From: a virus
Strand: one strand, 5' to 3'
Length of the DNA: 64,000 nt
IMG/VR virus record: IMGVR_UViG_3300037882_003154
Location: 57,374 to 121,373 of that record
Shown: positions 1 through 64,000 of the stretch, one piece after another
Layout of the letters: every line of letters starts with the position of its first letter
How positions within the stretch are numbered: position 1 is the first letter of the stretch
The notes under the pieces: model-generated
Databases searched by the model: none
What the model was told of the DNA's origin: nothing
Seen by the model: the letters and a program-made list of their open reading frames with translations, nothing else
Translations under genes and position numbers: made by a program

Positions 1-121
1 TGATTAGCATAACATCCAACGGCTATATTTAGTTGTGGGTATTTTAATAACTCTTTAATAAGAGCCCGGTTGGTTATTATATCACCATAATGCAGGTTGT
101 TATAAAGGTAGATATTGTGCA

Positions 122-628
122 TTATTTTTGAGCTACATCTTCGTATGTATAATTGATTTTAAATATATCAAAAGTTTTAAATCCTCGAACGCCAGCCAGC
201 ATGTCTCGAAATAAATCTTGTATATTGTTCCATAGAAAATCGTATTCTTGTTTTATCAGATCTGTTTTTTCAGGCACATGATCTATCGTATGTAGATATT
301 TAATATAGCATATGTTAGCTTTATCGATTATATTTCCTATTCCTTCGGTGTTTATATAATCAAAATTTGGTTTTTGGTATTTAACAAAGATATTATTCAT
401 TTTGTTGATTGTGTCGTTTCTAGACATATTGTTAGCTTTGCCAACATTATACGTATAATTTTCAAGAAGATGCCACATCTCATAATGATTGTAGGCATTT
501 ATAACACCAAGCACGACATATTCATCTGCCACTAATGGATCTAAATCAAAAATGGTTAAATTCGATTTATGCCAGTGATTAAGGTTGTCCTCTATTGTCT
601 TTTTCATTAAACTCAAATCAAGTTGCAT
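122..628 (-). CDS. DUF4254-like helical protein
   Basis: Pattern H.EMWH..E...N..RND.I....NTEGIGNIIDKANI..IK.LH...G.R.FK resembles DUF4254. Start moved to MQLDL (ATG 628, upstream AAGGTG). Confidence 0.6.
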   Translation of the reverse strand: MQLDLSLMKKTIEDNLNHWHKSNLTIFDLDPLVADEYVVLGVINAYNHYEMWHLLENYTYNVGKANNMSRNDTINKMNNIFVKYQKPNFDYINTEGIGNIIDKANICYIKYLHTIDHVPEKTDLIKQEYDFLWNNIQDLFRDMLAGVRGFKTFDIFKINYTYEDVAQK

Positions 629-1566
629 ATTGTTAACACCTTTTTCCAAAAATGTTCAGGGGAATAATTATCAATATATTTATTATATCCGCTATCTGCT
701 ATTTGCTGTCTCTCTTCATGATTAGCTAGATAGTAGCAACACTTATCTAGTATTTCAGCGCCGGAAAAGCTAACAAAATCCAATCCATCTATAAAAAATG
801 GTGGATTATTTGTGTTTTTGCTATAAAAAGTTTCAGGGTAGTCTGATAACATAAACTTACCACACGCGGTAATTTCAAATGCTCTGCCCTTTCTTTGTTT
901 TTGCCCATGACCAACAGATAGATTTAAACATATTTTACAGTTTTTTATTAACGAAACATACTCGTCTATAGATAAATTGTCGTGATTTCCCGGACCACGA
1001 CCGCCGCCAAAAAACACACTTATGCCGTTGTTTTGTAGATATTCTATGTATTGTTTTCTTTCTAATCTAGTAACATGACACCCGGCAAAGACAACATCAA
1101 ACTTTTCTGATGTATTATTTGTATTATATATGCGTGTATCTTGTGGAACTTCTAGACAAAATACGTTTGGCAATTCTTCTCCGTGTCCCCAGTCAAACAG
1201 TATTTGAGGTGAGTATGGTGCATAGTCCCACCATCTATATGTCGGAGCAACATTAGATTGTTTATTATACATTATAGAGTCCCACCAACATGTGACAATC
1301 TTTTTGTTGGTTTTGCTTAATTTCTTAACGGTATCTAATGTAGCGTTTATTCCATCGGGACAAGAAATAAACGCAATATCATAGTCTCTTTCTATCAATG
1401 CCTTATCAACATCGTTGCTGTCTACAAGATCTTCTGGACTAACAAATAAATGTTCATATGTTCCAATATTTGTACAAACATAAGATCCAACTAAATTGTG
1501 TATACTATTGGTTAGACCAAACTTTTCTAATACAAAATGTTTTTCTGTTATAAACAAAATCTTCAT
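613..1566 (-). CDS. CgeB-like glycosyltransferase (GT-B, Glyco_trans_1_2 type), paralog 1
   Basis: C-terminal motif KICLNLS..KGRAFEITACGKFMLSD..YLANHEERQQIA; ATGA-coupled to the upstream gene. Confidence 0.8.
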   Translation of the reverse strand: MKILFITEKHFVLEKFGLTNSIHNLVGSYVCTNIGTYEHLFVSPEDLVDSNDVDKALIERDYDIAFISCPDGINATLDTVKKLSKTNKKIVTCWWDSIMYNKQSNVAPTYRWWDYAPYSPQILFDWGHGEELPNVFCLEVPQDTRIYNTNNTSEKFDVVFAGCHVTRLERKQYIEYLQNNGISVFFGGGRGPGNHDNLSIDEYVSLIKNCKICLNLSVGHGQKQRKGRAFEITACGKFMLSDYPETFYSKNTNNPPFFIDGLDFVSFSGAEILDKCCYYLANHEERQQIADSGYNKYIDNYSPEHFWKKVLTICNLI

Positions 1567-2513
1567 TTAACACCGCATATATTACACACATTGCTCCAAA
1601 AATGGTATGCGCTATATTTTTCTAAATATTTGTTGTATAAATTTCTCGATATTTCTTTTCTCTCTATAGTATGATCAAGATAGTAGTCTATTTTAGACAA
1701 CAAAGAGCCTTCATTGAATACTACATATTCTTTATTTTCTTCTAACATTGACCACCCTTTATTTCTGAAATCTTCATCCCAATTGGCTAGCATAAATTTA
1801 CCACAAGCAGCTATTTCAGATGTTCTACATTTTCTTTGAAAAACACCGGGATGTCTCATACACATATGCAAACAAATTTTAGATTTTTTGAGTATATCTG
1901 CATAGTCTTCATTAGATAGATTTCCTTGATGATCACCACGACCACCACCGTATTTCAAATTATATCCATGCGATATAAGTGTGTTGATAATCTTTGGTCT
2001 TTCTACTGTAGATATAGCGCTTCCAGGAAATCCTATGTCATATTCATCACTAGTATTAGTAGTATTAAAAATGGTTTCATCTTGTGGAACCATCATTGCA
2101 AATACGTTTCTATAAATTTCTCCAACGCCATGATCAAAAAATATTTGTGGACAATATTCGGCATATTCCCACCATCTATATTCAGACTTTATATCAGAAC
2201 CTAGTGGTATATCGACAGCATCATGCCATATCATAGCAATCTTTTTGCTGCTACCATAAAGACCTTTTATCGTATGTAAATTTGCGTTTGGATTTCCAAC
2301 AGATTCAGATATTACGGCTAAATTATAGTCTTGGTTTATCAAAATATCATCTATTGCCTCATTGGAAAATATTTCTTCAGGATCTATAAAAATCAATTCA
2401 TATGTTCCAATACCGGAACTAATATAAGACCCAACCAGTGGACCAAAACTAACCGTATAGCCGTTTTTCTTTTGACCACAATATTTTTCCATGATAATTA
2501 ATGTGTGTATCAT
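1563..2513 (-). CDS. CgeB-like glycosyltransferase, paralog 2
   Basis: KSKICLH..RTSEIAACGKFML..YYLDHTIERKEI. Start moved to MIHTLII (ATG 2513, ATGA overlap with the upstream stop). Confidence 0.8.
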   Translation of the reverse strand: MIHTLIIMEKYCGQKKNGYTVSFGPLVGSYISSGIGTYELIFIDPEEIFSNEAIDDILINQDYNLAVISESVGNPNANLHTIKGLYGSSKKIAMIWHDAVDIPLGSDIKSEYRWWEYAEYCPQIFFDHGVGEIYRNVFAMMVPQDETIFNTTNTSDEYDIGFPGSAISTVERPKIINTLISHGYNLKYGGGRGDHQGNLSNEDYADILKKSKICLHMCMRHPGVFQRKCRTSEIAACGKFMLANWDEDFRNKGWSMLEENKEYVVFNEGSLLSKIDYYLDHTIERKEISRNLYNKYLEKYSAYHFWSNVCNICGVK

Positions 2514-3454
2514 ACGCCGCACAAGTATAGTACATTCGACCAAAATATAACTGGAGAGTATAGCCTTTGATATGTTTCATATATATTGTTGGCTATTTGC
2601 TGTCTTTCTATATCATGACTAAGCCAATAATCTATTCTTTCTAAGATATTATCCATATCGAAGTGTATATAATCGTGGTTTTCTAGTAACAGATCCCATT
2701 TCTTTTCCCTAAATTCCTGTGTGAAATTAGCCAACATAAATTTGCCACAAGCGGCTATTTCAGATGTTCTTCCTTTTCTCTGACCAACACCGGGTTTCCT
2801 ATGGCAAAGATGCAAGCATATTTTTGATTTTTTAAGTATACTAGCATAGTCCTCATTTGACAAATTACCCTGACCGGGACCACGACCACCTCCTGTCAAC
2901 ATTTTATATCCCCTATTAGAAATTTTGCCAAACAAATCCTCTCTATCTGGCATTGAAATAATTCTACCAGGAAATCCAAGGTCATACTCTTCTGTATTCG
3001 TGTTTTTGTTATACAATCTGTCGTCTTGTGGAGCCATTATACCATAAGCCCCAGGGTATACTTCTCCATTGCCCCAGTCTAACAAAATCTGTGTACAATA
3101 CTGAGCATATTCCCACCATCTATAACCGAAACACCTAGTATTACATCCAACGGGCAGATCTATAGAATCGTGCCAAATCATCGCTATTTTTTTACTGCTA
3201 CCTTTTAACTTTTTTGTTGTTTCAAGACTGGCGTTTTTGCCATCAAACGATGATATGAATGCCAAATCATAATCATATGTCAATAATACATTGTCTATGG
3301 CTTCATTGGTCCACAAATTCTCGGGGTCTATAAAAACACATTCGTGTGTTCCGAAGTTTGTACATTCGTATGAGCCTATGAGATTATGGATACTGTTTGT
3401 GTAACCAAAAGCTGGACCGTGATAGTATTTTTCTATTATAAATAGTACATGCAT
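2510..3454 (-). CDS. CgeB-like glycosyltransferase, paralog 3
   Basis: KSKICLH..KGRTSEIAACGKFML..WLSHDIERQQIA; colinear with the two neighbouring paralogs. Confidence 0.8.
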   Translation of the reverse strand: MHVLFIIEKYYHGPAFGYTNSIHNLIGSYECTNFGTHECVFIDPENLWTNEAIDNVLLTYDYDLAFISSFDGKNASLETTKKLKGSSKKIAMIWHDSIDLPVGCNTRCFGYRWWEYAQYCTQILLDWGNGEVYPGAYGIMAPQDDRLYNKNTNTEEYDLGFPGRIISMPDREDLFGKISNRGYKMLTGGGRGPGQGNLSNEDYASILKKSKICLHLCHRKPGVGQRKGRTSEIAACGKFMLANFTQEFREKKWDLLLENHDYIHFDMDNILERIDYWLSHDIERQQIANNIYETYQRLYSPVIFWSNVLYLCGV

Positions 3455-4054
3455 TTAAAGCCTCTCGTTGCCTGTTACTGTAACCTTCCACATACTATCT
3501 GGAAGCAACTCGTAGTTATCACCGAACCAATCATAAACCGCCTGTTCAACTCCAACATGACCACGGTTTATCTCTCTGTCTCTGTATAGTTGTTTTGCAC
3601 TATATTTGTTTGATGCTCCACGATGATCGCAGTCGTGCCCACACAATATTCCACCAATCTTTACTTTCTCTAAACATCTTTCTATATCGCCCATAACATG
3701 AAAATAATTATGATCAGCATCTACAAATGCTATATCTAGACTTCTATTAGGTATTTTTACTATTTGATCTACACTATTTCCCACCAAGATAGTCATGTAT
3801 TCAAGATAGTCCTTTACATAATCTTTAAACTCTTGTAAAAATTTTTGCTCATAGAATTCGTATTCCGGTGGATCATAGACGCCATTACGATATGTATTGC
3901 TTTTAAACCAGTCAACAGCCCACAGATGCCCCCCCATAGCAACCACATGTGGCATATATTCCCTGGTTGAATATCCTTCTCTAACACCAATTTCAGCCAC
4001 CTTAATACCACCTATATTTAGCGACTTGACCAAATTAACAAAAGAACTAACCAT
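3455..4054 (-). CDS. Class I SAM-dependent methyltransferase (Methyltransf_24-like)
   Basis: Motif I AEIGVREGYS, DIAFVDADHNY, GGILCGHD. Start moved to MVSSF (GGAGG upstream). Confidence 0.8.
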   Translation of the reverse strand: MVSSFVNLVKSLNIGGIKVAEIGVREGYSTREYMPHVVAMGGHLWAVDWFKSNTYRNGVYDPPEYEFYEQKFLQEFKDYVKDYLEYMTILVGNSVDQIVKIPNRSLDIAFVDADHNYFHVMGDIERCLEKVKIGGILCGHDCDHRGASNKYSAKQLYRDREINRGHVGVEQAVYDWFGDNYELLPDSMWKVTVTGNERL

Positions 4055-5057
4055 TCTTTCCTCCTTTAACATGTATTGTATACCAATCTACTACATCTGC
4101 AACCATTTTTTCAATATTTCTCTTAGGCGCCCATCCCAATAGTGTTTTAGCACGAGTATTATCAACAAATCTATTTTTTAGTGTTGATGGTTTATTTTTA
4201 TTAAGCGACATCCTTGGTGTTATAAACGAACCATTTTCATCTATTTTTGCTCCCTCGTGTTGTAAAGCATAACCAAGAATATCGATGGCGCTAAACGACT
4301 TTCCATATGCAATATTTATGGGCTCAAAATATGGAATCTTTTCTACCATAAGAAATACTGCATCAATGAAATCGTCTACATGCAAAAAGTCTCTAGTGTC
4401 TTTACCGTCTCCCCATACCTCAATTGGATCATCACCATCAACTACCTTTTTTACTAATGCTGGTAATATATGCGATTTGGATGGATCAAAACAATCTCTC
4501 GGACCCACTATATTACTAGGTCTTGGTACAATACATGTTATATTGTTGTCAATATATTTGGCAAAGAGTTCGCATAATTTTTCACTATATCTTTTCATAT
4601 GACCCACACCGAAATAAACTTCTGCCGGGTCTTCAAAATGGAATTCTTCTTCTTTTACCGGATGGTCATAGGGCGGATATCCGGTAGTGCTAGATAGATA
4701 AACAAACGCTTTGACTTGTGCTTTATGGGCGGCAGCCAAGAGGTTGTAATTCATCTTGATATTTGGACCAACAAGATTAAGGATGTTTTCAGCCTGTGCT
4801 CCAGCACCATAGCTCTTGCCAGCACAATGGAATACATAGTCTATTCCTCTACAGATGTAATCTACATCATAGTTTACTTCAAGATTTGCTCTCATTAAAG
4901 AATATGGCTTCAAATCCCCATCATATTCTTTGGGTATGGTATTATTAAACACTGCATAAACTCTAGCATTTTCTTTAATAAGTCTTTGCACGAAGTTAGA
5001 ACCGATCATACCAGCAGAGCCAGTAACCAAGCATTTTGTGTTTTTGAAAATACTCAT
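4047..5057 (-). CDS. Extended SDR NDP-sugar epimerase/reductase (GDP-fucose synthase-like)
   Basis: VTGSAGMIGS Rossmann motif, RPSNIVGPRD, SHILPALVKK, WGDGKDTRDFLHVDD. Confidence 0.8.
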   Translation of the reverse strand: MSIFKNTKCLVTGSAGMIGSNFVQRLIKENARVYAVFNNTIPKEYDGDLKPYSLMRANLEVNYDVDYICRGIDYVFHCAGKSYGAGAQAENILNLVGPNIKMNYNLLAAAHKAQVKAFVYLSSTTGYPPYDHPVKEEEFHFEDPAEVYFGVGHMKRYSEKLCELFAKYIDNNITCIVPRPSNIVGPRDCFDPSKSHILPALVKKVVDGDDPIEVWGDGKDTRDFLHVDDFIDAVFLMVEKIPYFEPINIAYGKSFSAIDILGYALQHEGAKIDENGSFITPRMSLNKNKPSTLKNRFVDNTRAKTLLGWAPKRNIEKMVADVVDWYTIHVKGGKNG

Positions 5058-6010
5058 TATTGTTCTTGCCTCAAGTGGTCTAAAAGAAACATAATTGACT
5101 CATCTAAGGTATAGTTTGGATACCATCCTGTTTGGTTAATAAATTTAGTGCAATCGGGTATCTGATAAGATATATCTACTGGTCGTAATAGTGACTTATC
5201 TTCTTCGGTAATAATATTGGCTTTAGTATATGTTTTTAGTAGCTCTAGAAATTCACCAATAGATATAGTATTATCCCCACCTATATTATATATCTGACCA
5301 ACATGACATTTTTGTGATGCCACCCAGTAAGAGGACATCGCATCACGAACATCTATCAGTGTTCTTACAGGCTTAAGATTGCCATGCTTCAAAACCCTTG
5401 CATTGCTCCGCTCAATATCTATAATTTGCTTAGCAAAAGCGGTAGCGAATATGTCTTTTCTACGGGGGTTTATATAGCTAAACATCCTTGTTGTTATAAC
5501 TTTGAAACCATAAGAGTGAAAATAAGCTAAGCCGATTTTTTCTTGTGTTAGTTTAGATACAGCATATATGTTCTGGGGCTCTACCGGATGGGTCTCTGAT
5601 ATTGGGCACTCATCTTTGGAAGCAGCCCTGTATACCTCTGAGGTCATACAGTTCTGTATTATTGGATCTATACCAACCATCCTAATTGCTTCAAATAGGT
5701 TGATTGTATTATTTGTGTTATTTTGCAATACGGCTATAGGATTAGAAAAACATACCTTAACATTCGCATGAGCTGCGAGATGAAAAACATAGTCTGGTTT
5801 TACATCTTTTATTGTGTGATATGTAGCGCTTAGATCATTAAGATCGCACTCATGTAATACCACATCGTCTTTAATCTCTCTTAAATTGTGTGCCGTTGCT
5901 GTACTATGCCAACGACTCACACCATGTACCTCTACATTGGTGTGTGACAGTAGATATTCGGCTAAATAAGAAGCCCCCGATCCAGTAATTCCTGTTATTA
6001 AGGCTTTCAT
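5057..6010 (-). CDS. gmd: GDP-mannose 4,6-dehydratase (Gmd/Rmd family)
   Basis: ALITGITGSGASYLAEYLL, VFHLAAHANV, TSEVY, YAVSK, GNLKPVRTLIDVRD. Confidence 0.75.
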   Translation of the reverse strand: MKALITGITGSGASYLAEYLLSHTNVEVHGVSRWHSTATAHNLREIKDDVVLHECDLNDLSATYHTIKDVKPDYVFHLAAHANVKVCFSNPIAVLQNNTNNTINLFEAIRMVGIDPIIQNCMTSEVYRAASKDECPISETHPVEPQNIYAVSKLTQEKIGLAYFHSYGFKVITTRMFSYINPRRKDIFATAFAKQIIDIERSNARVLKHGNLKPVRTLIDVRDAMSSYWVASQKCHVGQIYNIGGDNTISIGEFLELLKTYTKANIITEEDKSLLRPVDISYQIPDCTKFINQTGWYPNYTLDESIMFLLDHLRQEQ

Positions 6011-6011
6011 C

Positions 6012-7583
6012 CTAATCTCCCAATATCTTTCTTTTAAGTTTAATCTTAGACATATCTTTTATGTTATTTACAGCTACTATACCAAATTTCTTCTCTACCA
6101 AAGATAAATATTCCGGTCCATTAAAATAGATTTGCCATGCATCATCTCGAAACCTTAATATTTCTTCTGCTGTTAGTGTATCTGTTGGTAATGGCAGTGT
6201 ATCATAAGACAAAAATGACCATCCAGCATAGTTTTGTGGCAACTTATATTTTTTTTGTATAGCCTCATAATACAGGGGGCTTCCTGGCAAAGCCTGAGCA
6301 GCATACGCATTGTATGATTCGGTGTTGAGCTCTATGGCTAAATCTAAGGTTTGTTGCATTGTCTCCTTGGTATCACCGGGGAGCCCATATATATAATTTC
6401 CAATAACATTTAGGTCATGCCCCTTAATCTTTTGCACTACATCTCTAATATTCACATCTTTAAAAGAGCCCTTAGATACTTCCTGTCTTATCGCTTGATT
6501 ACCAGCCTCAATACCCAGGGCAAGCCAATGAATACCGGCTTTTTTGAACATATCTAGATATTTTTCTCTAATTGTATCGCATCTACTATAAACCCAAATA
6601 TTTAAGTCACCACCATATCCTCTTTCTATTATTTTGTTCAGTATGGGTTCAAAGTGATATTTATTAAAGAAAAATAGTTCATCTGCTATTCTAAGGGTCC
6701 TGACACCCATCCCATATAATCTGTCTATTTGTTTGATTACATGATCTGGACTCCAATATCGCATTAGATTACTATTTGCGGAATGTATGCCATCACTAGA
6801 ATCGGTTCTATTGATTAGATTAATTATACAAAAAGAGCACTTAAAATTACATCCCAGTGTAGTATATATGGAAGCGAATGGTGTGGTTTTATTGAAATCA
6901 TAGTCGCCATGCCAGATATGAGCCCTATACATATCTAGTGGCTTGTTTTTATATGGCAGCAAGTCCCATGCATAATCTGGGATCTCTTCATCTAATTTAT
7001 CAGATGGTATTATTGATCCTGTGCCATTGTTCATGTGGTGGTGAGACCACCTAAGACATTCATTGCCCTTATATGTATTTGTATATTCTTTATATCCAAG
7101 ACCTGGTATTCTATGTAAATCTGTCTTGAAATCAGTAGACAACAGACAACACAGAGCCCTAACACCCTCATTAATACATACAAAATCTACATATTTGAGA
7201 CCAAGAACTTCATTTGGCAATGCACTGGCGTGACTACCAATAAAACAAATTGGGTAGTTTGGGCTATTTAGTCTTACAAATTCGGCTAGTCTAGTAGCCC
7301 CAACCATTGATGTTGTACCAGAATTTGGGTTCTGTCCATATACGACAAAACAAACAAGTCTGGGATTGACATCTTCTATTCTTTTTAGGGCTGCTTCATC
7401 ATCTAGCTGTTCGGCATCGGCATCCAAAATATTACAGCCGAAGCCCATCCTTTTACATGCAGAAGCTAATAATAGAGCCCAGGTTGGAGGTTCAGTTGCT
7501 GTAAATTTATCACTAAGCCCCTGGTAAATTACATTAGCCGCCCCAGGGTTTATGAAAAGTACATCTACTTGTCTATCTGACAT
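6012..7583 (-). CDS. Cobalamin-binding radical SAM enzyme (class B methyltransferase-like)
   Basis: N-terminal B12-binding-like region (IGSHASALP, DFVCINEG), CNFKCSFC CxxxCxxC motif, LGIEAGN, YIYGLPGDT. Confidence 0.85.
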   Translation of the reverse strand: MSDRQVDVLFINPGAANVIYQGLSDKFTATEPPTWALLLASACKRMGFGCNILDADAEQLDDEAALKRIEDVNPRLVCFVVYGQNPNSGTTSMVGATRLAEFVRLNSPNYPICFIGSHASALPNEVLGLKYVDFVCINEGVRALCCLLSTDFKTDLHRIPGLGYKEYTNTYKGNECLRWSHHHMNNGTGSIIPSDKLDEEIPDYAWDLLPYKNKPLDMYRAHIWHGDYDFNKTTPFASIYTTLGCNFKCSFCIINLINRTDSSDGIHSANSNLMRYWSPDHVIKQIDRLYGMGVRTLRIADELFFFNKYHFEPILNKIIERGYGGDLNIWVYSRCDTIREKYLDMFKKAGIHWLALGIEAGNQAIRQEVSKGSFKDVNIRDVVQKIKGHDLNVIGNYIYGLPGDTKETMQQTLDLAIELNTESYNAYAAQALPGSPLYYEAIQKKYKLPQNYAGWSFLSYDTLPLPTDTLTAEEILRFRDDAWQIYFNGPEYLSLVEKKFGIVAVNNIKDMSKIKLKRKILGD

Positions 7584-8554
7584 AATAGATCTTTCATCCT
7601 GGTAATATAAGAGTGTTTTTCTATAAAGTCTTTATGAACCTGTTCTTTGAGAATTAAATCAGAAGAATGGCTGATTTTTTCATCCAAAGGCATATCTATA
7701 TCGGAAACTAGGGCGTCATATCCGATTAAAAGTTCACTTTCAAATAAATCATAAATAGCACTATTGACTTCGGTTACTGGAACCCTGCCAGCCCCAAGTA
7801 TTTTGAATATTCTCTCATTAATTTCAAAATCGTATTCTGCATATGGGTGCAATATATTCAGATTAACTTTAGATGATACAAAAAGGTCTAACAAATTATT
7901 ATCATTAATATATCCACAATAACATGGCAAAGACCATTCTTTATCACCAAATATCTTTATATTATAGTTTTTATGATACTCTTTAAATATCTCGAATATC
8001 TTATTCAACTTAACCATTTTGTTGGGATGATATCCACCTACATAAGATATGTCACACTCATAGTTTTTATTGAAAGTGGCTTTAGTATATGTTAAGGAGT
8101 CAAAGGCTAGTGGACAACTCAATACTACGAACCCCTTTGTATTCCACCCAGAGTGTGTGCCGATTATGTCTGTTCCCATATTTTTAGATACTAAGAACAG
8201 TGGATTTTTAAGTTCATCCTTACATCTATTCAGATTTTTTTTCTGATTATCGGTAGCCAATAAGTATGTGTGTTCTGGTTTTATTCTTAGATCTGTTATA
8301 TTATCATCTATATATAATCCGGGCTCGGTTACGATTATTATATGTGGGCTATTAAGCAAACACTTAAATACCGCCTTTGTTAGATGATCTGGATCGACAA
8401 TCAATATGTCTGGTTTAAATTCATCAAACATGTCAAATGCCGGTTTTTGTTCTTCTGACCAAAACACAACATTATGACCAAAATATAATAGGGCTTTATA
8501 CCATCCAGATCTGTGCCCTGGAATTCCGCCCCTAAATGTCATTAGTATCTTCAT
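7565..8554 (-). CDS. CgeB-like glycosyltransferase, fourth copy
   Basis: CDISYVGG, SKVNLNILH, INERIFKILGAG, HSYITRMKDLL. Confidence 0.75.
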   Translation of the reverse strand: MKILMTFRGGIPGHRSGWYKALLYFGHNVVFWSEEQKPAFDMFDEFKPDILIVDPDHLTKAVFKCLLNSPHIIIVTEPGLYIDDNITDLRIKPEHTYLLATDNQKKNLNRCKDELKNPLFLVSKNMGTDIIGTHSGWNTKGFVVLSCPLAFDSLTYTKATFNKNYECDISYVGGYHPNKMVKLNKIFEIFKEYHKNYNIKIFGDKEWSLPCYCGYINDNNLLDLFVSSKVNLNILHPYAEYDFEINERIFKILGAGRVPVTEVNSAIYDLFESELLIGYDALVSDIDMPLDEKISHSSDLILKEQVHKDFIEKHSYITRMKDLLCQIDK

Positions 8555-9264
8555 ATTTTTTCTAAGTCTTTAATACCATCTATTTCTAGTACAAACCCAT
8601 GATTATTTTTTTTTGTTATAAGCTTTCCACCATTATCAATAATATAGTTGAGAGCCTCAAACATACAGGACGTTCTATTTTCTTTATTATATACATACTT
8701 TCTCAGATTATAAAGCTCTGCGCCCGTGAAAAACCCAACCTGTCCCCATTTTTTGACAAGATTATATGCGAACAAAGTGGCTAGGTTGTCATCATATGAA
8801 TTAAGCCCTATTTCTTGTGGTCTAAAATGATCCGTGTCATAGATTATATTAGATGTTTGGGCATACAGATCAGAGATATATTCATTATTGAATAACAGAT
8901 CGCCCATGATTAGAATAACACATGGGTTTAGAGATACCCTCAAACACATAGCCAGCGTTCTGACTTGACTGGTACTCTCATATTCCATATTTTCGACAAA
9001 CATTATGTTCTGTGGTAGAGAGTCAATTACTTTATCAGCCTGAAATCCCAGCCCATATATGATATTGGCATTTGGATAGCATTCTCTGATGATTCTGACT
9101 TGCCTTTGACCTAGCTTTTCATTTTTAATATCTAATAAAGACCTAGGACCACAATTGGTCATTTTGCCAGCACCAGCAGCCAATACAATAATGTCAAGGT
9201 TATTGTTTGGATTGACCGACCACTTTCTTTTTATTACAGAGGTAAACCTATTGAGTTTTGCCAC
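8551..9264 (-). CDS. Sugar-phosphate nucleotidyltransferase (NTP_transferase/LicC-like)
   Basis: IIVLAAGAG...GPRSLL signature, ILIMGDLLF. Start moved to GTG 9264. Confidence 0.7.
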   Translation of the reverse strand: MAKLNRFTSVIKRKWSVNPNNNLDIIVLAAGAGKMTNCGPRSLLDIKNEKLGQRQVRIIRECYPNANIIYGLGFQADKVIDSLPQNIMFVENMEYESTSQVRTLAMCLRVSLNPCVILIMGDLLFNNEYISDLYAQTSNIIYDTDHFRPQEIGLNSYDDNLATLFAYNLVKKWGQVGFFTGAELYNLRKYVYNKENRTSCMFEALNYIIDNGGKLITKKNNHGFVLEIDGIKDLEKI

Positions 9265-10036
9265 CCTGCCTCGCGTTTGCTTTGTTGATAATGTGCTGCA
9301 ACACAGCATTTGGGTTGTGTTGTGGCTTTTGCAAAATACCAGTATTTTTTATGGAAATCTTACATAGCGTCTCTGGAATGTGTATCAAGATAGATTGTTC
9401 GGCAGCTCTCAATAACAGATCATAGTTTTCAAACATTGGGAGACCAGTATCGAAGATCCCTATCTTATTTAATATCATAGAACTAATAAAAAACGACACA
9501 TGCCCATAATATGTATTATATATGTTGTGTATATTAAAGGACCTTAGATATTGTTCAAATTCAACCCCACCAATATTTATGATATGATCTGAATATACAG
9601 CCCCAATCACACTTGGATTGTCTATAAATTCTATAACACTCTTGCTGACTTTGCCATCTAGATAGATATCATCGGCATCCAAAAAGCCAAAAATGTTGGC
9701 TATTGAGCTCAATGATTGTATGCCTATGTTTTTTGCATAGCATTGGCTACTATGCTTGTGCAGTCGAACTCCGTTGACGTGTACATTGTTCTTAATGCCA
9801 GCGAACACTTCGTTTTGGCTATCGTCCATATGTGATTCATAGTCTTTAACATAGCCCTTTATATTATCCCAACTACTATCCTCGGAGCAGTCATCAACTA
9901 CCATGATATATTTGTTGGGATAGTCCTGAGACACGGCACTGTCTATGGCATTCAGAACACTGTCCGCCATATTATAGTTGGGTACTATTATTCCAACTGC
10001 TGGCAAGTTTATGTTTTTTGTAGTATCTGCGCCCAT
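9248..10036 (-). CDS. Glycosyltransferase family 2
   Basis: IIVPNYN, VVDDCSED, FLDADD (DXD), ENYDLLLR. Confidence 0.9.
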   Translation of the reverse strand: MGADTTKNINLPAVGIIVPNYNMADSVLNAIDSAVSQDYPNKYIMVVDDCSEDSSWDNIKGYVKDYESHMDDSQNEVFAGIKNNVHVNGVRLHKHSSQCYAKNIGIQSLSSIANIFGFLDADDIYLDGKVSKSVIEFIDNPSVIGAVYSDHIINIGGVEFEQYLRSFNIHNIYNTYYGHVSFFISSMILNKIGIFDTGLPMFENYDLLLRAAEQSILIHIPETLCKISIKNTGILQKPQHNPNAVLQHIINKANARQGGKTQ

Positions 10037-10887
10037 GTTCTTGTGTATCCTGTTCCTATATCATTATCTAATATCTTTTTAAGGTGAGAAACTATTGTGT
10101 CTTCTTTAGACTGCATATAAAACCAACTATGCAGGCTTTTATTGACAACCAAACCATGATTTCCATCTTTAGGAAATATAGCCAATAACTGCACCATCTC
10201 TTTGTTTACTATATCGTTTATGTGTTCAATGAAATCTTGGTGTACTAGATTATCATCAACAAACCACACATAATATTGGCTAGATTTTAGGGATTTGTGC
10301 TTAACCATCCTTTGTATACTTCGATCGGTGGTCTCATCTTCAACAAGAGACTCTAATATCCAGGGTATATTTTCAAGATTCATGCCCTTTAGTTTCATCA
10401 ATATTGATGACACATCACACTTAGTAATTATGACAATGGATTGTGGTTTAATATAAGGTGTTGTTCGTCCTTGATAGATAATATTATCAAGAGCCCTCTC
10501 TATTTTAGATGGGTCAGATAGTTCTAGGATAGCAGACCACCTTATATTTGTAGCATCCCTTACTAGCTCATATTTGTCTTTGTCCTGATTAGCTAGAGCC
10601 CAGTCTTTATCCCTAAACCATTTGCAATGCCTGTTTATTTTGAAACTTAAGGTTTCTTGAACAAAGTCTACTGTGGCTCCTGCTCTAATGAAATCATCTA
10701 GCTTGCCCAAATAACAGCCGGTTTGTAGTTTTGGGTCAATGTCTATTTGTTTGAATATACAATCTTCACAAAAAGCTTGTATGTGCCAATTACTTTTCCA
10801 CTCTTCAGCCGAATCTAATATTAATTTGTGGGCATCTTGCTTATATATATCTTCTGGGTGTTTGTGTACAATAATTTCTTCGGGCAT
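10009..10887 (-). CDS. Hypothetical protein with N-terminal Cys cluster, within the glycan island
   Basis: Long ORF in operon context; CEDC..GC..C motif. Confidence 0.6.
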   Translation of the reverse strand: MPEEIIVHKHPEDIYKQDAHKLILDSAEEWKSNWHIQAFCEDCIFKQIDIDPKLQTGCYLGKLDDFIRAGATVDFVQETLSFKINRHCKWFRDKDWALANQDKDKYELVRDATNIRWSAILELSDPSKIERALDNIIYQGRTTPYIKPQSIVIITKCDVSSILMKLKGMNLENIPWILESLVEDETTDRSIQRMVKHKSLKSSQYYVWFVDDNLVHQDFIEHINDIVNKEMVQLLAIFPKDGNHGLVVNKSLHSWFYMQSKEDTIVSHLKKILDNDIGTGYTRTWAQILQKT

Positions 10888-10900
10888 GATTATGGTCTTT

Positions 10901-11377
10901 TTAGTGTCTCTGTGAAACTACGATATAAGTGTCATCGAGCATAATGGGTTCTATGATTTTGAGCCCCTTAGATTGTAAAAAACCACAAATGTCAGTGATA
11001 CAAGAGCTGTTCTTGCGGAAGTTGATGGGATTTGTTTGGTCTCCACGAAGCAATACATTTCCTTGTTGCACGGTGATTTTGTGTTGATATATTTTCCTAC
11101 AAATATTATATAGGTCAACCCCACCAACTTTTAGTATGCCACCATGACGCAACTTTTTAATCCAATTGTTGAGGGCTTTTTCTATCTGTGGCTGTGACAT
11201 ATAGTCTATTATATCTAGGGCTCTTATCTCTGTAGCTTCGGCGTCTTCACAAATAGTGTCAAGGTTAATAAAATCCGAAAATGTAGTCTTGACCCCACCA
11301 ACTACCACTGGAAACATAGATAGGTTGTGGTAGTCTGAAGAGAAATTTGCTTCGTTACGAATAAGGTTGATTTTCAT
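10901..11377 (-). CDS. Methyltransferase-like protein (class I fold fragment)
   Basis: EIRALDIIDYM..ALNNWIKKLRHGGILKV resembles the C-terminal half of class I MTases. Start moved to MKINL. Confidence 0.55.
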   Translation of the reverse strand: MKINLIRNEANFSSDYHNLSMFPVVVGGVKTTFSDFINLDTICEDAEATEIRALDIIDYMSQPQIEKALNNWIKKLRHGGILKVGGVDLYNICRKIYQHKITVQQGNVLLRGDQTNPINFRKNSSCITDICGFLQSKGLKIIEPIMLDDTYIVVSQRH

Positions 11378-11382
11378 ATTAA

Positions 11383-12408
11383 TTAGCCTGTATATACCGT
11401 GTTCGCTGCTTGATAGAATAATTTGTTCCAAGTTTCTAGATATTGTTCTAGACCACATTTACTTATAACTGTTTCTCTAGCCCTTTTGCCCATTTCATCA
11501 CACAGCTTCGGGCTGTCTAGCAATTGCTTGAGCCTTCTTCGCATTGTACTTTCATCATTGGTTACAAATGCATCATATTCGTCTGTAAAAAATTCTGGAA
11601 TAGCACAAGTTGCTGTGGTTACTATACCAGCCCCACAAGCTGCCGCTTCTAACAATGCACAAGGGATTGGTGAAATTAACGATGTATTAACAAATACTTG
11701 GCAGGCTCTATAGTGATTAACAAGTTCATCTAATGATTTTGCCGCCTCAGAAAGACCGGGAGTAGCCCCCATTGGTTTAACTGGAAGACCTTGGGTTATT
11801 CTCTTCCAAAGATTGAATCCGCAAGGCTGATCCCTATTTATCCAATCATTAACAACAGCCCCAATGGTCTTGATTTTTGGGATGTTTTCGTCTGGGCAAA
11901 ATAGTTCTGTGTCTACAGTATGTGGTATAACTATAGAATTTGATTCGTCCCACCCCCATTGTTTTCTACTCCAGTCTGTGATAAAAACATTTATATCACC
12001 ACTAAATGATCTTAGTTGTTGCCTCATTATTGGAGACCAAGTATCGTATGGGGCTGTGTGTTCAGCTTGTATAATGTTTAAATGATATATTTTTTGTAGC
12101 TGCTTAAAAAACTGATATTGACCAAATCTATTTTCTGACAATATAAGGTCAAAGCCTACATCTTTGGGTATTTGGTCGTTACCAAGATTTCTGTCTAGAA
12201 GTACAAAGTTGGCTGGTAGTGGGGCATACTCAGAATTCCATCCCTTGAAATTTTCTGTTTGTACCAAATAGAAATTGTGACCAGTCTTAGCATATTGACT
12301 CTGAACCCTTTCATGGACCGGACTACAGAGCACATTTAATTTATCCTTAGGTTTTCTAGTAGCCTGCCGTAATACCGATCTCATGCCATTAATTTGCATT
12401 GGTAGCAT
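11383..12408 (-). CDS. Glycosyltransferase family 4 (GT-B)
   Basis: VFVNTSLISPIPCALLEAAACGAGIV (EX7-type motif). Exact start uncertain. Confidence 0.85.
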   Translation of the reverse strand: MLPMQINGMRSVLRQATRKPKDKLNVLCSPVHERVQSQYAKTGHNFYLVQTENFKGWNSEYAPLPANFVLLDRNLGNDQIPKDVGFDLILSENRFGQYQFFKQLQKIYHLNIIQAEHTAPYDTWSPIMRQQLRSFSGDINVFITDWSRKQWGWDESNSIVIPHTVDTELFCPDENIPKIKTIGAVVNDWINRDQPCGFNLWKRITQGLPVKPMGATPGLSEAAKSLDELVNHYRACQVFVNTSLISPIPCALLEAAACGAGIVTTATCAIPEFFTDEYDAFVTNDESTMRRRLKQLLDSPKLCDEMGKRARETVISKCGLEQYLETWNKLFYQAANTVYTG

Positions 12409-13540
12409 CCTCTAATAAGAGATTCTTAATGCGTTCACCAACAACCTTCTTATTAAACTTCTCAAATATATTCTTGACACATCTTTCTGTCTTTTGTTCT
12501 CTTAGCTTTTTGTTCTCAAAAGCCTCTCTCATGGCTCTACGCAAGGCACCAACACTAACCTCATACCAATTTTCATCAGCCCTATACATATCAGGAAGTT
12601 CTACATTTATAGCCCCAAAGCATGGTTCTGAACTACCAGCAACAAGCCAAGCTGTATCGTCATTTAAATAATCCATCATACCACCACATTTACTAGCGAT
12701 AATTGCCTTGCCCATTGCTGCTGATTCAGCACATGGTATGCACCACCCCTCTCCTCTAGAAGCATTAACAAAGCAATCACAGGCATTATACAAAGAATAC
12801 AGGGTTTCATCATCTAATTTATCGGTAACGATGTATTCTCTATGATATCCACCTGCTGATTGATATAGTTTTAAACCATCTTTAACTTGATTACAATAAT
12901 CCGCACATCTTTTTGCAGTTTCTTGCACAGAGACGCCAGGAATATTCACCTTAAATAAGAGCCCCACCCTTTCTTGTGGATGAAACTCAGAATGAAAAGC
13001 CTTAACAATAGCCCCTAGGTTCTTCCTTCTGTTAAATTCGCCCACAAAATAAAACATAAACATACCATCTGCCCCAATTGGTAGTTTATTATATGATCTT
13101 TGAAACTTTTCGGTATCTATGGCATGACCAACATAATACACTGGTTTATGTATTTGTTGATTGTGATGGTGTTTTTCTGTTAGAATCTGGTATTGAAAAC
13201 TGTTAGTAGCCCAAATCTCATCCATTAGATTAAGATGGGTATGCCAATTCGGTCCATGAACACTGTCTGTCTCAGACTCGAACATTGCTATATTTTTCTT
13301 AAAGCCACCATGATATTGCATAAAATGGGGCAAAGTATATTGGATTACTACATCACAATCACTACTATTCCTCTGTTCTAGTTCAAGGATCCTTTCCGGT
13401 AATTTTGATGAAGCATCATTAAACCTAACAGGTCTAATTACCAAATCAATACCAACAGAATCCATAGCCTCTATGTAGGATAAGGCTGCTGATGAATAGC
13501 CGGTTCCATCTCTGTAATTAGATATAAAGAGGACTTTCAT
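12389..13540 (-). CDS. Glycosyltransferase family 4 (GT-B)
   Basis: FNRRKNLGAIV, CFVNASRGEGWCIPCAESAAMGK. Confidence 0.85.
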   Translation of the reverse strand: MKVLFISNYRDGTGYSSAALSYIEAMDSVGIDLVIRPVRFNDASSKLPERILELEQRNSSDCDVVIQYTLPHFMQYHGGFKKNIAMFESETDSVHGPNWHTHLNLMDEIWATNSFQYQILTEKHHHNQQIHKPVYYVGHAIDTEKFQRSYNKLPIGADGMFMFYFVGEFNRRKNLGAIVKAFHSEFHPQERVGLLFKVNIPGVSVQETAKRCADYCNQVKDGLKLYQSAGGYHREYIVTDKLDDETLYSLYNACDCFVNASRGEGWCIPCAESAAMGKAIIASKCGGMMDYLNDDTAWLVAGSSEPCFGAINVELPDMYRADENWYEVSVGALRRAMREAFENKKLREQKTERCVKNIFEKFNKKVVGERIKNLLLEDATNAN

Positions 13541-13541
13541 A

Positions 13542-13748
13542 TTACTCAAAATTAACCGCCCTTGGATCTATCTCTCTGATTACCCTATTATTTCTTTCGT
13601 TTTCAAGCTGTAGTCTAATTATGTCATTCTTTGCTTTCAGATCAAAAATCTGTTTGGACAAAAAAGTAATTAAACATGTCTGTAGTATAAAACACAAAGA
13701 AATAACAATCACTTGGACTTTAAACATCCCACAGTTCACCCCGTTCAT
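13542..13748 (-). CDS. Small membrane-anchored coiled-coil protein
   Basis: Hydrophobic VQVIVISLCFILQTCLITFL followed by heptad-like segment; fills the gap between two GT genes. Confidence 0.5.
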   Translation of the reverse strand: MNGVNCGMFKVQVIVISLCFILQTCLITFLSKQIFDLKAKNDIIRLQLENERNNRVIREIDPRAVNFE

Positions 13749-13764
13749 TATTGGTGTTCGTTGC

Positions 13765-15504
13765 TTATGTTCCACACAAAAACTCCTTATGATTTTCAAT
13801 ATTACTATCTGGTTTAGCATGAGTAATATAATAGGGCTTTTCTCTATTCTCTATACCACATCTTACCTTTTCCCAATTATTGATATTATTTCTCATATCA
13901 AATAACTGTTGCAACATATTATTAAGCTGGAAAGGCTCTGGTGTTGGACGAATTCCCACCATCGAAAAATCATTAATATACATATTGCCGCCATTAACTA
14001 TTTTGCCACCATATGTAAGGCTCTTAACAAGATTAAGCGCAAAATATGTATTGAGCTTTTCTGGCATTCCCAGGACATTCACAATAGCCCAATCAACCAT
14101 CTGAGACATGGATATATTAGATGGATATGTTGTGACAGGATTGTGTAATTTTGGTGGTGATTTCCAGGTTAATCTCCAATCAATGGGCTCCACACTATCA
14201 AAATATGCCATCCATTTTTTCGTTGTCTCTTCCCAATTAAAATGTTTCTCAACACACTTTCTGGTATCAAATCCACGCTTTTTTCTTAATGACTCCGGCA
14301 ATGAGAAAAATTTGATGAGTATATCTACTATTGAATCTGGGTCTGGCTTAGCCCTATGTGTATGTGTTGTTACATCTCTTGATTTAGACAAAAGCTCTAT
14401 TGGATATGCCTTGCATTTATTTATAAAGTCAATAGTACCAGAATAGTTAGTAACAGCCAGTGGTATGCCACACGAAGCCGCTTCTACACAAGGGATGCCA
14501 AACCCCTCTGAAGAAACTGGCTGAACATATAAGTCCATCAAATTATATATAACGCCTAGCTGTTCAGGACTAATGCCATGTTGTGTATTAGGCAACGTGG
14601 CTCCTGGCTGACCACAGTGAGGACAGAACACCCTACTATCAGCCCATAATTCCACAAATATATTGTGGCAATTTCTGCACAAATAGGTAAATAATACCTT
14701 GTGCATTATATTTTCTTCTTGTAGAATTAGTGGTAGGTTCCACCCAAGATCTGGATAAGAAGTATGACAATATAGATAGGTTCTTTGCCCCAAATCTTTA
14801 TTGCTTTTTTCACAATAATCAAGGAATTTTCTAAAAGCCTGAAATAGGTCGGGAAACAGTTTGCGAGCCTGGTTTCGCATCACAGTTCCAACAATATTGA
14901 TATTTTTACCAAACCCAAATTTTGCTTTGAGACCCTGTTTATCAAGTATTGGATTAAAGGTCTTAAAATCACCACCTGGAGGATTGGCTGATAATATTTT
15001 GAGAGACCCGCCGGTTTGGTTTTCTAGTAGACACTTAGCCCATTCAGTATATGTAAAGAGACAGTCCGCCTCCATCATTTGACCTATCCAGTCGGTGGCT
15101 TGTGGCTCACCATCGACGGTTGGCATATAGGCTATTTTATAGAGTGGTCTAAATGGAGAAGAAAACAGATGGGTGCAATACCAAGAATCGCTGATATCAA
15201 ATACTATATCTGGTTTAAAGTCAAGTACAACATCTTCATATCTCCATCCACCAAATTGTGCAAATCCATCTGCATTGTGTTGTGCTATACCGGCTTGGTC
15301 ATTGGGTTCAGGTGCATTAGGATAGACTCGCCAAGGTATAGAATAAGTTCTTTGGTCTGCCAGTGTACAGTATGAGGCGTGTTCCGCAATACAAAATTTA
15401 TTGGTAGCATAGAGCCTATCCAATAGATTTTTGTAATACACAGCATAACCACTAGACAAAAAAGTAGCTTCGCTTCTAGCCAACAGCCTTAATTTTCTAG
15501 TCAC
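13765..15504 (-). CDS. Glycosyltransferase family 4 with internal Zn-ribbon
   Basis: VMRNQARK, EGFGIPCVEAASCGIP; inserted CRNC..(x)..CPHC. Confidence 0.85.
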   Translation of the reverse strand: MTRKLRLLARSEATFLSSGYAVYYKNLLDRLYATNKFCIAEHASYCTLADQRTYSIPWRVYPNAPEPNDQAGIAQHNADGFAQFGGWRYEDVVLDFKPDIVFDISDSWYCTHLFSSPFRPLYKIAYMPTVDGEPQATDWIGQMMEADCLFTYTEWAKCLLENQTGGSLKILSANPPGGDFKTFNPILDKQGLKAKFGFGKNINIVGTVMRNQARKLFPDLFQAFRKFLDYCEKSNKDLGQRTYLYCHTSYPDLGWNLPLILQEENIMHKVLFTYLCRNCHNIFVELWADSRVFCPHCGQPGATLPNTQHGISPEQLGVIYNLMDLYVQPVSSEGFGIPCVEAASCGIPLAVTNYSGTIDFINKCKAYPIELLSKSRDVTTHTHRAKPDPDSIVDILIKFFSLPESLRKKRGFDTRKCVEKHFNWEETTKKWMAYFDSVEPIDWRLTWKSPPKLHNPVTTYPSNISMSQMVDWAIVNVLGMPEKLNTYFALNLVKSLTYGGKIVNGGNMYINDFSMVGIRPTPEPFQLNNMLQQLFDMRNNINNWEKVRCGIENREKPYYITHAKPDSNIENHKEFLCGT

Positions 15505-15976
15505 CAGCCACCCTGTTCCTTTTGATGATATACTTTTTGGCTTTATTATATACAGACTTTACAGTATTTATAGATTTATTTGTGCATTCGGCTATGTCCC
15601 TGAAGGACATATTCATCATCCTGTATAACAATATATTATATTCTTCTGGGGATAGTTTTGGCAAATATTCTGATAAATTTTCTGTCTTTTTATCAAAAAA
15701 AATATTAATATCAGCTATATTAACAAACCCCATCCTATAATGCTTGTTCTTTTTTTGCTCTTTTATGATTTCTTGAAGAATGCAAATCCAAGCGATAGTA
15801 GACAACTCACCCCTAGTTGGATCATGTCTCCTAATTGCCTTTAGGAGCCCAATACAACCAGCCTGGAAGTAGTCATCTACATCGCTTAGACTATTATGCT
15901 TAGCAGTGAACTTTTTTACATGCTTAAAGACCAGACCTAGATTTTCAACTAGGATCTGGTCTTCTTTTTTGTTCAT
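15497..15976 (-). CDS. RNA polymerase sigma-70 family factor (short, regions 2 and 4)
   Basis: ENLGLVFK..DYFQAGCIGLLKAIRRHDP..LSTIA (region 2); MSFRDIAE..SINTVKS (region 4 HTH). Confidence 0.85.
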   Translation of the reverse strand: MNKKEDQILVENLGLVFKHVKKFTAKHNSLSDVDDYFQAGCIGLLKAIRRHDPTRGELSTIAWICILQEIIKEQKKNKHYRMGFVNIADINIFFDKKTENLSEYLPKLSPEEYNILLYRMMNMSFRDIAECTNKSINTVKSVYNKAKKYIIKRNRVAGD

Positions 15977-15993
15977 GCAGCAACCCCGTTCGC

Positions 15994-16392
15994 TTAAAAT
16001 GGTGAGTCTTCTTCGGCACTGCTATTATCACTACCCACCGTGTCTTCACTATCAGGCTTGGGAACACCACCTTTTCCATCATTGATAAAGGTAAAGTCGT
16101 TGACCTTAAATTTAAGCTTGCTTCTTTTGCTGCCATCCTTTGCAACCCAGTTGTCCTGAACCACGGCAGCCATAACAGATAGTTGCCTGCCCTTGACACA
16201 ATACTTGGCGATTAATTCTGCTCGTGGTCCCCAAGCATCCATATCAAGGAAGATGGTCTCTTTTTCACCACTCTTGTTTTTAAACCCACTATGAATAGCC
16301 AACCCGAAGCTACAAACTGGCGTCTTTAGTTCACCAACATATTTAAGTTCTGGGTCTCTTGTTAAATTACCTACGAAAACACAATTGTTCAT
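15994..16392 (-). CDS. ssb: Single-stranded DNA-binding protein
   Basis: NNCVFVGNLTRDPELKY OB-fold; acidic C-terminus EEDSPF. Confidence 0.95.
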   Translation of the reverse strand: MNNCVFVGNLTRDPELKYVGELKTPVCSFGLAIHSGFKNKSGEKETIFLDMDAWGPRAELIAKYCVKGRQLSVMAAVVQDNWVAKDGSKRSKLKFKVNDFTFINDGKGGVPKPDSEDTVGSDNSSAEEDSPF

Positions 16393-16417
16393 GTTAATTA
16401 CTCTTTTTTGTGGTTAG

Positions 16418-17014
16418 TTACTTCATTATTTCAATAAAACGCTTTGGATCTGATAGAACTTGTTTTATCCTATCATATCCCTCTACGACATTTAACTTTT
16501 GGGCTAATTTATCTGTGCTCTCATTTAGACCATTTTTAGATACCTCCAGTAATACATTTTGAAGTGACGCTTGTTTGGTGTTGTTCGATTTGTCTAATTC
16601 AAGCTGACAAAAATCTAGTATAGATTGGGCTCCACTAGATATTGTTAGTAAATCACCGCGTGTCGATATAAGTTTAACTAAGTGAAAACTGTATTTTACC
16701 AGTAGTATTAAGGATGCCATGTTGATATATAAGAAGTATCCACATGCATATATTGGAATATCATGGTGAGATTTTCTAGATATATCATTATTATAAGTGG
16801 TCTCTTGTACTATCGAACACATGTTGTCTTGGAATAATAGTGTGTTTACCACACATATCTTGTTGGTTAGATGTGGTACAAATAGTGTTATGTGTTCATA
16901 TTTGCTCTTTTTAGTTCTGGTATTTGTTTCTTCGTTTAGACTATACAGCTTAATGATACTACATGTGTAGTCATTGTCTTCTAATATCTTAATAATCTCA
17001 GATTTAAATTTCAT
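16418..17014 (-). CDS. Hypothetical protein coupled to the dnaE C-terminal gene
   Basis: 198-aa ORF; TAATG overlap with the dnaE-C stop. Confidence 0.6.
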   Translation of the reverse strand: MKFKSEIIKILEDNDYTCSIIKLYSLNEETNTRTKKSKYEHITLFVPHLTNKICVVNTLLFQDNMCSIVQETTYNNDISRKSHHDIPIYACGYFLYINMASLILLVKYSFHLVKLISTRGDLLTISSGAQSILDFCQLELDKSNNTKQASLQNVLLEVSKNGLNESTDKLAQKLNVVEGYDRIKQVLSDPKRFIEIMK

Positions 17015-19644
17015 TATATCTGTATAACTTCCATTATGGTGAGTTTATTATTAAAATTAGTTCTATTTCCAACCACAATTACCGAATTGTTTTCTACTAG
17101 TAGATCACCATATTGGGCTATTTTATCCCCAAACATTGTAGCCCCATCAACCATACCAGTCTCATCAAAAAAATTAATAAACAACATTTTTTGTCCGGTA
17201 TTTTTGCCAGCCCTTATTTCATATTCTGACACCCTGGATATCTGACAGGCTATAGCAATTTGTTGTGTTCCTATGCCATTATTATAGTCTGCACAGGTTG
17301 AATTGGCAATAGAAATATCTTTTGAGTTTAGTTCCGACACCGAAACCGCTATTCCCAAAAGTTTTTCTTCATCGTTTGCCATAGAAACAATTGTGTCTTC
17401 CATAGAATAGGGTGGGCTCTCTAGGGACTTTATTATATCATTGACAATAACTTGTCTATTTTTATTTTTGGATTTAGTATTATGCAATGCATCCAAGAGC
17501 CCCTGGTACTTATCACAATTAGTAATAATACTGGTCTGTTCGCCATTACTTAGTTCTTGCCATTTTGAATATTCATAACACATTAGGGTCCTGGTCATAT
17601 TAAATGGAAGAGATCCACACTTAATCATATTCTCTATGCCAGTCTTATTAACATTTGTCGCTACTAAGCACAGGAACTCCAACCAAGACAGTTGTGTTAT
17701 GTTTTTGCCAGTATTTGATATGGCTTCTCGTAATTTTGATATAACAGAATCACCGACACCCCTAATATCTCTAAGCCCAAACCTTATACACCCATTATGT
17801 ATATGGAAGTCAGATTCCATAGTTATGATAGATGGTGGTAATACCTTTATACTAAATCTTTTACAGTCGTCTATGAGCTCTTTTTTCTCTTTTTTGGGAT
17901 CGAGTCTTTCTTTGGCATATTTTAGATAAGTTTTAAAGAATTCCAGTGGATAGTTAGCTTTATAATATGCTGTGTAGTATCCTATATGGGCGTACGCCAC
18001 ACTGTGCGACAGGTTAAACGAGTATCTTTGGCTTCTCTTTATATTATCCCATATTGCCCTGGCACTATCATCATCAACAACGCCATGACTCTTGCACTTA
18101 TCTATAAAAGTTGTCTCGATTTCCGCCATAAGTTTTGGGAGCTTCTTGCCAATACTGTTGTGTATGACCATCCCATTGGCGATAATCCAGTGTATTTGTT
18201 CTCTTGGTCTGCTTCTATCTAAATTGTCTACTGTAAAATCATAGACATTTTGTTTACCAAACTTTGGTCTGATTTCTTTGACAGCGCCGTGGTCGATATC
18301 TCTTTGTTTTTTGGTATTTGATAATAGATCGCCTATATTAGATATCATTTCCTCTGACATATATTGAGATAAAATAGGATCCTTGCTTATCTTGTATATA
18401 GATGCCACATCATCGAATATCATCCTATATTGCTGGCTTTCTTTGGCTTTTTTACACACAATTTTTGTGTATATATTCTGTATGCTCAAAAGGAGCTGCA
18501 TTTGTTTTGCTAATTTTTTGGACTTAAAGATAATATATACACTATTTTTTATTGCATGTCTTTGTAAACCACAAGATAATATAAACCCCAGAGCCCTATT
18601 AATGGTGGCGATATCAGCCCCAAGAATAAATCTGGGTAGATATTTTTTCGTAGCCGACTTTGCACAGTCTTGCAAGAGTGGTGCTAGCCTTTGTCTTTCT
18701 GCATATCCTATCCTTAGCTGATTTTTGTTATAGAATGTGGGCTTTTTCCCAAAGACCCTCAGATACAAGTCTGAGTATTCACTTAGTATGTGTTCACTAC
18801 AGTGTGAAAAAAAGCTCTTGTCTTTCGCCCCTTTACCAAAATAATAACCAGAATATACTATCGCCCCCACTAATGTGTATAGATCTTGGGTCTTTTCTGT
18901 ATCGGTCAATGCTGTATTATATATATGGGTTTGATCACCACCCTCAATAATATTCTGTATGTTTAATATTGAATTATACAAAGAGTCTTTAGACTTTATG
19001 AATCCACCCTTTGTTATTGAGTAAATTTTATGATTATGTGTACAGGCGATTGACATTCCATTATTTAATACTATCTCGTGTACTTCTTTTTTATCACTTA
19101 GCCATATATCATATATTTGTACCCAGACGAACTCTTTCATATTAGGGTGTATTGATAGAAACGAATCATTCTTATATTCAGCTTCTAAGATCTCTTTTAT
19201 TGTGATCCACCCCCTAGTCTTAGACAAAAACATAGTGTCGTCAGTAACGCATTTTCTAAGAGTCTCTGATTCAGCAAGAGTGAACCCGGCTATATCCCTG
19301 GATATTTGAATAGCCTGTTCCTGAAAAACCAAAATGCCCTGTGTCTTTTTCAAGATGGGCTCTAGTGCGGGGTGCACATATTCTACCGGTTTTTCTCCAT
19401 TTTTTCTCATACAATACACATCTGTAAGAGACTTATTATCTAACTTAGACTCTAAGCAGCCGGGTCTTATAATAGATATAATATCAGACAGTTCTTCGAT
19501 AGATCTTGGTTTGGCTTTTTTACAATACCTAGATCCCAACCAATTTTCTAGCTGAAAAACACCTTTGGTATGTCCCTCACATATCATATCCCATGTTTTT
19601 GTGTCATCTAGTGGGACCGACATTAGTTTTTCGGTACTATTCAT
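17014..19644 (-). CDS. dnaE: DNA polymerase III alpha, C-terminal half (fingers, HhH, OB-fold), intein-containing
   Basis: PLDD..TW..GVFQLE, IRPGCLE, GILVFQEQAIQI, YSFNLSHSVAYA, IRFGLRDIRGVG, final OB-fold. Start moved to MNSTEK. Confidence 0.9.
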   Translation of the reverse strand: MNSTEKLMSVPLDDTKTWDMICEGHTKGVFQLENWLGSRYCKKAKPRSIEELSDIISIIRPGCLESKLDNKSLTDVYCMRKNGEKPVEYVHPALEPILKKTQGILVFQEQAIQISRDIAGFTLAESETLRKCVTDDTMFLSKTRGWITIKEILEAEYKNDSFLSIHPNMKEFVWVQIYDIWLSDKKEVHEIVLNNGMSIACTHNHKIYSITKGGFIKSKDSLYNSILNIQNIIEGGDQTHIYNTALTDTEKTQDLYTLVGAIVYSGYYFGKGAKDKSFFSHCSEHILSEYSDLYLRVFGKKPTFYNKNQLRIGYAERQRLAPLLQDCAKSATKKYLPRFILGADIATINRALGFILSCGLQRHAIKNSVYIIFKSKKLAKQMQLLLSIQNIYTKIVCKKAKESQQYRMIFDDVASIYKISKDPILSQYMSEEMISNIGDLLSNTKKQRDIDHGAVKEIRPKFGKQNVYDFTVDNLDRSRPREQIHWIIANGMVIHNSIGKKLPKLMAEIETTFIDKCKSHGVVDDDSARAIWDNIKRSQRYSFNLSHSVAYAHIGYYTAYYKANYPLEFFKTYLKYAKERLDPKKEKKELIDDCKRFSIKVLPPSIITMESDFHIHNGCIRFGLRDIRGVGDSVISKLREAISNTGKNITQLSWLEFLCLVATNVNKTGIENMIKCGSLPFNMTRTLMCYEYSKWQELSNGEQTSIITNCDKYQGLLDALHNTKSKNKNRQVIVNDIIKSLESPPYSMEDTIVSMANDEEKLLGIAVSVSELNSKDISIANSTCADYNNGIGTQQIAIACQISRVSEYEIRAGKNTGQKMLFINFFDETGMVDGATMFGDKIAQYGDLLVENNSVIVVGNRTNFNNKLTIMEVIQI
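18157..19251 (-). mobile_element. Cis-intein (365 aa) with degenerate LAGLIDADG-like core in dnaE-C
   Basis: Begins C(VTDDT) after ETLRK, block B ACTHNHKIY, ends VIHN followed by Ser (SIGKK). Excision restores the conserved LRK/SIGKK motif. Confidence 0.9.
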
Positions 19645-19651
19645 TGTATTA

Positions 19652-20323
19652 TTATGATACAAGTGTGTCTGGGGTTTCTTCGTCATTACCAAAAGCCCCC
19701 GCAAATTTAGCAGCCTTGGATTTTTTTCTTTGCCACTCTAAAAATCTAACAGCAATGGCTTTGGTATCTAGCACATCTTGTAGCGCTTCGTGTGCTTTGC
19801 CGCCCGCATCTATACCAAAAAACTTTCTTAGATAATCTAGGTTGTATCTGTAGGGTTCTTTGAGGCTCTCAAATGAAAACCACATCATTTGCATTGTATC
19901 TATGTGATATGGGCTGAATAGTGTTGGTCTATTAGTTTTATCTACCGGACCAAACTCTAAGCAAAGTCTATCAAAAATGATCTTGTCAAACCCTATGATA
20001 TTATGACCACATAGTATGGGACGGTCCCAAGTAGATTTGCCTTTAGAGAATTTATCTACAAATTTTACAAAATCAGACCACACTTCGGATATAGACGGGG
20101 CTTTTTCTAGCTGTTCTATGGTCTTTTTATTAACATCTAGGGCTTGCTGCTCTACTGTGGCAAAGTCGGTTGGTCTGATAAGAGAATAGAATCTAGATTC
20201 TTTTTCTTCTTGTAGAGTTCTGCTGTCTAATACTATGGCGGCAAGCTCTACTGGCTGACATGTGTAGGGGTTTGCTGATGATGTTTCAAAATCAGCCACT
20301 AATATTTTGTTAAAATTAATCAT
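19652..20323 (-). CDS. DEDDh 3'-5' exonuclease (DnaQ-like)
   Basis: ADFETS (ExoI), GHNIIGFD (ExoII), HEALQD (ExoIII). Confidence 0.9.
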   Translation of the reverse strand: MINFNKILVADFETSSANPYTCQPVELAAIVLDSRTLQEEKESRFYSLIRPTDFATVEQQALDVNKKTIEQLEKAPSISEVWSDFVKFVDKFSKGKSTWDRPILCGHNIIGFDKIIFDRLCLEFGPVDKTNRPTLFSPYHIDTMQMMWFSFESLKEPYRYNLDYLRKFFGIDAGGKAHEALQDVLDTKAIAVRFLEWQRKKSKAAKFAGAFGNDEETPDTLVS

Positions 20324-20751
20324 TACAATTTTTCCTCTATAATATCGGCTATTTCCTGGAACGATTTGCCTTCGTCATTTAACATTGATAGTGTTATATG
20401 TCCATCTGCACCACCACCTATGATGATATCAAGTCCACCAAATACTTTAGTTCCAGACACACCTGATTGTTTAAATAGTGTGTCCTTAGATATACCAGCC
20501 CACTGAACCACAGATTCTGGCAAAAACTCATCTTTGCCATCAAAATAACACACTGTGTCAGCTAATTGGTCTGTGTAAAGTGATATGTGCGATTCTTCTA
20601 CAAATTTTTCACAGACACCTTCTTTAGCAGCCCTATCAGCCAGTACACCTAAGCAGCAATATCTGTTGTTCTTGGTCAGAGCGCCTTCACACTGTTGATA
20701 CTTGCCACTTCTAAGATCTTCCAACCACCATGATTTAACTTGTGGATTCAT
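20323..20751 (-). CDS. Conserved phage hypothetical protein (paralog of 63383..63766)
   Basis: W..LRSGKY.Q..L..YCCLGVL..LPESV..WAG..LND..F..IA..IE. Confidence 0.7.
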   Translation of the reverse strand: MNPQVKSWWLEDLRSGKYQQCEGALTKNNRYCCLGVLADRAAKEGVCEKFVEESHISLYTDQLADTVCYFDGKDEFLPESVVQWAGISKDTLFKQSGVSGTKVFGGLDIIIGGGADGHITLSMLNDEGKSFQEIADIIEEKL

Positions 20752-21094
20752 TTTCTAATGCCAACCTTTCTTTTTCCAAATTTCTGTTAATAGCTAGACT
20801 GGTATCGAATTTTTCTGGGTATCTAGCCCTTAGTTTGTCAATATTCCTTCGTTGCACTTCTTCAAACGAAACATTCATGGCATCGCACAAAATGGCTAAA
20901 TACCAGAATATATCACCGGCTTCTTCGATCAGATTGTGCCAATCAAGAGGTTTGTTATAAAACATTTCCCTCTTTTTAGCATCTAATAGTTCACCAGCCT
21001 CTGTTGCTAAACCAAGAGCAGCATGTAATATCCTGTCGGGATTTAATGTTGATTCGGTTCTTGTAGCTAATTTTATATATTCTTGATTGTTCAT
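20735..21094 (-). CDS. MazG-like nucleotide pyrophosphohydrolase
   Basis: LGLATEAGELLD..EEAGDIFWYLAILC..NIDKLRARYP. Confidence 0.9.
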   Translation of the reverse strand: MNNQEYIKLATRTESTLNPDRILHAALGLATEAGELLDAKKREMFYNKPLDWHNLIEEAGDIFWYLAILCDAMNVSFEEVQRRNIDKLRARYPEKFDTSLAINRNLEKERLALENESTS

Positions 21095-21972
21095 TTTGCC
21101 CCATTCATTTTAATATAACTGAATATGTGTGCTATTACATCAACACTCCAGCCATTGCCAATCGCTATCCTTCGTTGAGCATCCGAGATAATGGACGTAT
21201 AGTTATCTGGTAGTTGTTGTAACCTTTCTAGTTCTATACAGTTCAAATTGCCTATCTTGCCATTATCAAATAATAGCTTGATTTTCCCACTGCAATTAGA
21301 TAGTATTGTGCGAAACTTACCATCTAAAAGACAATATCTTTGGTCTTCCCAATAGTTATTCCCACAACCATCCTTTTTTGTATATTCATAATATAGCGGC
21401 TTTTTTTTTGTTGATGCTATAACATCCGTGTCTAGCCATTTTCTTTTATCACTTCTGTCGTCGGTTATTATATCTCTGACCACTATATTTTTGTCTTTTG
21501 GTTGTTCAATCCCAGAAACATTGGTCCAATATAATCTTCTTCTGTGTTGTGCCGATACTAAAGCAGAGTTTATTTCTATTGGCTGTACACCCATGTAGTC
21601 CGATATTATATCAGACCACTCTTTTTTCATAACAACATTTTCTAACAGAAAATATCTTGGCGATATCTCTTGTAGAAGACGAATATATTCAAAAAATAAT
21701 TTACCGCTAGTACCATCCATACCCTGTTTTTTACCACTACTACTGAATGATACACAGGGGCTTCCACCAATTAATAGGTCTGTCTTGGGCAAATTAACAG
21801 CAGAAATAGCCGATATATCACCAAGCTGTATCGTGTGTGGGAAATGATATTGGGTTACTTTTATAGCATGTTTATTAATTTCTGATGCATAATAATTATC
21901 ATATCTTATATTAGCTCTGTGCAATGCAAGTTGACCACAACTAATACCATCAAATAAAGATAGAACATTCAT
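21091..21972 (-). CDS. DNA (cytosine-5) methyltransferase
   Basis: LSLFDGISCG (motif I), GGSPC (IV), LLENV (VI), QHRRRLYW (VIII), IGNGW (X). Confidence 0.9.
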   Translation of the reverse strand: MNVLSLFDGISCGQLALHRANIRYDNYYASEINKHAIKVTQYHFPHTIQLGDISAISAVNLPKTDLLIGGSPCVSFSSSGKKQGMDGTSGKLFFEYIRLLQEISPRYFLLENVVMKKEWSDIISDYMGVQPIEINSALVSAQHRRRLYWTNVSGIEQPKDKNIVVRDIITDDRSDKRKWLDTDVIASTKKKPLYYEYTKKDGCGNNYWEDQRYCLLDGKFRTILSNCSGKIKLLFDNGKIGNLNCIELERLQQLPDNYTSIISDAQRRIAIGNGWSVDVIAHIFSYIKMNGAK

Positions 21973-23879
21973 GGCGATACATTTCTTTGTATTTCAGCTA
22001 ACTTAGATAATGCCGAAAGCCCAAGGCAATCTAATTTAAGAATTCCAAGACTTTCTGCATCTCTCATGTCTATGTATATTATTTGTCTATCACTGCTCTT
22101 ATCATGCCCCATCGGAACTATATCTACTAATGGGACCGGAGAAACAAATAGGGCTGATGCATGTTTAGACATAGCCTTAATTGTCCCCTCAAGTCTTATT
22201 GCCTGTTTGAAATATCTAGCATATTTACCAACTATAGCACCACCCTCATCTATAGAGCACCACTCTGATAGCTCCTTTTGGTTATTTTGCAATGACCATA
22301 GAATTATACTGGGATCTTCACCATCTTCTTTCATCTCCTGTAGTTCGTCGGCAATGGCTGCTTCATCGGGAATGTGTTCGGTAATTTTATTCATTTCTTC
22401 AAAGCCACAAATGTCGTGGGCTCTTAATACATCTTTAAGAGCCCCTCTGCCTTTGAACTTTGAAAACGTACATATTTGTGCTACTTGTTCTATTCCATAT
22501 TTATGTTCTATGTACTCTATTACTTTGTGACGATCATCTATTGGGAAGTCTGAATCAATGTCTGGCAGGTCTATTTTCTTCTTGTCAAGTCTTGCAGGAT
22601 TAATGAATCTTTCAAAGATTAAGCCATATTTTATTGGGTCTATCTCAGTAATGTTCATTAAGTAGCACATCAAAGAGCCAGCACAGCTACCACGAGAAGG
22701 TCCCACAAGTATGCCATGATTTTTAGCCCAGTTGATATAATCTTGAACAATCAAAAAGTAATCAGACAAACCATAAGGAGATATTACCCCAATTTCGTAT
22801 TTAATTCTGTCTACATACTTTTGCTGTTCTTCTTGAGCAATGCATCCAATGATTTTTTTTCTCCATCCATCTCTGCATAAGTGTGTTAAATATTCATTGG
22901 AATCCTTGTGTTCTTTTGGTATGCCAAATTTTGGTAAGAAAGGAGTATTACTTAATGAGTATGTCTCACACTTTTCTGCTATTTCTAATGTATGAGATAT
23001 CTCTTCAAGAGTATTATTGGCTAACATCTCTTGTGGTGATGGGATATGATAATTGTTAGATTTAAAAAACCCACTAAGTCCAAATTCTTCATCATTATCC
23101 AGAGCCCTCTGTATCTTCTTAAAATTGGTCTTTAACATCGTACATAACAAAACCCTTTGATCTTGAGCATCTTCTTGTCTACAATAGTGGGCATCTGCTG
23201 TAGATACACAAGGTATATTGTTTTTTTTGCCAATTTTTCTGAGACAGTCGGCTATTACATTTTGAACAGGAAGATTTTCCCTGTCTATTAACTGTATTTC
23301 TAAGTAAAAATTTTCTTTACCAAATATTTCTATGTGTTTTTGGGCTAGTTCCAGGGCTTTGTCATACCAATCGGGGACAAGTAATTGTTCGGCTTCTTTG
23401 GTGGTATTAGCCCTATAAGACAGTTTTGGATCTGCAAATAATATATTAGCCATTTGTGACCCAGGATGACCACTGAAACACAATAGATTGCCCATAAATC
23501 CACTAAATTGTTCTAGCTGTAATCTGGGCTTATAGTAAAAGTTTTCCTTTAGATTAGAAAATGAAACAGCCTTAATAAGACTTTGCCAGCCCATCTTATT
23601 CTTAGCAAGAACGACCAAGTGTGCTAGCTGTCTATTTTTTTGGGTCTTAATAGATGGGTGATCATTAGACAGATAAAATTCACACCCTAATATGGGTTTT
23701 TTATTGGCTTCTAAGAACAGTTTATTAAAAGCAAATGCCTCTGATACAGTACCATGATCTGTAATGGCACATCCCGGCAAACCAATTTCAGTTATCCTAT
23801 TTAGGATGTCCTTAGGCTTGCTAACACCATCTAGTACAGATGCGTGGCTGTGGGTATGAAGACTAAAATAAGTGCTCAT
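21969..23879 (-). CDS. dnaE: DNA polymerase III alpha, N-terminal half (PHP + catalytic palm/thumb)
   Basis: HTHSHASVLDG, ITDHG, TADAHY (PHP); GPSRGSCAGSL, FERF, PDIDSDF, SKHASA, KLDCLGL, then a stop codon. Confidence 0.92.
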   Translation of the reverse strand: MSTYFSLHTHSHASVLDGVSKPKDILNRITEIGLPGCAITDHGTVSEAFAFNKLFLEANKKPILGCEFYLSNDHPSIKTQKNRQLAHLVVLAKNKMGWQSLIKAVSFSNLKENFYYKPRLQLEQFSGFMGNLLCFSGHPGSQMANILFADPKLSYRANTTKEAEQLLVPDWYDKALELAQKHIEIFGKENFYLEIQLIDRENLPVQNVIADCLRKIGKKNNIPCVSTADAHYCRQEDAQDQRVLLCTMLKTNFKKIQRALDNDEEFGLSGFFKSNNYHIPSPQEMLANNTLEEISHTLEIAEKCETYSLSNTPFLPKFGIPKEHKDSNEYLTHLCRDGWRKKIIGCIAQEEQQKYVDRIKYEIGVISPYGLSDYFLIVQDYINWAKNHGILVGPSRGSCAGSLMCYLMNITEIDPIKYGLIFERFINPARLDKKKIDLPDIDSDFPIDDRHKVIEYIEHKYGIEQVAQICTFSKFKGRGALKDVLRAHDICGFEEMNKITEHIPDEAAIADELQEMKEDGEDPSIILWSLQNNQKELSEWCSIDEGGAIVGKYARYFKQAIRLEGTIKAMSKHASALFVSPVPLVDIVPMGHDKSSDRQIIYIDMRDAESLGILKLDCLGLSALSKLAEIQRNVSP

Positions 23880-24880
23880 TGACTAACCCTACCGCCACCA
23901 TCAGAATATTCGGCAATTTTAAATCCAGCCTGTGTGTGATTTTTCATCACGGTATCAATGCCATATAATTGTATTTCATCTTTGAAGAAATCACAATAAG
24001 ACTTGTCTTTTGTATATGGCTTGGAATATTGACAGAAGTTTTTACATTTCCATGTCAAATTAACATGGGGCTTTTCTACATTCCTTATAGCCAATATTCT
24101 ATTCTTAATCAGCTCTTCACATCTTGGTATATCTCTTTTAGTAAATGGCAGAGTATAAACACCACCATGATTAGAAAAAAATATGCTCACAATTATATGT
24201 TTATATTGTGGAAACACTTTACATGCAGCCCAATAATACATCATTAGTTGTGGATCTGAACACAATTCATTAAATCCCTTAACTTTTGGTATTATTGGCG
24301 AAAAGTCTTGGGGCTTGCCGGTTTTTAGATCTACTAATTCTATTGTGTCTTTGTTAAGAATGGATATGTGATCTAGGGTTCCCTTGACAGCAAAATTGCC
24401 CTTAATCACTCCATTTGGAGATCCCTGTTGATACTCAGCCCACTTTTCCTTTATCTCTATATCAAACTTGAATTCGGGCTCTAGTATATTCCTTAATAAT
24501 GGATTGAACATTCCACTTTTATATTCTAATAACTTATATGCCCATGTACAACACTGCTTTTTGTCTTTTTCTGTTAATGTAATATGTGGGGTGTTTTCTT
24601 TATAGAAATTAAATGCCAGTTCATTTATAGCCTCTATATTACTGGGATCAAAATCTTGGGTTACAAAAGATCCCAGGGAATCATCAACAAATGTTTTGGC
24701 TTTGTCTTGTGTAGCTTTTTTATATCTGGCTAATATTTCATAAAATTTATGTACCACATTTCCTTTTGCTGCTGCCACCCCAGCCAAAGACTTAAACCCC
24801 AGAACATAAGTAAGGAAATACCTGTGTTGACAAAATGAAAAGTCATTATATGAAGAAGATCTTAGGTATGTAATGAGCAA
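23876..24880 (-). CDS. PD-(D/E)XK nuclease, Cas4/AddB-like
   Basis: SSSY..F..C, GTLDH..LVDLKTG, QLMMY, C-terminal CKNFC..C. Confidence 0.8.
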   Translation of the reverse strand: MLITYLRSSSYNDFSFCQHRYFLTYVLGFKSLAGVAAAKGNVVHKFYEILARYKKATQDKAKTFVDDSLGSFVTQDFDPSNIEAINELAFNFYKENTPHITLTEKDKKQCCTWAYKLLEYKSGMFNPLLRNILEPEFKFDIEIKEKWAEYQQGSPNGVIKGNFAVKGTLDHISILNKDTIELVDLKTGKPQDFSPIIPKVKGFNELCSDPQLMMYYWAACKVFPQYKHIIVSIFFSNHGGVYTLPFTKRDIPRCEELIKNRILAIRNVEKPHVNLTWKCKNFCQYSKPYTKDKSYCDFFKDEIQLYGIDTVMKNHTQAGFKIAEYSDGGGRVSQ

Positions 24881-24919
24881 TGGTGGTGTTCCTGGGATTT
24901 GAGGAGTGGACGCCCAATA

Positions 24920-25693
24920 TTAGTTTTCAATAAAATTATAGTTGATGTATCCCCAGTCTATTAGTTTCTTATGTAGCACAGCATGGCAGCCTTCTAGTGA
25001 TATATCTTGGTTTTCTAAAATGAAATCAAAATTAGCCCAATCATATTTATCGGCATCTAATGCCACTTCGGATGCATCTGTGTCTTCTTCTACTTTTCTG
25101 GTAAGCCTAATAACTTTGCCACCAGCGGTCTGAATAGCCTTTACTTCATTGGGAAATCTAACATCGGCAATTACAGCCAATCTTGATTCTTCTTTCTCAA
25201 TTTTTGTTAATGTATTTTCTATCCATATATCATTATGAAAAGCCCTCATAACATCAGTGCCAACAAACTGCATAACCTGACGGGCAGTCATATATTCGCC
25301 TTCACGAATATGACCTGGTGGATATTTATACTTAGTTATAGAATTCTTATCATCATTGTCGCCATATACCTGTTTCCATTCTAGCCCCAAAACCCCCATA
25401 CACAAATCCTTTTTTAATGAATCAGCGAACGAATAGGGCTTAATATGCTGGAACACATTGGTTTCTAACCAGTCATTGAGCCCTATATCATTAGACTGGA
25501 ATTCCAGAAACATGTTTGTGGTTTCACCATTCTCTTCTTTTTTATCGGTATTTACAATCAATCTTCCATCATTGCTTATGTGGAAATATCTAATTATACC
25601 AATGTGCAACATTTCAGAACCACAAAGAAAATTACTAGCAGATGTTTTCCCAGCTTGTTTTTTTCCCGATATTCCTAAAATTTTTGTAAGCAT
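24920..25693 (-). CDS. Deoxynucleoside monophosphate kinase
   Basis: GISGKKQAGKT P-loop, SFADSLK, ARQVMQFVGTD, IADVRFPNE. Confidence 0.88.
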   Translation of the reverse strand: MLTKILGISGKKQAGKTSASNFLCGSEMLHIGIIRYFHISNDGRLIVNTDKKEENGETTNMFLEFQSNDIGLNDWLETNVFQHIKPYSFADSLKKDLCMGVLGLEWKQVYGDNDDKNSITKYKYPPGHIREGEYMTARQVMQFVGTDVMRAFHNDIWIENTLTKIEKEESRLAVIADVRFPNEVKAIQTAGGKVIRLTRKVEEDTDASEVALDADKYDWANFDFILENQDISLEGCHAVLHKKLIDWGYINYNFIEN

Positions 25694-25720
25694 ATTGTTC
25701 CTTTGTTATTATAATTAAAA

Positions 25721-25996
25721 CTAGTCTACGTATTTAGAATCAACAAATTTGGTTGGGATGGTAATTGCGTGCCTTGTTCCCTTAGCATGTATATCATCAC
25801 AGTGTTCGCATGACTCACAATTTATATGTCCAAAAAAATAATATTTGTCTTGGTATTTGTAAATGTGTCTTATGCTGTGTATGGGGCTATTCCAGTTGTC
25901 ACAGGCTTGGATGCACTCATCTAGTGTATTAAAAGCTTCGGCATCAGGAGGTGGTATATTGTTGTGCCGATTGAAGTCTAGCATTTGCTGTCTCAT
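25721..25996 (-). CDS. Hypothetical protein
   Basis: Start moved to MRQQM; its ATG lies within the repeat shared by the two MTase 3' ends. Cys/His-rich. Confidence 0.5.
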   Translation of the reverse strand: MRQQMLDFNRHNNIPPPDAEAFNTLDECIQACDNWNSPIHSIRHIYKYQDKYYFFGHINCESCEHCDDIHAKGTRHAITIPTKFVDSKYVD

Positions 25997-26729
25997 AATA
26001 TTCTCGGTTATTTTCTGACAAAATAAATCTTCGGCTTGTTTCTTTACAAGCAATGCCGGTCGATCCAGAACCGGCAAATGGATCTAAGACAATATCATTT
26101 TCTTCACTACAAAGTTTTATTAGCCATGATATAAATTCTGATGATTTGGGTGTTGGATGTTGTATTTTTTTTGCTGGGTTCTCAGTTGAGTAAGGGTAAC
26201 TATCACCAAACCAACATGCAGGAAATCTTGTTTTGAATTCTGCCGTTGGCTTTCTTCCCTTATTTGGCACTGTACCAGCCCTTTTATTTCTCATTAACTC
26301 TGTGTTCTGAAAATGAAACCGTCCTTTGTGTGCAAACAACAACCAGTCGGCATTACTTTGAAAAGAACCATATAGATCATGTGTTCCAGATGCTCTTTTT
26401 TGTACAATAAGTGGTTCTCTCATTTTAAAACCAGCAGCCCGAATCTCTTGAAAATGTTGCGGATATGTACTCCAGCCAGTATAAATAAATATGCATGAAT
26501 TATCTTTAAGGACTCTATAAAATTCTCTAGCTATCTGTAAATATGAAAAAGGTTTTTCATCACCATCTATTATATCAAATTTTTGATGGGTATATAGGTT
26601 TTGGTATTTGATACCATAGGGTGGATCAGTAATAACTAATGATACTGAATTATCTGGTATTTTTTTAATTAGATCGTAGCAACAATCAAAATGTATTTTA
26701 TCAACTAAGTCTTGTGGTGGCAATATCAT
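25944..26729 (-). CDS. DNA N4-cytosine/N6-adenine methyltransferase (beta class)
   Basis: TDPPYG, HPTPKS, VLDPFAGSGSTG. Confidence 0.9.
   Translation of the reverse strand: MILPPQDLVDKIHFDCCYDLIKKIPDNSVSLVITDPPYGIKYQNLYTHQKFDIIDGDEKPFSYLQIAREFYRVLKDNSCIFIYTGWSTYPQHFQEIRAAGFKMREPLIVQKRASGTHDLYGSFQSNADWLLFAHKGRFHFQNTELMRNKRAGTVPNKGRKPTAEFKTRFPACWFGDSYPYSTENPAKKIQHPTPKSSEFISWLIKLCSEENDIVLDPFAGSGSTGIACKETSRRFILSENNREYYETANARLQSAQQYTTS
25993..26015. repeat. 23-bp direct repeat, copy 1 (copy 2 at 26726..26748)
   Basis: tcataatattctcggttattttc vs tcataatattctctgttattctc, 21/23 identical. Confidence 0.8.
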
Positions 26730-27408
26730 AATATTCTCTGTTATTCTCAACCCCTATATATCTGCGATTAGTATTTTTGGCTGCAATTATCGTAGAACCA
26801 ACGCCCATGCAATTATCTAATACCACATCGTTTTCATTTGTATATGTTCTAATTAGATATTCACACAAAGCAACAGGTTTTTGTGTTGGATGTAATTTTT
26901 GTTTATCATAATCAATGTCTATGATTGATAGCGGATATCTTTCACCATTGTTTTCTGTAATCACAGACTCTTGTTTATTATAATTATTGCTACCTCTACC
27001 ACTCTTACATTTGTATGGTTTTCCTATTGTCTTTTGTGGATTATATGTGGGTTGATCTCGGTAGAATATCAGGACTTGTTCATGATTCCGTAATGGCTGT
27101 TTTTTCGCATTCAGATGACCAGTCCCCTGTGATTTTTTCCACACCCATTCATATTTATACCCATCAATATTTGACATTATTAAGCGGGCGGCAAAACCAC
27201 CAGTGGCATTAAGGGCGATACAGCCATTGTCTTTGATGATTCTAAAATATTCAGACCACAGCTTATTTAAATTTAATGGAGTGTCCCACTTGTTATTAGT
27301 TATTCCATAGGGCAAATCGCATAGAATGAAATCAACACTCCTATCTTCAATTTTTGGAAAAATGTTAAAGCAGTCATCACAAAATATTTGATTAATCAGA
27401 TTTTCCAT
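26701..27408 (-). CDS. DNA N4-cytosine/N6-adenine methyltransferase (beta class)
   Basis: CDLPYG, HPTQKPV, VLDNCMGVGST. Confidence 0.9.
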   Translation of the reverse strand: MENLINQIFCDDCFNIFPKIEDRSVDFILCDLPYGITNNKWDTPLNLNKLWSEYFRIIKDNGCIALNATGGFAARLIMSNIDGYKYEWVWKKSQGTGHLNAKKQPLRNHEQVLIFYRDQPTYNPQKTIGKPYKCKSGRGSNNYNKQESVITENNGERYPLSIIDIDYDKQKLHPTQKPVALCEYLIRTYTNENDVVLDNCMGVGSTIIAAKNTNRRYIGVENNREYYDIATTRLS

Positions 27409-28436
27409 CTTTTAATGTTATCTTGTATTGTTAAACTATCCATATCCCCTATATCTTCAAAATTATTATAATGTACGTCAAGAACATGCACATTAAACAA
27501 TTTTCCCAACTGTTTTTTGATAAAATTAGATGCTCTTTCACCAGCCTCACCAGGGTCCATAGCCAAATATACATTGTTGACCTGTGAGCACTCTAAGAGT
27601 ATTTGCTGTGCATCTGTGAGTGCTGTTCCAAAAATAGCTATAACATTTTTTTGACCTTCCTGAATCAGCTTAAGGGCATTTCCAACAGATTCCACTATTA
27701 TTATATTCTGGGCTTCTTGACATTGCCACCAATTAAACAGGCAATTTTTAGGATTGAAACTTGGGCTATGCAGCCACTTCGATACTCCCTTTGTGTGAAA
27801 ATCGTCTAAGACTGTTCTTCCAGTACAGCCCAATAAATACTGGTGTTGATTATCATAGATGGGCACTACCGCTCTATACCTCATCAGCTTTTGTTTATTA
27901 GTACAAACACCAATATCATACTGATCTAAAATTTCTTTGCTATATCCCTTATTTAAATAAAATTGGGCTGGGATTACTAGCTTGTCTCGTACCTGCTGTC
28001 TAGTAATATATCCTTTGCCCTGAACATTCCTCTTGTTGAATACAGCCAATCTTTTATTAGCTTTGTGCTGTTCTATTTTTTCTTTATCTACTTTAATATT
28101 TTTGGTATCTATATTATAGAGATCAATAATATAATCAATAGCCTGCCGCCAGCCACAATCCCTTACCCCTTTGACTAGACCAAATGGACTAGCACCATGA
28201 GTTTTGTGACATCTATTAGAGAAGCAGACCCACTTACAATAGTCATATTCATCATTGCCTAAATACATCCTCCACGATGTAGGATTGCTGCCATTGTGGG
28301 CTGGACATTTTCCGATTAAATATCTATCACTGTTCCTGTAATTGATACCCAGTTGATCTACCAACAATTCTATCTGTGGAGATATAATTGCTGCTATTCT
28401 TTCTAAAACCGGCTGATTTGAATATAGATTGTGCAT
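27396..28436 (-). CDS. DNA primase (Zn-finger + TOPRIM)
   Basis: CPAH..W.C..C zinc finger, RAVVPIYD..GCTGR, IIVES..AIFGT..AMD. Confidence 0.85.
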   Translation of the reverse strand: MHNLYSNQPVLERIAAIISPQIELLVDQLGINYRNSDRYLIGKCPAHNGSNPTSWRMYLGNDEYDYCKWVCFSNRCHKTHGASPFGLVKGVRDCGWRQAIDYIIDLYNIDTKNIKVDKEKIEQHKANKRLAVFNKRNVQGKGYITRQQVRDKLVIPAQFYLNKGYSKEILDQYDIGVCTNKQKLMRYRAVVPIYDNQHQYLLGCTGRTVLDDFHTKGVSKWLHSPSFNPKNCLFNWWQCQEAQNIIIVESVGNALKLIQEGQKNVIAIFGTALTDAQQILLECSQVNNVYLAMDPGEAGERASNFIKKQLGKLFNVHVLDVHYNNFEDIGDMDSLTIQDNIKRWKI

Positions 28437-28442
28437 TTGGCA

Positions 28443-29885
28443 TTAAAAGGTTTCCCCGATCAAATTTTCAACACTCTCTTGGAAACCACTATTATCCGTA
28501 TTGTCTGTATTTAAGCACACCTCTGTAATTCTATTGTATTGTCCGTCCATTTGCATACAGACATATTCGTTTTGATCTAATCCACCACCATGTCTACCTA
28601 ATACGAATACCATTTTTCTATTACCCTTTGTTATACCGTCTTGGGCTATTTCTTCATCGCTCTTATGTTTGAATATACAGAAGTGTGAGCATATCCAGGC
28701 TTGCCTGTCACTGCCCGAAACAACATCAGAGCTCTCTTTATTGATCCCATCTCTATTCAGTTGTATAAAGGATAAACATGGCACCGAATGTGTAACACAA
28801 AAATTATGAAGCGATCCTATTTGAAACCCCAAAAGCTGATATTCTTGTAGGGTTCGGGTCATGTCGTCCGTATTAGCCAATTTAAGATAATCATATAATA
28901 TTAAACAATCTTTGGTAATACCATTTTCATCCTTGCCTACGATTTTCAGTAGCCATCGCCTAGCAATGGCTAAGATTTCTTCTATGGGCTTGCCAACAGC
29001 GGAGACATGATAATAGGGTATTTTAGAAAGTTTTTTTGCGGCACCCTTTACTGATTTAAGTTTGTTTTCATCTTTACCAAACTTACCGGTCTCAATAGTA
29101 TATATATCTACATTAGACAGGTTAGCTAGAGCCCTATGTCTTTGGTCTGATACAACCATTTCAGTATCAAGAAAAAGCACGGGAATATTAAGTTTTTCAC
29201 TAACATATAGGGCTACATTATTTGCTAGTGTGCTTTTGCCAGCTTTTGTACGAGCCCCAATCAAACCCACTGTACCCCTTCTAATGCCACCACCTATCAT
29301 GGAGTCGTATAGTGGATAGCCAGTTGAAACACCTATGTTTTCTTTTGGGTTATCTTTTAGGTGGTCAATATACTCTCCAATATTATTGCCCATCATTACT
29401 GGGTCTGATGTGTCAGTAGAGCTTAGATTATCTGAAAACTCAAATATGGGCTTTTCTGCTATGTTGATAATACTAGTCAGAGGCTCATCACCAGTTATCT
29501 GACAAAGTTCGGCAATAGATAGCTGTAATTTGTCCCTATATCCCCTTGCTATTTCTAATTTCCTGATCTTGATAGCTATTTTTCTTATGTTTTCTCTAGC
29601 AATTGGGCGATTATATAAGCTCCTGATGTATTTTTGCTCTTCTATATCATCCAGTATGTTGTCGAGTTTTAGGCTTTTACCAGCAGACTCTATTAAAGAA
29701 TAATCTATTTTGGCATTAGGATCATTGGCATAGATATATTGAATAATTTCCCACAAAACCCTATTAGATTTTGTTGTAAATGTCTCATTAGTTATTAAGT
29801 CTAATATATCATAATAAATATCGCTATTATTTTGTAAAATTCCAGCTATTACCGATCTCTCGGATGCAATGTCTACTAATTCCAC
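28443..29885 (-). CDS. dnaB: Replicative DNA helicase, DnaB family
   Basis: SERSVIAGIL N-domain, GVSTGY..D..GG, GARTKAGKST Walker A, LYDYLKL, IQLNR. Confidence 0.92.
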   Translation of the reverse strand: MELVDIASERSVIAGILQNNSDIYYDILDLITNETFTTKSNRVLWEIIQYIYANDPNAKIDYSLIESAGKSLKLDNILDDIEEQKYIRSLYNRPIARENIRKIAIKIRKLEIARGYRDKLQLSIAELCQITGDEPLTSIINIAEKPIFEFSDNLSSTDTSDPVMMGNNIGEYIDHLKDNPKENIGVSTGYPLYDSMIGGGIRRGTVGLIGARTKAGKSTLANNVALYVSEKLNIPVLFLDTEMVVSDQRHRALANLSNVDIYTIETGKFGKDENKLKSVKGAAKKLSKIPYYHVSAVGKPIEEILAIARRWLLKIVGKDENGITKDCLILYDYLKLANTDDMTRTLQEYQLLGFQIGSLHNFCVTHSVPCLSFIQLNRDGINKESSDVVSGSDRQAWICSHFCIFKHKSDEEIAQDGITKGNRKMVFVLGRHGGGLDQNEYVCMQMDGQYNRITEVCLNTDNTDNSGFQESVENLIGETF

Positions 29886-29904
29886 AGTAACCTCTGTGTT
29901 AATA

Positions 29905-30459
29905 TCATCTTTGCATTATACACTTGTCACATCTAATAAGTGGTATAGTATTGCCAAAAGTCCTAATGGTTCTACTATCAACCTCTCTGATGCTGTCACA
30001 AGATGGACACTGCACCTTGATCATTTGTTTTTCTTGCTTGTCTCTAACACTAATGTTTCTAGACCCTTTTCCGCCTTCACCTTTTGAAATAGCTAGCTGT
30101 GTTTTAATGGTGTCCTCTTTGTACTCGATACCATCATCAACAAATGTATTGTTCCTAGGTTTAACTTCAAATGGTACAAGCTTGCATGGCTTTGATTGGT
30201 TATTTGGGTCGGCGCCAACCGTGGTTCTTTTGTTGGATGTGTTGCCATTCTTTTTGATAGGCATCAAATATGTTGATGGATCATCTCTGTGTGCCGCCGT
30301 CTTTGCTACCACCTCTGTTTGTTCTGGTGTTGCTATAACCAATGGTTGTTCAACCCTGGGCTTTCTACCCCTTTTCTTTGGTACGGTCGCTGGCTCTTGC
30401 TCTTTAAGGGCTGCTTGCAATATACCAATAGCTAGTTCTAATTCTTTTTTAGTCGGCAC
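29905..30459 (-). CDS. Hypothetical protein with C-terminal Zn-ribbon
   Basis: Basic disordered N-terminus; CPSC..CDKC. Confidence 0.6.
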   Translation of the reverse strand: MPTKKELELAIGILQAALKEQEPATVPKKRGRKPRVEQPLVIATPEQTEVVAKTAAHRDDPSTYLMPIKKNGNTSNKRTTVGADPNNQSKPCKLVPFEVKPRNNTFVDDGIEYKEDTIKTQLAISKGEGGKGSRNISVRDKQEKQMIKVQCPSCDSIREVDSRTIRTFGNTIPLIRCDKCIMQR

Positions 30460-30934
30460 CTTTGTTTCCTTTCAGATATTGTAAACCAGTGATGGTTTTT
30501 GCTAATGATGATAGCCTTTGTGACATAGAGTATAATATGTCTGCTCTGTTTTGAGCCATAATCCTTATTTTCTCTAGTTTTTGTGTAAAAACATTATCTT
30601 TTATAGCCTGCTGGCTTCTTTCTTCATAGCTATATCCCTTGTAATTTTGGATTTTATCGGCTAGGGTTTGAGATATTAAAGACTTAGCCCATTTAGCCCT
30701 TGTGTTTTCCTTATTATATGCCAATTGCACAAAATATGCTCTTTGTTCAATCAAATATGCTGCTTCTCCACATTCATTAGGAGTAAGAGCCTTAATTTGA
30801 GAGGCTGTCATACTTATGTATCCATCAGCTTCATTGTTCTTTGATATCTGTAATATACCCTTGGTATTACAATATTCTAACAAAATACTATCGAGTTTGT
30901 CAGATAGCTCTTCCGCCGACATTTGTTCGGACAT
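30449..30934 (-). CDS. Helical protein, possibly a UvsY-like recombination mediator
   Basis: All-helical pattern located near recA; the UvsY resemblance is weak. Confidence 0.35.
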   Translation of the reverse strand: MSEQMSAEELSDKLDSILLEYCNTKGILQISKNNEADGYISMTASQIKALTPNECGEAAYLIEQRAYFVQLAYNKENTRAKWAKSLISQTLADKIQNYKGYSYEERSQQAIKDNVFTQKLEKIRIMAQNRADILYSMSQRLSSLAKTITGLQYLKGNKGAD

Positions 30935-30956
30935 TGAACACCACTATTTGAGAAAA

Positions 30957-31349
30957 TTAAATCTTGATAGCCCATTCATTCTTTCCTTCTTTGTATGAAA
31001 AGATGATTAGCCTGATATTATTGTTCAGAAACCACTCCGCTTTATCTTTGTCTCTTTTTTGGGATTCTGCAAACCCAACCCTGTTTATATGAAAGAATGG
31101 CACATATTCATAATGTTGTATTCCATGTGCTTCTACGGCTAGTTTTTGGAAAGGAATAAAGAAATCAACCGTCAGTCTTGTTCCTGGCAATGGAACTTCT
31201 TCTAGTATTTGAAGTGTTGGAAATCGCTCTTTTAAAAAATCTCTAATACTAAGATGTAATTCACTTCTGGGTCTAGTTTCTAATCCATCTGTTGTGTGAC
31301 GAGTAAGATTCCACTTATGAATATTTCCATTAAGATCTACGACCCTCAT
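30957..31349 (-). CDS. Small PD-(D/E)XK endonuclease (DUF559/Vsr-like)
   Basis: EEV...LTVDFFIP..LAVEAHG.QHY..QKRDKDK. Confidence 0.75.
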   Translation of the reverse strand: MRVVDLNGNIHKWNLTRHTTDGLETRPRSELHLSIRDFLKERFPTLQILEEVPLPGTRLTVDFFIPFQKLAVEAHGIQHYEYVPFFHINRVGFAESQKRDKDKAEWFLNNNIRLIIFSYKEGKNEWAIKI

Positions 31350-32392
31350 TATGTTCCCGTTATCTTGTGGATTTGTTCTTTGATTCTGGCAAGTAGCTTT
31401 GGGTCCTCATTCATAGATGTCCACAGATTATCTGTGCCCTGAAATTTTTCTTCACCAAAATAATACCAAGCCCCCTTTTTATCTATAATACCAAAGCCTA
31501 TGGCTTGAGCTATATATTCTCTGATGTTATCGAACCCCATACCATACCTTAGATAGCTAGATATAGTGGTCCCAGGAACACATCCAAGTGGTGAGAATAA
31601 CACCGTCCAATTGATTATCTGACCTATTCTAGTTTCGTTTTGACCACTACCAACTTTATAGGGCTCTATGCTCTTAACCCTCATTTTGAGGTCAGACTGA
31701 TACTGTATTTTATTGCCACCATCTTCAAGTAGTGGCTGACCATAACCAGATGTATTAGCCATTAGGTGCTGTATGGCTATTACAGTAATATCATTGATAG
31801 GCACTACATTGGCTAATTTGCGACAAAATTGAGCGATCAACTTAGGACCAGAAGCCCTGGTTTGGCTATCCATATCGCCTATGAGCTCTTTTTCTGCACA
31901 CAATGCTGAAAGACTATCAATAATTAATATGGACCCTGGGCATGTGTGACATATCTTTTCGGCAATAGACAGAAATTTTTCAGCAGACAGTATATTGCCC
32001 TTTTCTGACTTGATTACCGTCATTCTATTGGTATCAATGCCCACTATACCAGATAGATTGATAGACTTGAGCCTGCCCTCAACATCAATATAATAAGAGT
32101 GTCTTTTGGTGTCTTTATTATATTCGTTCTTTTGTGATGCTGCAATTATGGATAGGGCTAGTGTGGTCTTTCCCGTCTTGGGTAGCCCAGAAATTAAGCT
32201 CCATGTTCCACTCAGGATTCCACCATTTAATCCAAGGTCAATAGATGGTGATATCTTAAATAATGTAGACTTAGTATTTAATAGAGTCGTGCCATCTTTA
32301 CAGATATTACCATACTGTTCTTCTATATCTTTAATTAGTTTAGAGTGGGTTGTATCTACTTCGTCTTCGGTCGTCGTTGTTTTCTTGCTCAT
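31349..32392 (-). CDS. recA: RecA-family recombinase
   Basis: SPSIDLGLNGG, GLPKTGKT Walker A, YIDVE, IIDSLSAL, GG..IQY.SD. Confidence 0.9.
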   Translation of the reverse strand: MSKKTTTTEDEVDTTHSKLIKDIEEQYGNICKDGTTLLNTKSTLFKISPSIDLGLNGGILSGTWSLISGLPKTGKTTLALSIIAASQKNEYNKDTKRHSYYIDVEGRLKSINLSGIVGIDTNRMTVIKSEKGNILSAEKFLSIAEKICHTCPGSILIIDSLSALCAEKELIGDMDSQTRASGPKLIAQFCRKLANVVPINDITVIAIQHLMANTSGYGQPLLEDGGNKIQYQSDLKMRVKSIEPYKVGSGQNETRIGQIINWTVLFSPLGCVPGTTISSYLRYGMGFDNIREYIAQAIGFGIIDKKGAWYYFGEEKFQGTDNLWTSMNEDPKLLARIKEQIHKITGT

Positions 32393-32393
32393 T

Positions 32394-32825
32394 TTATGAT
32401 AACAGTGATCTCGGGCTTTTGCCCTTGGTGAATGTTTTTCTGGGGCTCTCTATTGTCAACTTTTTGTTGATTTCTTTTATTTCCGTTTCTAATTTTTGTT
32501 TTTTGACTATTAGGCTTTCTTGTTCAATGATATCTTTAACCCAAGGGGGTCTCAAAGAAATAATTTTGGGATTTTCCCTTAAAACCCTTATTATAAGGTA
32601 TTCGGGATAGGTTGTCAATAGGTCATTGATGGTTTTTATTTCAGCCCTAAAATATTTACCCCAGTAGGGTATCTCCCAAAATTTTATTGGCAAATCCTTT
32701 TTTTGCTTACGGGCGGCGTTTTCACAGACAAATTCACATATGTATTGGGCTGCTGTAACAAAAACATTGGGCGAATATCTACTAGGAAATTTGCTGTTGT
32801 TCGTTGGAAGCTTTGGCACTATCAT
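32394..32825 (-). CDS. Hypothetical protein
   Basis: 143-aa ORF abutting recA in operon context. Confidence 0.6.
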   Translation of the reverse strand: MIVPKLPTNNSKFPSRYSPNVFVTAAQYICEFVCENAARKQKKDLPIKFWEIPYWGKYFRAEIKTINDLLTTYPEYLIIRVLRENPKIISLRPPWVKDIIEQESLIVKKQKLETEIKEINKKLTIESPRKTFTKGKSPRSLLS

Positions 32826-33121
32826 TCTCCTTGTCTTTGTTGGACGATCTCTTCCGAACTCATATACAAAGATAATATTTGGTGTTTGTGTCTAATAGTT
32901 GATATATGTTTCATGTGATTACATATATACTTCGTCTGATCGGTAATAAAAAAGGTGTGTACATATTGCTTGTGCGTGTCCATAGTTATATAATAATATA
33001 TACACATATGTTCTTTTGAGAATGGCAGTGGCTCAAACAACACCACATTTATATTACCATAACACTTATAATAAAATTCTTGTCCGATTGGTATTTGTAG
33101 CTTAAATATTGGGTTGTTCAT
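32822..33121 (-). CDS. Hypothetical protein
   Basis: ORF with ATGA overlap to the next gene. Confidence 0.45.
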   Translation of the reverse strand: MNNPIFKLQIPIGQEFYYKCYGNINVVLFEPLPFSKEHMCIYYYITMDTHKQYVHTFFITDQTKYICNHMKHISTIRHKHQILSLYMSSEEIVQQRQGE

Positions 33122-33146
33122 AAATATTAGCTTATAATTTTTAGTT

Positions 33147-33971
33147 TCAGTTGTTATTTAAAAGAACATTAGACCAAATTTTTTCTATTCTTTTTGATTT
33201 ATCACTTTTCTCATATCCACCAAGATTTTCTTCAAATTCTTTGGTATACCAACCAGACAGGTGGGTTTCATACAAGTTATTTGGATATCCAGATATAATA
33301 ACCTTGCCTTTTATATTGACAATAAGGTCTAATAGTTCTATATGGTCTTTGGTTGACATCTCATCACTATATGCCTTTTGCGATCTTGTGTCTAATGTAT
33401 ATGGTGGATCTAAATAAAACAGTGTTGTTTCGGTATCATATCTAGAAATAACATCTAGGGCTTTTTTATTCTCTATTTGTACTAGCAATAGTCTTTCAGC
33501 AAATTCTGGCAGCCCCTCTATTCCACTTAGCCATCTCGATGTGTTTTGTGATATACCCCTCCTGGTATTTGATGTGACATATGACCAATTGCTGATATTA
33601 CAGTTGGTTGCAGAGCTAGATCTAACTTGTCGAGCCCTCACAAAAAACAGTCTAGCCATCTCTATATCACTTAATTTACTGGTATCTTCTGTAGAATCTC
33701 CAAATTCTTCTCTACTATATGGTGTTAATGATAATAGTTTAATAATCTCTTCCGTATTATTTCTCAAAACCCTAAAAAAATTAACAACATCACCATAGAC
33801 ATCATTATAGACTTCAACTTGGCTAATGGGCTTATTAAATAAAACAGCCCCAGAACCTCCAAATGGCTCTACATATGCTATGTGCTCAATGTTGTTAATA
33901 ATTGGCAATAGCCACTTGAGCCTTGAACACTTACCACCATACCAGGGAAATGGTACTTTATATTTGCTCAT
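33147..33971 (-). CDS. dam: DNA adenine methyltransferase (Dam/D12 class)
   Basis: PFPWYGGK, YVEPFGGSGAV, EVYND, FYLDPPY. Confidence 0.9.
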   Translation of the reverse strand: MSKYKVPFPWYGGKCSRLKWLLPIINNIEHIAYVEPFGGSGAVLFNKPISQVEVYNDVYGDVVNFFRVLRNNTEEIIKLLSLTPYSREEFGDSTEDTSKLSDIEMARLFFVRARQVRSSSATNCNISNWSYVTSNTRRGISQNTSRWLSGIEGLPEFAERLLLVQIENKKALDVISRYDTETTLFYLDPPYTLDTRSQKAYSDEMSTKDHIELLDLIVNIKGKVIISGYPNNLYETHLSGWYTKEFEENLGGYEKSDKSKRIEKIWSNVLLNNN

Positions 33972-34347
33972 TTTTTGTAGCCCTAATTAGTAGATGCTGA
34001 TACTGTGATGGGTCTTTAACATTACTGTCTACAACAATCAACTCAGGAACTCGCCACGTATCTATATACAAAGATCCATTAATTAGCCTACCAACATTAA
34101 ATCCACCGAAGATATTATCAGTAAACAAAACCCCAGACATAGTTTGGGCTATATAATAGGCTTCTGCTTGTTGAATTCGTTCTATATGAGATCGAAACTG
34201 TAATTCAATCCAACTAATAGTAAGATCGTTTGCATCACAGTATTCTTTTAGATTTAACCAAGATTTAGTATCATTGGTTTGGAAAGCACATTGATTATTA
34301 GATAGCTGAGATACCCAGGTGAGTTCTTCAAAAACCCTAGTAAACAT
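33958..34347 (-). CDS. Hypothetical protein
   Basis: ORF in contiguous minus-strand operon. Confidence 0.55.
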   Translation of the reverse strand: MFTRVFEELTWVSQLSNNQCAFQTNDTKSWLNLKEYCDANDLTISWIELQFRSHIERIQQAEAYYIAQTMSGVLFTDNIFGGFNVGRLINGSLYIDTWRVPELIVVDSNVKDPSQYQHLLIRATKNEQI

Positions 34348-34350
34348 TAA

Positions 34351-34719
34351 TTACTTCTTGTTCTTATTCATAATAAAGTCTGGATTAAAGCTGCTTTTAG
34401 GACGCCTCTTTTTGTGTTCGTCATTATGTTGAGAGCCTGTCTCTGTCATCATGCTCACAACGCCCTTTGAAGGATTATTAGGATCTATCTGGTGTGTTAC
34501 TGTGGTTTTGGCTAACAGTGGTGGTCTTGGAGTGGGTGGTGTAGGGGCGGCGACTTGCACATCGCCATCACCACCATTGGCTAGTATAACTTTTATCACA
34601 TCTTTTAATGTAACACTATACTTGGTATACTTATTCAGTTCTTGGTATATTTTTGCTGGTGTTTTGTGTCGATAGTTATTAAGGATGTATTCCATAACAA
34701 ATTTATTGAGCTTAGCCAT
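34351..34719 (-). CDS. Hypothetical protein (possible N-terminal HTH-like region, Pro-rich linker)
   Basis: ORF in contiguous operon. Confidence 0.55.
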   Translation of the reverse strand: MAKLNKFVMEYILNNYRHKTPAKIYQELNKYTKYSVTLKDVIKVILANGGDGDVQVAAPTPPTPRPPLLAKTTVTHQIDPNNPSKGVVSMMTETGSQHNDEHKKRRPKSSFNPDFIMNKNKK

Positions 34720-35080
34720 CTAATGAAAGCCTTTCTGCACTTGATAAAAATCTATTGTTTCTTGTTGACAAATAGTTTAAATATGTTTCAAAACACTGTT
34801 CTGAAACCTTTACAAATTCATTGCTACCTCTGTCTTGGTGATTGTGTCTGTGGAACACTGCATCAAATGGATCATACAATCTATGGTTTGCATTTAGCTT
34901 AACATAAAAATATACACTATTGTTATGATGGTTGATTATGGTTTTGGCGAAGTGTGTCTGTTTGTCATCTTTGACTATTATTAGTGGTGTTTCGGGCTGA
35001 CCATATGTATATCGTAATATGGTTATGTCTTGTTTTTGATCAAACTTAGATGCTACGGCTTCTATTTCTTTATCAATCAT
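34712..35080 (-). CDS. Hypothetical protein
   Basis: ORF in contiguous operon. Confidence 0.55.
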   Translation of the reverse strand: MIDKEIEAVASKFDQKQDITILRYTYGQPETPLIIVKDDKQTHFAKTIINHHNNSVYFYVKLNANHRLYDPFDAVFHRHNHQDRGSNEFVKVSEQCFETYLNYLSTRNNRFLSSAERLSLDG

Positions 35081-35096
35081 TGAATTAAATACCCCC

Positions 35097-35570
35097 TCAG
35101 CTCTTTAATATTTCATCTATGTGTTCTAGTGACCAGACACAAATACCAACATTTTTCACATGTTTTCTCACATCGTGGTATAGTTTGATGACATCATCGT
35201 GAATTTCGGGGGGCTTGACTGGAGAAGAATTAGGATATGTCTTAAGATATTTATCAAAATAGTGTATCCTAACATAGATGCCCCTCTTATTTCTAGCCAC
35301 ATGAAAGTCTAATGTATTAAGTTCATTTGTTGTCAGGTATCTACCATGATAAAAATTGGTTTCAGAAACCCTGTTCTTATGAAATATTTCACAAATCTTA
35401 TCATTAACATCTGGTTTAGGGTATTCTTCTAAAATTGGTGATTGTGCTAAATGTGTATTATATATCATGTAAAAGATACCACGCTCATGTCGCCTTTTCT
35501 CTGAATTACGAGATATACCCCAAAGCGGCACTGTGAATATGTATTTTGTAAAATCTCTTCTGGTTGGCAT
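35097..35570 (-). CDS. Hypothetical protein
   Basis: ORF in contiguous operon. Confidence 0.5.
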   Translation of the reverse strand: MPTRRDFTKYIFTVPLWGISRNSEKRRHERGIFYMIYNTHLAQSPILEEYPKPDVNDKICEIFHKNRVSETNFYHGRYLTTNELNTLDFHVARNKRGIYVRIHYFDKYLKTYPNSSPVKPPEIHDDVIKLYHDVRKHVKNVGICVWSLEHIDEILKS

Positions 35571-35582
35571 AAATTTCTCTTG

Positions 35583-35888
35583 TTAAGATATTGACCCAGT
35601 TAAAAATATAAACTTGTTGTTGTGTACCATGTCTATGTCTACCAATCGTACTTTTGGTGGATCACATTCGCTATATTTGAATAGACCATCAATTTTAATT
35701 TCAAAACTGTGGTCCCCACACAAGCCACATCTGCCCTGTAATGTTATGGGCTCGTCTATGATATCTTCACCGGTCTGAATAACATCTACTAAGTCTGTTC
35801 CACACTTAGAACATTTCAGGGTTATTTTATTTTCTAATACCTTTTTTTCTATGTCTGGTGCAGACTGATTATGTATGCCCTGTATCAT
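35583..35888 (-). CDS. Zn-ribbon protein
   Basis: CSKC...CGLC. Confidence 0.6.
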   Translation of the reverse strand: MIQGIHNQSAPDIEKKVLENKITLKCSKCGTDLVDVIQTGEDIIDEPITLQGRCGLCGDHSFEIKIDGLFKYSECDPPKVRLVDIDMVHNNKFIFLTGSIS

Positions 35889-36319
35889 ATATTGGCTACC
35901 TTAACTTCTAGTTCATCAATTTCGGTAATTGGCATATTATACTTATCTCTTGTATTAATCTTCTGTAGGGCTGGTACAAAGTTATTAACCCAGTCTTGTT
36001 CGCCCTCAGTAGAATCTACTTTAACAGCCCTATCATCTACATAAATGTCAGCTACGATTTTGCCCATACATATTTCGTGATATTTTATGCCATTTTTATA
36101 TAACCAGTCTTTGAGTTCATCGAATCCCCTATTATACATCTTGTGTATATTGCCCTTTTCTCTATCACCATATCTTGCTGTGTGTAGAATGATGTAATAT
36201 CCATCATCATAAGCCTTATTAATATGTTTTTTGGCATATTCATAGGCAATAGCTTCTTTATAGTTACCCCTAGTTGGGCTGGCTATTACACTGTCTACAT
36301 CAAACAAGATTTTTTTCAT
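35885..36319 (-). CDS. HAD-superfamily phosphatase (capsule-biosynthesis-phosphatase-like)
   Basis: FDVDS (DxD), IILHTAR, YVDDRA. Start moved to MKKILF. Confidence 0.8.
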   Translation of the reverse strand: MKKILFDVDSVIASPTRGNYKEAIAYEYAKKHINKAYDDGYYIILHTARYGDREKGNIHKMYNRGFDELKDWLYKNGIKYHEICMGKIVADIYVDDRAVKVDSTEGEQDWVNNFVPALQKINTRDKYNMPITEIDELEVKVANI

Positions 36320-36365
36320 TATTACACCCCTTTGTTTTACATCGTGTCGATGATTGTTCACTTAT

Positions 36366-36707
36366 TTAGGGCATTTTACCAGTTTCAATGTACTTTTCTT
36401 TTTGTTCTGTGTTTAGTTTGCCCAGCTTATTAAGCTTTTGTCTTTTGGCTTTTCTTTTTGGGTCTTCTATGGGCGGCAATGTACTTCTGGCATTTTCCAG
36501 CTCATATTTGCCCATCTTTTGTGTGTTTCTATCTGCTTGATGTCCTAGCGTTTTGGGCTCACCAATAATAGCAGCATAAACACTATATACTCTATACAGT
36601 TTGTGGGCTTTGCATTGTGGGCACTTTTTCTTGGGCTTGTCGTGATACCCTTGTTTTATTTCAAATTCAAAAGAACAGAAATCACACTTATACTGGTACG
36701 TTGGCAT
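36366..36707 (-). CDS. FmdB-family Zn-ribbon protein
   Basis: MPTYQYKCDFC..FE..CPQC. Confidence 0.85.
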   Translation of the reverse strand: MPTYQYKCDFCSFEFEIKQGYHDKPKKKCPQCKAHKLYRVYSVYAAIIGEPKTLGHQADRNTQKMGKYELENARSTLPPIEDPKRKAKRQKLNKLGKLNTEQKEKYIETGKMP

Positions 36708-36906
36708 CTAATTCAACTCTGTCACCCACAAAATATGTTACCAGTTTAGAATTACAAGTCAGCAGTGGCTTGTATGATGAATTGCCCAATATTTGTAGGT
36801 TGATATTACACTCATCATTTTCACTATTATATAACCCCAATACCCTAGCCTGTAATGTCACCACATCACCAATTACCAGATTACAACCGTTCATATCATG
36901 TGGCAT
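36688..36906 (-). CDS. Small hypothetical protein
   Basis: MPHD.NG..L.IGDVV start; fills the gap. Confidence 0.55.
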   Translation of the reverse strand: MPHDMNGCNLVIGDVVTLQARVLGLYNSENDECNINLQILGNSSYKPLLTCNSKLVTYFVGDRVELDANVPV

Positions 36907-36907
36907 A

Positions 36908-37588
36908 TTATTTTTCTAACCTTTCTAAAATGGTGGATATAAGACTATTCCTTATTATATCCTTATAATCGAATTCAAAAATTCCAATATCATCAACATT
37001 TTTTAGTTTTGCCAAAATTTCTTGAAAAGCCCCGGATTCATATTTAGATAAATCGCTTTGATTTATATCCCCATTAATTATCATTTTAGAGTCTTTGCCA
37101 ATTCTCGTCAGGACCATTTTTAATTGTCCAAAAGTACAATTCTGTGCTTCATCAACAATAACGAAAGAATTATGAAAATTTCTTCCACGAGCATAGGCGA
37201 ACGGAAGTGTCTCTAGGGATTTTTCATTGGTCCACTGTACTATTTCGGTATATGAGGCGAACTTCTTAACTTCTGCTAGCACAGGAGCCATATAAGGCGA
37301 TAGCTTCTCTTCATAACTACCTGGGAGGAAACCCAGGCTTTCACCAGACTCTACCACTGGTCTCATAATAATTATATTATCAACTATCTTGGCAACAAGA
37401 TAATGTACAGCCAACCAAGCGCTAATTGATGTTTTACCAACCCCACTAGGACCATTGATCAGTGTTATCTGATTTTTAATGATAGTATCTATAAGAGACT
37501 TTTGGGCTGGGTTCTTGGGAACAAGCCTATTTCGTTCGGGCTTACTAGTCTCTTCTTTTTGTGCTTTGGTTTGCCTTTTTCTAGTCAT
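36908..37588 (-). CDS. phoH: PhoH-family ATPase
   Basis: GPSGVGKT, RPVVESGESLGFLPG, RGRNF, VDEAQN, TRIG, GDINQSD. Confidence 0.95.
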   Translation of the reverse strand: MTRKRQTKAQKEETSKPERNRLVPKNPAQKSLIDTIIKNQITLINGPSGVGKTSISAWLAVHYLVAKIVDNIIIMRPVVESGESLGFLPGSYEEKLSPYMAPVLAEVKKFASYTEIVQWTNEKSLETLPFAYARGRNFHNSFVIVDEAQNCTFGQLKMVLTRIGKDSKMIINGDINQSDLSKYESGAFQEILAKLKNVDDIGIFEFDYKDIIRNSLISTILERLEK

Positions 37589-37617
37589 ATATCTTTGATG
37601 ATGGTTCTGTATTAAAA

Positions 37618-38619
37618 TTATAAATCGTCCACTAAAGCCGACGCACTTCTATAAGATCTTTCTTTTCTCTCAAAAAATGCCCCCATGCTTAATCCATCTA
37701 CCACCTCAGATAGCCAGGGAAATGGATTTTTATTATTAGGAAATCTATATTCAAGACCAATAGATTCTAGTCTTCTATTTCCAATATATTGTACATATTC
37801 TAAGAACATTTCGCTGGTTAGTCCCAGAACTCCAATCGGAAGTGTTTCTTGGGCGTACTCTATTTCTAGCTCAACAGCATCTTTAATGTGTTGTGTAATA
37901 GCATCTTTAAAGTCTTTGGTCCATATTCCAGGATAATCATTTTTTATTGCATCAATAAGATAAACACCAAATTGTATATGTAGTGTTTCATCCCTAAGTA
38001 TAAACCTGATTTGGTCAGAACACCCCTGCATTTTATTCTGGCGCCCAAGAGCCAATACCATAGCAAAGGAAGAAAAGAAGAAAATGCCCTCACATATAAT
38101 ATAGTATGTTATGACATTTCGTAAGAAGTCTTGTCGATGTGATGGATCTTGTATATCAAAGTCTCTGTCTATAGCTGATATGGCTGCTTCTAAAAAATTA
38201 TTCTTTCTTTTTATAGATTTTATGTTTTTATATGCTTTGCTCACTTCTTCTAATGGTAAAGACAGGGCTTCGGTACATACCAAAACGGTCTCAGAATGTA
38301 GGCTTTCTTCAAAAGCCTGTCTGAGAATGTACAATCTACAAGAGGGCTCAGCAACATACTTGAATATGTTTAAGAGCAGATTTTGACCAACCAGTCCCTC
38401 ACTATTACTAAAAAAGCCCAAAACCCTCTTAATTAACAGTTTTTCATCGTCGGTAAGAGCACTACTATTCCACTGTTTGATGTCCTCTGACATAGATACT
38501 TCAGAGGCGACCCAATTATTCTGGATGGCTTTTTTCCATAAATCATATGAAAACCTGCTTCGCATTTCAGTCAATTGCAAAGCCCCAAATCCCTTGGTGT
38601 CTAATATTTTCTTTGACAT
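37618..38619 (-). CDS. nrdB: Ribonucleotide reductase small subunit (R2), class Ic-like
   Basis: NNWVASEV, GFFSNSEGLV, QAFEESLHSETV, ICEGIFF, RDETLH, FFERKERSY. Confidence 0.92.
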   Translation of the reverse strand: MSKKILDTKGFGALQLTEMRSRFSYDLWKKAIQNNWVASEVSMSEDIKQWNSSALTDDEKLLIKRVLGFFSNSEGLVGQNLLLNIFKYVAEPSCRLYILRQAFEESLHSETVLVCTEALSLPLEEVSKAYKNIKSIKRKNNFLEAAISAIDRDFDIQDPSHRQDFLRNVITYYIICEGIFFFSSFAMVLALGRQNKMQGCSDQIRFILRDETLHIQFGVYLIDAIKNDYPGIWTKDFKDAITQHIKDAVELEIEYAQETLPIGVLGLTSEMFLEYVQYIGNRRLESIGLEYRFPNNKNPFPWLSEVVDGLSMGAFFERKERSYRSASALVDDL

Positions 38620-38621
38620 GT

Positions 38622-38786
38622 TTAATATTTATCTGTTGGGCTCAAATTATGTATTATTGTAAGTTCGCACAACACAATCACAAGAGTAATAATAATAAAG
38701 GTGATAAGAGCAACCACTATACTAAAAATCACACACGATATGTCATCATGCTTATTGATGAAGTTTTTTATTTTTTTTACTGACAT
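38622..38786 (-). CDS. 54-aa single-pass membrane peptide (not in ORF track)
   Basis: Manual translation MSVKKIKNFINKHDDISCVIFSIVVALITFIIITLVIVLCELTIIHNLSPTDKY; fills the nrdA-nrdB gap exactly. Confidence 0.6.
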   Translation of the reverse strand: MSVKKIKNFINKHDDISCVIFSIVVALITFIIITLVIVLCELTIIHNLSPTDKY

Positions 38787-41212
38787 GATTCACACCCAGG
38801 GTCATTGATGCTACAAAATGCTGGCAACTTATTGAGCTCTTGGGAAACCGGAATATTAACTGTTGATTTTTCTACTCTGGATGCCACAGTATTTCTAAGA
38901 TAATATGTGGTTTTAAGTCCACTGTCATAACAATACATATACATATCAGACAGTTCTTTCAAAGAACTGCCCTTATTATATAAGTTCATACTGATGCCAG
39001 TGTCAATCCATTGTTGTCTAGCCTTGGTGGCATCTATTAACTTAAACATATTCCTATCAAAGGCTGTCTTGTATTTATCTTTATATTTTTGTGGTATGTT
39101 TTCTAATCTATTAATATCACCATCTACAGCCTTAATAGCTTCTGACAAAGCGGGCGACCAAAGCCCCTCCTTTTTCATATCATTAACAAAATGCTCATTA
39201 ATAATATAAAAATTACCAGACTTATTTTCATATACAAACAAAACACTATAATTGGGCTCTATTGATTGTTCGACCCCACAAATATAGCTTATGGTTGCTG
39301 TGGGCTGAATACAATTAACCTGACAATTTCTAATACCATTGGTAGCTATTATTTGCCTAGCGGTTTCCCATCTATGCTTGCCAAAGGAAAAATGATGAAT
39401 TTCATCTTTAATACCAACCTCAAATGGAAGTTTGCCATTGCTCCATTCGCTATTGGGATAGTTTTCATAACACCCACGTTCTTTTGCCAGAGCCCCAGAA
39501 GCACAAATAGAAGAAAAGGCTATATTTTCGGCTATCTCACTAGCCAATCTGATTCCATCATCCGAGTCATAGACTATATCTAACATATGGCAGACATCAT
39601 GGAACCCCATAACGCCAAGCCCTATTGGACGATTAGCAAGATTAGATTTTTTACCCTCTTGTGTTGGGTAATAATTGATGTCTATAGCATTATCCAGGGC
39701 TCTTATGGCTAGTTGTATAGAGTGATCTAAGATTCCCCACCTAATTGGATTAGCGGCGTCCCCCCTGTTTACAAACTGTGTTAAGTTTATAGCCAACAAA
39801 TTACAATTAAAGCTTTCACCATACCCAATCTTTGCGCCCTCTGGATTATACTGTGACACATGTGTATGTCCCAAAATTTCGGTACATAAATTACTAGATC
39901 GAACAATGCCACAGTGCTTATTCATATATCTAGCATTAGATGGGTCTTTAAAAGTAATCCAAGGATATCCATTTTCAAAGAGGTTTTTGAGTATCTTTTT
40001 CCACAGATCTTTTGCCTTAATAATCCTGTGTCTTATCTCATTTTTATTGGCTAGTAATATGTATTTGTTATATTCTTCATTAAACTTTTCACCATATGTT
40101 TCATTTAAAGACCCAGTTTCACTTGGGCAAAACATATACCAGTCTTCGTCTTTTTTTATCTTTTCAAAAAAGATATCTGGGCACCAAGCAGCTAGATTAA
40201 GATCGTGTGTTCTTCGTCTCTCTTCTCCAGTTGTCTTTCTTAAATCACAAAACTCTTCAAAATCTAAGTGCCAGGGCGACAGATAAATGCACATAGCTCC
40301 GGGTCTTTTGCCAGCCTGATCTACCGCAACCATAGTATCATTGTATATTTTTAACCAAGGAACTATACCAGAGCTACTACCATTAGTGCCCTTAATATGA
40401 GATCCAGTAGCCCTAACACTAGAAAAATCAACACCAAGCCCATAAGAATACTTGCTTTTACGAGCTTCCTGGTGCAGGGTTTCAAATATAGAGTCTATGG
40501 AGTCGCCCACCGTTACTAGATCACATGAACTTAATTGTGAGTGCCTTGTGCCAGAATTGAATAATGTAGGTGTTGCTGGCATGAAATATAGCTGACTTAT
40601 GGCATGGTATATCTCAATAGCGACTTTTTCTTTTTCTTTTTCATTATAACACAACCCCATAGCCACTCTCATAAAGAAAGCTTGAGGGGTTTCCATTCGA
40701 GCCCCATTATATTGTATTAAATACCTATCATACAGTATTTGGGCGCCGTGGTACTTCAGTAGATTGTCCCTAGAAGGCTCTAGGACTCGATTTATGACCT
40801 TCAGATTGAAGTCTAGGAGTCTAGAGTCAAGTATGTTATTTTTTATTAAAAGCTTTAAATTAGAAATAAATGACTTGTGATATTGTAATCTAAAAACATC
40901 AGAGTCTGCTCCCTCATCAAAAACCTCTTTATACAGAGAATTTAGAAGCAGTTTGGCGGCTACATAGCTATAATTTGGGTCTTTCTCTATCTTAGAGCGA
41001 GCCGTTAGCACCAACTCCCTGTGTATATCCTTTGTGGATATTTTATCAAAAAGATTTAGGTGGGCATCTAAGACTATTTCAGAAGCCGACACATCTGCAA
41101 TACCGACACAAGCCCTTGACACAACCGCATTGATTTTGTCTACATTCAATTTTTCCAGTTTACCACTGCGTTTTTTGACTGATATTGGCTTTGCTTCTTG
41201 CTTTTGTGACAT
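38777..41212 (-). CDS. nrdA: Ribonucleotide reductase large subunit with ATP-cone
   Basis: VKKRSG ATP-cone, PATPTLFNSG, QLSSC, SSNLCTEI, CNL, PTATIS, C-terminal CESC. Confidence 0.95.
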   Translation of the reverse strand: MSQKQEAKPISVKKRSGKLEKLNVDKINAVVSRACVGIADVSASEIVLDAHLNLFDKISTKDIHRELVLTARSKIEKDPNYSYVAAKLLLNSLYKEVFDEGADSDVFRLQYHKSFISNLKLLIKNNILDSRLLDFNLKVINRVLEPSRDNLLKYHGAQILYDRYLIQYNGARMETPQAFFMRVAMGLCYNEKEKEKVAIEIYHAISQLYFMPATPTLFNSGTRHSQLSSCDLVTVGDSIDSIFETLHQEARKSKYSYGLGVDFSSVRATGSHIKGTNGSSSGIVPWLKIYNDTMVAVDQAGKRPGAMCIYLSPWHLDFEEFCDLRKTTGEERRRTHDLNLAAWCPDIFFEKIKKDEDWYMFCPSETGSLNETYGEKFNEEYNKYILLANKNEIRHRIIKAKDLWKKILKNLFENGYPWITFKDPSNARYMNKHCGIVRSSNLCTEILGHTHVSQYNPEGAKIGYGESFNCNLLAINLTQFVNRGDAANPIRWGILDHSIQLAIRALDNAIDINYYPTQEGKKSNLANRPIGLGVMGFHDVCHMLDIVYDSDDGIRLASEIAENIAFSSICASGALAKERGCYENYPNSEWSNGKLPFEVGIKDEIHHFSFGKHRWETARQIIATNGIRNCQVNCIQPTATISYICGVEQSIEPNYSVLFVYENKSGNFYIINEHFVNDMKKEGLWSPALSEAIKAVDGDINRLENIPQKYKDKYKTAFDRNMFKLIDATKARQQWIDTGISMNLYNKGSSLKELSDMYMYCYDSGLKTTYYLRNTVASRVEKSTVNIPVSQELNKLPAFCSINDPGCESCQ

Positions 41213-41230
41213 CTGTTTTTTTATTAATGA

Positions 41231-41797
41231 TTATTTTTGATAATTAATTTCATTGCCCCACACATCCCATCCAGCCGTTATTTGTCGAGCAAATAATTCT
41301 ATACGTGGGATATCACCACATAACTCAACTATTTTTTCTTTAACTATATCGGGTTTTTTAGAATGTCTTTCTTTTGGAGATATAACAACACTAGATACTT
41401 TGTTGCTAACTTTAATCAACCGCCCTTTGACACCAATTAAACACACTTCACAGTTGCTTTTAGTATATGAGCCAATACCAAAAAAGGGACCACCATTATT
41501 TTTATTGGTCTTAATCCAACTAAATCCTAGTGTTTTATACGTAAATCCCCACGCTTTGATCGTTTCAAAAGCCAGTGGAAGGTTTGGAAAAGTACCCCAT
41601 AGAAATAACATACAGTTTGTGTCGGCAATACTGTTGACTGGCAGTGATTTAATGTCATCTATAGACATTGTATTGTAATGAGACAGAGCCCCACCACATA
41701 TTCTTTTGTGCTTATTACGCTTATCTTTATATGCCCAAGGTGGATCGGCGTAAATAATACTATATTTTTTCTGTGGCAGCGGGTACATTTGTGTCAT
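41231..41797 (-). CDS. MT-A70 family adenine methyltransferase
   Basis: IIYADPPW, LFLWGT, WGF.YKT, WIKTN, HSKKP, IELFAR, WGNE. Start moved to MTQMY. Confidence 0.9.
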   Translation of the reverse strand: MTQMYPLPQKKYSIIYADPPWAYKDKRNKHKRICGGALSHYNTMSIDDIKSLPVNSIADTNCMLFLWGTFPNLPLAFETIKAWGFTYKTLGFSWIKTNKNNGGPFFGIGSYTKSNCEVCLIGVKGRLIKVSNKVSSVVISPKERHSKKPDIVKEKIVELCGDIPRIELFARQITAGWDVWGNEINYQK

Positions 41798-42074
41798 CTG
41801 TTTGTGGTTCCGGCTCACCATATGATGCAAAACCATCGGTTTGTACCAAATTGTCATCCTTGATCCCCTTCTTCTTCTTGTCTTTGCCTTGTGATGGCTG
41901 CTTTTTCTTAGCAAAAGACGGTCTCATTCTCTGATACCATGACCATCCTTCAAATGCATTTTTGAAGGACTTTTCTATTCTTCTAATGCTACCATCTTTG
42001 GTGGTTTGATTTAAGACAATCTCTAACCAACATTCATTATTATATTGTTCTATTGGCATTTTACTCCTCTTCAA
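41760..42074 (-). CDS. Hypothetical protein
   Basis: ORF in operon context. Confidence 0.5.
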   Translation of the reverse strand: MKRSKMPIEQYNNECWLEIVLNQTTKDGSIRRIEKSFKNAFEGWSWYQRMRPSFAKKKQPSQGKDKKKKGIKDDNLVQTDGFASYGEPEPQTDDTNVPAATEKI

Positions 42075-42387
42075 ATCCGTTGCCAGCTATGATACCATTC
42101 CATTCGCTGCTCTCATATTTATCGACAGCCATTTCTAAATCCTCATATAAGTCCACAAGATGGGTGTCATTATAAGACACTAATTTATCACTGATATTAT
42201 GCAATATACTGCGGATTACATCCTGGTATTCAGAGTCTTTAAGTAGTTTATCGACTTTGTGTTGTAGAGCACTCACTTTAGATCTCCTTATTTTTGTAGG
42301 CATACTAATCGCAAACTTTTTTTGACAAATCGCTTCAAGAAGAGAGGCAAAGCCATATACAAGGGTATCATTCGATGATATTTTCAT
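42061..42387 (-). CDS. Hypothetical protein
   Basis: ORF with ATGA overlap. Confidence 0.5.
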   Translation of the reverse strand: MKISSNDTLVYGFASLLEAICQKKFAISMPTKIRRSKVSALQHKVDKLLKDSEYQDVIRSILHNISDKLVSYNDTHLVDLYEDLEMAVDKYESSEWNGIIAGNGFEEE

Positions 42388-42896
42388 AGCCGTATAGTTA
42401 TACCAGGAATATCATGTTTCTGTATAGCGAATGATTGTTCATATATGTTTGTTGACATAAATAATTCCGCAATCTTCTCTCTATTTTCCTTATCATATTC
42501 TACTTTTGGCTTTGACCATTCACAATAATGAATGTTCTTAATACCACATTGCCACATTGCCTTTATACATTCACTACATGAATATCCACTAACATATGCT
42601 ATGGCGTCCTTTAATGGGGCAGTAGTATTATATATTGCATTGGCTTCGGCATGGACCATATATGGGTATTTTTCTGGTCCATAGTTTGGTAGATTACTAT
42701 CATCGACACCAGCAGGAAATCCGTTGTATCCCACAGATATTATTTTATGATCTCGAACGAAAACACACCCACATTTAGTTCGTGCATCTGGAGAACGTAC
42801 ACTTGCTAGAATTGCAAATGACAGAAAATACTCATCCCAAGATGGTATATCAATATTACGATGAATACTCTCGATTGATTGGGATGGTTGTTGCAT
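42384..42896 (-). CDS. dCMP deaminase
   Basis: WDEYFL, RSPD..TKCG, GYNG, HAEANAI, CSEC. Confidence 0.9.
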   Translation of the reverse strand: MQQPSQSIESIHRNIDIPSWDEYFLSFAILASVRSPDARTKCGCVFVRDHKIISVGYNGFPAGVDDSNLPNYGPEKYPYMVHAEANAIYNTTAPLKDAIAYVSGYSCSECIKAMWQCGIKNIHYCEWSKPKVEYDKENREKIAELFMSTNIYEQSFAIQKHDIPGITIRL

Positions 42897-43011
42897 TTTT
42901 AGTTTCGGTTTCGATGATATTAGAACGTTTTTGCTGTCTCATCTTCCTGTTCTGACGACTAGCAAATATCTTCTTTTTATTACGATTAACCCCACGGAAA
43001 GTCCTACCCAT
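42856..43011 (-). CDS. 51-aa Arg/Lys-rich peptide (not in ORF track)
   Basis: Manual translation MGRTFRGVNRNKKKIFASRQNRKMRQQKRSNIIETETKNATTIPINREYSS; ATG directly follows the upstream stop. Confidence 0.5.
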   Translation of the reverse strand: MGRTFRGVNRNKKKIFASRQNRKMRQQKRSNIIETETKNATTIPINREYSS

Positions 43012-43233
43012 CTATGCTGACTTTTCCATGATATTAGTGAACATCTTCTTGTAGTTTCTTATAACACAATCACAATAGTCTAATTGTGTTTGTGGTTCAC
43101 CATATTTAGAATAATCAATAGGGGCTGGTTGAATCATTCTATAGCCCCGCCCATGACATTTTCTACATGTAGCTTTGGCATATGCATTGGCTTTGCCTAG
43201 CATATCATTAATTTGACTATTTTCCACTTGCAT
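43012..43233 (-). CDS. Small Cys-rich (Zn-finger-like) protein
   Basis: CRKC.G.G...C.C. Confidence 0.55.
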   Translation of the reverse strand: MQVENSQINDMLGKANAYAKATCRKCHGRGYRMIQPAPIDYSKYGEPQTQLDYCDCVIRNYKKMFTNIMEKSA

Positions 43234-43598
43234 TAGCCAGCATCATCCAATAGTGATTGGATTTCCTCTGGTGTGCTATTAGCTGCAACACTCAATACAG
43301 CATTCACAAGCCCACTTGCATTTTTAGCAAAAGCCCTTGGGGACATATCGCCATTATCTACAAGACTTCTGCGTAGATTAAGCCTCACACCTATTCTTTG
43401 GATTAGTGTTGGATTAGCAGCATCGGCTGCAACAGTAGCCGAGTCAGCCTTGCACTTTTGTAGGGCTTGGATCAAAGGAACTAGAGCCTCTGCAATTAAG
43501 ATAATAATTGAGGGATCAAATGCGAATTCTTTATCGCTTGGATGGTTGCTTTGTAGTTTAGCAACAACTTTTTCAGCAAATGCTTGTACTTGGTTCAT
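43233..43598 (-). CDS. Hypothetical amphipathic/membrane-associated protein
   Basis: FDPSIIILIAEALVPLIQALQKC hydrophobic helix. Confidence 0.55.
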   Translation of the reverse strand: MNQVQAFAEKVVAKLQSNHPSDKEFAFDPSIIILIAEALVPLIQALQKCKADSATVAADAANPTLIQRIGVRLNLRRSLVDNGDMSPRAFAKNASGLVNAVLSVAANSTPEEIQSLLDDAG

Positions 43599-43621
43599 TG
43601 TGTATTGACTTTCTTTGTATA

Positions 43622-44014
43622 TTAGTGGTGTGAAACTCTTAGGGTACGAATATTGCGTTGTTTTACCACCACTCTTTGTACATTTCGTACCCGAACACTT
43701 TGGAAGAGATTCTGTACAGAATTTCGTAGATTTTGTAGCAATGGTTCTCGTACTACAACCTTTTGGACTACTTGTCTTTGAACATGTCGAACTTCTTGAA
43801 CTACAAACTGTGGAGCCAAAGCTAGCTTACGCACAACATTAAATCGCACAGTGTTGAAATGTGGTGATAATACCACTCTCTGCACAACAAAATTGTCATG
43901 TGATACACATAGGTTTCTTACGCGTTCAATGCGTAGATTATCGCAAGATTTTACCACAGACCCAAAGGATAAAAATGAGGCGACCAAGGCACCAATCAAA
44001 AAACGTCTAATCAT
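43622..44014 (-). CDS. Secreted low-complexity V/R/Q-rich protein
   Basis: Signal-peptide-like N-terminus; repeated VQRVV/VQKVV/VRVR tracts. Confidence 0.65.
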   Translation of the reverse strand: MIRRFLIGALVASFLSFGSVVKSCDNLRIERVRNLCVSHDNFVVQRVVLSPHFNTVRFNVVRKLALAPQFVVQEVRHVQRQVVQKVVVREPLLQNLRNSVQNLFQSVRVRNVQRVVVKQRNIRTLRVSHH

Positions 44015-44050
44015 AGCATTCCCCTTTTCTCTTATAGTTACTTTGTATGC

Positions 44051-44677
44051 TTACTTTAGCTTAGCCCAATCTTTCAATATAATTACATCTTCATCTGACA
44101 AAGGATCCCCACCCTTTGGCATTTTTTGTTCAAAAGCCTGAATAAAAATATCAAACTTTTGTTCTCGATTCAGTTGAGACAGCTTGTTATCTTTAATGAT
44201 CTCAAGTCCACCATTTATTGTATCCCCCGAATGGCATTTTGCACAGTTCTTTTTTAATATTTCAAGGGATTTTAATTTTAATTTATCTGTTGGTGTTTCT
44301 GGGCTGGCTGGCTCTACTGGTTCAGTATCATCTGGTGATGGATTATCTACTGGTGGTGGAGCATCTGGTTTTGTTGGCAAGGATAGTTTAGAAATCAGTT
44401 TGGCGACTATTTTCTCTGATAATTTTTCTAAATCATCGTCATCAATAGATAGTTCTGCTGAATCTTTAACCCTATAATAATATTCGAGCCCAAGGTCTGT
44501 TACTGGTACCTCAAATATAAAATCATTGTGTGATACAAATCGTCTATCAAAATTCCTACTAATGAACCTAACATTGCTCCGAGCTATGTTGAGCCCAATG
44601 TCACACTGATTGTCACCAGCATTAGCAAAGTTACAAGCGAACGATAAGATTGTGGCTAAGAATATTTTTTTAAACAT
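44051..44677 (-). CDS. Secreted monoheme c-type cytochrome (Planctomycete cytochrome C-like domain)
   Basis: Signal peptide ..FANA, Pro-rich linker, LKKNCAKCH (44231..44245), distal KMPK.G.PLSDED...LKDW. Confidence 0.8.
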   Translation of the reverse strand: MFKKIFLATILSFACNFANAGDNQCDIGLNIARSNVRFISRNFDRRFVSHNDFIFEVPVTDLGLEYYYRVKDSAELSIDDDDLEKLSEKIVAKLISKLSLPTKPDAPPPVDNPSPDDTEPVEPASPETPTDKLKLKSLEILKKNCAKCHSGDTINGGLEIIKDNKLSQLNREQKFDIFIQAFEQKMPKGGDPLSDEDVIILKDWAKLK

Positions 44678-44690
44678 TGAATGCCCCCTG

Positions 44691-46340
44691 CTACTTGTTT
44701 ATCCAATCAAAGTCTTGTTCTTTAATTGTAATCTTGAGACCATTGGCTACAAAAACATAGAGACCCTCAGAATTCTTATTTGGGCTCTCTAAGGTAATTA
44801 TATCACCGATTTGTAGTTCTGCAATTACACTTTCTTGTTTTGTAATCTTAAGATGTTTTTTAATCCTAACTGATAGTGGATTGACATCTTGTGTTTCTGT
44901 CTTGGATGTTGGTGGAGCCCTTTCTATTCTATGTATTAGCAACATAGCTTGAGCAAATATGCCACTATCTAGATCTTCCCACACATCTCTATTTATTGAT
45001 TTTTCTGTTTTTACTAGAGCCCCAAGTCTACCACTAATAGTTGGTGTACATTTGGTCTTAAAATCATCAACAGACAGCCCACATTCATATGCGGCATGAG
45101 AGATAGATAGAGATCTTTCATACCACTTAAGGATCTCTTGGTATAGTTTGGCATTCTCTAAACCACTTAGCCCATTAATAGACTGTACAGCCCCATTAAA
45201 TATCTCTTTATCAGCCGCAAACAACTTGCCCATAGGGCTCAGATAGAACCTTTCTACAGCAATTTGATATTCTTTGTTATATGTTAACAACTCTACACCA
45301 GATTTTAAATGTTCGCTTAGAGCATTGATGGGAATATTGATAGCGTCTGCATGGCATATAACACAAGATCTAGCGGTTCTAACCCGTATATCTTTAGTGT
45401 CCGTTCTATCCCAAACCACCGTTGGATCACCAAATTCGACACGTTTATTCTTACCATCATATAGAAAATACACCTGGAGACCTAGTTTGTTGGTAGTAAA
45501 CGTCTCACCTGCATCTCTGTCATTACGAGATAAGCCGGTTGGGTCTAGATTTTCGATATAGTCTTGGGCTCCTTCCGATGTTTTAACATCTGAAGTTTCG
45601 TAATAATAACCGAGCTCTGTTCTTGTTCTTGATATTTGTCTATTATTCCTAGACACCCCAGACGACCCTTTGTCTACTAATATCCCTTTTTCTATAGCCA
45701 GTCCCTCTATTTTCTTAACATCTACACCCCAGGCAGCCCTAAACTCTTCTAGTGTTTTTGGCACACCGGTTTTAGCATATAGTAATTCATAGTATAGTGG
45801 TGGCAATTCCCTATCAACTTGTTTTGTTACATCACTAGTATGAATGATAAACCAATCGGCTCTTACTATTGCATTTCCAGCCAGAGCCCTTAGTAATTCA
45901 TAATTTTGATATTTTATCCAAGGCTCTCTAAAATATGGCTCATGTATACTGACTTTTTCCCAGGCTTCTGGGGTCCAGCCGTAATCTCGTATATCAATCC
46001 ACCAGAGATCATTGTCGCCCTCTACTTTTCTAGCCTTTTGTACAATATTCTCATAGCTTAAACTATGCATCCAAAAGTTAAGAGTTTTAATTATACCATC
46101 TTTAACTTTTATATTTTCTTGTCTATTAATATTTTCATTAGTGATAACAATAGTATCTTCTACTGGAATATTGTACACAGAAAAAAATCTGATGTAAGGT
46201 CGCAAATCTGTCGATATAGTAACTAGAAATTCACTTGCAGCCTCAACTTCTGATTGTGGGCTGTTTATTTTGGCTTCTTGCCCAATAGAAATTCCAGTGA
46301 GGCAAAAAACAATTGCCAAACTAAAGATGAGCCTAAACAC
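44691..46340 (-). CDS. Secreted 549-aa protein with single CXXCH heme-c motif
   Basis: Signal peptide; RADWFI..LYYELL, SGVSRNNR, GGE-like AGE, GLQVYFL, SCVICH (45351..45365); possible C-terminal SH3-like region. Confidence 0.7.
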   Translation of the reverse strand: MFRLIFSLAIVFCLTGISIGQEAKINSPQSEVEAASEFLVTISTDLRPYIRFFSVYNIPVEDTIVITNENINRQENIKVKDGIIKTLNFWMHSLSYENIVQKARKVEGDNDLWWIDIRDYGWTPEAWEKVSIHEPYFREPWIKYQNYELLRALAGNAIVRADWFIIHTSDVTKQVDRELPPLYYELLYAKTGVPKTLEEFRAAWGVDVKKIEGLAIEKGILVDKGSSGVSRNNRQISRTRTELGYYYETSDVKTSEGAQDYIENLDPTGLSRNDRDAGETFTTNKLGLQVYFLYDGKNKRVEFGDPTVVWDRTDTKDIRVRTARSCVICHADAINIPINALSEHLKSGVELLTYNKEYQIAVERFYLSPMGKLFAADKEIFNGAVQSINGLSGLENAKLYQEILKWYERSLSISHAAYECGLSVDDFKTKCTPTISGRLGALVKTEKSINRDVWEDLDSGIFAQAMLLIHRIERAPPTSKTETQDVNPLSVRIKKHLKITKQESVIAELQIGDIITLESPNKNSEGLYVFVANGLKITIKEQDFDWINK

Positions 46341-46353
46341 ATTGAGCCTTTTT

Positions 46354-47265
46354 CTAGATTTTCACTACCCTATATCCAGGGATTGTAATAGATTCCACTG
46401 AACCGACTATCTTTATTATAGTCTCATGGGATGGATTTGGTGTGGGGTTTGGGGTTGGTGGGGTTGGAGTTGGGGTTGGGGTTGGTGGCGGATTGATCGG
46501 TGGCACATTTTGTGGTTGACCATATAATCTCTGGAGCCTTGGTATATCATCATTTTCCTGTGGCTTATCTACATTGGGATTATAGTATGGTGCTAGAAGT
46601 GCCGATTGTATTTTGGAATGGTTTAATCCAAGATTATGACCAACCTCATGGCAATGAACGTTCCTGAGCAATATGCCCCTCTTGTTCTTGTTATCAATCC
46701 ATGTCTCAGCCAAATCTAATGTTAGCGTTAGTTTGCCAGTAAAGCTAGGTGAATTGGGCAAATATGCATAAGCTAATACGTTCCCAGGAGTACCAAGCTC
46801 TTCACTAGCAGCCCTACTAGTTAAGATCACAAGATTTGCATTATCAGAAAAAACCTCTCTAAATTTAATGCCACAAACAGCAGATATAGAGTCATAAGAC
46901 CGTCTATATATGTCCCTCTGTTCTTGTTTTGTTAATCCATCAACCCATTCAGCAATATAATAGCTCAGTTCTTTAAGAGCCCATTTATTAACAGATGTAG
47001 CAGGTGTATTAGGACCTCTGCGCCAGAAAAACTCAGGAACATCTGGGTGGGCGCATCTAGGATAGTTCATAGCCCTAAATGTCTTGAGACCGACACCATT
47101 TTCAACTATATTGGCATTATATTGAAATTCTTTAATAGCCAAAGACACTTCGTCATCCGTGGCATCATCTGGTAATCTATAGTAGTGTTTCAGATATGAT
47201 AGAACATATAATAGATTGTCTTTGGCTTTGGTTAGATCAGCCTCTAAAAAGTGTTCTAGTCCCAC
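46354..47265 (-). CDS. Matrixin (M10/MMP-like) metalloprotease with propeptide
   Basis: AIKEFQ..M.YPRCAHPD propeptide, KW..L.Y, LAYAYLP, HEVGHNLGLNH, ALLAP, DDI..Q.LYG, Pro/Thr tail. Confidence 0.88.
   Translation of the reverse strand: MGLEHFLEADLTKAKDNLLYVLSYLKHYYRLPDDATDDEVSLAIKEFQYNANIVENGVGLKTFRAMNYPRCAHPDVPEFFWRRGPNTPATSVNKWALKELSYYIAEWVDGLTKQEQRDIYRRSYDSISAVCGIKFREVFSDNANLVILTSRAASEELGTPGNVLAYAYLPNSPSFTGKLTLTLDLAETWIDNKNKRGILLRNVHCHEVGHNLGLNHSKIQSALLAPYYNPNVDKPQENDDIPRLQRLYGQPQNVPPINPPPTPTPTPTPPTPNPTPNPSHETIIKIVGSVESITIPGYRVVKI
46431..46500. repeat. GGGGTT-type low-complexity repeat encoding a Pro/Thr linker
   Basis: tggggtttggggttggtggggttggagttggggttggggttgg encodes PPPTPTPTPTPPTPNPTPNP on the minus strand. 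Confidence 0.8.
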
Positions 47266-47274
47266 AATTACCGC

Positions 47275-47538
47275 CTACGGATTAGAAAACAGCTGCTTAA
47301 AAAACATAAACATCAGTGTTATAAATGGGGCTATTAGACCAGCTAAAAATCCCACAACACCAGCCTTAACCTTCAAGCCGTTTATATCTAAGGCTATCGG
47401 TTGTAATTTTGCTTCTAGGTCTCTGAATCTAGTGTCTAGCTTCACGTCTAGATTCGAGAATCTTTCCGCCAGATCTTCAAGTGCATTCAGGACGAACTTT
47501 TTGTTCTCAACCCAATCGCCGTTTTCAATATTTGGCAT
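47275..47538 (-). CDS. Holin-like small protein (coiled coil + C-terminal TM helix)
   Basis: Heptad region followed by AGVVGFLAGLIAPFITLMFMFF. Confidence 0.45.
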   Translation of the reverse strand: MPNIENGDWVENKKFVLNALEDLAERFSNLDVKLDTRFRDLEAKLQPIALDINGLKVKAGVVGFLAGLIAPFITLMFMFFKQLFSNP

Positions 47539-47560
47539 TATTTAGCCCCCAAATTAGTGA

Positions 47561-48211
47561 CTAAGCCAAAGTACGAGCCGGATAATCCTTAAGTGTTGGT
47601 ATCAATGCCGGTTCTTTGATTACAAATTCGCCAGGGACCCCAATGGTCGGTGAAGCAGCATCATCAGGACCCACACCATTCCCAATACCTATGGCATTGG
47701 CAGTAAAATAGTTCTTGTTACTATATGTCAAAACAAGTCTTGAACTGTGTCTACCGGCACTATTTTGTAATGAGAATGTATAAAGATGGCTTGTTCGGAT
47801 CACAACCACCTTATTAACTCTACGACGATTGCCAAAATCAGCAGCACCACTGTTCATAAGTGTATTGGGCAATCCCGCTAGGGTGTCGGACTGTCGTATA
47901 ATAACATATTTGCCCTTGGTCATAGAGGCAAAAACGCCGCTATTAAGCACCTTAAATGTTGAAGAACGAGTTGTGGTTACGGTAGCCCCATCGCCAGAAA
48001 GTAGATCTGCAATTTGATCCGCAGTCATCGGATTGGTAACTTTACTACCATAAAATCCATGAACAGCAAGATTGGTATAACTAACATGTTTTGTAATTGG
48101 GCTGTTTGAGGCGATATTGCCAGCAAAAGCCATAGCCCCACCATTATTACGAAATGCATTTGCTGAGATTACTTTACTAATACCAGTTCTGCTGTTTGAA
48201 ACAATAGCCAT
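47561..48211 (-). CDS. Hypothetical protein, possibly virion-associated
   Basis: Small-residue-rich composition, AASPT.GVPGEF..DYPART tail; preceded by the GGTGTATTT motif. Confidence 0.5.
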   Translation of the reverse strand: MAIVSNSRTGISKVISANAFRNNGGAMAFAGNIASNSPITKHVSYTNLAVHGFYGSKVTNPMTADQIADLLSGDGATVTTTRSSTFKVLNSGVFASMTKGKYVIIRQSDTLAGLPNTLMNSGAADFGNRRRVNKVVVIRTSHLYTFSLQNSAGRHSSRLVLTYSNKNYFTANAIGIGNGVGPDDAASPTIGVPGEFVIKEPALIPTLKDYPARTLA

Positions 48212-48256
48212 ATTGTATACCTCTTTACATACTTTTGCGTGATTACTCTATTCAAT

Positions 48257-48265
48257 AAATACACC
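48257..48265 (-). promoter_or_regulatory. Recurrent GGTGTATTT motif, copy upstream of 48211
   Basis: Identical 9-mer also at 48937..48945 (minus) and 56120..56128 (plus), each in an intergenic gap upstream of a gene. Confidence 0.5.
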
Positions 48266-48275
48266 ACCGGGGCTT

Positions 48276-48920
48276 TTACAAGATATTTTCTGCTTGTTTA
48301 GAGTAGTTGAATCTAGCTCCATAAATACCGGCGCTACGTAGCAATGGAAGGTGTCTCTTATTTAAAAGTTGGCTATAACAAATTGTGTTAATGCCTATTT
48401 TTTGAACAGCCTCACATGCTATTATATTCTCATTTGGGTCATCTGCAAACACACCCGAAGAACTAATGATGGTTGTTATACCGGTCTTTTGCCTAATTAA
48501 TGAGCAGATGGCAACAAAGTCTTGAATGCTGAATAGTTTATAGTCTACAATGAATCTGATCTCTATTTTGTTTGTATGGGCTAGTGTGCTACAGGTATTT
48601 AGATCATTAAAAAAATTTTTCTTATCATTATTTGTTAGATAAGTGTGGTTTATCACAACATCAACAATATCACAGTTTTGTTTAGTAGACTCTAAAATAG
48701 CATGTAATTTTAAAGGAATGCTATCATTTCCATATGGATAGTTAATTAGACTACCAAATTTAGTAAGAGTTTCAACTTCTTTTAAATATGGTCGGGCTTT
48801 AAAGGCATATCCAACTGGTACACAAAAAGAATCAAAAGAATGCGATGTGGCTAAGTGTGCAGCCTCAACAATCTCTTTGTAGTTAATGTGGTGTGAAACA
48901 CAGCAAATTTCTAAAATCAT
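48276..48920 (-). CDS. Deoxyribose-phosphate aldolase (DeoC)-fold protein lacking catalytic lysines
   Basis: FDSFCV, INYPYG, VDVVIN, IRFIVD match DeoC; the KTSTG motif appears as ISSSG. Confidence 0.7.
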   Translation of the reverse strand: MILEICCVSHHINYKEIVEAAHLATSHSFDSFCVPVGYAFKARPYLKEVETLTKFGSLINYPYGNDSIPLKLHAILESTKQNCDIVDVVINHTYLTNNDKKNFFNDLNTCSTLAHTNKIEIRFIVDYKLFSIQDFVAICSLIRQKTGITTIISSSGVFADDPNENIIACEAVQKIGINTICYSQLLNKRHLPLLRSAGIYGARFNYSKQAENIL

Positions 48921-48936
48921 AGTGTACCTCTAAAAG

Positions 48937-48945
48937 AAATACACC
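48937..48945 (-). promoter_or_regulatory. GGTGTATTT motif upstream of the DeoC-like gene
   Basis: Lies about 17 nt upstream of the ATG, before the AGAGGT RBS. Confidence 0.45.
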
Positions 48946-48946
48946 C

Positions 48947-49519
48947 CTAGTTGGTGTCTTGTGTTGTGTCAATATGCTTGATATCTTTTTCTAGTCTATA
49001 GTCCCAGTAACCATCTACAACACCATATTTTATAGCCTCTTTGCTAGTCAACCACCAGCCCTTATTAATTCTGCCCAAAAAGTCTTGTTTTTTCTTGGTT
49101 GTATGACATCCACAGGCTTTGCAAACTAGAGAATTAATTTCATCAGATCTTTTTTCTAGGTGCTCGCTCATTATTTTTACATTGCCAGCACGATCTTCAT
49201 TAGTGGCATAAGACATCGGATGTACCATAATAGTTGAGTTTCTAGTACAATATCTATGACCATGACTGCCCAACACTAATATATCAGCAGCCCCAGAACA
49301 AGCCAAAGAATAACAAATGGTATGAACGGTTATACCTATGGATTGTAGCCCTAGCATTTCATCTATAATAGCACAAGCGGCATCAAAGCTACCACCATCT
49401 GAACATATGTAAATATATATGTCCTCGACGCCAATGTCAATAAGCCTACGAATCTTCCTGATTACCTTTAAAGACAATCTGACACTTATATTATGAAATA
49501 GATATATGCGTGGATCCAT
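48947..49519 (-). CDS. clpP: ClpP-family protease
   Basis: IYICSDGGS, LACSGAA (Ser), IMVH (His), EAIKYGVVD; catalytic Asp position appears as Gly. Confidence 0.82.
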   Translation of the reverse strand: MDPRIYLFHNISVRLSLKVIRKIRRLIDIGVEDIYIYICSDGGSFDAACAIIDEMLGLQSIGITVHTICYSLACSGAADILVLGSHGHRYCTRNSTIMVHPMSYATNEDRAGNVKIMSEHLEKRSDEINSLVCKACGCHTTKKKQDFLGRINKGWWLTSKEAIKYGVVDGYWDYRLEKDIKHIDTTQDTN

Positions 49520-49538
49520 AGGACCTTCAAAAACAGAA

Positions 49539-50228
49539 CTAGTCTAGGTAGCTGGTAAGAGATCCCCCTACATTTTGTTGTGATTCTTTTAATACTTCCA
49601 TATAATGCTGAAATTCTGGTGTGTCTTCTTCTGATACAACCACCTTTTTTTTACCATTGGGCAATATGTATTCAGCCCAATACTTAGATTTTATGGTTAT
49701 TGGTTGGTTTTCTGATACAATACTCGAAGCATAAATCTCTTCTTCGATCTTTGTGCTCTCAAAAAATTTATTAATATCTTCTCGTATCTTTCTGGTTGGG
49801 TCAAATGTAGAATCGGGATTTTTGCTATCTTCGTCATGGTCTGGTGATGACAGAAATGCTTTGCCAAAACCAATCAGAAATCTATATCTAGTTAATATTC
49901 TTAGGATTTCTACACCAGTAAATCTATTTAGGGCATTTGTGATATCGGCATTGAGATTAAAATTAGTGTGACCTATCCAAATTTGAAATGACTTGCCTAT
50001 GTCTGTTTTGGGATTAAATGGAATAGGCGAGCCATGTGCAACCATCATCTTGGGCTCTACATCTGGGTCTTCTATGTCGTATGATTGATTAATTAATTGT
50101 AAGTTACCCTGATTATCTCTGAAAGTATCGCCCTCAGATAAAAATGACATCATAGCCTTAAAATCTTTAATGGGAAATACTGATGGGTTTTCCCACTTTT
50201 CCCAAATAATTCTGCGTTTTTCTGACAT
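49539..50228 (-). CDS. Hypothetical protein
   Basis: 229-aa ORF coupled to thyX. Confidence 0.6.
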   Translation of the reverse strand: MSEKRRIIWEKWENPSVFPIKDFKAMMSFLSEGDTFRDNQGNLQLINQSYDIEDPDVEPKMMVAHGSPIPFNPKTDIGKSFQIWIGHTNFNLNADITNALNRFTGVEILRILTRYRFLIGFGKAFLSSPDHDEDSKNPDSTFDPTRKIREDINKFFESTKIEEEIYASSIVSENQPITIKSKYWAEYILPNGKKKVVVSEEDTPEFQHYMEVLKESQQNVGGSLTSYLD

Positions 50229-51149
50229 TTATTCGCCTTTCTGAGACTCAAAAAATGATGGCTCTTTAGCTGTAGACATATCTAAATCAAATGATTGGGG
50301 ATCTGGTACAGAAAGCTTATGCCAAAACTCGTCAAATTCCCGACTGGACATTCCAATTTCTTGACTAATCTTAACTAGAGATTCATTATTTTTGTTTATG
50401 GTTGCATATTGTTCATCTTCTTTATATACTGATATTCTTTGCTGTAACACCCTGTCTAGTCTAGTAAAATTAACAGCCTGAAAACTGTAATCATACCAAG
50501 CCTCAAAAGCCAGCGGGCAAACCGCTTTGACTATGCCAGCCATAGTATTGGCATATTGACGTATCTCATACTGAGCATGGCTATCACATCTGAGCTTTAA
50601 ATAATGGAATAGATTATGCAAATCTATCTTCCAATAGAAGTATGTATATGTATTAAGAGGCAAGTGCATTCTGGCTATTTCACGAGCAACACCACCCTTG
50701 ATACATTGATTATACAGATTAAAAGCAAATTCACTATTACCTTCTATTTGTGATTTAATCCAGCCACTTTGTACAATGTCTAATTCGTCATTAGATCTAC
50801 CCTGTTTATTATTTGTTGACTGAAGATTTAGTTTGTAATCTTCGTACATTAACTCTGGTACTTCACTATAACGTGAACTGAACTCGTTTGTTGACGACAT
50901 TCTGTGCCTGATGTGTTGTCTATGACAATGTATCGGCATAGACATATGAAATCTTAGAGTAACCATCTCATATGGAGTGGTATGTTTGTGTCTCATCAAA
51001 TATCTAAGTAAATTTCTAGTATCGGACACCTTCCTTGTGCCTTTACCATAGCTTACTCTGGCTGATTCTTCTATGGTACTATCATCGCCCATAATTTCTT
51101 TTAGGGCTACAAATCCATAATCTAGGACAGGAAAATATTTATCTAACAC
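50229..51149 (-). CDS. thyX: FAD-dependent thymidylate synthase
   Basis: ARVSYG, HTTPYE, RQHIRHRMSSTNEFSSRY, AREIAR..LP, LRCDSHAQYEIR. Confidence 0.95.
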   Translation of the reverse strand: MLDKYFPVLDYGFVALKEIMGDDSTIEESARVSYGKGTRKVSDTRNLLRYLMRHKHTTPYEMVTLRFHMSMPIHCHRQHIRHRMSSTNEFSSRYSEVPELMYEDYKLNLQSTNNKQGRSNDELDIVQSGWIKSQIEGNSEFAFNLYNQCIKGGVAREIARMHLPLNTYTYFYWKIDLHNLFHYLKLRCDSHAQYEIRQYANTMAGIVKAVCPLAFEAWYDYSFQAVNFTRLDRVLQQRISVYKEDEQYATINKNNESLVKISQEIGMSSREFDEFWHKLSVPDPQSFDLDMSTAKEPSFFESQKGE

Positions 51150-51163
51150 GAAGCGAATCCTTA

Positions 51164-51574
51164 TTAATGATTTTCAAAATCAAAAGATAGTGGTGTAATT
51201 ACAGGGCTTTCGTCTTCTGGTTCATCTAAAGACTGCCATATAGTCATAGCATGTTCTAAAAACTCTGATAGTTCTGGTTTTTCTTTTGTGGTTTGTTGTA
51301 TTATTTCTTTGGTAACTTGTGTCAGATCGCCCGAATGTATACCAGACAAAAGAGACCCCAACTGGTTAGAATACTTTATAAAATCAGCATCATTTTTGAT
51401 AGCCGGTATATTTATGTATACTTCTAGTCCTTCCTCTTCATCGAACCCATATTGAATTGATATATTTTTTGGAACAAATTTTTTGGGGGCTCTAGTGATC
51501 GCCCTCTTCCTATTTGTTTTTTTTATCATATTTTTGCATTTTCTTAAGAGCCCTATTGATTGTAATACGAACAC
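51164..51574 (-). CDS. Hypothetical protein
   Basis: ORF in operon; true start probably MIKKT. Confidence 0.5.
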   Translation of the reverse strand: MFVLQSIGLLRKCKNMIKKTNRKRAITRAPKKFVPKNISIQYGFDEEEGLEVYINIPAIKNDADFIKYSNQLGSLLSGIHSGDLTQVTKEIIQQTTKEKPELSEFLEHAMTIWQSLDEPEDESPVITPLSFDFENH

Positions 51575-52112
51575 CCTCCCTAGACATTTTAGTATGGGAC
51601 CTGGATATTTCTAGTCTATTCTTGCCCATTAAATAGAAGAGCTCAATGAATGACCTTTCATTTTCGGTCAGCCCAGAGTTATCCATCAGGTGTTTAATGT
51701 GCTCTGCATCATTAATATTTTTCCGCTCATCATCAACCCAACTATTATCTTCTGACACTTGTAACTTTGGGCAATTTTGCTTACGTTTAGCAATTCGGTA
51801 CATATCTAAGATTGCATAGTATGCATACAAGGATCGTTGGGTTGATAGAGAATTTTCCTTGCTTGGATCCCAAGACATATCAGCCAACATAATATAGTGT
51901 GCAACATGAGATATAGCATCTTCGTTATACAGCATATTTATGCACGCCGTTCTCCTTTTAATCTTATCAACCTTAGAAAAATAAGATATAAATTTTTTGG
52001 CTTGTGTTAAATATTCAGGCAATGATTGCAGATTAACATTATTATTATTTATAATCTTGTTTCTTTTGATATCTTTGATACAAAAAAAATTATTCTTAGT
52101 CGTCTTTCTCAT
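51510..52112 (-). CDS. Second sigma-70-like factor (region 4 clear, region 2 divergent)
   Basis: LTENERSFIELFY...EIS...MSREGVRITINRALKKM; WDP..SLST region-2-like. Confidence 0.65.
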   Translation of the reverse strand: MRKTTKNNFFCIKDIKRNKIINNNNVNLQSLPEYLTQAKKFISYFSKVDKIKRRTACINMLYNEDAISHVAHYIMLADMSWDPSKENSLSTQRSLYAYYAILDMYRIAKRKQNCPKLQVSEDNSWVDDERKNINDAEHIKHLMDNSGLTENERSFIELFYLMGKNRLEISRSHTKMSREGVRITINRALKKMQKYDKKNK

Positions 52113-52335
52113 CTATTTCTACCCAAGGAATTTTTAGTTCTGTTCTAGATTGTATATACTTGATGACCACTAAAGCATTAGCAATAGCGGTACCAAGTCC
52201 GGTAACTATCTTTGTCACACTGTCTACGACCACCCCCTGGTCCTGTGCTGTGATTATGCCAAGCAATACTAAAAAACCAATTAGCTGTGTAAGTAAAACG
52301 GTCCAAAATTCGGTAGTTCTAATTCCTGGTTTCAT
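52096..52335 (-). CDS. Small two-helix membrane protein (holin-like)
   Basis: MKPGIRTTEFW followed by two hydrophobic segments, YIQSRT. Confidence 0.55.
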   Translation of the reverse strand: MKPGIRTTEFWTVLLTQLIGFLVLLGIITAQDQGVVVDSVTKIVTGLGTAIANALVVIKYIQSRTELKIPWVEIDEKDD

Positions 52336-52347
52336 AAATGATCCTTT

Positions 52348-53514
52348 TTAAAAGAGTGAAGAAATAAGTTGGTCGGCTGTGTTTTCCCAAGAAAACCTTT
52401 TAGATGTTTCAAGGGCTCTTTGAGAGATTGTTTGATTGACTGACTTGCTGATGTCTGAATGAATGTGTTTCATACAGGTGATAATATCATTTTTTTGTTT
52501 TGGACCGATATGAGCCCAATTGCCCTGATTAAAGAAAAACTTTCCATCATAGGCTGGTTCAACCTCATCTATATCAATAAGATAGCAGTTTTCTTCTGTA
52601 CAAAATTCTGTGTGACCACTATAATTAGTAGCTATTACTAATTTGCCCATAGCCATAGCTTCCAAACATGGTAAATCCCATCCCTCAGCCTTACTAATAG
52701 ATAATACACAATCTACCTGTGACATTACCTGGGCTATTTCTACTTGGGTTTGGAATCTAGGTAATATTTTGATTTTTGAGCCCAGTTCAGAATTTTTGTA
52801 AAGTGATAACCACTCTTGCATTTCTTCTTGTGTTACGAAAAAAGAGTGTGGTGTAAGCCAGAGTTCAACGGAATCATTCTCGTTAAACGCATCTGCGAAT
52901 ATCTCATGTATTATATCGTGAGACTTGCGAATTTCGAGCTTGCCCGGCAAATAAAATACTGTTTTTACATTTGGGTCTCTAAAATTTGTGCTAGGCTCTG
53001 GTCGAATATTTTCATTGAAGATATCACGATCAACACCAAGTGGTATTATGTGATAGTTATTTACATCAATTTCTTTACAGTTGTTCAATACATCGGCAGC
53101 CCACCGACTACAAACAAATATTTGGTGGAGCCCATTTAAACTGTTAATTTCATGTGGTGCAAACTTATCTAGTTCAAATATAGGAAACCCCACTCTCCTA
53201 CCATACCCTACAGATTCATGTAGTAAGTGCTGATGAAATATTCTTAGTGTTGGAGCCCTACGATCATAGTTACATTTGTTCTGTATGGTTGGTACTAGAT
53301 ATTGTTCAACCAATTGATTTATATAGTTGGGATCTTTGGATATATGTGACATATGCCATTCTATTGTCCTTTGTTTATCGTTGATGTTTGGTATATCTAT
53401 TGGAAATAGTGACACATTAACACCATTATCTACTAATGCCCTAAGAATATTCCATCCGACAAGCCCATAGGACAATGGGTTTATTGGAGCCATTAAATTT
53501 AGATTCAGGTTCAT
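52348..53514 (-). CDS. Glycosyltransferase family 4 (outside the main island)
   Basis: GKLEIRKSHD, SKAEGWDLPCLEAMAMGK; similar to 12389..13540. Confidence 0.85.
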   Translation of the reverse strand: MNLNLNLMAPINPLSYGLVGWNILRALVDNGVNVSLFPIDIPNINDKQRTIEWHMSHISKDPNYINQLVEQYLVPTIQNKCNYDRRAPTLRIFHQHLLHESVGYGRRVGFPIFELDKFAPHEINSLNGLHQIFVCSRWAADVLNNCKEIDVNNYHIIPLGVDRDIFNENIRPEPSTNFRDPNVKTVFYLPGKLEIRKSHDIIHEIFADAFNENDSVELWLTPHSFFVTQEEMQEWLSLYKNSELGSKIKILPRFQTQVEIAQVMSQVDCVLSISKAEGWDLPCLEAMAMGKLVIATNYSGHTEFCTEENCYLIDIDEVEPAYDGKFFFNQGNWAHIGPKQKNDIITCMKHIHSDISKSVNQTISQRALETSKRFSWENTADQLISSLF

Positions 53515-53527
53515 TGTTGAAGCAATC

Positions 53528-53767
53528 TTATTTATTTTCCAAACGTATTCTGAATAGATTGACTTGTGATTCTAGTATACCGATCTGGTCTTGTAGATCG
53601 AGTATTGTTTTTGCCGCCTCTAACAAGGCTTGCTTTTTTATCATATTGGCTGTGATAACTGTTGAAGACTGACCACAAGGACCATCATATTCTTTTGCAT
53701 GAGCCCTAAGCTGCAATATAATGTCTCCACCAGCCCTCAACTTATCTAAATATTTTTCACTACTCAT
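53528..53767 (-). CDS. Hypothetical protein
   Basis: Short ORF, C-terminal coiled coil. Confidence 0.45.
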   Translation of the reverse strand: MSSEKYLDKLRAGGDIILQLRAHAKEYDGPCGQSSTVITANMIKKQALLEAAKTILDLQDQIGILESQVNLFRIRLENK

Positions 53768-53774
53768 TCTGGCA

Positions 53775-54077
53775 CTAAAGTGTTACTATCTCATTGTGGA
53801 ATGTTTCTTGAACATTCTGTTCAATAACAAAGTGGGCTATTCTAATCAAAACCTCTATTGGCACCCCATTTATTTGCTTGGGGACTCCCCTAAGTTGGTG
53901 GACAAACTGGTTGGGAAATTTAATCGTACAGGGCTTTAGTTCATCAGTTGTAATAATTGGCTGATATTTTACTGTAATATCACCAACAAACTGTCTTTGG
54001 TTGTCAACATCCCACTGTATTTGGGCTACTTCTCTAATACTAGCAAACCTGGCTTGTCTTTTACTAGGTTCTGACAT
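53775..54077 (-). CDS. Hypothetical protein
   Basis: ORF in operon. Confidence 0.45.
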   Translation of the reverse strand: MSEPSKRQARFASIREVAQIQWDVDNQRQFVGDITVKYQPIITTDELKPCTIKFPNQFVHQLRGVPKQINGVPIEVLIRIAHFVIEQNVQETFHNEIVTL

Positions 54078-54960
54078 TCAGTATTTCTGCAAGCTTTTTC
54101 TTATTATAATTGAACAGAAAAGGAAATTCCTTGGTTGCACTCTCATCTGGTAGATAATTAGCCCCAGTATCATCTACGACCATTTTAGCACGCTTGTTTT
54201 TGTCTGGAACACCAACAGATGGGTCTATGAGCCATTCCACATCATGTTTCTTACACCACTTCTTAATCCTGGTCATCGGTACGGTTAAATTAAACATTTC
54301 ACCAGCACCACGAACCAACATACCAGTATATTTGCCGTCTGTGGTAAAAACACCACCACCCGACGATCCTGGGAAAGCCCCAACAGCCACCTGACAATAT
54401 GGCTTATTATCAATGAGTCTACCATTTTGGCTAACAATACCCTTGGTCAATGAATTGTGACCATCGAGCCCCAAGAAAGACCCTACGTGGTATAGGTCCG
54501 TACCAATAACCGGGTCCGAATCTGATAGATTAAACTCTACTGTTCCTTGTATTAAATTGCTCTTATATACCTCTAGTATGGCAATATCATCGCCAGTTAA
54601 ATGATCACTAAATTTAATGATCTTGGCATCAAAGAACATCTGACCAACCCTACGTCCATCTTCTTGTATTTCCTTGACTATTTTTGCATCATTAAACTCT
54701 ACACGATCAACAACAATGCCGGTGGTCGAATCTACACCCTTATTGGTATATCTAAGGCTTCTGACAACATGTCCTGCGGTTAGAATAAATTGTCGATTAG
54801 TCCCATCTACATTACGGGTTACAACAACCCCGGAGCCAGAACCAGCACTAGTTACCACCGTCACACTAACATTCTGTAGACCACTAATTACAGTGTCTTG
54901 GGCTATTGCTGTTGATACGAATAGCATAAGTGAAAACATGATGCTTACAATACTTTTCAT
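54064..54960 (-). CDS. Secreted trypsin-like serine protease
   Basis: Signal peptide MKSIV..AIA, LTAGHV (His), DDIAIL (Asp), PGSSGGG (Ser). Confidence 0.88.
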   Translation of the reverse strand: MKSIVSIMFSLMLFVSTAIAQDTVISGLQNVSVTVVTSAGSGSGVVVTRNVDGTNRQFILTAGHVVRSLRYTNKGVDSTTGIVVDRVEFNDAKIVKEIQEDGRRVGQMFFDAKIIKFSDHLTGDDIAILEVYKSNLIQGTVEFNLSDSDPVIGTDLYHVGSFLGLDGHNSLTKGIVSQNGRLIDNKPYCQVAVGAFPGSSGGGVFTTDGKYTGMLVRGAGEMFNLTVPMTRIKKWCKKHDVEWLIDPSVGVPDKNKRAKMVVDDTGANYLPDESATKEFPFLFNYNKKKLAEILNVRT

Positions 54961-54973
54961 TTTAAATCCTTTC

Positions 54974-55813
54974 TTAGAGAAATACATTAACCAAATTACA
55001 ATAAAATTGCTCTGGGTCTATACACTGTAGACCTGACATTTGACCATCATTAACTTCTACTAGAATCCAATCATCTGAATCTTCTTTTTGGGCTATATCC
55101 AAAACAAAAAATGGCACATGCTCACTAATTATATTCGCTATTTTATTGACAAAATCAAGACCCGCTGCGGTCATCTGAGCCCTATTTATTGTATCCTCTT
55201 CGGCGATTTCCCAATAGTATCCATAGTCTATAATTTTATTTTTATAAAAGAAAAATCGCCATTCATTAGAAAATCTCATGCCACCCACACCAACTTCTAG
55301 TGTTTTCAGTGGTACAAACTCTCTAAATATGACACCCTGTTGGGCTATATTGTCATCAGACATTAACTCCGAGGCAATTAAAAGGGCTTCTTTTCTATCA
55401 CGGGCAAACATCTTTGTAGCCCATTGGTTCTTTTTGGAGTTTGTCTTGCCTTTAACAACAAATGGACCATCGTGGTCACATTGGCTCAGGTCATGGAACC
55501 AAGTTTGTGGTGTGTGCTCTATAACATCATTGTACCATAAAAAGTCTGCTATATATTTGTGTTGTTTTGGGCTGTTTATTAACTCGTGTCTGAAAAACCC
55601 CAGATCATAATTCACTTCCTGGTAATATGGAAGCACAGAATATCTGCCTAAAACACCTTGATATCTGGTGGTAGTGATCGCAATATTTAACTTAGGAAAA
55701 TCTAGCTGGCAGCGAGAGGTTATACAATCAAAATATTTGCTGGCAATGTTAAATTCTTCCTCATTCCATTTATTTTTACGAAAAAGAATTTTTGGGAAGA
55801 TATGATTTAACAT
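54974..55813 (-). CDS. ATP-grasp protein (R2K/DUF4343-like)
   Basis: FVVK, FREFV, EWRFFF, FFVLDIA, ILVEVNDGQMSG. Confidence 0.8.
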   Translation of the reverse strand: MLNHIFPKILFRKNKWNEEEFNIASKYFDCITSRCQLDFPKLNIAITTTRYQGVLGRYSVLPYYQEVNYDLGFFRHELINSPKQHKYIADFLWYNDVIEHTPQTWFHDLSQCDHDGPFVVKGKTNSKKNQWATKMFARDRKEALLIASELMSDDNIAQQGVIFREFVPLKTLEVGVGGMRFSNEWRFFFYKNKIIDYGYYWEIAEEDTINRAQMTAAGLDFVNKIANIISEHVPFFVLDIAQKEDSDDWILVEVNDGQMSGLQCIDPEQFYCNLVNVFL

Positions 55814-55838
55814 TTTATGATCTCTGCGGTCATATTAT

Positions 55839-55867
55839 ATTCTATTTCCTAGGACCATTAATGTCAA
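55839..55867 (-). promoter_or_regulatory. Sigma-70 consensus promoter
   Basis: TTGACA (55862..55867), exactly 17 nt, TAGAAT (55839..55844), in the intergenic gap upstream of the ATP-grasp gene. Confidence 0.8.
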
Positions 55868-55887
55868 CCCCCAAATTTCTGGATTTT

Positions 55888-56100
55888 TTAATTAGACAAA
55901 AGATTTTCGGATATAATATCGTTTTTAGATATCCAAACATCCATATTAAAGGGTGGGTCCTTATAATAAGGTGTGAAATCTACTAAATAGTGTTTTTCTG
56001 TCATTTCTTTGACATACCCATACCATGTGCCAAGGAAATATAGATTACATAAAACCTTGATGTTCTTGGGCTTATCGAAAATTTGCTGTTTATTCGGCAT
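55888..56100 (-). CDS. Small hypothetical protein
   Basis: ORF divergent from the plus-strand gene. Confidence 0.5.
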   Translation of the reverse strand: MPNKQQIFDKPKNIKVLCNLYFLGTWYGYVKEMTEKHYLVDFTPYYKDPPFNMDVWISKNDIISENLLSN

Positions 56101-56110
56101 TTTTGATGTC

Positions 56111-56128
56111 TACACCGGGGGTGTATTT
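56111..56128. promoter_or_regulatory. Palindrome TACACC-ggg-GGTGTA overlapping the GGTGTATTT motif, in the divergent gap
   Basis: Perfect 6-bp inverted repeat with a 3-nt spacer between divergent genes. Confidence 0.55.
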
Positions 56129-56176
56129 TATTATATGTAACTACTTCTTAGTTAATTATATATTGGTTTATTAAAA

Positions 56177-59100
56177 ATGGCAGTAAAATTTTTCAAATCA
56201 GACCAAACCTTGGATACTGCGGCTAATGCTGTAATTACCACATCATTTTCCGATAAATCTACCCTAAGCTGGTCTTTTTTCTTAAAATCACTACAAGACG
56301 TGAGCGGGTCTACTAGTAATTTTCTTGGTGGTCAATTCTCTCGATTTTTCTTTATGAATCGACCAGTAACAACCTCACCAAATGTAAGGTTTACTGTTGT
56401 TACATCCGGTAGTAATACAAATAGTAGTAGTTTTTATGTTAGCACTGGGGTTTGGACCCATTTTGCTGCAACCCAAACACCAGGAGCCCAATACTTTTAT
56501 GTAAATGGGCAGTTATTAAATTCAGGAAGCAATCCCAATAAAATGGCGTTTGTTTCTGCTAGTACCGCTATTGGATTTAATAGACAGAGCGCTAGTAGTG
56601 GTCATATGATATTTGATGATTTCTCTATATTTTCGGGTATAGTGTTGTCGCAATCACAGGTTAAATCATTAAGAAACAGAACAATTTTGCCAACAGACGT
56701 GTCTTTGTCTGGCAATTTAATGTATTACTACACATTTGATAATCCAACCGGTGGCGTTATAGTTGCCGGAGCCCCCGGATTAACCAATGGTGGGTTCTTG
56801 GGATCTAATGCAGATCTTACTGCCGTGAGTGGTCAACCAGAATGGGTACAAGAGACCGGTGTGTTTGTGTTCAATCTTCAGCCAAGAAGTATTGAAACAG
56901 GGAAAAGCGGCAAAACTATTATAATGACATTTCAGGATATGAATGGAAATACCCAAGACATTAATAATGCAGATCCAACCCAAAGACCCACAATATCAAT
57001 CAATGGCGGTGGTAATATTACGTTACATAGTGGAATATTGCCGGGCGGTGGAGGAACCGTAGACCTTGTAGGTGGAGATGGCTATTATATTGTATATCCT
57101 GTCACGGGCGTAGTAATACAATCTAGTGATGTAGTCAAATTGAGTACAGCAGACGAAGGATATTGGTCACGCATTGATGGTCTTGGTGGTACAGACATTG
57201 TTGTTTCGGGCTCTGTAAATAATTATGTTGGAATGGAATTGTATAATTATGCTGGATTTAGTCCCACAGGATTAAAGATTGGTCTCAATTCTAATTTTTC
57301 TCTATATTACGAAGAGCCCCTATTCCTAGCTGATATTAGCAGGGGTGGATTTAGTGCATTAACAAAAACATCAAGACCTAGAAATATATCATCAACAAGC
57401 GACGACGCTCTTGTATTTCATACAATGGATAATGACTATTGGGGCAGAAGACCCCATATGCCTAGTGGCAATGCCACAATTACATATTATGGCAGTGGAA
57501 CATTTGATACTGCAACAATTACCTCTACCGGAAGCCCCAATTTTGCTGTTAGAAATATAAATCCGACAGGCTCAACCAATATATTCTTTAATACAGTGTC
57601 ACTTCCTATTAGTGGTGTTGAGATATATCCAAGTGGGCACTATGGTCAAATATTTAATCCAAGACTGATACAAATATTAAGAGACACCAAGTGCGCCGTA
57701 TATCGTACTATGAATGCCAACCAGATTAATTCTAGTAGAATTGCTAGTTTTTCTGAGTGGGGAGACTCAGCAGACCAGACACTGGGGTTTGGTTTTAGAA
57801 CACAGGTACCATTACTAAACATTACTTCCTTTGTTAATGTTAGCAGCCTATTGCAAGCCAATAGAATTTTCATGCACATATTCACTTCAGGTGATCATGG
57901 TCTAGTTAATGGTCAAGTAATATCAATGACAGGGGCTCTGACTATAGCTATAACAGGATCGGCTACCACAACCACAACATTTCCGACCACTCTGACACCG
58001 GTGGTTATGGTGACAAGCCCCAGTAGTTTATTAATTCAAAGATTTAAGTCAGATGGCGGTCATGTGTCTGGGGTACAATTTTTCAATAATACAGTATATT
58101 GTCAAAGAGAAAATATATATAGACCATCGTTATTTGCCAAATTGGTTAATGAAGTTCCTGGCTGTGATTTAATGTACTGTATGCCACACGCAATGGATGA
58201 AAGTGGCATGTCTCTGACAATGCATGAACTTTGCCAAAATATTAATACTGATAAAAAGATATATCTTGAGCTCAGTAATGAGACATGGAATCCTGGTGAC
58301 GCTTTCCAACAATATGGATATTTCTATAATGAGGGTCATTTAAATCCAATGTTTGTTACTCCATCTGCTTATGGCGTGACAGTAAATACTACATATATAC
58401 CATTAACAAGCGGTGTAACAGCGACAGGTCAAACCAGAGTTAATCTAGCATATGCCGAAAAAGCTGGAAGACTGCATACAATAGCCAGTGGTGTTATGGC
58501 ACAATATGGTTTGGCACATAATCTAGTAAGAGTGTTTGGCGGCAGAAACAATATCATTGAGGACGGAGAAAGGGTCCTAGAGTGGGCGAGGGCTAGAGGA
58601 TATCAGATAGATGCTATCGCAACAGCCCCATATTATGACAATAGAACCGACGATTTATATGCAAACAACTTCATAGGGCTGGACTCAGAACAGGTCCAAG
58701 ATACCCTATATGCAGCCCTTAAATTTGCGGGTAATAGGCATCAACAGATAGTGAATTATAGAAATCTGGCTAGGACTTTTGGGGCTCGTAATATCTGCTA
58801 TGAGGGTGGTACTGCTGGATTAGCTGTTGGTAGCTCAACTATAGTTAGTGGGATTTTTACCCTAACAGATGTTGTATCTATTAAAGCTGGCAGACACCCT
58901 AGGCTGGCTGATAGCTATTTTTATATGCTTAAGCACTTAGCTGAAAATGGCTATGATCTATTTTGTCATTATAATATAGGTCATTCACTGGCTACTGAAC
59001 CAGATAATCATTGGGGCATGTTCCAATATTATACACAGCCAATAGGAAGGGGCGATGGTAGTGATGGACTAAGAGATAGTAGAATAGATCTACAAGATAT

Positions 59101-59464
59101 ACAACATCATGTATCACATCTTGGATATGCTATGTCGGGATGGAATGATGGGTCCAATTATCAATACAGAAAATTTATATTGGTTCCATCGGGATCCCAA
59201 GCAAATGTAAATAATAAACTAGAAATTATGGGATTTGGACCCAATAATTTTACTATTGGGGTTCTGCCGACAGGACAGCCCAATTCTAATCCTGCTACTT
59301 ATTATGTGGCTGACATATCTATGAATGATATACAGTGGGGCGGTACACTCAGACCATTCCTGATTACATTTGCTAGTGGATATATAGAAAGCAGTACGTC
59401 GGGCGTTACTGTACAAAATAGATTGGGGCAGTTTTTGAGTGGACAGGGATTGAAGCTGAAATAA
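56177..59464 (+). CDS. LamG-like lectin domain + glycoside-hydrolase-like barrel; likely virion/receptor-binding protein
   Basis: WTHFAAT..YVNG..FDDFSI (LamG); YCMPH, IYLELSNETWN, ICYEGG; Ser/Thr/Gly-rich; no signal peptide. Confidence 0.7.
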   Translation: MAVKFFKSDQTLDTAANAVITTSFSDKSTLSWSFFLKSLQDVSGSTSNFLGGQFSRFFFMNRPVTTSPNVRFTVVTSGSNTNSSSFYVSTGVWTHFAATQTPGAQYFYVNGQLLNSGSNPNKMAFVSASTAIGFNRQSASSGHMIFDDFSIFSGIVLSQSQVKSLRNRTILPTDVSLSGNLMYYYTFDNPTGGVIVAGAPGLTNGGFLGSNADLTAVSGQPEWVQETGVFVFNLQPRSIETGKSGKTIIMTFQDMNGNTQDINNADPTQRPTISINGGGNITLHSGILPGGGGTVDLVGGDGYYIVYPVTGVVIQSSDVVKLSTADEGYWSRIDGLGGTDIVVSGSVNNYVGMELYNYAGFSPTGLKIGLNSNFSLYYEEPLFLADISRGGFSALTKTSRPRNISSTSDDALVFHTMDNDYWGRRPHMPSGNATITYYGSGTFDTATITSTGSPNFAVRNINPTGSTNIFFNTVSLPISGVEIYPSGHYGQIFNPRLIQILRDTKCAVYRTMNANQINSSRIASFSEWGDSADQTLGFGFRTQVPLLNITSFVNVSSLLQANRIFMHIFTSGDHGLVNGQVISMTGALTIAITGSATTTTTFPTTLTPVVMVTSPSSLLIQRFKSDGGHVSGVQFFNNTVYCQRENIYRPSLFAKLVNEVPGCDLMYCMPHAMDESGMSLTMHELCQNINTDKKIYLELSNETWNPGDAFQQYGYFYNEGHLNPMFVTPSAYGVTVNTTYIPLTSGVTATGQTRVNLAYAEKAGRLHTIASGVMAQYGLAHNLVRVFGGRNNIIEDGERVLEWARARGYQIDAIATAPYYDNRTDDLYANNFIGLDSEQVQDTLYAALKFAGNRHQQIVNYRNLARTFGARNICYEGGTAGLAVGSSTIVSGIFTLTDVVSIKAGRHPRLADSYFYMLKHLAENGYDLFCHYNIGHSLATEPDNHWGMFQYYTQPIGRGDGSDGLRDSRIDLQDIQHHVSHLGYAMSGWNDGSNYQYRKFILVPSGSQANVNNKLEIMGFGPNNFTIGVLPTGQPNSNPATYYVADISMNDIQWGGTLRPFLITFASGYIESSTSGVTVQNRLGQFLSGQGLKLK

Positions 59465-59473
59465 AAAAAAACA

Positions 59474-59776
59474 CTACAGTCTTTCTGGTTTCAGATATAC
59501 AACCTCTTTTCTGCTACCACTTGAATTTTCATATTGTATGTATGCGTTATATGTTCTACCATCCATCCACGCGGCAGTGTGTATATATTCTACATCGTCG
59601 TCTAGGTCAAACTCAATATAATCTTTAGAAAAATTGTCTGAAATTGGGTAACAATCTCGGCTTGTAAGACCCCATCCATCACTGACTTCTATGACCACCT
59701 TGCCAGACATTCTTTTGGATTTTGGTGGTAGTATCTTAGCCCTGTATTTTATCATAATCAACATACTGCTTTCCAC
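59474..59776 (-). CDS. Hypothetical protein
   Basis: ORF convergent on the plus-strand gene. Confidence 0.45.
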   Translation of the reverse strand: MESSMLIMIKYRAKILPPKSKRMSGKVVIEVSDGWGLTSRDCYPISDNFSKDYIEFDLDDDVEYIHTAAWMDGRTYNAYIQYENSSGSRKEVVYLKPERL

Positions 59777-60074
59777 CGGTCCTTAACCAGTGTCTGATGT
59801 GTTTTTTAGTTGGTTGAATCGGACCGTCTATATCACCATCTTTATAAGCAATAATAACATTTTCAATCTTGGTTTTAAGAGATTCTGCCTCTGATAATTT
59901 TTCCAGTGGTAGTTTAGACTTATGATTAACCGTGAATCTATATTCCAGACTACCAAAACGAGTTGTGACTATAGCTAGGCTACTTGGATATATATTGTAT
60001 GTTTTGCCCCCATGAATAACTACCGATAATTTTTCACGGTTTTTTCGATAGTTTACAAAAGATATATGAGCCAT
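59736..60074 (-). CDS. Hypothetical protein
   Basis: ORF in operon. Confidence 0.5.
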   Translation of the reverse strand: MAHISFVNYRKNREKLSVVIHGGKTYNIYPSSLAIVTTRFGSLEYRFTVNHKSKLPLEKLSEAESLKTKIENVIIAYKDGDIDGPIQPTKKHIRHWLRTGGKQYVDYDKIQG

Positions 60075-60077
60075 GTG

Positions 60078-60340
60078 CTAGGGCTTTTCTAAAGGGTGTG
60101 GCGTATATGCAACATCAACAGAACCACCGTGACACCAAGACTGTGCATATCCACATCTGTCGCACACCCAACCACTTTTTGTAGGAGTTAATACTTCTCT
60201 ACAAGATGCGTTACCACAGGTATATGGATGAAATATGCCAGATGACCGATAGTGTCTTAGGGCTGCAATGTGCTCTTCAGACCACTCGATTTTTTTTTAG
60301 TATCTAGTATATCTGTGGGCGGTGTGTCTTTTGGGTTCAT
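60078..60340 (-). pseudogene. Cys-rich Zn-finger-like gene interrupted by a -1 frameshift at an A9 run
   Basis: Frame 0 from ATG 60340 stops after 27 aa; the -1 frame gives IEWSEEH..HPYTCGNASC..GWVCDRCGYAQSWCH..*. Confidence 0.65.
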
Positions 60341-60693
60341 AATATTTCTAAATCTTCTTCTGGATTGCTTACATAATAATACAAGTGACACTGTAAAACA
60401 TACTGTGTTGACAGAAAATCTCTTATTTGATCACCATTTAGTATTCCTTCTACCATGCCAATGTTAAATCCAGCCACAAACTCCTCAAAAGAAGTGTTCC
60501 TGGATGGTGAGTTGAGTCTAATATCATATACTGGATGATCAATCCAGTCAGGATACTCTCTAAACCAAGGCGCCTTATTATTGCCATTTGTAATAAAAAC
60601 TGTTAGTCCATCATGTATGCCCACAACTCTACCCGTCTGTGGTGGACCTAACTTCTTGGTTACAACAATATCGCCTAGATTAAATCTGGTCAT
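60337..60693 (-). CDS. Hypothetical protein (KOW/SH3-like N-terminus)
   Basis: FNLGDIVVTKK..TGRVVG. Confidence 0.5.
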   Translation of the reverse strand: MTRFNLGDIVVTKKLGPPQTGRVVGIHDGLTVFITNGNNKAPWFREYPDWIDHPVYDIRLNSPSRNTSFEEFVAGFNIGMVEGILNGDQIRDFLSTQYVLQCHLYYYVSNPEEDLEIL

Positions 60694-60697
60694 GTTA

Positions 60698-61201
60698 TTA
60701 CTCTTTCTTACTAACTAATGGCTCATTTTTGTTAGGCGCAATATCATATACATCATTGGTATGTTTGTTTTTGGGCACTATCTCTTTATTAGTAGACTGA
60801 TATCCGAACTGCGCAATTGCCATGTGATATCCATCACTATAATTCTTCCAGTCCAGTGTTTTACAGGCATCTCGCCATCCTGCCTGATAGTCTCCGCCCC
60901 AATCGCCACAGCTACGAATAATAGCGTCCCTATATCCATCATCATAGCTTGGGCAATTGTCTTTTTCTCTTATTTCCTGCTCTAGTATACGTGTTTCGGA
61001 TTCAAATAATGTAATAGAGAACTCTAGTCTGGCATTTGCCTGATCCAACAAATGATTTTGGTATAGTGTATATATGCACACCAGTATAGGTAGCACAACC
61101 AAAAGCTTGTAGTGTTTGAAAATTTTGTTGGTGATTGCGCTCATCATAACTAGTGTGTAGTGTTTGAAAATTTTCTGTTTGTGGAAGATTGCAGTCATCA
61201 T
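60698..61201 (-). CDS. Membrane-anchored protein with duplicated N-terminus
   Basis: TM helix LLVVLPILVCIY, coiled coil, YDDGY/YQAGW/YSDGY repeats. Confidence 0.6.
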   Translation of the reverse strand: MMTAIFHKQKIFKHYTLVMMSAITNKIFKHYKLLVVLPILVCIYTLYQNHLLDQANARLEFSITLFESETRILEQEIREKDNCPSYDDGYRDAIIRSCGDWGGDYQAGWRDACKTLDWKNYSDGYHMAIAQFGYQSTNKEIVPKNKHTNDVYDIAPNKNEPLVSKKE

Positions 61202-61216
61202 AATTAGTGTGTAGTG
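61108..61216. repeat. Imperfect tandem repeat, about 2.1 copies of 48-54 nt
   Basis: tgtagtgtttgaaaatttt...tcatcataa(c/t)tagtg, units starting at 61108, 61156 and 61210. Confidence 0.8.
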
Positions 61217-61251
61217 CCAGAGTGTGAAGAAAAAACTGAGGGGGTTTGTCT

Positions 61252-62325
61252 TTATATTACGGTACCGGTAAACCCAGGATCAACCAGAACATTTCTAAAT
61301 CCCAGAGCTTGTGCTATATCAGCCCTAAGATCTGGGTCTTTTGGCAGTATCTTTAGGTATTTGGTGATTTCCTCCATTCCATATTCAAGTGAGTGTTGTG
61401 GAAAAAGGTAGGGTGATATCTTTTGTGAAGACACAACATAATTTCTTTGGTCTGGGTCCTTGTCATTTGATATGTTTACTGGTATGCCACCTAGGTACAT
61501 AGAAATTTTAGTTACTAGTTCAAGCTTAGAACAATTGATTGAATCATTACCCAAATTATAGACTTCATTAGTTGGTATGGGCGACATTGTATATAAATGT
61601 GCAAAGCTATTCCTTTCGTCTCTAGTGAGCAATGATGCAAAGACCACGGCTACATCTTGAACATGGATAAAATTTCTCTTGGCATCTGGCTCAAATATGT
61701 TGATTTCATTATTAAAGTAACCCCTGTACACTAGGTCATTGACTAAAAGATCGAACCTCATTCTTGGGGCGATCCCAAATAATGTTGCCAATCTAAATAT
61801 CACCCAGTTTTTGGCATTTTTAATAATTGTTTCTTCGGCTTTTAATTTTGTTTCACCATATGAAGATAGGGGTTTGAGTGGGGTTTCTTCCGTACACACC
61901 CCATCTGTATTACCATATCCACTGTTCGTATTAGGATATACTATTAGTGGTGGATTTGGTAAATCTGATAGACCCTTTACCAACCAATCTATGGTTTCAA
62001 AATTAACTCTATTGACAAATTCCGTGCCATAAATACTATCATAGACATTACAGACGGGCATACCAACAAGAGCATGTAATAAACAGACCGTACATGGATA
62101 CCCATTGGTTTGTTTGGCTTCATTGATTATTTCTTGACACGACTCAGGAGAAAAAATATCTAGCCTTTTGACCCTAACATTGTCTCCAAAGCCAAGTGGC
62201 ACATGGTATTGATCATAAGTGAATGAATCAAACACTACTATATCATCTGAATCACCAAACCCCAATATCTCAATAAGTTTTGAACCAAGATAACCACAAC
62301 CACCTGTAATAATTATTTTTCTCAT
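61252..62325 (-). CDS. Extended SDR NAD-dependent epimerase/dehydratase
   Basis: ITGGCGYLGS, YPNTNSGYG, YGETK, RLATLFG, RFDLLVN. Confidence 0.85.
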   Translation of the reverse strand: MRKIIITGGCGYLGSKLIEILGFGDSDDIVVFDSFTYDQYHVPLGFGDNVRVKRLDIFSPESCQEIINEAKQTNGYPCTVCLLHALVGMPVCNVYDSIYGTEFVNRVNFETIDWLVKGLSDLPNPPLIVYPNTNSGYGNTDGVCTEETPLKPLSSYGETKLKAEETIIKNAKNWVIFRLATLFGIAPRMRFDLLVNDLVYRGYFNNEINIFEPDAKRNFIHVQDVAVVFASLLTRDERNSFAHLYTMSPIPTNEVYNLGNDSINCSKLELVTKISMYLGGIPVNISNDKDPDQRNYVVSSQKISPYLFPQHSLEYGMEEITKYLKILPKDPDLRADIAQALGFRNVLVDPGFTGTVI

Positions 62326-62870
62326 GTGTTCTGTATGCCACTAAGGTGCGGGACATCAAAATAATACTCAAAAAATCTATGGGCTCTTTCGGAATTAAAT
62401 AAGAATTGTTCTACCTCTTGTATACTAGAAAAGAAATATTGATGATTTAGACAACCAAAAAGCCAGTGGGGCAGATTGTACTTTTCTTTTTCATACCAAA
62501 TAACAACTGGAATTTTGTTGCGAGCCGCTGTAAAAATCTCATCATATGTTCCGCAAGCCCTATACTCTTCGGTAAGTCGGGCTATTAAGAAATCTGATTT
62601 TAAAACAGCATCTATGTCCATTTTCCTAATATGAGACATGATATAGGATACACGATCAAATTCGCCATCTTTCAATAAGCCATGTCTATTTTGTACATCT
62701 TCATGGCTCTCTATGTATTCTTTGAAAGAGTCAGTTGTGGGGTCTAGGGATTTAGCCCCAACAGCCCACAATATTTGTGATACAGCCCTTCTCCATAGTG
62801 TAGCACCATCTTCGGTACAAGAATCTATGGCGCCGGCTAAATATGCCGATTTACTTAAGAGCGGGTTCAT
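62322..62870 (-). CDS. Nucleoside 2-deoxyribosyltransferase-like / nucleotide N-glycosidase
   Basis: YLAGAID, DIDAVLKSDFLIA, GTYDEI. Confidence 0.7.
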   Translation of the reverse strand: MNPLLSKSAYLAGAIDSCTEDGATLWRRAVSQILWAVGAKSLDPTTDSFKEYIESHEDVQNRHGLLKDGEFDRVSYIMSHIRKMDIDAVLKSDFLIARLTEEYRACGTYDEIFTAARNKIPVVIWYEKEKYNLPHWLFGCLNHQYFFSSIQEVEQFLFNSERAHRFFEYYFDVPHLSGIQNT

Positions 62871-62875
62871 AGTGT

Positions 62876-63193
62876 TTAGGGTATATCTTGCTTTGTGTCT
62901 TGGTAAAAAATCGACAAGTCCCCATTGTTCATTTTACAATCGTCTTCATAGCCGGACACAAGCCTTCGATATATTTCTTGCTTTACACATTCTAAAACAC
63001 CCAGCATAGCATTATAGTGTTGATATCTAAATTTCTGGACCGACCACACACCTTTGTCAGCCAGGAGAGAGGATATTATGTAATTAAATATGCCCTCTAT
63101 ATTATCCGAGTTTGATATGTTCGCTATATCCTCAGACAGTTTTTTTATACTTTTATCCAGACCGTCTCTAAGATCTTGTTTTATATAGGGCAC
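62876..63193 (-). CDS. Conserved phage protein (DUF6899-like)
   Basis: MPYIK..G.FNY.I..YN..LGVLECVKQEIYRR..YED..NGD. Confidence 0.6.
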   Translation of the reverse strand: MPYIKQDLRDGLDKSIKKLSEDIANISNSDNIEGIFNYIISSLLADKGVWSVQKFRYQHYNAMLGVLECVKQEIYRRLVSGYEDDCKMNNGDLSIFYQDTKQDIP

Positions 63194-63197
63194 TTAA

Positions 63198-63386
63198 TTA
63201 CCCGTGCAGATCTGATAAGATTGTTTTAGACTCTTGTTCTTTTTGTATATCACGGGCTGACTTTCCATCAAAAAAACCCCTATAATAGTCTGCAAAATAC
63301 TGTGGAAGATTAAATTTATCAGGTGGGTGTGGATGGCTATTAGTTTTTCCGGCATTATAGCCATCCAGATAATAGTCTCTTTTCAT
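63198..63386 (-). CDS. Small hypothetical protein
   Basis: YLDGYNAG..YYRGFFDG repeats. Confidence 0.45.
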   Translation of the reverse strand: MKRDYYLDGYNAGKTNSHPHPPDKFNLPQYFADYYRGFFDGKSARDIQKEQESKTILSDLHG

Positions 63387-63766
63387 AAATATCTCTCGAT
63401 TACATTGGCTATTGTAGCAAGCTTTAGGTTACGATTGTCATTTAGTGTCGCAATATCTGTTATGTTGCCATTTTTAAATTTAATTTGCACGTATTCATCT
63501 TCATTATTAAGACCAGCCCATTTTAAGACACTTGTTGGCAAGAGTGTTGAAGTCTGATCATATAAAAAGTATTTAAGTGTACCCATAAAGATATAGGGTT
63601 CTTCTTTACATACGCCACGCAATGATGCTAGATGGCATAAAACACCCAGTGGACAATATAATCGTTGTTTTGTAGCCCGATCAAATGCACACAAGCTATA
63701 TGTGCCCTGCTTATATTTTTTGCTTCTAAGAGCTCTGGTCCACATTTTTTGTACAGTCTTATTCAT
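63383..63766 (-). CDS. Conserved phage hypothetical protein (paralog of 20323..20751)
   Basis: W..ALRS.KYKQG..YCPLGVLC..LPTSV.KWAGL..LND..IA.VIE. Confidence 0.7.
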   Translation of the reverse strand: MNKTVQKMWTRALRSKKYKQGTYSLCAFDRATKQRLYCPLGVLCHLASLRGVCKEEPYIFMGTLKYFLYDQTSTLLPTSVLKWAGLNNEDEYVQIKFKNGNITDIATLNDNRNLKLATIANVIERYL

Positions 63767-63986
63767 CTTCCACCATAAAAAGTTCTGGATCTTCATTCAG
63801 ATACATAATAAAACTTGGGCACTTTCTATCGGTTTCTCCTCTATATGAGCTGCAATTGCTACTACTAATAAATGATATTGGCAAAAAGTTTTCAATCTCT
63901 CTAGCTGCAACCCTAGCTTCGATTTGATATTCTTCTAATGGCAGCACTTCTTTATTATTTTTGTCATAAACAGCTATATACACCAT
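63759..63986 (-). CDS. Small hypothetical protein
   Basis: ORF overlapping the next start. Confidence 0.4.
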   Translation of the reverse strand: MVYIAVYDKNNKEVLPLEEYQIEARVAAREIENFLPISFISSSNCSSYRGETDRKCPSFIMYLNEDPELFMVEDE

Positions 63987-64000
63987 ATTTGTATCATAGT

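Follow-up and report, generated by a model that had tools for sequence, protein, structure and literature searches.

Pol III alpha is the textbook single-chain replicase, and in PolC of Bacillota, where a DEDDh exonuclease is inserted within the PHP domain, the polymerase is likewise a single chain. In cyanobacteria, DnaE is encoded by two genes, dnaE-n and dnaE-c, and the halves are ligated by the Ssp/Npu split intein (PMC2677866). DnaE is also among the "fractured genes" of ocean metagenomes, where a split intein is combined with an endonuclease gene that stands free (Dassa et al. 2009, PMC2677866). Group 2.2 jumbo phages possess a minimal Pol III alpha whose catalytic core is split between the NTP-binding and the Mg/template-binding subdomains, the genes being distant and co-occurring with a family B polymerase (Iyer et al. 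2021, PMC7824862). Among other phage replication enzymes, the two pieces gp43A and gp43B co-purify in the case of Aeromonas phage 25 and have polymerase activity, the NrdA of Aeh1 is active in its split form, and gp43 is also split in 44RR; these splits are tied to homing endonucleases or an untranslated spacer and occur in few phages (PMC2988022). A literature search retrieved these systems (split-intein DnaE, fractured DnaE, minimal split Pol III alpha and split gp43), none of which matches the arrangement described below, and the sole natural two-gene full-length Pol III alpha that it found described was the form rejoined by a split intein.

Here, we analysed a 64,000-nucleotide stretch of DNA (the window) from the 133-kb record of an uncultured phage, which is a single metagenomic contig. 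The earlier note on this DNA had claimed that Pol III alpha is carried by two stand-alone genes within positions 17014-23879, and the reading frames, coordinates and domains were all borne out. The two genes belong to a series of eight co-oriented genes on the minus strand, from 24880 to 16418, with intergenic gaps of at most 7 nt. Stops and starts overlap or nearly abut throughout, from the PD-(D/E)XK nuclease gene, whose stop overlaps the start of the N-half, to the gene after the C-half. Given this co-orientation and close packing, the genes are probably co-transcribed and translationally coupled; no terminator-like sites were found on the minus strand between the halves. The features are as follows.

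23876..24880, minus strand: PD-(D/E)XK nuclease, a conserved gene upstream of the module (Pfam PDDEXK_1, E 8e-15)
21969..23879, minus strand: DnaE N-half, 636 aa, with PHP, palm and thumb (Pfam PHP and DNA_pol3_alpha)
21091..21972, minus strand: C5 cytosine DNA methyltransferase (Pfam DNA_methylase, E 7e-38)
20735..21094, minus strand: MazG-type nucleotide pyrophosphohydrolase (Pfam MazG, E 7e-10)
20323..20751, minus strand: DUF8296 / phrog_18067 phage protein, function unassigned (PHROGs, E 5e-20; DUF8296 also assigned from Atlas clusters, score 0.96)
19652..20323, minus strand: DnaQ-like DEDDh 3'-5' exonuclease (Pfam RNase_T, E 7e-19)
17014..19644, minus strand: DnaE C-half precursor, 876 aa, with fingers, HhH, OB and an intein (Pfam DNA_pol3_finger, HHH_6, weak OB)
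19252..19644, minus strand: C-half extein 1, residues 1-131, ending ...AESETLRK (alignments with relatives and Taq)
18157..19251, minus strand: intein, 365 aa, C-half residues 132-496 (Pfam Intein_splicing)
17014..18156, minus strand: C-half extein 2, residues 497-876, SIGKK..., with the remaining fingers, HhH, OB and the stop codon (Pfam; alignments with Taq and relatives)

In the N-half, Pfam recognised PHP (residues 7-196, E 1e-33) and DNA_pol3_alpha (residues 329-620, E 2e-72), and the protein aligned with residues 8-635 of Taq Pol III alpha, including the Taq palm. The motifs PDIDSDF and KLDCLGL are present as the note had read them, and the three catalytic Asp residues (D440, D442 and D617) are invariant in the alignment with 26 relatives. 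The PHP residues H8, H10, D17, H42, E67, H87, D229 and H231 are also invariant among these 26 relatives, and the PHP metal site appears to be intact. The N-half was correctly said to end shortly after the third Asp; the distance is 19 aa and not about 15 aa, which places the end 16 aa past the Pfam palm domain, and the tail is a helix. The frame is closed by a real stop codon (21969-21971), and the same stop position was found in 140 of the best 151 representatives at the 50%-identity clustering level.

The C-half was described in the note as fingers/HhH/OB, in agreement with DNA_pol3_finger (E 1e-37) and HHH_6 (E 7e-10), both above their cut-offs, with a weak OB match (18.1 bits vs a cut-off of 27), and with alignment to Taq residues 648-768 and 766-946. 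Its ATG at 19644 (MNSTEK...) lies 7 nt beyond the exonuclease stop and agrees with the starts in 31 relatives, so that the protein begins at position 18 of the finger profile. A TTG at 19704 was rejected as the start: it would overlap the exonuclease gene by 53 nt, and both the relatives and the linker of the unsplit forms favour the ATG.

The C-half also bears a complete 365-aa intein that the first reading missed. It is inserted in-frame in the fingers motif, between LRK and xIGKK, and shows Cys1 (CVTDD...), a block B ACTHNH, a C-terminal ...VIHN and a Ser at +1. Intein_splicing scored 37-38 bits against a Pfam cut-off of 35.8, and the DnaE intein 7qil gave a weak match (E 0.03). None of the 31 relatives in the alignment has the insert, their residue at +1 being Ala, and in this alignment the extein 1 residues L129, R130 and K131 are invariant. 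The endonuclease domain looks degenerate, LAGLIDADG_3 matching at E 0.12 only and the motif-like stretches lacking an acidic residue by eye. Judging by its intact signature residues, the complete intein would have to splice in cis, joining LRK to SIGKK and restoring the conserved fingers motif, such that the 876-aa precursor would give a mature C-half of 511 aa. Elsewhere in the family, some relatives carry inteins in the N-half, and one related locus (L002) has a C-half with a split intein and a free-standing endonuclease-like gene (14334-17304). This is exactly the arrangement of the fractured DnaE genes, which probably represent the same kind of marine phage DnaE; the DnaE passages of Dassa et al. 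2009 (PMC2677866) make no mention of a palm/fingers break.

The split is a feature of a very large phage clade and not of this phage alone. The note had called for a survey of related phages for the same breakpoint, and the survey revealed a common one: all 210 related viral loci with both halves keep the order N-half, DEDDh exonuclease, C-half, none is fused, and the break lies at one common position in every split locus examined. In 78 of 80 related loci, the module is preceded by a co-oriented PD-(D/E)XK nuclease gene. Proteins consisting of the N-half only, at 47-54% identity, make up more than 120 clusters, and across the relatives neither half varies in its catalytic and motif residues. 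The clade comprises hundreds of contigs of uncultured aquatic viruses, up to about 240 kb long, and in the GenBank phage collection the best match was only 34% identical, with no close relative there. The nearest unsplit relatives (40-47% identity in the N-half) are nested within the split clade, suggesting that evolution can undo the split. A locus search with the unsplit protein P0158 returned no related locus, and searches with the unsplit P0179 and P0167 returned split loci only.

The note had placed four unrelated genes in the gap. The C5 methyltransferase, MazG and DEDDh exonuclease were confirmed, and the note's hypothetical protein is the DUF8296 protein; "unrelated" does not hold for the exonuclease, whose gene separates the two halves in all related loci holding both (68 of 68 and 142 of 142). 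This gene encodes the motifs DFET (Exo I), HNIIGFD (Exo II) and HEALQD (Exo III) and is the only RNase_T gene of the record. The exonuclease is a conserved member of the module and probably a third subunit, most likely the proofreader. The other three genes are, as judged by comparison with the related loci, lineage-specific insertions: a methyltransferase homologue occurs in 0 of 222 loci, MazG was matched in a single one (L026), where it lies upstream of the N-half, and the DUF8296 gene has no counterpart. Most relatives have an extra micro-protein of about 60 aa and a Cys-rich knuckle on the C-half. In relatives, two families of small ORFs occur in the stretch from N-half to exonuclease; no member of either was found in the window.

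As to the position of the break, N-half residue 634 corresponds to Taq 635 and C-half residue 10 to Taq 648, so that the break falls in a roughly 10-aa linker immediately following the palm, which agrees with the variable linker named in the note. Compared with single-chain bacterial and phage DnaE (Taq 2HPI/3E0D, E. coli 2HNH/5FKU, M. tuberculosis 5LEW), the locus has the same PHP-palm-thumb-fingers-HhH-OB order, the Asp triad and full-length colinearity, whereas the enzyme is encoded here as two polypeptides by two genes cut about 19 aa past the third Asp, with the exonuclease and three more genes between them. The cyanobacterial enzyme likewise places a replicative Pol III alpha on two genes; in the published account, however, that break is at the FNKSH fingers motif and the genes are at separate loci, whereas here it follows the palm, within one module and without flanking intein parts. 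The palm/fingers break also differs from the fractured DnaE, as far as the latter is described in the passages cited, in having neither a split intein nor a homing endonuclease. The minimal Pol III alpha of jumbo phages is similar in that a phage C-family catalytic module is proposed to come together from two independent proteins, but here PHP, HhH and OB are present, the palm is whole, the genes are 2.3 kb apart and there is no PolB. In gp43A/gp43B and NrdA, too, inserted DNA splits an essential phage replication enzyme, and the two polypeptides, as is likely here, reassemble without ligation (demonstrated for them at the bench), whereas gp43 is of family B and the present enzyme of the C family, the split here is the mark of a whole, very large clade, and what was inserted is the gene of a proofreading-type exonuclease. 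PolC also has a DEDDh exonuclease amid a C-family polymerase; in the window, the exonuclease has a gene of its own, which lies between the coding regions for palm and fingers.

At the gene level, one continuous polypeptide is ruled out by the stop at 21969-21971, the new ATG at 19644 and the four genes between, and we therefore considered whether the halves could be joined later. An unrecognised split intein or some other protein ligase could rejoin the translated halves covalently, as happens in cyanobacterial DnaE, and this might be expected in a gene family in which inteins are common (the C-halves of the window and of L002, the N-halves of relatives), and atypical split inteins with very short N-parts exist. 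However, in line with the note's claim that split-intein blocks are absent, Pfam gave no Hint or intein match at the N-half end or the C-half start, the places where the N- and C-inteins of a split-intein DnaE lie, and no split intein halves around an endonuclease ORF are present within the window. The halves sum to 1147 aa without the intein, as against 1102-1151 aa in unsplit relatives, and the 19 and 13 aa at the junction equal the linker of these relatives with nothing missing or extra; this colinearity leaves no residues for split-intein parts. In the related loci, moreover, the N-half tails are 15-43 aa long and variable in sequence, and the junction showed no conserved nucleophile. We regard such rejoining as very improbable. 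One polypeptide could also result if the two frames were joined through an intron, by trans-splicing of the RNA or by ribosomal bypass. There are precedents in phage genes interrupted by group I introns and in the bypass of T4 gene 60, but such joining is even less credible here: the 2.3-kb gap is full of four intact, tightly packed same-strand genes, with the exonuclease kept in every relative, leaving no room for an intron, an Rfam scan of both strands gave no match at E <= 1, and the ends of the frames are a genuine stop and an ATG aligned with the relatives' starts.

Another explanation holds that the split gene is a decaying remnant or is only partly working, for example as a PHP/palm nuclease or a nucleotidyltransferase, while host Pol III replicates the phage. 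No beta-clamp or clamp-loader genes were found in the record, which speaks for this view; for the two-piece enzyme, it would mean that processivity rests on the host clamp or is low. Nevertheless, neither half is pseudogenised: both remain intact across hundreds of loci whose divergence has reached 40-50% identity, and their active-site and dNTP-binding motif residues are invariant; the phage's own DnaB-type helicase, primase and ribonucleotide reductase genes adjoin the module. The persistence of the intein also argues that the C-half is needed, since splicing must restore it. The two-piece Pol III alpha is the sole recognisable DNA polymerase of the record, in which PolA and PolB are lacking and a single finger domain is present, although, the record being about 85% complete, a further polymerase is strictly conceivable. 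A remnant is unlikely, if the least improbable of these alternatives. An assembly or gene-calling artefact could be suspected of a record resting on one metagenomic contig, but more than 200 loci, assembled independently from many samples, have the identical break with an intervening gene, and the break is also seen in proteins drawn from several separate sources, which makes an artefact hardly conceivable.

With two proteins and no rejoining element, a non-covalent complex is the most likely state, and we consider it likely that the replicative C-family polymerase of this phage consists of two separately translated proteins held together in this way. The note had proposed such a two-subunit replicase, unlike the trans-spliced cyanobacterial DnaE, and the intact conserved halves, the constant break, the absence of joining elements and of another polymerase, and the predicted complex support it; the proposal needs amending in that the exonuclease belongs to the module, the three other gap genes are lineage-specific insertions, and the C-half requires prior cis-splicing. 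The structure modelling that the note had suggested placed the halves together: the complex of N-half residues 300-636 with the two C-half exteins gave an ipSAE of 0.84, vs 0.39 for the best of three controls. In the calibration, which unlike this model did not comprise three chains, 58 of 80 solved complexes attained this mark, as did 2 of 110 mismatched pairs; and since single-chain DnaE structures are already solved, the result may only mirror likeness to them. The runs had at least 91% of contacts in common, with a partner pLDDT of at least 82.

Under this two-piece reading, the module genes would be co-transcribed and the halves translated separately; after loss of the intein, the mature C-half (fingers, HhH, OB) would bind to the N-half without a covalent link. 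In the predicted complex, helix 621-635 at the tail of the N-half contacts C-half helices 544-579, and the first C-half residues contact palm residues 386-401. The DEDDh exonuclease encoded at the break would be the conserved third member, most likely the proofreader, and the methyltransferase, MazG and DUF8296 genes would have been inserted later into a gap that tolerates insertions. More tentatively, the N-half, exonuclease and C-half could form an obligate three-piece core, in which the cut after the palm lets the proofreader be built in, a PolC-like solution through gene insertion rather than domain fusion; the unsplit forms nested in the split clade would make this arrangement evolutionarily reversible.

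In other words, a very large uncultured group of aquatic phages appears to replicate with a polymerase divided at the boundary of palm and fingers, the gene of the proofreader being lodged at the point of division. The halves also pose a systematic annotation problem, being labelled "DNA polymerase III subunit alpha" or left unnamed. If confirmed, the finding would mean that C-family polymerases can bear a permanent break at the palm/fingers junction, and would provide a natural system for studying how a replicase is assembled from pieces and how a proofreader is recruited.

The window belongs to a 133,464-bp IMG/VR virus record with an estimated completeness of 85%, and the minus strand encodes every gene of the region. 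The two separately encoded pieces of the phage DNA polymerase III alpha (DnaE), the N-half and the C-half, are arranged with their neighbours as follows:

23876-24880, minus strand: PD-(D/E)XK nuclease, preceding the N-half
21969-23879, minus strand: N-half ORF, 636 aa (PHP, residues 7-196; Pol III alpha catalytic domain, 329-620)
21091-21972, minus strand: C5 DNA methyltransferase, between the halves
20735-21094, minus strand: MazG, between the halves
20323-20751, minus strand: phrog_18067/DUF8296 protein, 142 aa, between the halves
19652-20323, minus strand: RNase_T-type DEDDh exonuclease, between the halves
17014-19704, minus strand: C-half ORF (Pol III finger domain, HHH_6, weak OB match; Intein_splicing at ORF residues 166-516)
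17014-19644, minus strand: C-half precursor from its ATG, 876 aa, intein included
18157-19251, minus strand: intein, C-half residues 132-496

The claim of the earlier note that DnaE is split into two genes with four genes between them was confirmed by the ORFs, the domains and alignments of both halves with the single-chain Taq enzyme. From 24880 down to 16418, all eight genes abut or overlap their neighbours by ORF coordinates, and the widest spacer (7 nt) runs from the exonuclease stop TAA (19652-19654) to the ATG at 19644, which opens the C-half (product MNSTEK...). Between the halves, the minus strand has no terminator-like site, and an Rfam scan of 16000-25000 on both strands gave 0 matches at the E-value threshold. 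Near the module are genes for a ribonucleotide reductase, a primase and a DnaB-type helicase, as well as three glycosyltransferase-like genes (phrog_2170; window 12389-15504 and 52348-53514).

Taq 635 pairs with N-half residue 634, and Taq 648 with C-half residue 10 (numbering from the ATG at 19644), thus placing the cut within a linker of about 10 residues just after the palm. The break position proposed earlier stood, with the distance from the third catalytic Asp (KLD617CLGL) to the N-half end measured as 19 residues instead of about 15; in relatives this tail has 15-43 aa (median 23). The representative search yielded seven unsplit full-length relatives (P0158, P0167, P0179, P0262, P0268, P0141 and P0191), where about 30 residues separate the third Asp from the conserved fingers D-x-x-x-W. 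The window tail (19 residues) and head (13 residues) occupy the same space and fully fill the unsplit linker, in agreement with the earlier statement that the junctions lack split-intein blocks. By these alignments, no residues are missing, and none are spare for a split-intein fragment. Without the intein, the halves total 1147 aa, and the unsplit forms have 1102-1151 aa.

The C-half itself carries an intein, which the earlier note had overlooked. When the window C-half was aligned with 31 intein-free relatives, L129-R130-K131 and G499-K500-K501 were invariant, and residues 132-496 stood out as an insert present in 0 of the 31. The insert begins with Cys (CVTDD...), contains a block B ACTHNH, ends in ...VIHN and is followed by Ser, where relatives have Ala. 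Its Pfam Intein_splicing score exceeds the curated cut-off, and its residues 1-120 weakly match the solved DnaE intein 7qil (E 0.03). With no more than a marginal LAGLIDADG-like match (E 0.12), the homing endonuclease has probably decayed. In Taq numbering, the intein sits at R767/A768 of the LRRAMGKK motif, which lines the incoming-nucleotide site in the Taq and E. coli structures. With the intein inside it, the C-half would be made as the 876-aa precursor that must splice in cis to give a 511-aa protein. No homologue of this intein was found in the 222 related loci. Several N-halves of relatives, about 1000 aa long, have large inteins of their own, such as P0134 (Intein_splicing and LAGLIDADG_3 within the catalytic domain); both polymerase halves are thus frequent intein hosts.

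The split is widespread. A word-indexed search gave more than 120 N-half-like clusters (47-54% identity to the window N-half) with the PHP and catalytic domains only, 586-692 aa long; their contigs, from Tara, ENA, JGI and Logan sources, reach 222 kb. In an exhaustive search at the 50%-identity level, 140 of the 151 best representatives stop within 45 residues of the N-half match end; the other 11 comprise the seven unsplit forms, three fragments and one protein with a cpYpsA domain. In the latter (P0231), the PHP and catalytic domains do not stop at the usual place but are fused C-terminally to cpYpsA (circularly permuted SLOG). Relatives are encoded by 581 stretches of IMG/VR, and the best 80 of these loci were examined. 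The survey for the same breakpoint proposed in the earlier note bore out the arrangement: the order N-half, exonuclease, C-half on one strand was found in all 68 loci that reach far enough, with no fusion of a half to a neighbour, and again in 142 of 142 further loci, some of whose contigs are represented twice. The PD-(D/E)XK gene lies upstream in 78 of the 80.

In relatives, the N-half stop and the C-half lie a median of 934 nt apart, i.e., space for the exonuclease gene and little more, vs. 2.3 kb in the window. Homologues of the methyltransferase and DUF8296 genes were found in none of the related loci examined (80 + 142), and MazG had a single match, upstream of the N-half in L026; all three are thus additions in this phage. 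The description of the four intervening genes as unrelated holds for these local insertions but not for the exonuclease, a conserved member of the module. Insertions recur between the N-half and the exonuclease, where the spacing exceeds 400 nt in 13 of the 68 loci. In L005 (11917-18066) this stretch contains about 6 kb of large ORFs, seen as translations only, in the very gap that has the three additions in the window. Two small-ORF families also occur in this gap, one of 58-67 aa, whose conserved core is ...ERVSCC..LNA... (32 loci, e.g., L012:4917-5093) and one of 72-78 aa (9 loci, e.g., L010:11898-12134); neither was matched in the window (tblastn, E ≤ 1e-3). About 40 of 50 intact C-halves open with a 30-45-aa extension that has a conserved cysteine pattern, x-C-G-C-x-F ... 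C-x-x-T-W, possibly a zinc knuckle (e.g., L012:5779-5900, L020:12774-12900); it is absent from the window, L010, L011, L016, L036, L058, L069, L070 and L080.

Trees were built on the N-half region with FastTree (142 rows) and IQ-TREE (44 rows). The earliest branches are the unsplit L003, L079 and P0262; in L003 and L079, which are more distant (29-35% identity), DnaE is one continuous ORF, and no exonuclease match lies nearby. Next comes a clade with every split form (support of 97-98% in both trees), inside which two unsplit trios (P0158, P0167, P0191; P0141, P0179, P0268) are nested with strong support in both trees. The AU test rejects holding the split forms together (log-likelihood lower by 89, p-AU 0.0013), although it is weaker for a group named post hoc. 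The nesting of the trios suggests either re-fusion or repeated splitting. The simplest reading is that DnaE was split once, when the exonuclease gene arrived, and was re-fused at least once afterwards; the alternative would be independent splits at the same site.

Functional residues are retained in both halves. Across 26 N-halves there is no variation at D440, D442 and D617, in the GS motif region or at eight PHP metal-site-like positions, and LRK/GKK, YxFNxSH and other fingers motifs are invariant in 32 C-halves. The 133-kb record contains no family A or B polymerase and no beta-clamp (DNA_pol3_beta) gene, and only one finger domain and one RNase_T gene. The earlier note had proposed predicting the structure of the halves together, and the outcome was favourable. 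With the window sequences themselves, N-half residues 300-636 as partner of the two C-half exteins (the segments on either side of the intein) gave an ipSAE of 0.84, whereas the best of three controls gave 0.39. In the calibration, which, unlike this prediction, was not a three-chain job, that mark was attained by 58 of 80 solved complexes and by 2 of 110 mismatched pairs. The runs shared at least 91% of contacts, with a partner pLDDT of at least 82. This success may only reflect likeness to single-chain DnaE, because structures of the latter have been solved. The modelled N-half tail (621-635) packs against helices 544-579 of the C-half, whose first residues rest on palm residues 386-401; one helix, structurally part of the fingers, thus remains with the N-half in the model and inserts into the C-half.

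Unlike this polymerase, DnaE of cyanobacteria has its break at the FNKSH motif, and a split intein rejoins the pieces. From ocean metagenomes, Dassa et al. 2009 (PMC2677866) describe DnaE 'fractured' by split inteins, with an endonuclease gene standing free. The related locus L002 (9968-17304; N-half 43% identical) has DnaE in three pieces, and its break after the palm is likewise free of an intein. Its C-half is cut by a split intein between ...RYSFNA and CLSPE... and between ...ATSN and SHAYAY, and an endonuclease-like ORF of 311 aa separates the parts; this is exactly the 'fractured gene' layout of Dassa et al. (PMC2677866) plus the intein-free break. A minimal Pol III alpha core cut inside the catalytic domain and distantly encoded is described for PolB-bearing jumbo phages (Iyer et al., PMC7824862), and insertion-split phage enzymes can reassemble and work, as seen for the divided gp43A/43B of Aeromonas phage 25 and the divided NrdA of Aeh1 (PMC2988022). 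No paper in the literature found reports a full-length DnaE interrupted after the palm and with an exonuclease gene at the break.

Taken together, the original account is amended on three points: the exonuclease is a conserved module member, the other three genes in the gap are local insertions, and the C-half requires cis-splicing of its intein. The best-supported reading is the one inferred in the earlier note, that this phage probably has a replicase of two pieces held together non-covalently.

Follow-up and report, generated by a model that had tools for sequence, protein, structure and literature searches.

A Class Ic-Like Ribonucleotide Reductase Beta Subunit with Valine at the Radical-Tyrosine Position Encoded by an Uncultured Virus

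Ribonucleotide reductase (RNR) gates the dNTP supply, and its genes are among the commonest metabolic genes in phages. The cofactor need of a phage RNR thereby links viral replication to trace-metal availability. In the class Ic beta subunit (R2c) of Chlamydia trachomatis, W51 and Y222 serve the reduction of the Mn(IV)/Fe(IV) intermediate that arises during cofactor assembly, and the Y222 equivalent is described as conserved among R2c proteins (PMC4118035). The Phe that R2c proteins carry at the radical-tyrosine site is replaced by Leu, Ile, or Val in some R2c sequences, according to the Hogbom 2010 census as cited in PMC3824934. Because the census, as cited there, lists these residues, a Val at the site has literature precedent.

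A "novel RNR clade" was recently described in GOV 2.0 viral populations and named "subclass Ic-like" (PMC12918982, bioRxiv, February 2026). It comprises 269 GOV 2.0 alpha sequences, corresponding to 1.44% of viral RNRs; the alpha subunits are nearest to NrdAz, and the beta subunits lack the radical Tyr and have Ile or Val instead. The clade was kept apart from class Ic since Ile/Val does not match the Phe/Leu of the reference sequences, and it is stated to have no characterised member (PMC12918982). Its abundance is given as anti-correlated with predicted iron in the figure text; according to the discussion, no single-metal pattern explains the abundance, and the cofactor is left open as mixed, other, or none (PMC12918982). 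The Val/Ile clade is thus already known and not a new category, and the beta subunit described here, which shares with it the location on a viral contig and a Tyr-less site with Ile/Val, is one further member. The lineage is abundant in ocean viromes, with no cultured host-phage system and no biochemistry.

The window, i.e., the whole stretch of 64,000 nucleotides that was analysed, lies within a 133-kb IMG/VR virus record with an estimated completeness of ~85%. The nrdB gene (37618..38619, minus strand, like all features of the pair given below) is complete, open across 333 codons, and present as a single copy in the virus record. Its product, a class I RNR beta (R2) subunit of 333 amino acids (here named NrdB), covers 281 of the 281 profile positions of PF00268 (Pfam, E 3e-76). 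Residues were mapped by HMMER alignment to C. trachomatis R2c (1SYY) and by BLASTP to E. coli NrdB. The protein has the complete set of six metal ligands, namely, Glu74, Glu105, His108, Glu177, Glu211, and His214. The first of them, Glu74 (codon GAG, 38398..38400, in GFFSNSEGLV), falls on Chlamydia E89 in the HMMER alignment and on D84 of the E. coli class Ia protein in BLASTP. The two metal-binding motifs, Glu105-x-x-His108 (38296..38307; Chlamydia E120/H123) and Glu211-x-x-His214 (37978..37989; Chlamydia E227/H230), are invariant, the former in all alignments made. Glu177 corresponds to Chlamydia E193 and is directly preceded by a cysteine (Cys176-Glu177, TGT GAG, 38089..38094).

The radical-tyrosine position is occupied by Val112 (codon GTT, 38284..38286, in EESLHSETV), which aligns with Chlamydia F127 (HMMER) and E. 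coli Y122 (BLASTP). Trp36 (TGG, 38512..38514) is the electron-relay tryptophan, equivalent to Chlamydia W51 and E. coli W48 and invariant in the alignments. The C-terminal radical-transfer tyrosine, Tyr323 (TAT, 37651..37653), corresponds to Chlamydia Y338 and E. coli Y356, is Tyr in 120/120 relatives, and is located in a tail ending in DDL. A sequence-only reading of this DNA had pointed to Glu as the first ligand, to Val four residues past the ligand His, and to a retained relay Trp and C-terminal Tyr. In the alignments all of this holds, with GAG codon 74 at 38400..38398 and GTT codon 112 at 38286..38284 exactly where they had been placed. What that reading overlooked is the missing equivalent of Chlamydia Y222, which is Phe206 in NrdB (Phe206-Ile207, TTT ATA, 37999..38004).

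A phmmer search of the PDB returned C. trachomatis class Ic R2c as the closest solved structure (1SYY and 4D8F, E ~3e-89; 303 bits to 1SYY). A second Phe-bearing R2, 6Y2N, was also among the best matches, with ordinary R2s far behind. The AlphaFold (AF2) model of NrdB (pLDDT 89, input alignment of 83 sequences) superposes best on the Mn(II)/Fe(II)-loaded Chlamydia NrdB 4M1I (TM 0.90, rmsd 1.1 Å, 44% identity), and the top PDB matches of the model are all R2 proteins. The C-terminal tail is disordered in the model (pLDDT <50), as expected for an alpha-binding tail. NrdB and the Chlamydia protein are alike in fold, in the Glu as first ligand, in the other five ligands, in the equivalents of Trp51 and Tyr338, and in a redox-inert residue at the Tyr site. 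They differ in that NrdB has Val for Phe127, Phe for Tyr222, Val for Tyr129, and Cys for the Met before the third ligand.

The relation to described RNR subclasses was examined by several features. As in class Ic, the first ligand is Glu and not Asp, the residue at the radical-tyrosine position is redox-inert, though neither Phe nor Leu, and the protein branches with Glu+Phe/Leu sequences; the Tyr222 equivalent of class Ic is lacking. Class Id, whose members retain the Tyr, use an Mn2 cofactor, and belong to the NrdAi/NrdBi lineage, does not fit, as position 112 is without Tyr, and the weaker, Tyr-bearing R2 chains that we take to be class Id (6CWO, 8DQ3-5, 6SF4, and 5OLK) score only ~43 to 53 bits versus 303 for Chlamydia R2c. 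Class Ie, which is metal free with a DOPA radical, has lost metal ligands, keeps the Tyr in modified form, and requires NrdI, does not fit either: six ligands are present, there is no Tyr at the site, and no NrdI is found in the virus record. R2lox resembles NrdB as a ferritin-like protein without radical Tyr and has an Mn/Fe cofactor. R2lox proteins lack the C-terminal Tyr, however, and are not RNR subunits (PMC3824934), whereas NrdB keeps Tyr323 and has nrdA adjacent; no R2lox chain occurs among the 60 PDB matches listed. A literature search for a published "class If/Ig" RNR yielded nothing relevant. NrdB is a Tyr-less, Ic-like beta subunit, and by analogy its cofactor is most likely Mn/Fe. 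The sequence-only reading of a class Ic-like R2 stands insofar as the protein is Tyr-less, has Glu first, is closest to Chlamydia class Ic in sequence and modelled fold, and lies inside the Glu+Phe/Leu radiation; its Mn(IV)/Fe(III) cofactor is taken from relatives only.

The nrdA gene (38777..41212) is located 157 nucleotides upstream of nrdB on the same strand and encodes a class I alpha subunit of 811 amino acids with one N-terminal ATP-cone, an all-alpha domain, and a barrel (Pfam ATP-cone, Ribonuc_red_lgN, and Ribonuc_red_lgC). The Chlamydia alpha subunit, in contrast, carries three ATP-cones. BLASTP places Cys230, Asn441, Cys443, Glu445, Cys470, and Tyr770-Tyr771 on C225, N437, C439, E441, C462, and Y730/Y731 of E. 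coli NrdA, and the C-terminal Cys807/Cys810 on the E. coli C-terminal Cys pair. NrdA thereby retains the catalytic and radical-transfer residues in full. The best PDB match is 5IM3 (E 7e-209), presumably P. aeruginosa NrdA of the NrdAz group. By sequence comparison, nrdA-nrdB is a complete class I alpha/beta pair that has every residue required to bind the metals, to pass the radical between the subunits, and to catalyse the reaction, and no Tyr at the radical site. Held against the description of the viral "subclass Ic-like" clade (PMC12918982), the pair shows a viral contig, Val112 in beta, and 5IM3 as the best structural match of alpha.

Conservation of the Val/Ile site was analysed in a collection of 5.8 billion proteins. 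All 120 nearest homologues have Val (98) or Ile (22) in the radical-tyrosine column, and the first-ligand column is Glu in 120/120. The same two residues fill the radical-tyrosine column in 84 of the 84 IMG/VR viral loci examined (Val 73, Ile 11). In 150 cluster representatives (50% level), the pair of first ligand and radical-site residue is Asp+Tyr in 58, Glu+Phe in 21, Glu+Val in 11, Glu+Leu and Glu+Tyr in 7 each, and Glu+Ile and Glu+Ala in 2 each. A FastTree phylogeny was computed for 124 full-length sequences, midpoint rooted and with the Chlamydia sequence left out; in it, the Val/Ile/Ala sequences fall into a single clade (SH-like support 0.997). This clade is nested in a group of 69 sequences that have only Glu together with Phe, Leu, Val, Ile, or Ala (support 0.88). 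The clade thus branches inside the Chlamydia-type (class Ic) group, and it is viral-looking wherever the context can be judged. Two of its members, the metagenomic, intein-containing R2s P0185 and P0196, have Ala at the radical-tyrosine position. Also, many clade representatives of ~615 to 660 amino acids match in two stretches and appear to bear inteins.

Within the clade, NrdB belongs to a divergent twig. Its only close relative is P0002, a protein of 78% identity encoded on a 2.5-kb contig; the two share a twig with P0003, P0006, and P0023 (support 0.995) and are 53 to 58% identical to the bulk of the clade. In a comparison with the 120 database relatives, NrdB and P0002 differ from the bulk at four second-sphere positions, with Ser instead of Asn (117/120) at position 109, Thr instead of Cys (118/120) at position 116, Phe instead of Tyr (115/120) at position 206, the Chlamydia Y222 equivalent, and Ile instead of Thr (118/120) at position 207. 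Among the relatives compared, Ile at position 207 is found in NrdB and P0002 only; it corresponds to E. coli I234, which we take to line the Y122 pocket. At position 114, equivalent to Chlamydia Y129, NrdB has Val, and 46/120 relatives have Tyr. These residues give NrdB a pocket that is wholly aliphatic or Phe, and the conserved redox-active side chains left to it along the known pathway are Trp36 and Tyr323 alone.

A different feature marks the clade as a whole. Cys176 (38092-38094), directly before the third ligand Glu177, occurs in 116/120 clade sequences; the 19 Glu+Phe/Leu-type sequences and the Asp+Tyr sequences compared all lack it. By this comparison Cys176 appears private to the clade, and Asn109, Cys116, and Thr207 are likewise typical of most members and absent from Phe-type proteins. 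What is new here is therefore the lack of a Y222-equivalent Tyr in NrdB and P0002 and the clade's own Cys176; the former is a modest twist added to a known clade.

Taking these data together, we consider it probable that the phage has an aerobic class I RNR of its own, in which the nrdB product is the beta subunit that generates the radical, acts with the adjacent NrdA, and stores its oxidant on the cluster, most probably as Mn(IV)/Fe(III). The single nrdB of the record, the absence of NrdI from it, and the preserved residues of NrdA accord with this reading. NrdB and the ATP-cone-bearing NrdA would make dNDPs during phage DNA replication. For want of a tyrosine to carry the radical, the dinuclear metal cluster itself would store the oxidising equivalent, and Mn(IV)/Fe(III) is the likeliest form because the nearest characterised relative by far, that of C. 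trachomatis, uses it. In each turnover, the oxidant would pass via Trp36 and Tyr323 in beta and Tyr770/Tyr771 in alpha to Cys443. Maturation of the cofactor would need to proceed without the Y222 relay, as Y222 is Phe206 in NrdB, and may use Trp36 alone or another route.

Several points count against a plain class Ic assignment. The metal identity of the Val/Ile clade is assigned purely by analogy, and NrdB lacks the Tyr that is described as conserved among R2c proteins. The cofactor site is probably not a copy of that of Chlamydia, because Cys176 and, in most members, Asn109, Cys116, and Thr207 are absent from Phe-type proteins. Also, the virus record is ~85% complete, so that an accessory gene may be absent from the assembly.

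If the assignment is true, an enzyme with its oxidant on an Mn/Fe cluster would use only half as much iron as a class Ia RNR, and quenchers of tyrosyl radicals would not affect it. The resistance to NO or other radical scavengers that the sequence-only reading had proposed stems from work on an intracellular pathogen and is unsupported in an environmental phage, where a saving of iron would be at least as plausible. Furthermore, the intact nrdA-nrdB pair offers a ready expression template, and NrdB, as a natural "Y222F-like" variant, can help to trace the path by which the cluster receives its extra electron during assembly.

The private second-sphere signature of the clade also bears on a different cofactor. 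A Tyr-less beta could hold a homodinuclear cluster, either Mn(IV)/Mn(III) as the direct oxidant, as in class Id, or di-iron, in which case the clade would count as a class I subclass of its own. Six ligands headed by Glu do not alone dictate the metal, which leaves room for such a cluster. In agreement with this, the discussion of PMC12918982 leaves the cofactor open, and the rules that lead from structure to metal are stressed as unresolved (PMC4118035). On the other hand, the nearest characterised relative is an Mn/Fe enzyme (303 bits to 1SYY versus ~43 to 53 for the chains taken to be class Id), the clade is nested within Phe/Leu-type sequences, and neither NrdI nor another superoxide-supplying partner was found in the record. 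We therefore regard a homodinuclear cofactor as possible but unlikely. Doubtful, too, is a broader proposal that sees more in the viral Val/Ile clade than class Ic proteins with a smaller residue at the Tyr site. The clade would form its own class I subclass, whose private second-sphere residues permit a particular cofactor chemistry, for example, another metal pair or assembly route. In that case the twig of NrdB (Val112, Val114, Phe206, and Ile207) would be its most stripped-down form, in which Trp36 is the only oxidisable side chain close to the cluster.

Storage of the radical on another side chain, i.e., a relocated Tyr or Trp or Cys176 beside the ligand Glu177, appears very unlikely. Cys176 is the only clade-specific candidate, found in nearly all members and absent outside the clade, but we know of no stable thiyl radical store in any R2. 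Tyr172 and Tyr173 lie one turn before Glu177; they are, however, common to Phe-type and Tyr-type R2s and hence not an innovation of the clade. Moreover, NrdB has lost near-site Tyr residues that other members keep, with Val at position 114 and Phe at position 206.

It is highly improbable that NrdB is a beta-like subunit with a regulatory or otherwise non-catalytic role, or the product of a decaying gene. The lack of the radical Tyr is shared with yeast Y4 and apicomplexan R2_e2, but R2_e2 loses the C-terminal Tyr (PMC3824934), whereas NrdB keeps it along with all six ligands. In addition, nrdB is the sole such gene in the record, lies beside an intact nrdA, and is strongly conserved across hundreds of viral contigs. 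Finally, an assembly or sequencing error in the Val codon, which the sequence-only reading had named as a way to be wrong, has practically no probability left and no point in its favour, because Val or Ile fills the column in 204 independent sequences that come from other samples, P0002 with its 78% identity among them.

We also analysed how widespread such proteins are in viruses. A profile-guided scan revealed at least 483 IMG/VR contigs that encode an NrdB relative, and relatives at 53 to 58% identity with the same Val/Ile were found in Tara, JGI, and ENA marine contigs. In contrast, none of the GenBank phage records (n = 50,697) has a protein with more than 40.4% identity to NrdB, and the top-ranking ones are of the Asp+Tyr type. 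At the nucleotide level, nrdAB had no blastn match among GenBank phages. The best GenBank phage matches, at 37 to 40% identity, are the class Ia NrdBs of the P. putida phage vB_PpuM-Peetri and of a record named "Acinetobacter phage MD-2021a," both with nrdA upstream of nrdB on the same strand. Unlike NrdB with its Val112, they have Asp and Tyr and are of the ordinary tyrosyl-radical type. A Tyr-less R2 is thus routine in uncultured, mostly marine, viruses. The earlier view that it is unusual in a phage applies to GenBank phage records (best match 40%, Asp+Tyr) but not to metagenomic viruses, given the IMG/VR contigs above and the 269 GOV 2.0 sequences (PMC12918982). In the "Acinetobacter phage MD-2021a" record (CAKLQH020000007.1, locus L108), the nrdAB stretch also carries LysR, PhzF-family, and HcpC-like genes; it resembles a bacterial chromosome rather than a phage, and the record may be mislabelled. 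A hot-spring virus of a thermophile, the Aquificae Joseph's Coat Spring virus (BK013346.1; L110:944-1858), encodes an R2 whose first ligand is Glu and whose Tyr site holds Phe, the canonical class Ic-type signature.

Gene neighbourhoods were looked up for seven relatives, of which five are on contigs long enough to judge (P0006, P0013, P0138, P0121, and P0159); P0168 and P0185, on 2- to 3-kb contigs, are uninformative for context. All five judgeable neighbourhoods look viral, with many short ORFs without family match and with genes for SSB, RecA-like protein, DnaB, RNA ligase, thymidylate synthase, and inteins among them. No clearly cellular context of a Val/Ile nrdB was found among the relatives looked up; one cluster member is labelled as an Actinobacteria metagenome-assembled genome (MAG). 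Single-protein scans of genome contigs, with Planctomycetota and Chlamydiota genomes outside their scope, identified no cellular Val/Ile homologue and gave only matches of at most 36% identity, from Gammaproteobacteria MAGs, a Magasanikiibacteriota MAG, Kroppenstedtia, and Paludifilum. An origin of the gene from a PVC host related to Chlamydia was also considered and found no support: the few Phe-type neighbours named by cluster look-up are Bradyrhizobium/Tardiphaga, Falkowbacteria, Nanohaloarchaea, Patescibacteria, and Thermomicrobiales, with no PVC member. On another viral contig, a PSCyt2/PSD1-domain gene adjoins the nrdB of a relative, the one observation that points towards a Planctomycetota host.

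The surroundings of nrdAB in the virus record form a minus-strand replication and nucleotide-metabolism arm with dCMP deaminase, MT-A70 methylase, PhoH, Dam methylase, RecA-like protein, DnaB helicase, and a split DNA polymerase. The GC content is even across the nrdAB region, and a promoter and terminator scan around the genes stayed at chance level. Searches of the record found neither a glutaredoxin nor Terminase_6N, and PHROG scans of ten large ORFs of the left arm gave a weak terminase-like match only. A phoH-like ATPase gene (36908..37588, minus strand; PF02562, E 4e-63) is located directly downstream of nrdB and is followed, two genes downstream of nrdB, by a gene for a 113-amino-acid protein (36366-36707, minus strand) that carries a zinc ribbon of the FmdB type at its N terminus (PF09723, E 1e-10). 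The DNA polymerase (phrog_405, a profile of 1190 positions) is split over two minus-strand ORFs, of which the first (21969-23879) covers profile positions 42 to 613 and the second (17014-19704) positions 742 to 1074, with ~2 kb containing other ORFs between them. Several glycosyltransferases and a nucleotide-sugar epimerase are encoded in the window (12389-13549, 13765-15504, 52348-53514, and 61252-62325, minus strand). A comparable set is present on the viral contig of P0013, which carries a Val-type nrdB together with a sugar-modification cluster of DegT, GFO/IDH/MocA, epimerase, and glycosyltransferase genes.

Follow-up and report, generated by a model that had tools for sequence, protein, structure and literature searches.

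Gene content and conservation of the locus

The window analysed here is a stretch of 64,000 nucleotides (positions 57,374 to 121,373 of IMG/VR virus record IMGVR_UViG_3300037882_003154). A first-pass annotation had described six co-oriented, tightly packed genes within it, and all six open reading frames were recovered on the minus strand. They are given below in transcription order, followed by a protease gene that lies further away.

47275..47538, minus strand: gene 1, "holin-like", 87 aa; probably outside the cassette
46354..47265, minus strand: MMP zymogen (matrixin, M10), 303 aa; frequent accessory gene, signal-less
44691..46340, minus strand: X, core gene 1, 549 aa; exported haem protein with an SH3b tail
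44051..44677, minus strand: cytochrome c, core gene 2, 208 aa; exported, monohaem
43622..44014, minus strand: V/Q/R-rich protein, core gene 3, 130 aa; exported, basic, low-complexity
43233..43598, minus strand: fourth gene, 121 aa; clade-specific, helical, no signal peptide
54064..54987, minus strand: trypsin-like serine protease, 307 aa; exported, possible distant accessory

The six genes are separated by gaps of 9, 13, 13, 36 and 23 nt. Nearly all genes of the window lie on the minus strand, so a shared orientation and short gaps are nothing unusual here; the conserved synteny of the cassette, on the other hand, is far beyond chance. Signal peptides were called by a hydrophobicity heuristic and by eye rather than with a dedicated predictor. 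A genome-wide scan returned only four signal-peptide-like proteins in the 133 kb genome, and three of them are encoded side by side in the cassette: the two CXXCH proteins (CVICH in the 549-aa protein, CAKCH in the 208-aa protein) and the 130-aa V/Q/R-rich protein, all three of which had been proposed to be exported. The fourth is the trypsin-like protease (Trypsin_2, E 1.1e-15).

Conservation was examined in 17 related phage loci and in LR756511.1, a phage of 595 kb. The genes for X and the cytochrome c are neighbours in 18/18 loci (17/17 plus LR756511.1), with the cytochrome c gene directly after X. A composition scan placed an exported V/Q-rich ORF immediately behind the cytochrome c in 15/17 loci, and inspection added one more (L014), so that a V/Q/R-rich protein stands behind the cytochrome c in at least 16/17. 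These three exported proteins, X, a His/Met cytochrome c and the V/Q/R-rich protein, form the constant core. The proposed co-conservation of the genes therefore holds for the trio; the MMP gene is frequent (in 12/17 loci it immediately precedes X) and dispensable, and the "holin-like" gene was found in this window only. Homologues of the 121-aa gene occur in 8/17 loci, invariably just after the V/Q/R gene, and the closest relative, L029, has a 122-aa gene at the same position. The Atlas neighbours of the 121-aa protein are viral hypothetical proteins only.

Among 50,697 GenBank phage records, the X cassette was present in just one, the unannotated 595 kb phage, and the MMP in none. The family libraries have no model for X and our literature searches yielded nothing relevant, which agrees with the earlier statement that no described phage system of this composition was known. 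The cassette is real, strongly conserved and undescribed, and its carrier is a large uncultured phage, probably with a host among the Planctomycetota.

The 87-aa protein has a tail-anchored layout, with a hydrophilic, coiled-coil-like N-terminal part of 58 aa, one TM segment and a 6-residue C-terminal tail.

47296-47364, minus strand: TM segment of the 87-aa protein (residues 59-81)

It matched nothing in Pfam or PHROGs. The proteins nearest to it by language model are small and viral, and XhlA makes up 16% of one cluster (score 0.92, a lead only). A homologue was found in 0/16 related loci, and L029 likewise has none, an unrelated 97-aa gene taking its place; the 87-aa gene is thus probably not part of the cassette. 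The idea that a holin releases the protease as the core logic of the module has to be abandoned, since the MMP is missing from two near-complete relatives that retain the haem pair.

The exported haem pair and its basic partner

The principal features of X are listed below.

46281-46340, minus strand: signal peptide (residues 1-20)
44928-46274, minus strand: novel c-type haem domain (residues 23-471)
45207-45785, minus strand: cytochrome P460/c'-beta-like centre, a structural match (residues 186-378)
45351-45365, minus strand: invariant CXXCH, CVICH (residues 326-330)
44694-44888, minus strand: predicted SH3b-like wall-binding domain (residues 485-549)

We found 70 homologues of X, and no model for it in Pfam, NCBIfam, PHROGs or PADLOC. 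The CXXCH is invariant in 29/29 aligned homologues; in the same alignment, neither a Met nor a second His is. An AF2 model of the whole protein reached pLDDT 90, and Foldseek gave no PDB match for residues 23-471. When a model of the haem domain (pLDDT 92.7) was compared with 48,161 chains, the top five were all cytochromes c'-beta/P460 (8brk, 6hiu, 7s5o, 6amg and 2je3; Z 5.6-4.0), two of which had already been matched by the whole-X model. As modelled, the centre of X resembles this family, a likeness that is weak in absolute terms (Z ≤ 5.6) and has no counterpart at the sequence level, where no model of the family matched. Common to both are a beta-sheet-rich c-type haem fold, a lone CXXCH towards the C-terminus of the domain and the lack of a conserved sixth ligand, cytochromes P460/c'-beta being five-coordinate haem proteins. 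In X, unlike in these cytochromes, the module sits inside a domain of ~450 aa with additional N-terminal alpha/beta and C-terminal helical parts. One invariant CXXCH without a conserved sixth ligand suggests that the haem of X is open, and ligand-binding or catalytic rather than a plain electron carrier, although the coordination itself is not readable from sequence. Of the two proteins originally taken for cytochromes, the 208-aa protein is one, whereas the 549-aa protein contains a novel haem domain and is no ordinary electron-carrier cytochrome. The C-terminal tail matches SH3b structures (Z 6.8 to 9ovi; profile E 3.9e-4 to 2kq8), and 11/29 homologues have a Pfam SH3_3 match, so X would be bound to the cell wall through this domain.

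Cellular relatives connect X to its neighbour directly. Bacterial X proteins (Planctomycetota, Myxococcota, Pseudomonadota) share the X domain with the phage protein (TM up to 0.83) and carry, in the same chain, PSCyt1/Cytochrome_CBB3 domains, the same kind of cytochrome c as the phage partner; these fusions constitute a Rosetta-stone link for a functional pairing of X and cytochrome c. In the cellular proteins the cytochrome c is fused N-terminally, whereas in the phages it is a separate gene. In place of SH3b, cellular X proteins bear LCCL, beta-helix, FGE-sulfatase, WD40 or DUF4384 modules, and some bacteria have X joined to a Ser/Thr kinase. A V/Q/R protein after the cytochrome is likewise a phage arrangement unlike that of the cellular proteins. 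With 3,454 clusters at 50% identity (E ≤ 1e-3), this is a large family; it is also multi-paralogue, with at least five copies in one 10.4 Mb genome.

In the phage cytochrome c, the signal peptide is followed by a short segment of V/Q/R-like character, the conserved motif GLxYYY and a helix; a Pro-rich linker then leads into the cytochrome c domain at the C-terminus.

44288-44377, minus strand: Pro-rich linker (residues 101-130)
44231-44245, minus strand: CAKCH (residues 145-149)
44120-44122, minus strand: Met186, candidate distal ligand

Its Cytochrome_CBB3 match (E 1.2e-5, 26.0 bits) lies under the cut-off of 27; among 16 sequences, at least 85% keep C..CH and "MP". The V/Q/R-rich protein, which the cytochrome N-terminus resembles in composition, is basic (22 K+R against 5 D+E) and has a Cys shortly after the predicted signal-peptide cleavage site. 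HMM searches of the loci gave no homologue of it because the sequence is of low complexity. The copy in the Limnoglobus provirus contains a striking run of VQR repeats, and analogous exported low-complexity proteins are encoded in L017, L011 and LR756511.1.

A latent metalloprotease as an optional neighbour

The identification of the gene upstream of X as an MMP-type protease with a Cys switch was borne out by a Pfam Peptidase_M10 match (PF00413; E 1.8e-24, 86.8 bits against a cut-off of 24) and by alignment to human proMMP-1.

47041-47061, minus strand: prodomain Cys switch, PRCAHPD (residues 69-75)
46618-46650, minus strand: zinc motif, HEVGHNLGLNH (residues 206-216)
46426-46503, minus strand: Pro/Thr linker
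46357-46425, minus strand: conserved C-terminal hairpin, ending IPGYRVVKI (residues 281-303)

PRCAHPD aligns on PRCGVPD of proMMP-1 (1su3; E 4e-19, query 18-263, chain 12-256), and the alignment covers the prodomain and catalytic domain of both proMMP-1 and proMMP-3 (1slm; E 1.2e-17). As in these vertebrate enzymes, a three-helix prodomain with a PRCxxPD switch precedes an HExxHxxGxxH catalytic domain with a Met-turn region, and R70, C71, H206, E207, H210 and H216 are invariant in 26/26 sequences. The phage protein differs in being phage-encoded and signal-less, in positions of the structural-zinc ligands that are unconserved in the alignment (H to Y/W), in a Leu in the window copy where vertebrate MMPs have the Met-turn Met, and in having a Pro/Thr linker and a C-terminal hairpin of ~23 aa instead of a hemopexin domain. 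Karilysin of Tannerella forsythia represents a prokaryote-associated M10 catalytic domain of similar type (PDB matches at E ~6e-14). The Tannerella enzyme is secreted, and its short propeptide has Asp in place of Cys; the phage MMPs, in contrast, have the full Cys-switch prodomain and no export signals. The window copy and every homologue inspected lack a signal peptide.

Neither G156 (99% complete) nor G164 (100% complete) has an MMP, and both keep the haem pair; the gene is also missing at the locus of L029, and it is an optional add-on to the core trio. The IPGYRVVKI tail motif occurs once in the genome. The MMPs of L006 and L007 contain an FN3-like insert, and in the same two loci a trypsin-like gene lies directly upstream of the MMP; across related records that gene is present in just 6/14 and does not correlate with the MMP.

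Genomic position and possible roles of the cassette

In this phage and in L002-L004, the cassette lies amid nucleotide-metabolism genes (ThyX, dCMP deaminase, RNR). In L015 it comes directly after Baseplate_J, and in a provirus of Limnoglobus roseus (Planctomycetota) it is inserted in the tail operon, with tape-measure/distal tail genes on one side and, on the other, a collagen-like tail fibre; an O-acetyltransferase follows. Such a position, and its variation among phages, recalls morons and lysogenic-conversion genes (lambda lom; O-antigen acetylases), and by position alone the mobility of the cassette is moron-like; no promoter or terminator belonging to it emerged from the analysis. Unlike lom-type morons, the cassette has four genes rather than one, includes haem proteins and a zymogen, and also resides in large, apparently virulent phages.

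Redox-gated lysis or egress, as originally proposed, appears unlikely. A holin would admit the latent MMP to the oxidising periplasm, where wall-anchored haem proteins or a periplasmic protease would open the Cys switch, and the MMP would digest wall or envelope proteins. Holin-endolysin-spanin cassettes (XhlA-XhlB-XlyA of Bacillus PBSX; phiKZ gp144-type endolysins) similarly place a small membrane protein beside a signal-less PG_binding_1-like enzyme. The MMP is endolysin-like in this sense, being signal-less with an N-terminal PG_binding_1-like domain, and its Cys switch is invariant; X carries SH3b, as many lysins do; and the 87-aa protein has the layout of the XhlA family, a coiled coil with a C-terminal TM segment, although this is a lead only. 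L002, L003 and L008 also encode small TM proteins close to the cassette, and serine proteases, such as that encoded just upstream of the MMP in L006 and L007, are the classical proMMP activators. Lysozyme, Amidase_2, SLT, M23, NlpC/P60 and M15_4 were found neither in this genome nor in 10 relatives (four near-complete), which keeps a lysis role in consideration; since G156 and G164 also lack the common lysins while keeping the haem pair without any MMP, this absence is not diagnostic. Against such a role, what resembles PG_binding_1 is a homologue of the inhibitory prodomain of MMPs, the membrane protein is confined to this window, the MMP is dispensable in relatives, and neither a peptidoglycan-hydrolase domain nor spanin-like genes were seen. 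The cassette is here surrounded by early/middle-type genes, and we know of no M10 peptidase that cleaves peptidoglycan. No test in this analysis linked the Cys switch to the cytochromes.

We give a similarly small chance to envelope remodelling or superinfection exclusion, in which the trio would build a wall-bound protein layer that alters the cell envelope during infection or lysogeny. The V/Q/R protein would be the matrix, the cytochrome would be tethered by its V/Q-like N-terminus and X would sit on peptidoglycan through its SH3b anchor, with the MMP clearing the layer or host surface proteins at the end. The lom-like site in the Limnoglobus prophage, where an O-acetyltransferase conversion gene lies alongside, the V/Q/R protein in nearly all loci with its compositional likeness to the cytochrome N-terminus, and the clustering of 3/4 exported phage proteins in the cassette are consistent with this view. 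It leaves the retention of two invariant haem sites unexplained, however; there is no homology to known exclusion proteins (PADLOC and PHROGs were blank), and self-assembly of the V/Q/R protein is pure supposition.

Rather improbable, too, is an MMP that acts as a virion-associated or post-lysis extracellular protease, anchored by its C-terminal hairpin and digesting proteinaceous surface layers of the next host, with the haem cassette an unrelated travel companion. It would account for a signal-less protein under clear latency control, for the Pro/Thr linker, the FN3-like insert and the strictly C-terminal conserved hairpin, and for the MMP lying inside or by tail/baseplate genes in L016 and L015. 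Those two copies lack the IPGYR tail, however, and in this phage clade the gene stands among metabolism genes; the MMP adjoins exported non-virion proteins in 12/17 loci and shows no homology to structural proteins.

That X and the cytochrome c form a new Sec-exported, wall-targeted, haem-dependent (oxidative) lysin replacing a canonical endolysin is very unlikely: the tested lysin families are missing from four near-complete genomes that all have X, X resembles a secreted endolysin in its signal peptide and SH3b, and its invariant charged residues suggest an active site, but the genomes were chosen for X, making the argument partly circular, a scan with few Pfam models overlooks divergent lysins, X is multi-paralogue and fused to kinases and binding modules, unlike a lysin, and haem-dependent wall cleavage has, to our knowledge, no precedent.

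The reading that we tentatively prefer is that of a haem unit tethered to the wall in the periplasm, with which a latent protease is optionally associated. X, the cytochrome c and the V/Q/R-rich protein would be exported to the periplasm through Sec. There SH3b would hold X, with its open haem, on the wall, and the cytochrome c, a free-standing version of the PSCyt1 domain that bacterial X proteins contain, would supply or remove electrons on its Pro-rich tether; the V/Q/R-rich protein probably forms or binds a common scaffold together with the cytochrome's N-terminal segment, which resembles it. The MMP would be made in the cytoplasm, with its invariant Cys switch holding it inactive; being signal-less and latent, it would become active only after membrane breach or removal of the prodomain. 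Two observations pull against parts of this picture: fusions of X to Ser/Thr kinases in bacteria fit a sensor better than an enzyme, and the MMP, beside X in more loci than expected of a casual neighbour, may be more integral. On the preferred reading, phages of Planctomycetota and their kin may carry a mobile, moron-like cassette, not centred on holin-driven lysis, whose haem unit would bind or convert a small reactive molecule, or sense or modify the envelope, during infection or lysogeny.

The gene set and its conserved core

All six open reading frames that the first-pass annotation had grouped into one module were present, separated by gaps of 9-36 nt. In order of transcription they are:

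47275..47538 (-), 87-aa protein with one transmembrane segment
46354..47265 (-), 303-aa matrixin zymogen (MMP)
44691..46340 (-), 549-aa exported haem protein (X)
next after X (-), 208-aa exported cytochrome c
next after the cytochrome (-), 130-aa exported V/Q/R-rich protein
43233..43598 (-), 121-aa protein

The surrounding viral contig (IMG/VR, 133,464 bp, of which the window is bases 57374-121373; estimated completeness 85%, GC content about 36%, no tRNA found) carries almost all of its genes on the minus strand, and the co-orientation of the six genes is therefore uninformative. Loci from related phages were collected for comparison, three through exact-protein look-ups and 13 from IMG/VR using a narrow alignment of X as the query, and their open reading frames were searched with iterated hidden Markov models; a scan of the viral collection with a single protein had found nothing.

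The gene set proposed by the first-pass annotation was kept most fully for X, the cytochrome c and the V/Q-rich protein and less so for the remaining genes. A cytochrome c directly follows X in 17/17 loci and in the 595 kb phage LR756511.1, and an exported V/Q-rich protein follows the cytochrome in 15/17 loci by a composition scan, with a further case (L014) recognized on inspection. The MMP lies next to X in 12/17 loci and the 121-aa protein, which is helical and lacks an export signal, is found in eight of the 17, while the 87-aa protein is confined to this window and has no homologue in the 16 related loci. In the closest relative with both flanks (X 73% identical), an unrelated 97-aa gene replaces the MMP and the 87-aa gene, and the 208/130/122-aa genes are retained. 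Searches of whole records found no Peptidase_M10 anywhere in two relatives that are 99% complete (G156) and 100% complete with terminal repeats (G164).

The 87-aa product had been described as holin-like, a label that we do not retain: its single transmembrane segment is C-terminal, the tail that follows is only six residues long and almost uncharged, and searches of Pfam and PHROGs assigned it to no family. By language-model features its neighbours are small viral proteins; one of their clusters consists in part of XhlA, a lead only. Searching PHROGs, PADLOC and NCBIfam with the six proteins returned nothing except weak metzincin matches for the MMP. Among 50,697 GenBank phage records there was no match to the MMP, and X was matched only by one unannotated huge phage.

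The uncultured 595 kb 'huge phage' (LR756511.1, 477275-490744) encodes three consecutive exported proteins, namely an X of 611 aa, a cytochrome c of 243 aa and a low-complexity protein of 204 aa in which AAPV and NVVVxNG recur; this phage has no MMP. The cassette also tolerates insertions (L004, L005 and L031). In L004 a 587-aa gene (5278-7041) stands between the MMP and X, and its product has no signal peptide or Pfam family and appears beta-helix-like by eye. Genes for RRXRR (HNH-like) nucleases adjoin or interrupt the cassette in L005 (297-1295, upstream of X) and L031 (9536-10471). Pfam provided no family for a 327-aa cassette neighbour in L009, and a 213-aa gene of L002 considered as a C92-type amidase was rejected because it had no Pfam match. 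Downstream of the cassette, a 73-aa protein (43012-43233) shares one base with the stop codon of the 121-aa gene; L002 encodes a homologue of it, and look-alike proteins occur in L003 and L004. It was dropped as a candidate third cytochrome, since it lacks a signal peptide, so that its C..CH is no haem site, and its motif is a DnaJ-like CxxCxGxG zinc finger.

The haem protein and its exported partners

The two CXXCH proteins had been called secreted, and each indeed begins with a signal-peptide-like N-terminus and contains one CXXCH. For X, 70 homologues were found in a set of 5.8 billion proteins, nearly all of them unnamed, and a profile of its central part delineates a family of 3,454 clusters at 50% identity. 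In all 29 sequences aligned, the CXXCH and several charged residues, among them R234, D251, E279, E419 and R451, do not vary; the same alignment contains no invariant Met or second His. The domain is absent from Pfam, NCBIfam, PHROGs and PADLOC.

An AF2 model of whole X had a pLDDT of 90. Its C-terminus (residues 485-549) is an SH3 domain, superposing on 9ovi with a Z of 6.8 and an rmsd of 2.4 over 62/67 residues and matching the SH3 of the cell-wall hydrolase 2kq8 by profile (E 3.9e-4); SH3_3 was matched in 11 of the 29 homologues. By both fold and profile this is an SH3b domain, and it would have a putative role in wall binding. Elsewhere X has few counterparts: residues 23-471 had no Foldseek match in the PDB, Foldseek of the X models against the PDB, BFVD and Swiss-Prot AFDB returned SH3 domains or nothing, and a sequence search of the PDB returned SH3 domains only.

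When the whole model was compared exhaustively with structures, residues 193-368 pointed to cytochrome c'-beta and P460, and residues 186-378 were therefore modelled alone (pLDDT 92.7). Of 48,161 chains, the five that scored highest were all cytochrome P460/c'-beta, with Z values of 5.6, 5.0, 4.7, 4.3 and 4.0 that are low and below the tool's caution line of 8, and Foldseek gives nothing. The alignments cover 102-110 residues, the next unrelated chain scored Z 3.6, and the haem motif lies within the matched stretch, nearer its C-terminal end. That all five top chains come from this tiny family of beta-sheet c-type haem proteins makes a chance origin appear unlikely. No P460/c'-beta Pfam family was among the matches of the 29 X members at E <= 1, and on the evidence of these models we call X a protein with a P460/c'-beta-like core, without calling it a member of that family.

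The 208-aa protein carries CAKCH at residues 145-149 and Met186-Pro downstream, and both the C..CH and the downstream Met-Pro are kept across 16 phage sequences, a pattern that fits a His/Met electron-transfer cytochrome. Cytochrome_CBB3 scored 26.0 bits (cut-off 27, E 1.2e-5). The cytochrome domain hangs by a Pro-rich linker off an N-terminal part with a V/Q-rich stretch and a GLxYYY motif. Its 130-aa neighbour is, as first described, exported, basic and rich in V/Q/R, and the copy in a Limnoglobus provirus bears a plain run of VQR repeats. Assignment of this protein as a lipoprotein or spanin was dropped, because its Cys lies outside a lipobox and it has no C-terminal transmembrane segment.

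In cellular proteins (AFDB, ESM Atlas) the fusion partners of the approximately 450-aa X domain are PSCyt1 cytochrome c domains, WD40, DUF4384 or a Ser/Thr kinase, and a Pfam scan of distant matches added LCCL, beta-helix/NosD and FGE-sulfatase. PSCyt1 was seen only in these cellular fusions, which suggests that the phage 208-aa protein works like that module; PF07635 (PSCyt1) did not match it at E <= 0.1, and membership is not claimed. In the phylum of one cellular homologue, X was found in 3 of the 151 genomes searched. The locus of cellular homologue P0069 (L018) places a bacterial PSCyt1+X protein beside DUF4384, CHAT (caspase-like), DUF4189 and a long TPR protein, a neighbourhood reminiscent of conflict or signalling systems.

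The MMP zymogen and the lysis question

The first-pass annotation recognized an MMP with a Cys-switch propeptide, and this identification stands. The 303-aa protein is a true matrixin, matching PF00413 with 86.8 bits (cut-off 24, E 1.8e-24) over profile positions 1-159 of 159, and it aligns to human proMMP-1 and proMMP-3 through both prodomain and catalytic domain. The zinc motif HEVGHNLGLNH spans residues 206-216, with H206, E207, H210 and H216 invariant in 26/26 homologues. At the Met-turn the family consensus ALMAPYY is replaced in the window copy by ALLAPYY, with Leu in place of Met, and P226 and Y228 do not vary. PRCAHPD falls on the PRCGVPD of proMMP-1/proMMP-3, R70-C71 being invariant in all 26, and this invariance of the cysteine switch argues that latency matters. 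A 2025 paper on MMP gene transfer makes no mention of phages, viruses or the cysteine switch (PMC12587646).

The phage MMP differs from its relatives in several respects. The structural second zinc and calcium sites of MMP-1, which are typical of the MMP fold and not required, are not kept in the alignment to that protein: the 'LAHA' His is Tyr/Trp and the H-x-D stretch is lost. Cellular MMPs typically carry a secretion signal, whereas no hydrophobic N-terminus or signal peptide was found in the window MMP or the homologues inspected. Nearly all of the 26 homologues end in a Pro/Thr linker and a conserved hairpin (I.I.G....I.IPGYRV.K) that occurs nowhere else in the genome, and in L006 (6648-7853) and L007 (2553-3803) an FN3-like domain lies between the linker and the hairpin. 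PG_binding_1 is weak in the window MMP (15.7 bits, cut-off 23), is recorded for many homologues and was found in these phages nowhere but in the MMP prodomain.

Phage_lysozyme, Amidase_2, SLT, Peptidase_C92 (PF05708), M15_4, M23 and NlpC/P60 were not found in the 133 kb genome; the GH108 result is void, as its control matched nowhere. Lysozyme, Amidase_2, SLT, M23, NlpC/P60 and M15_4 were likewise missing from 10 relatives (records within G153-G164), four of them near-complete. With these common families missing, the MMP, or even X as a new lysin, could still act in lysis. Their absence is nevertheless no evidence for the MMP as the lysin, because complete genomes free of the MMP also lack them.

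Lysis as first proposed, with a holin, a latent MMP and cytochromes acting in a redox-gated scheme, is in our view a minority possibility; the latent zymogen and the haem proteins it invokes are present, while the holin label did not hold and the cassette region showed no gene pair resembling spanins. Complex prediction for X (residues 23-549) and the MMP scored 0.01, in a run without controls, and speaks neither for nor against their association. We consider it improbable that the exported trio is a new haem-dependent, wall-tethered enzyme system with which planctomycete phages attack or rewire the host envelope from the periplasm, possibly as their missing lysin, and that the latent MMP is a second-stage protease activated once it arrives there.

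The fourth and last signal-peptide-like protein of the 133 kb genome is a 307-aa exported trypsin-like serine protease (within 54064-55813; Trypsin_2, E 1.1e-15). In L006 and L007 a gene of this type immediately precedes that of the MMP; across records its presence does not track that of the MMP. It is followed by a 279-aa ATP-grasp protein of the R2K family (also within 54064-55813). To our knowledge, few phages of Planctomycetota have been studied. For the lysis of the phages described here, the cassette is one candidate among several.

Genomic position, host and interpretation

In the window's clade the cassette lies between ThyX/DeoC-like genes and dCMP deaminase/RNR. Genes for a class I ribonucleotide reductase, an MT-A70 methylase, dCMP deaminase and ThyX surround it, with a ClpP-like protease, sigma-like factors and glycosyltransferases also nearby. 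In L015 a Baseplate_J gene precedes the cassette. Another carrier, L016, is a provirus integrated into the Limnoglobus roseus PX52 chromosome (Planctomycetota, Gemmataceae), and in it MMP, X, cytochrome c and VQR protein are consecutive:

1-3, tail assembly chaperone, tape measure protein, three unassigned genes
4-7, MMP, X, cytochrome c, VQR protein
8-9, collagen-like tail fibre, O-acetyltransferase

This is direct evidence that at least one carrier phage has a planctomycete host; one relative of the window's phage encodes a DUF1501 protein. Morons such as lambda lom classically occupy a position of this kind, among tail genes or at the tail fibre. In its placement the cassette resembles a moron, varying in position between phages and, in the prophage, standing beside a conversion gene.

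A block upstream of the cassette (47561-50228), comprising a 216-aa protein, a DeoC-like 214-aa protein and a 229-aa protein, none with a Pfam family above cut-off, is kept in L002, L003, L004 and L008-L010; a 190-aa ClpP-like protease inside it (CLP_protease, E 2.1e-25) has a counterpart in L008 only. The exact 9-mer GGTGTATTT has four copies (45466, 48257, 48937 and 56120), three in intergenic gaps and one within the X coding sequence, and allowing one mismatch gives 30 occurrences where 23.9 are expected, which is no enrichment. A transcript that reads through the cassette could start from the copy at 48257, sited upstream of the gene for the 216-aa protein. Two GT4-type glycosyltransferases (52348-53514 and 13765-15504) weakly match the 'GT4-conflict' family, and the C..CH of the second, which has a zinc ribbon, is coincidental. 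Among sequencing runs, one freshwater DNA run shares 5% of words and no RNA run was listed.

Taken together, these observations are best fitted by a mobile accessory cassette. Its core would be a wall-tethered periplasmic haem unit formed by X, its own cytochrome c and the V/Q/R-rich partner, and the MMP would be a latent, non-exported protein, a frequent yet optional companion of that core. A rival reading assigns the cassette to envelope remodelling or exclusion; the exported core and its putative wall-binding tail are compatible with this. In another, the MMP is borne by the virion, which would suit a protease that lacks a signal peptide.

The first-pass annotation knew of no described phage system of this composition, and the literature and libraries that could be searched likewise hold no description of the cassette. 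We rate it as lying outside the known kinds of phage system, any function assigned to it being putative. Both c-type cytochromes, which depend on haem-attachment machinery in the host periplasm, and a full Cys-switch MMP zymogen are unusual phage cargo. X represents a haem family of about 3,450 clusters without a Pfam, NCBIfam or PHROG model or a characterized member, and its phage version, compact, split and strongly conserved, lends itself to the study of that family. L. roseus PX52, a cultured strain with the cassette in a prophage, provides an experimental entry point.

Follow-up and report, generated by a model that had tools for sequence, protein, structure and literature searches.

A phage cassette of two predicted heme protein genes

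The window analysed here, a 64,000-nucleotide stretch of the virus record IMGVR_UViG_3300037882_003154, carries two adjacent minus-strand genes for predicted exported heme proteins: a small cytochrome c of 208 aa (P0001, 44051..44677), delineated from its open reading frame, Pfam matches and an alignment of homologues, and a large mono-heme protein of 549 aa with a GTG start (P0002, 44691..46340), delineated from its open reading frame. Coordinates given below for parts of these proteins are likewise on the minus strand. The original prediction had described the small protein as combining a hydrophobic leader, a CAKCH motif, a distal Met-Pro and a PLSDED..LKDW segment, and the large one as combining a leader, a single CVICH and the motifs RADWF, SGVSRNNR and GLQVY. 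Indeed, every one of these features was found in the minus-strand translations. The upstream partner of the two genes (46354..47265, minus strand) encodes an MMP-like Peptidase_M10 zymogen (Pfam Matrixin, E 1.8e-24), and just upstream of it, at 47275-47538, lies the gene for a small protein whose C-terminus is hydrophobic. Downstream, a protein of 121 aa and unknown function (43233..43598, minus strand) has no Pfam match; it is conserved at this place in related phages, with blastp matches at the same relative position in four of eight related loci. The layout is operon-like, with 13-bp gaps and an SD-like site at both heme genes, and terminators were not above chance.

The contig had been taken to be viral, and this is borne out by the source record, an IMG/VR virus of 133,464 bp with a CheckV completeness of 85% that includes genes for a terminase large subunit, a split DNA polymerase, DnaB, primase and RNR/ThyX. 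The cassette lies inside this viral genome between viral genes and is a phage auxiliary gene set; it is surrounded by nucleotide-metabolism genes and is away from lysis and structural genes. The terminase has relatives in Bacillus and Microcystis phages, at only 24% identity, and the sole pointer to a host, the distribution of cellular homologues, suggests a planctomycete. Four open reading frames in the genome contain CxxCH, and only the two in the cassette have leaders. The claim that the window lacks Ccm/Ccs maturation genes could be extended to the full 133-kb record, in which Cytochrom_C_asm (PF01578) and ResB (PF05140) have zero matches.

The small protein resembles class I cytochromes c

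The small protein opens with a predicted signal peptide, whose hydrophobic leader ends in ANA just before GD. A conserved region near the N-terminus (PVxxLGLxYYY) follows, and a Pro-rich linker joins it to a cytochrome c domain of the class-I/PSCyt1 type at the C-terminus (residues 135-208, 44054..44275), recognised with Pfam Cytochrome_CBB3 and hhalign. In the translation, CAKCH occupies residues 145-149 (44231-44245), and Met186-Pro187 (44117-44122) precedes the PLSDED..LKDW motif, so that CxxCH near the domain start is followed by a Met some 40 residues on, as in the class I layout. The C-terminal 70 residues are of the kind seen in the Cytochrome_CBB3/Cytochrom_C/PSCyt1 group, having CxxCH, Met-Pro some 40 residues further on and a final helix with Trp; unlike that group, the phage protein has the extra N-terminal region and the Pro-rich linker.

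The Cytochrome_CBB3 model (PF13442) aligns to residues 139-204 over profile positions 8-67 of 68 with 26.0 bits (E 1.2e-5), one bit under the Pfam cut-off of 27, and matches nine of 11 small-protein homologues at E <= 0.01. By hmmscan, PSCyt1 (PF07635) matches three of the 11 (best E 0.0033), P0001 itself being unmatched. At the level of families, hhalign of the small family against Pfam-annotated PSCyt1 regions gave 96.4% for P0069 (E 1e-9) and 95.2% for P0068. CxxCH is aligned in all 11 homologues, with C145, C148, H149 and P187 invariant and M186 nearly so, M186-P187 being kept in 10 of the 11 aligned sequences and the eleventh having a misaligned MPK. Composition-preserving shuffles of the two phage proteins yield CxxCH in just 0.04% and 0.03% of trials. 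Comparison of the sequences therefore supports the assignment of the small protein as a class-I/PSCyt1-like cytochrome c, whose heme would be covalently bound.

The large protein falls in an as yet unnamed family

In the large protein, a predicted Sec signal peptide (residues 1-21, 46278..46340; hydrophobic 10-mer, KD 2.99) is followed by a core of about 450 aa and a C-terminal SH3-like domain (residues 487-549, 44694..44882). This tail falls among bacterial SH3 domains (SH3_3, PF08239), where an SH3 beta-barrel fold or a Pfam match was taken to define membership. The predicted heme c attachment motif CVICH (residues 326-330, with C326, C329 and H330; 45351..45365), located by translation and alignment, lies in a putative beta-sheet heme subdomain (residues 194-345, 45306..45761) whose fold may be cytochrome P460/c'-beta-like. 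The large protein has no match in Pfam (E <= 1), PHROG or NCBIfam, and no paper was found in the literature on its family or on any phage P460-like protein. It is a member of an unnamed family and not a standard cytochrome c domain.

This family is sizeable. We found 69 homologues, and the family comprises 1976 cluster representatives at 50% clustering. Across 197 sampled members CxxCH is aligned in 195, the two without it being N-terminal fragments of 250-255 aa, and exactly one CxxCH occurs in 192; the conservation of the motif on which the original prediction depended thus extends to both proteins. R234, D251 and E279 are 100% conserved in this alignment together with CxxCH and its His, and the CVICH site is invariant in the alignment that includes fused planctomycete forms. 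As for a second heme ligand, the 197 members share no further conserved Met, His or Lys; the conserved tyrosines Y407, Y183, Y291 and Y136 could, judged by conservation, provide the sixth ligand. Export also appears to be a family trait, in that an N-terminal hydrophobic 10-mer is present in 142 of 155 full-length members, as compared to two of 155 for an internal control window.

The putative heme subdomain may resemble cytochromes P460 and c'-beta in structure

The AlphaFold model of the large protein has a pLDDT of 89.9. When its subdomain was compared by structure with 48,161 chains, the five P460/c'-beta representatives (PDB 8BRK, 6HIU, 7S5O, 2JE3 and 6AMG; Pfam PF16694) were the top five, and these matches span the whole subdomain including the C-terminal CxxCH. 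Foldseek searches of the PDB with either the whole model or the subdomain returned SH3 matches or noise only, with no P460, and a Foldseek search of afdb_swissprot returned noise only. Similarly, PDB sequences searched with a profile of the subdomain gave nothing relevant, and hhalign of the large family against a nine-member P460 alignment from Planctomycetota genomes saw just 10 columns around CxxCH, at a probability of 5.8%. We therefore do not claim homology to P460.

What the phage subdomain would share with cytochromes P460 and c'-beta is a predicted beta-sheet heme domain, a CxxCH near its C-terminal end, a predicted periplasmic location and, to judge from the alignment, a heme that probably lacks a strong sixth ligand. 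It has no sequence or profile homology to them beyond the motif and, unlike those proteins, is flanked within the 450-aa core by an alpha/beta region on its N-terminal side and a helical region on its C-terminal side. Typical of these cytochromes are homodimers, together with a Lys cross-link to the heme in P460 or a Phe cap in c'-beta; the large family has no conserved Lys.

Fused counterparts in Planctomycetota

The original prediction had proposed that similar domains occur fused in planctomycete proteins, and such fusions do exist. Homologues in which PSCyt1 is directly N-terminal to the large domain were found in Gemmataceae, Fuerstiella, Mariniblastus and Pirellulales, and the hhalign matches of the small family described above are to PSCyt1 domains of this kind. 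Relatives found by predicted structure in AFDB and in the ESM Atlas were again PSCyt1/Cytochrom_C fusions. These "cytochrome c domain-containing proteins" (for example, P0069 from a Gemmataceae MAG and AFDB A0A5C1AH25 and A0A5C5VBX7) are uncharacterised. They share with the phage proteins the core of about 450 aa with its invariant CxxCH, RADWF and equivalents of R234, D251 and E279, a TM of 0.64-0.70 between predicted structures, and an N-terminal PSCyt1 domain homologous to the phage small cytochrome. The planctomycete forms are, however, single polypeptides with the cytochrome c domain N-terminal and without an SH3-like tail, whereas the phage forms are split over two genes (large then small), carry the SH3-like tail and keep company with an M10 zymogen; the phage small cytochrome also adds an N-terminal region and a Pro-rich tether to the planctomycete PSCyt1 domain. 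Cellular forms are patchy, occurring in five of 201 sampled Planctomycetota genomes.

The gene pair is conserved among distant phages

The order of the large heme protein gene followed by the small cytochrome gene is kept in all 10 related loci, from nine phage genomes, down to 23% identity. Five further IMG/VR contigs have the same cassette, and a 595-kb uncultured phage encodes a homologue of the large protein. That gene order should persist down to 23% identity speaks for strong selection and for a real periplasmic function in the infected cell.

The M10 zymogen is upstream of the large heme gene in nine of the 10 related loci, directly so in eight and one ORF away in L003; phage locus L013 lacks it. 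Its PRCxxPD cysteine switch and HExxHxxGxxH motif are both invariant in nine phage homologues, it has no obvious signal peptide, and it shares with the small cytochrome the possession of Pro-rich linkers. A functional tie between the cassette and this protease is possible. A PG_binding_1 match on the M10 protein was rejected as a sign of peptidoglycan binding, since the same Pfam model covers MMP pro-domains. Both the deep conservation of the pair among phages and its usual M10 company had been missed by the original prediction.

Discussion

The reading that we favour, and that we consider probable, sees in the two genes a redox pair of heme-c proteins that the phage supplies to the periplasm and that relies on cytochrome c maturation by the host. 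Both proteins, given their leaders, would be exported by Sec, and a host Ccm or Ccs system would then attach heme covalently to the single CxxCH of each, as one would suppose because the phage record is without maturation genes. That the host possesses such a system is an assumption. The small protein would serve as an electron carrier, being a cytochrome c of the class-I/PSCyt1 type that has His and Met as heme ligands and is flexibly tethered by its Pro-rich linker. The large protein may hold one heme in a P460/c'-beta-like beta-sheet pocket with His330 as proximal ligand and with R234, D251 and E279 as candidate pocket residues. As no conserved Met, His or Lys is available as sixth ligand, this heme is probably five-coordinate or weakly six-coordinate, which argues for a site of small-molecule binding or conversion and not a simple electron wire. 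The SH3-like tail, present in phage forms only, probably anchors the large protein at the cell wall. A complex prediction for the large core, the mature small protein and two hemes scored 0.01 against a mark of 0.32 and carries no weight either way.

Alternatively, the large protein might be a non-catalytic heme-based binder or sensor. The phage form, tethered to the wall, would then soak up a diatomic gas or another ligand, with the small cytochrome only setting its redox state, and the cellular forms would be periplasmic input modules of kinases and other multi-domain proteins. In keeping with this, the closest solved folds include the cytochromes c'-beta, which bind NO and CO, the sixth ligand is not conserved in the family, and some cellular relatives are fusions: A0A1N6J6H7 is fused C-terminal to a Ser/Thr protein kinase, and others are fused to WD40 or DUF4384 domains. 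Such fusions are as compatible with sensing or binding as with an enzyme. However, the 100% conservation of three charged residues around a core of about 450 aa suggests an active site rather than a simple gas pocket, a dedicated electron carrier inherited with the protein goes more typically with turnover than with sensing, and the phage protein is free and secreted, without an output domain. We therefore regard a purely binding or sensing role as unlikely.

The near-constant M10 neighbour raises another alternative, in which the pair assists the zymogen in acting on the envelope or in lysis. The wall-tethered heme protein might, for example, activate the protease by oxidising its cysteine-switch thiol, or might oxidatively alter wall components late in infection. 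Cysteine switches of MMPs can be opened by oxidants, and the invariant PRCxxPD switch of the phage M10, its position upstream in nine of 10 loci, the Pro-rich linkers common to it and the small cytochrome, the SH3-like tail of the large protein and the hydrophobic C-terminus of the protein encoded at 47275-47538 would all suit such a scheme. Yet the heme proteins are predicted to be exported while the M10 protein is without a signal peptide, so the two would not make contact until the membrane is permeabilised; no M10 gene adjoins the large protein's relatives in cells or the pair at L013, and the cassette sits among nucleotide-metabolism genes. This explanation is accordingly improbable in our judgement. 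Least credible, and very unlikely, is that the large protein uses its CxxCH to bind metal or for thiol-disulfide chemistry, as a secreted protein of some other function, leaving the small protein as sole cytochrome: none of the Pfam cytochrome models matches the large protein and hhalign to P460 sees the motif alone, but the His right after the second Cys is 100% conserved, the protein is predicted to be exported and always occurs alongside a cytochrome c domain or fused to one, and among solved folds the subdomain with the motif resembles c-type heme proteins only, which have their CxxCH at the same place near the C-terminus.

Returning to the host-matured redox pair, its likeliest chemistry, though this is no more than a guess from the likeness in fold, would be the conversion or scavenging of small nitrogen or oxygen species (NO, NH2OH, H2O2 or O2), with electrons passing via the small cytochrome. 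A bolder proposal, which we offer as speculation and consider rather doubtful, is that the large protein founds an unrecognised, mainly phage-borne family of P460-like catalytic heme-c enzymes, tethered to the wall by SH3, fed by a phage cytochrome c and used in infection to redirect the nitrogen-oxide or oxygen chemistry of the periplasm or, instead, as a redox trigger that opens the M10 cysteine switch.

Respiration-type redox genes are rare among phage auxiliary genes because c-type cytochromes need both export and a host maturation machine. Indeed, the expected rarity of phage c-type cytochromes is reflected in the literature, where the precedent found was soxD, a phage auxiliary metabolic gene with c-type cytochrome motifs (Kieft et al. 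2021, PMC8190135). Like the cassette, soxD is phage-encoded, bears such motifs and needs host maturation; unlike the cassette pair, for which no pathway is known and which is unrelated to Sox, it belongs to a known sulfur-oxidation pathway and adjoins soxC. Given the recurrence of the pair in distant phages and its fusion in Planctomycetota, phages appear to place a redox module of their own in the host periplasm. The family of the large protein has neither a Pfam model nor a characterised member, and it includes the enigmatic PSCyt1-fused proteins of Planctomycetota; through its small, single-heme phage version, and the natural redox partner that accompanies it, this family becomes conveniently accessible to biochemistry.

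A small and a large predicted exported protein with heme c attachment motifs

The original prediction described two phage-encoded secreted c-type cytochromes at 44051-46340, and both open reading frames were recovered as described, on the minus strand. The smaller, P0001 (44051-44677), encodes 208 amino acids; its N-terminal leader, basic at first and hydrophobic thereafter, ends in ANA, followed by GD. In its translation CAKCH occupies residues 145-149 (44231-44245, minus strand), and Met186-Pro187 (44117-44122, minus strand) precedes PLSDED..LKDW. The larger, P0002 (44691-46340), encodes 549 amino acids from a GTG start and contains a single CVICH at residues 326-330 (45351-45365, minus strand), together with all three of the RADWF, SGVSRNNR and GLQVY framework motifs. 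It too has a hydrophobic leader, and both leaders are read as predicted signal peptides. In composition shuffles of each protein, CxxCH arose by chance in 0.03-0.04% of trials.

By its sequence, the C-terminal part of P0001 is a predicted His/Met class-I-type cytochrome c domain, in agreement with its earlier assignment. An alignment of P0001 with ten homologues (two from a sequence search and eight ORFs directly downstream of P0002 homologues) shows no variation at C145, C148, H149 or P187 and almost none at M186. Pfam Cytochrome_CBB3 matches nine of these eleven proteins and PSCyt1 three; in P0001 itself the Cytochrome_CBB3 match (residues 139-204) scores 26.0 bits, one bit below cut-off. 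Furthermore, the small-protein profile aligns with the PSCyt1 domains of two fused planctomycete homologues, P0069 (96.4%, E 1e-9) and P0068 (95.2%), with CxxCH, Met-Pro and the terminal Trp helix all in register. The domain follows a Pro-rich linker, itself preceded by a conserved stretch, PVxxLGLxYYY.

P0002 matched no model among Pfam, PHROG and NCBIfam. A word-indexed search found 69 relatives, and an exhaustive search found 1976 cluster representatives at E <= 1e-3 (1025 at E <= 1e-10). A MAFFT alignment of 197 members places CxxCH in register in 195 of them; the other two are N-terminal fragments of 250-255 amino acids. Exactly one such motif is present in 192 members. C326, C329, H330, R234, D251 and E279 are 100% conserved. 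The original prediction hinged on conservation of CxxCH among homologues, and the motif is conserved in the large and small families alike. The 197-member alignment contains no conserved Met, second His or Lys; the conserved candidate distal residues are tyrosines (Y407, Y183, Y291 and Y136). A hydrophobic N-terminal segment is present in 142 of 155 full-length members. The AlphaFold model of P0002, built from the family alignment (pLDDT 89.9), consists of a core (residues 28-475) and, set apart from it at the C terminus, an SH3-like barrel (487-549), whose structural matches are SH3 domains, one of them a bacterial SH3b; Pfam SH3_3 occurs at this position in many homologues. Within the modeled core, the CVICH-bearing subdomain (residues 194-345) appears P460-like in fold, for which we do not claim membership of the P460 family.

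A conserved phage cassette

In ten related loci (L002-L004, L009-L013, L025 and the near-duplicate L026, representing nine distinct phage genomes) a P0002 homologue, with identity to P0002 down to 23%, is directly followed by a protein of 196-250 amino acids with one CxxCH. The closest homologue pair, P0004 and P0072, lies on one 5194-bp contig. A Peptidase_M10 gene is located upstream in nine of the ten loci, adjoining in eight and one ORF off in L003; L013 is the only locus lacking it. Across nine phages (the window, 46354-47265, minus strand; L002-L004, L009-L012 and L025) the M10 proteins are MMP-like zymogens that share PRCxxPD (the cysteine switch) and HExxHxxGxxH without variation, followed by a Pro/Thr-rich linker and a conserved C-terminal strand, IPGYRxxKI; they have no obvious signal peptide. 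Since M10, P0002 and P0001 are separated by 13-bp gaps, SD-like sites precede the P0002 and P0001 starts, and no terminators or promoters above chance were found, the three genes look co-transcribed.

The conserved block is longer than these core genes, because the upstream genes for a 216-amino-acid protein (47561-48211, minus strand) and a DeoC-like protein (48276-48920, minus strand) each have position-matched homologues in three related phage loci. Downstream of the cytochrome pair, a 121-amino-acid protein without family match (43233-43598, minus strand) holds the same place in four of eight related phage loci; the leader-bearing 130-amino-acid ORF between it and P0001 (43622-44014) is not conserved. 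The nearest ESM Atlas clusters are for the most part Uroviricota. LR756511.1, a 595-kb uncultured huge phage, also encodes a P0002 homologue (483275-484744; 30% identity over 68% of the query).

Viral origin of the contig

The contig is viral rather than cellular. The source is a 133,464-bp IMG/VR virus record, 85% complete by CheckV, of which the window spans bases 57374-121373, and nearly all genes lie on one strand. Its terminase large subunit shares 24% identity over 84% of its length with annotated terminases (E 2e-27), with weak PHROG matches. The record also encodes a two-piece DNA polymerase, DnaB, primase, several glycosyltransferases, ThyX, dCMP deaminase, ClpP and MT-A70. The polymerase ORFs match different halves of one PHROG family, phrog_405: 17014-19704 (minus strand) positions 742-1074, and 21969-23879 (minus strand) positions 42-613.

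The absence of ccm/ccs genes, noted originally for the window, extends to the whole record, in which searches for cytochrome c maturation genes (PF01578, PF05140) were negative and identical searches were positive in control genomes. Genome-wide, four ORFs bear CxxCH, and only P0001 and P0002 have leaders. In a leaderless 73-amino-acid ORF (43012-43233, minus strand), CRKCHGRGY and a CDC further along resemble the Cys motif of a small zinc-ribbon or DnaJ-type protein rather than that of a cytochrome. A 579-amino-acid glycosyltransferase-PHROG protein (13765-15504, minus strand) has CRNCH at residue 276, which is probably incidental since the protein lacks a leader.

Cellular relatives and proposed function

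The most distant P0002 matches, P0068-P0070, carry one or two PSCyt1/Cytochrom_C domains N-terminal to the shared core. The fused planctomycete homologues originally suggested do exist (in Gemmataceae, Fuerstiella, Mariniblastus and Pirellulales), whereas here the two parts are separate adjacent ORFs. In AFDB and ESM Atlas the core is also fused to PSCyt1 in Planctomycetota and Myxococcota, to WD40 plus PSCyt1, to DUF4384 in Pseudomonadota, and to a Ser/Thr kinase (AFDB A0A1N6J6H7). Among the 201 Planctomycetota genomes sampled, only five were found to contain the core, in some cases more than once, and its cellular neighbourhoods gave no functional hint and contained no M10. At one Gemmataceae locus, L022, a DUF4384 gene (8951-9421) lies directly downstream of the core gene, followed by CHAT and TPR genes.

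The principle of c-type heme proteins, phage-borne ones included, is already known, with soxD as precedent (PMC8190135). The family of P0002 has no name, and its conserved cassette in phages is undescribed; we found no paper dealing with this family, with what PSCyt1 proteins do or with P460-like phage proteins.

Together, the analyses show two predicted exported proteins with strictly conserved heme c attachment motifs, co-inherited in phages and with their domains fused in bacteria. We propose that both would be matured by the host, that P0001 would shuttle electrons to or from P0002, whose putative heme may sit in a P460-like pocket with its sixth position vacant or weakly ligated, and that the SH3-like tail may hold P0002 at the wall. 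Less probably, P0002 might be a ligand sponge or sensor. Also less probably, the pair might be a redox accessory to the M10 zymogen or to lysis; the upstream M10 gene is consistent with this, and L013 and the cellular neighbourhoods do without one. Least likely of the rivals is a non-heme role for the CxxCH of P0002. Attachment of c-type heme takes place outside the cytoplasm; as putative heme c proteins, P0001 and P0002 would thus be excluded as virion components and would have to act in the periplasm of the infected cell, where, as a guess by analogy with P460/c'-beta, the substrates of P0002 would most likely be small N- or O-species.
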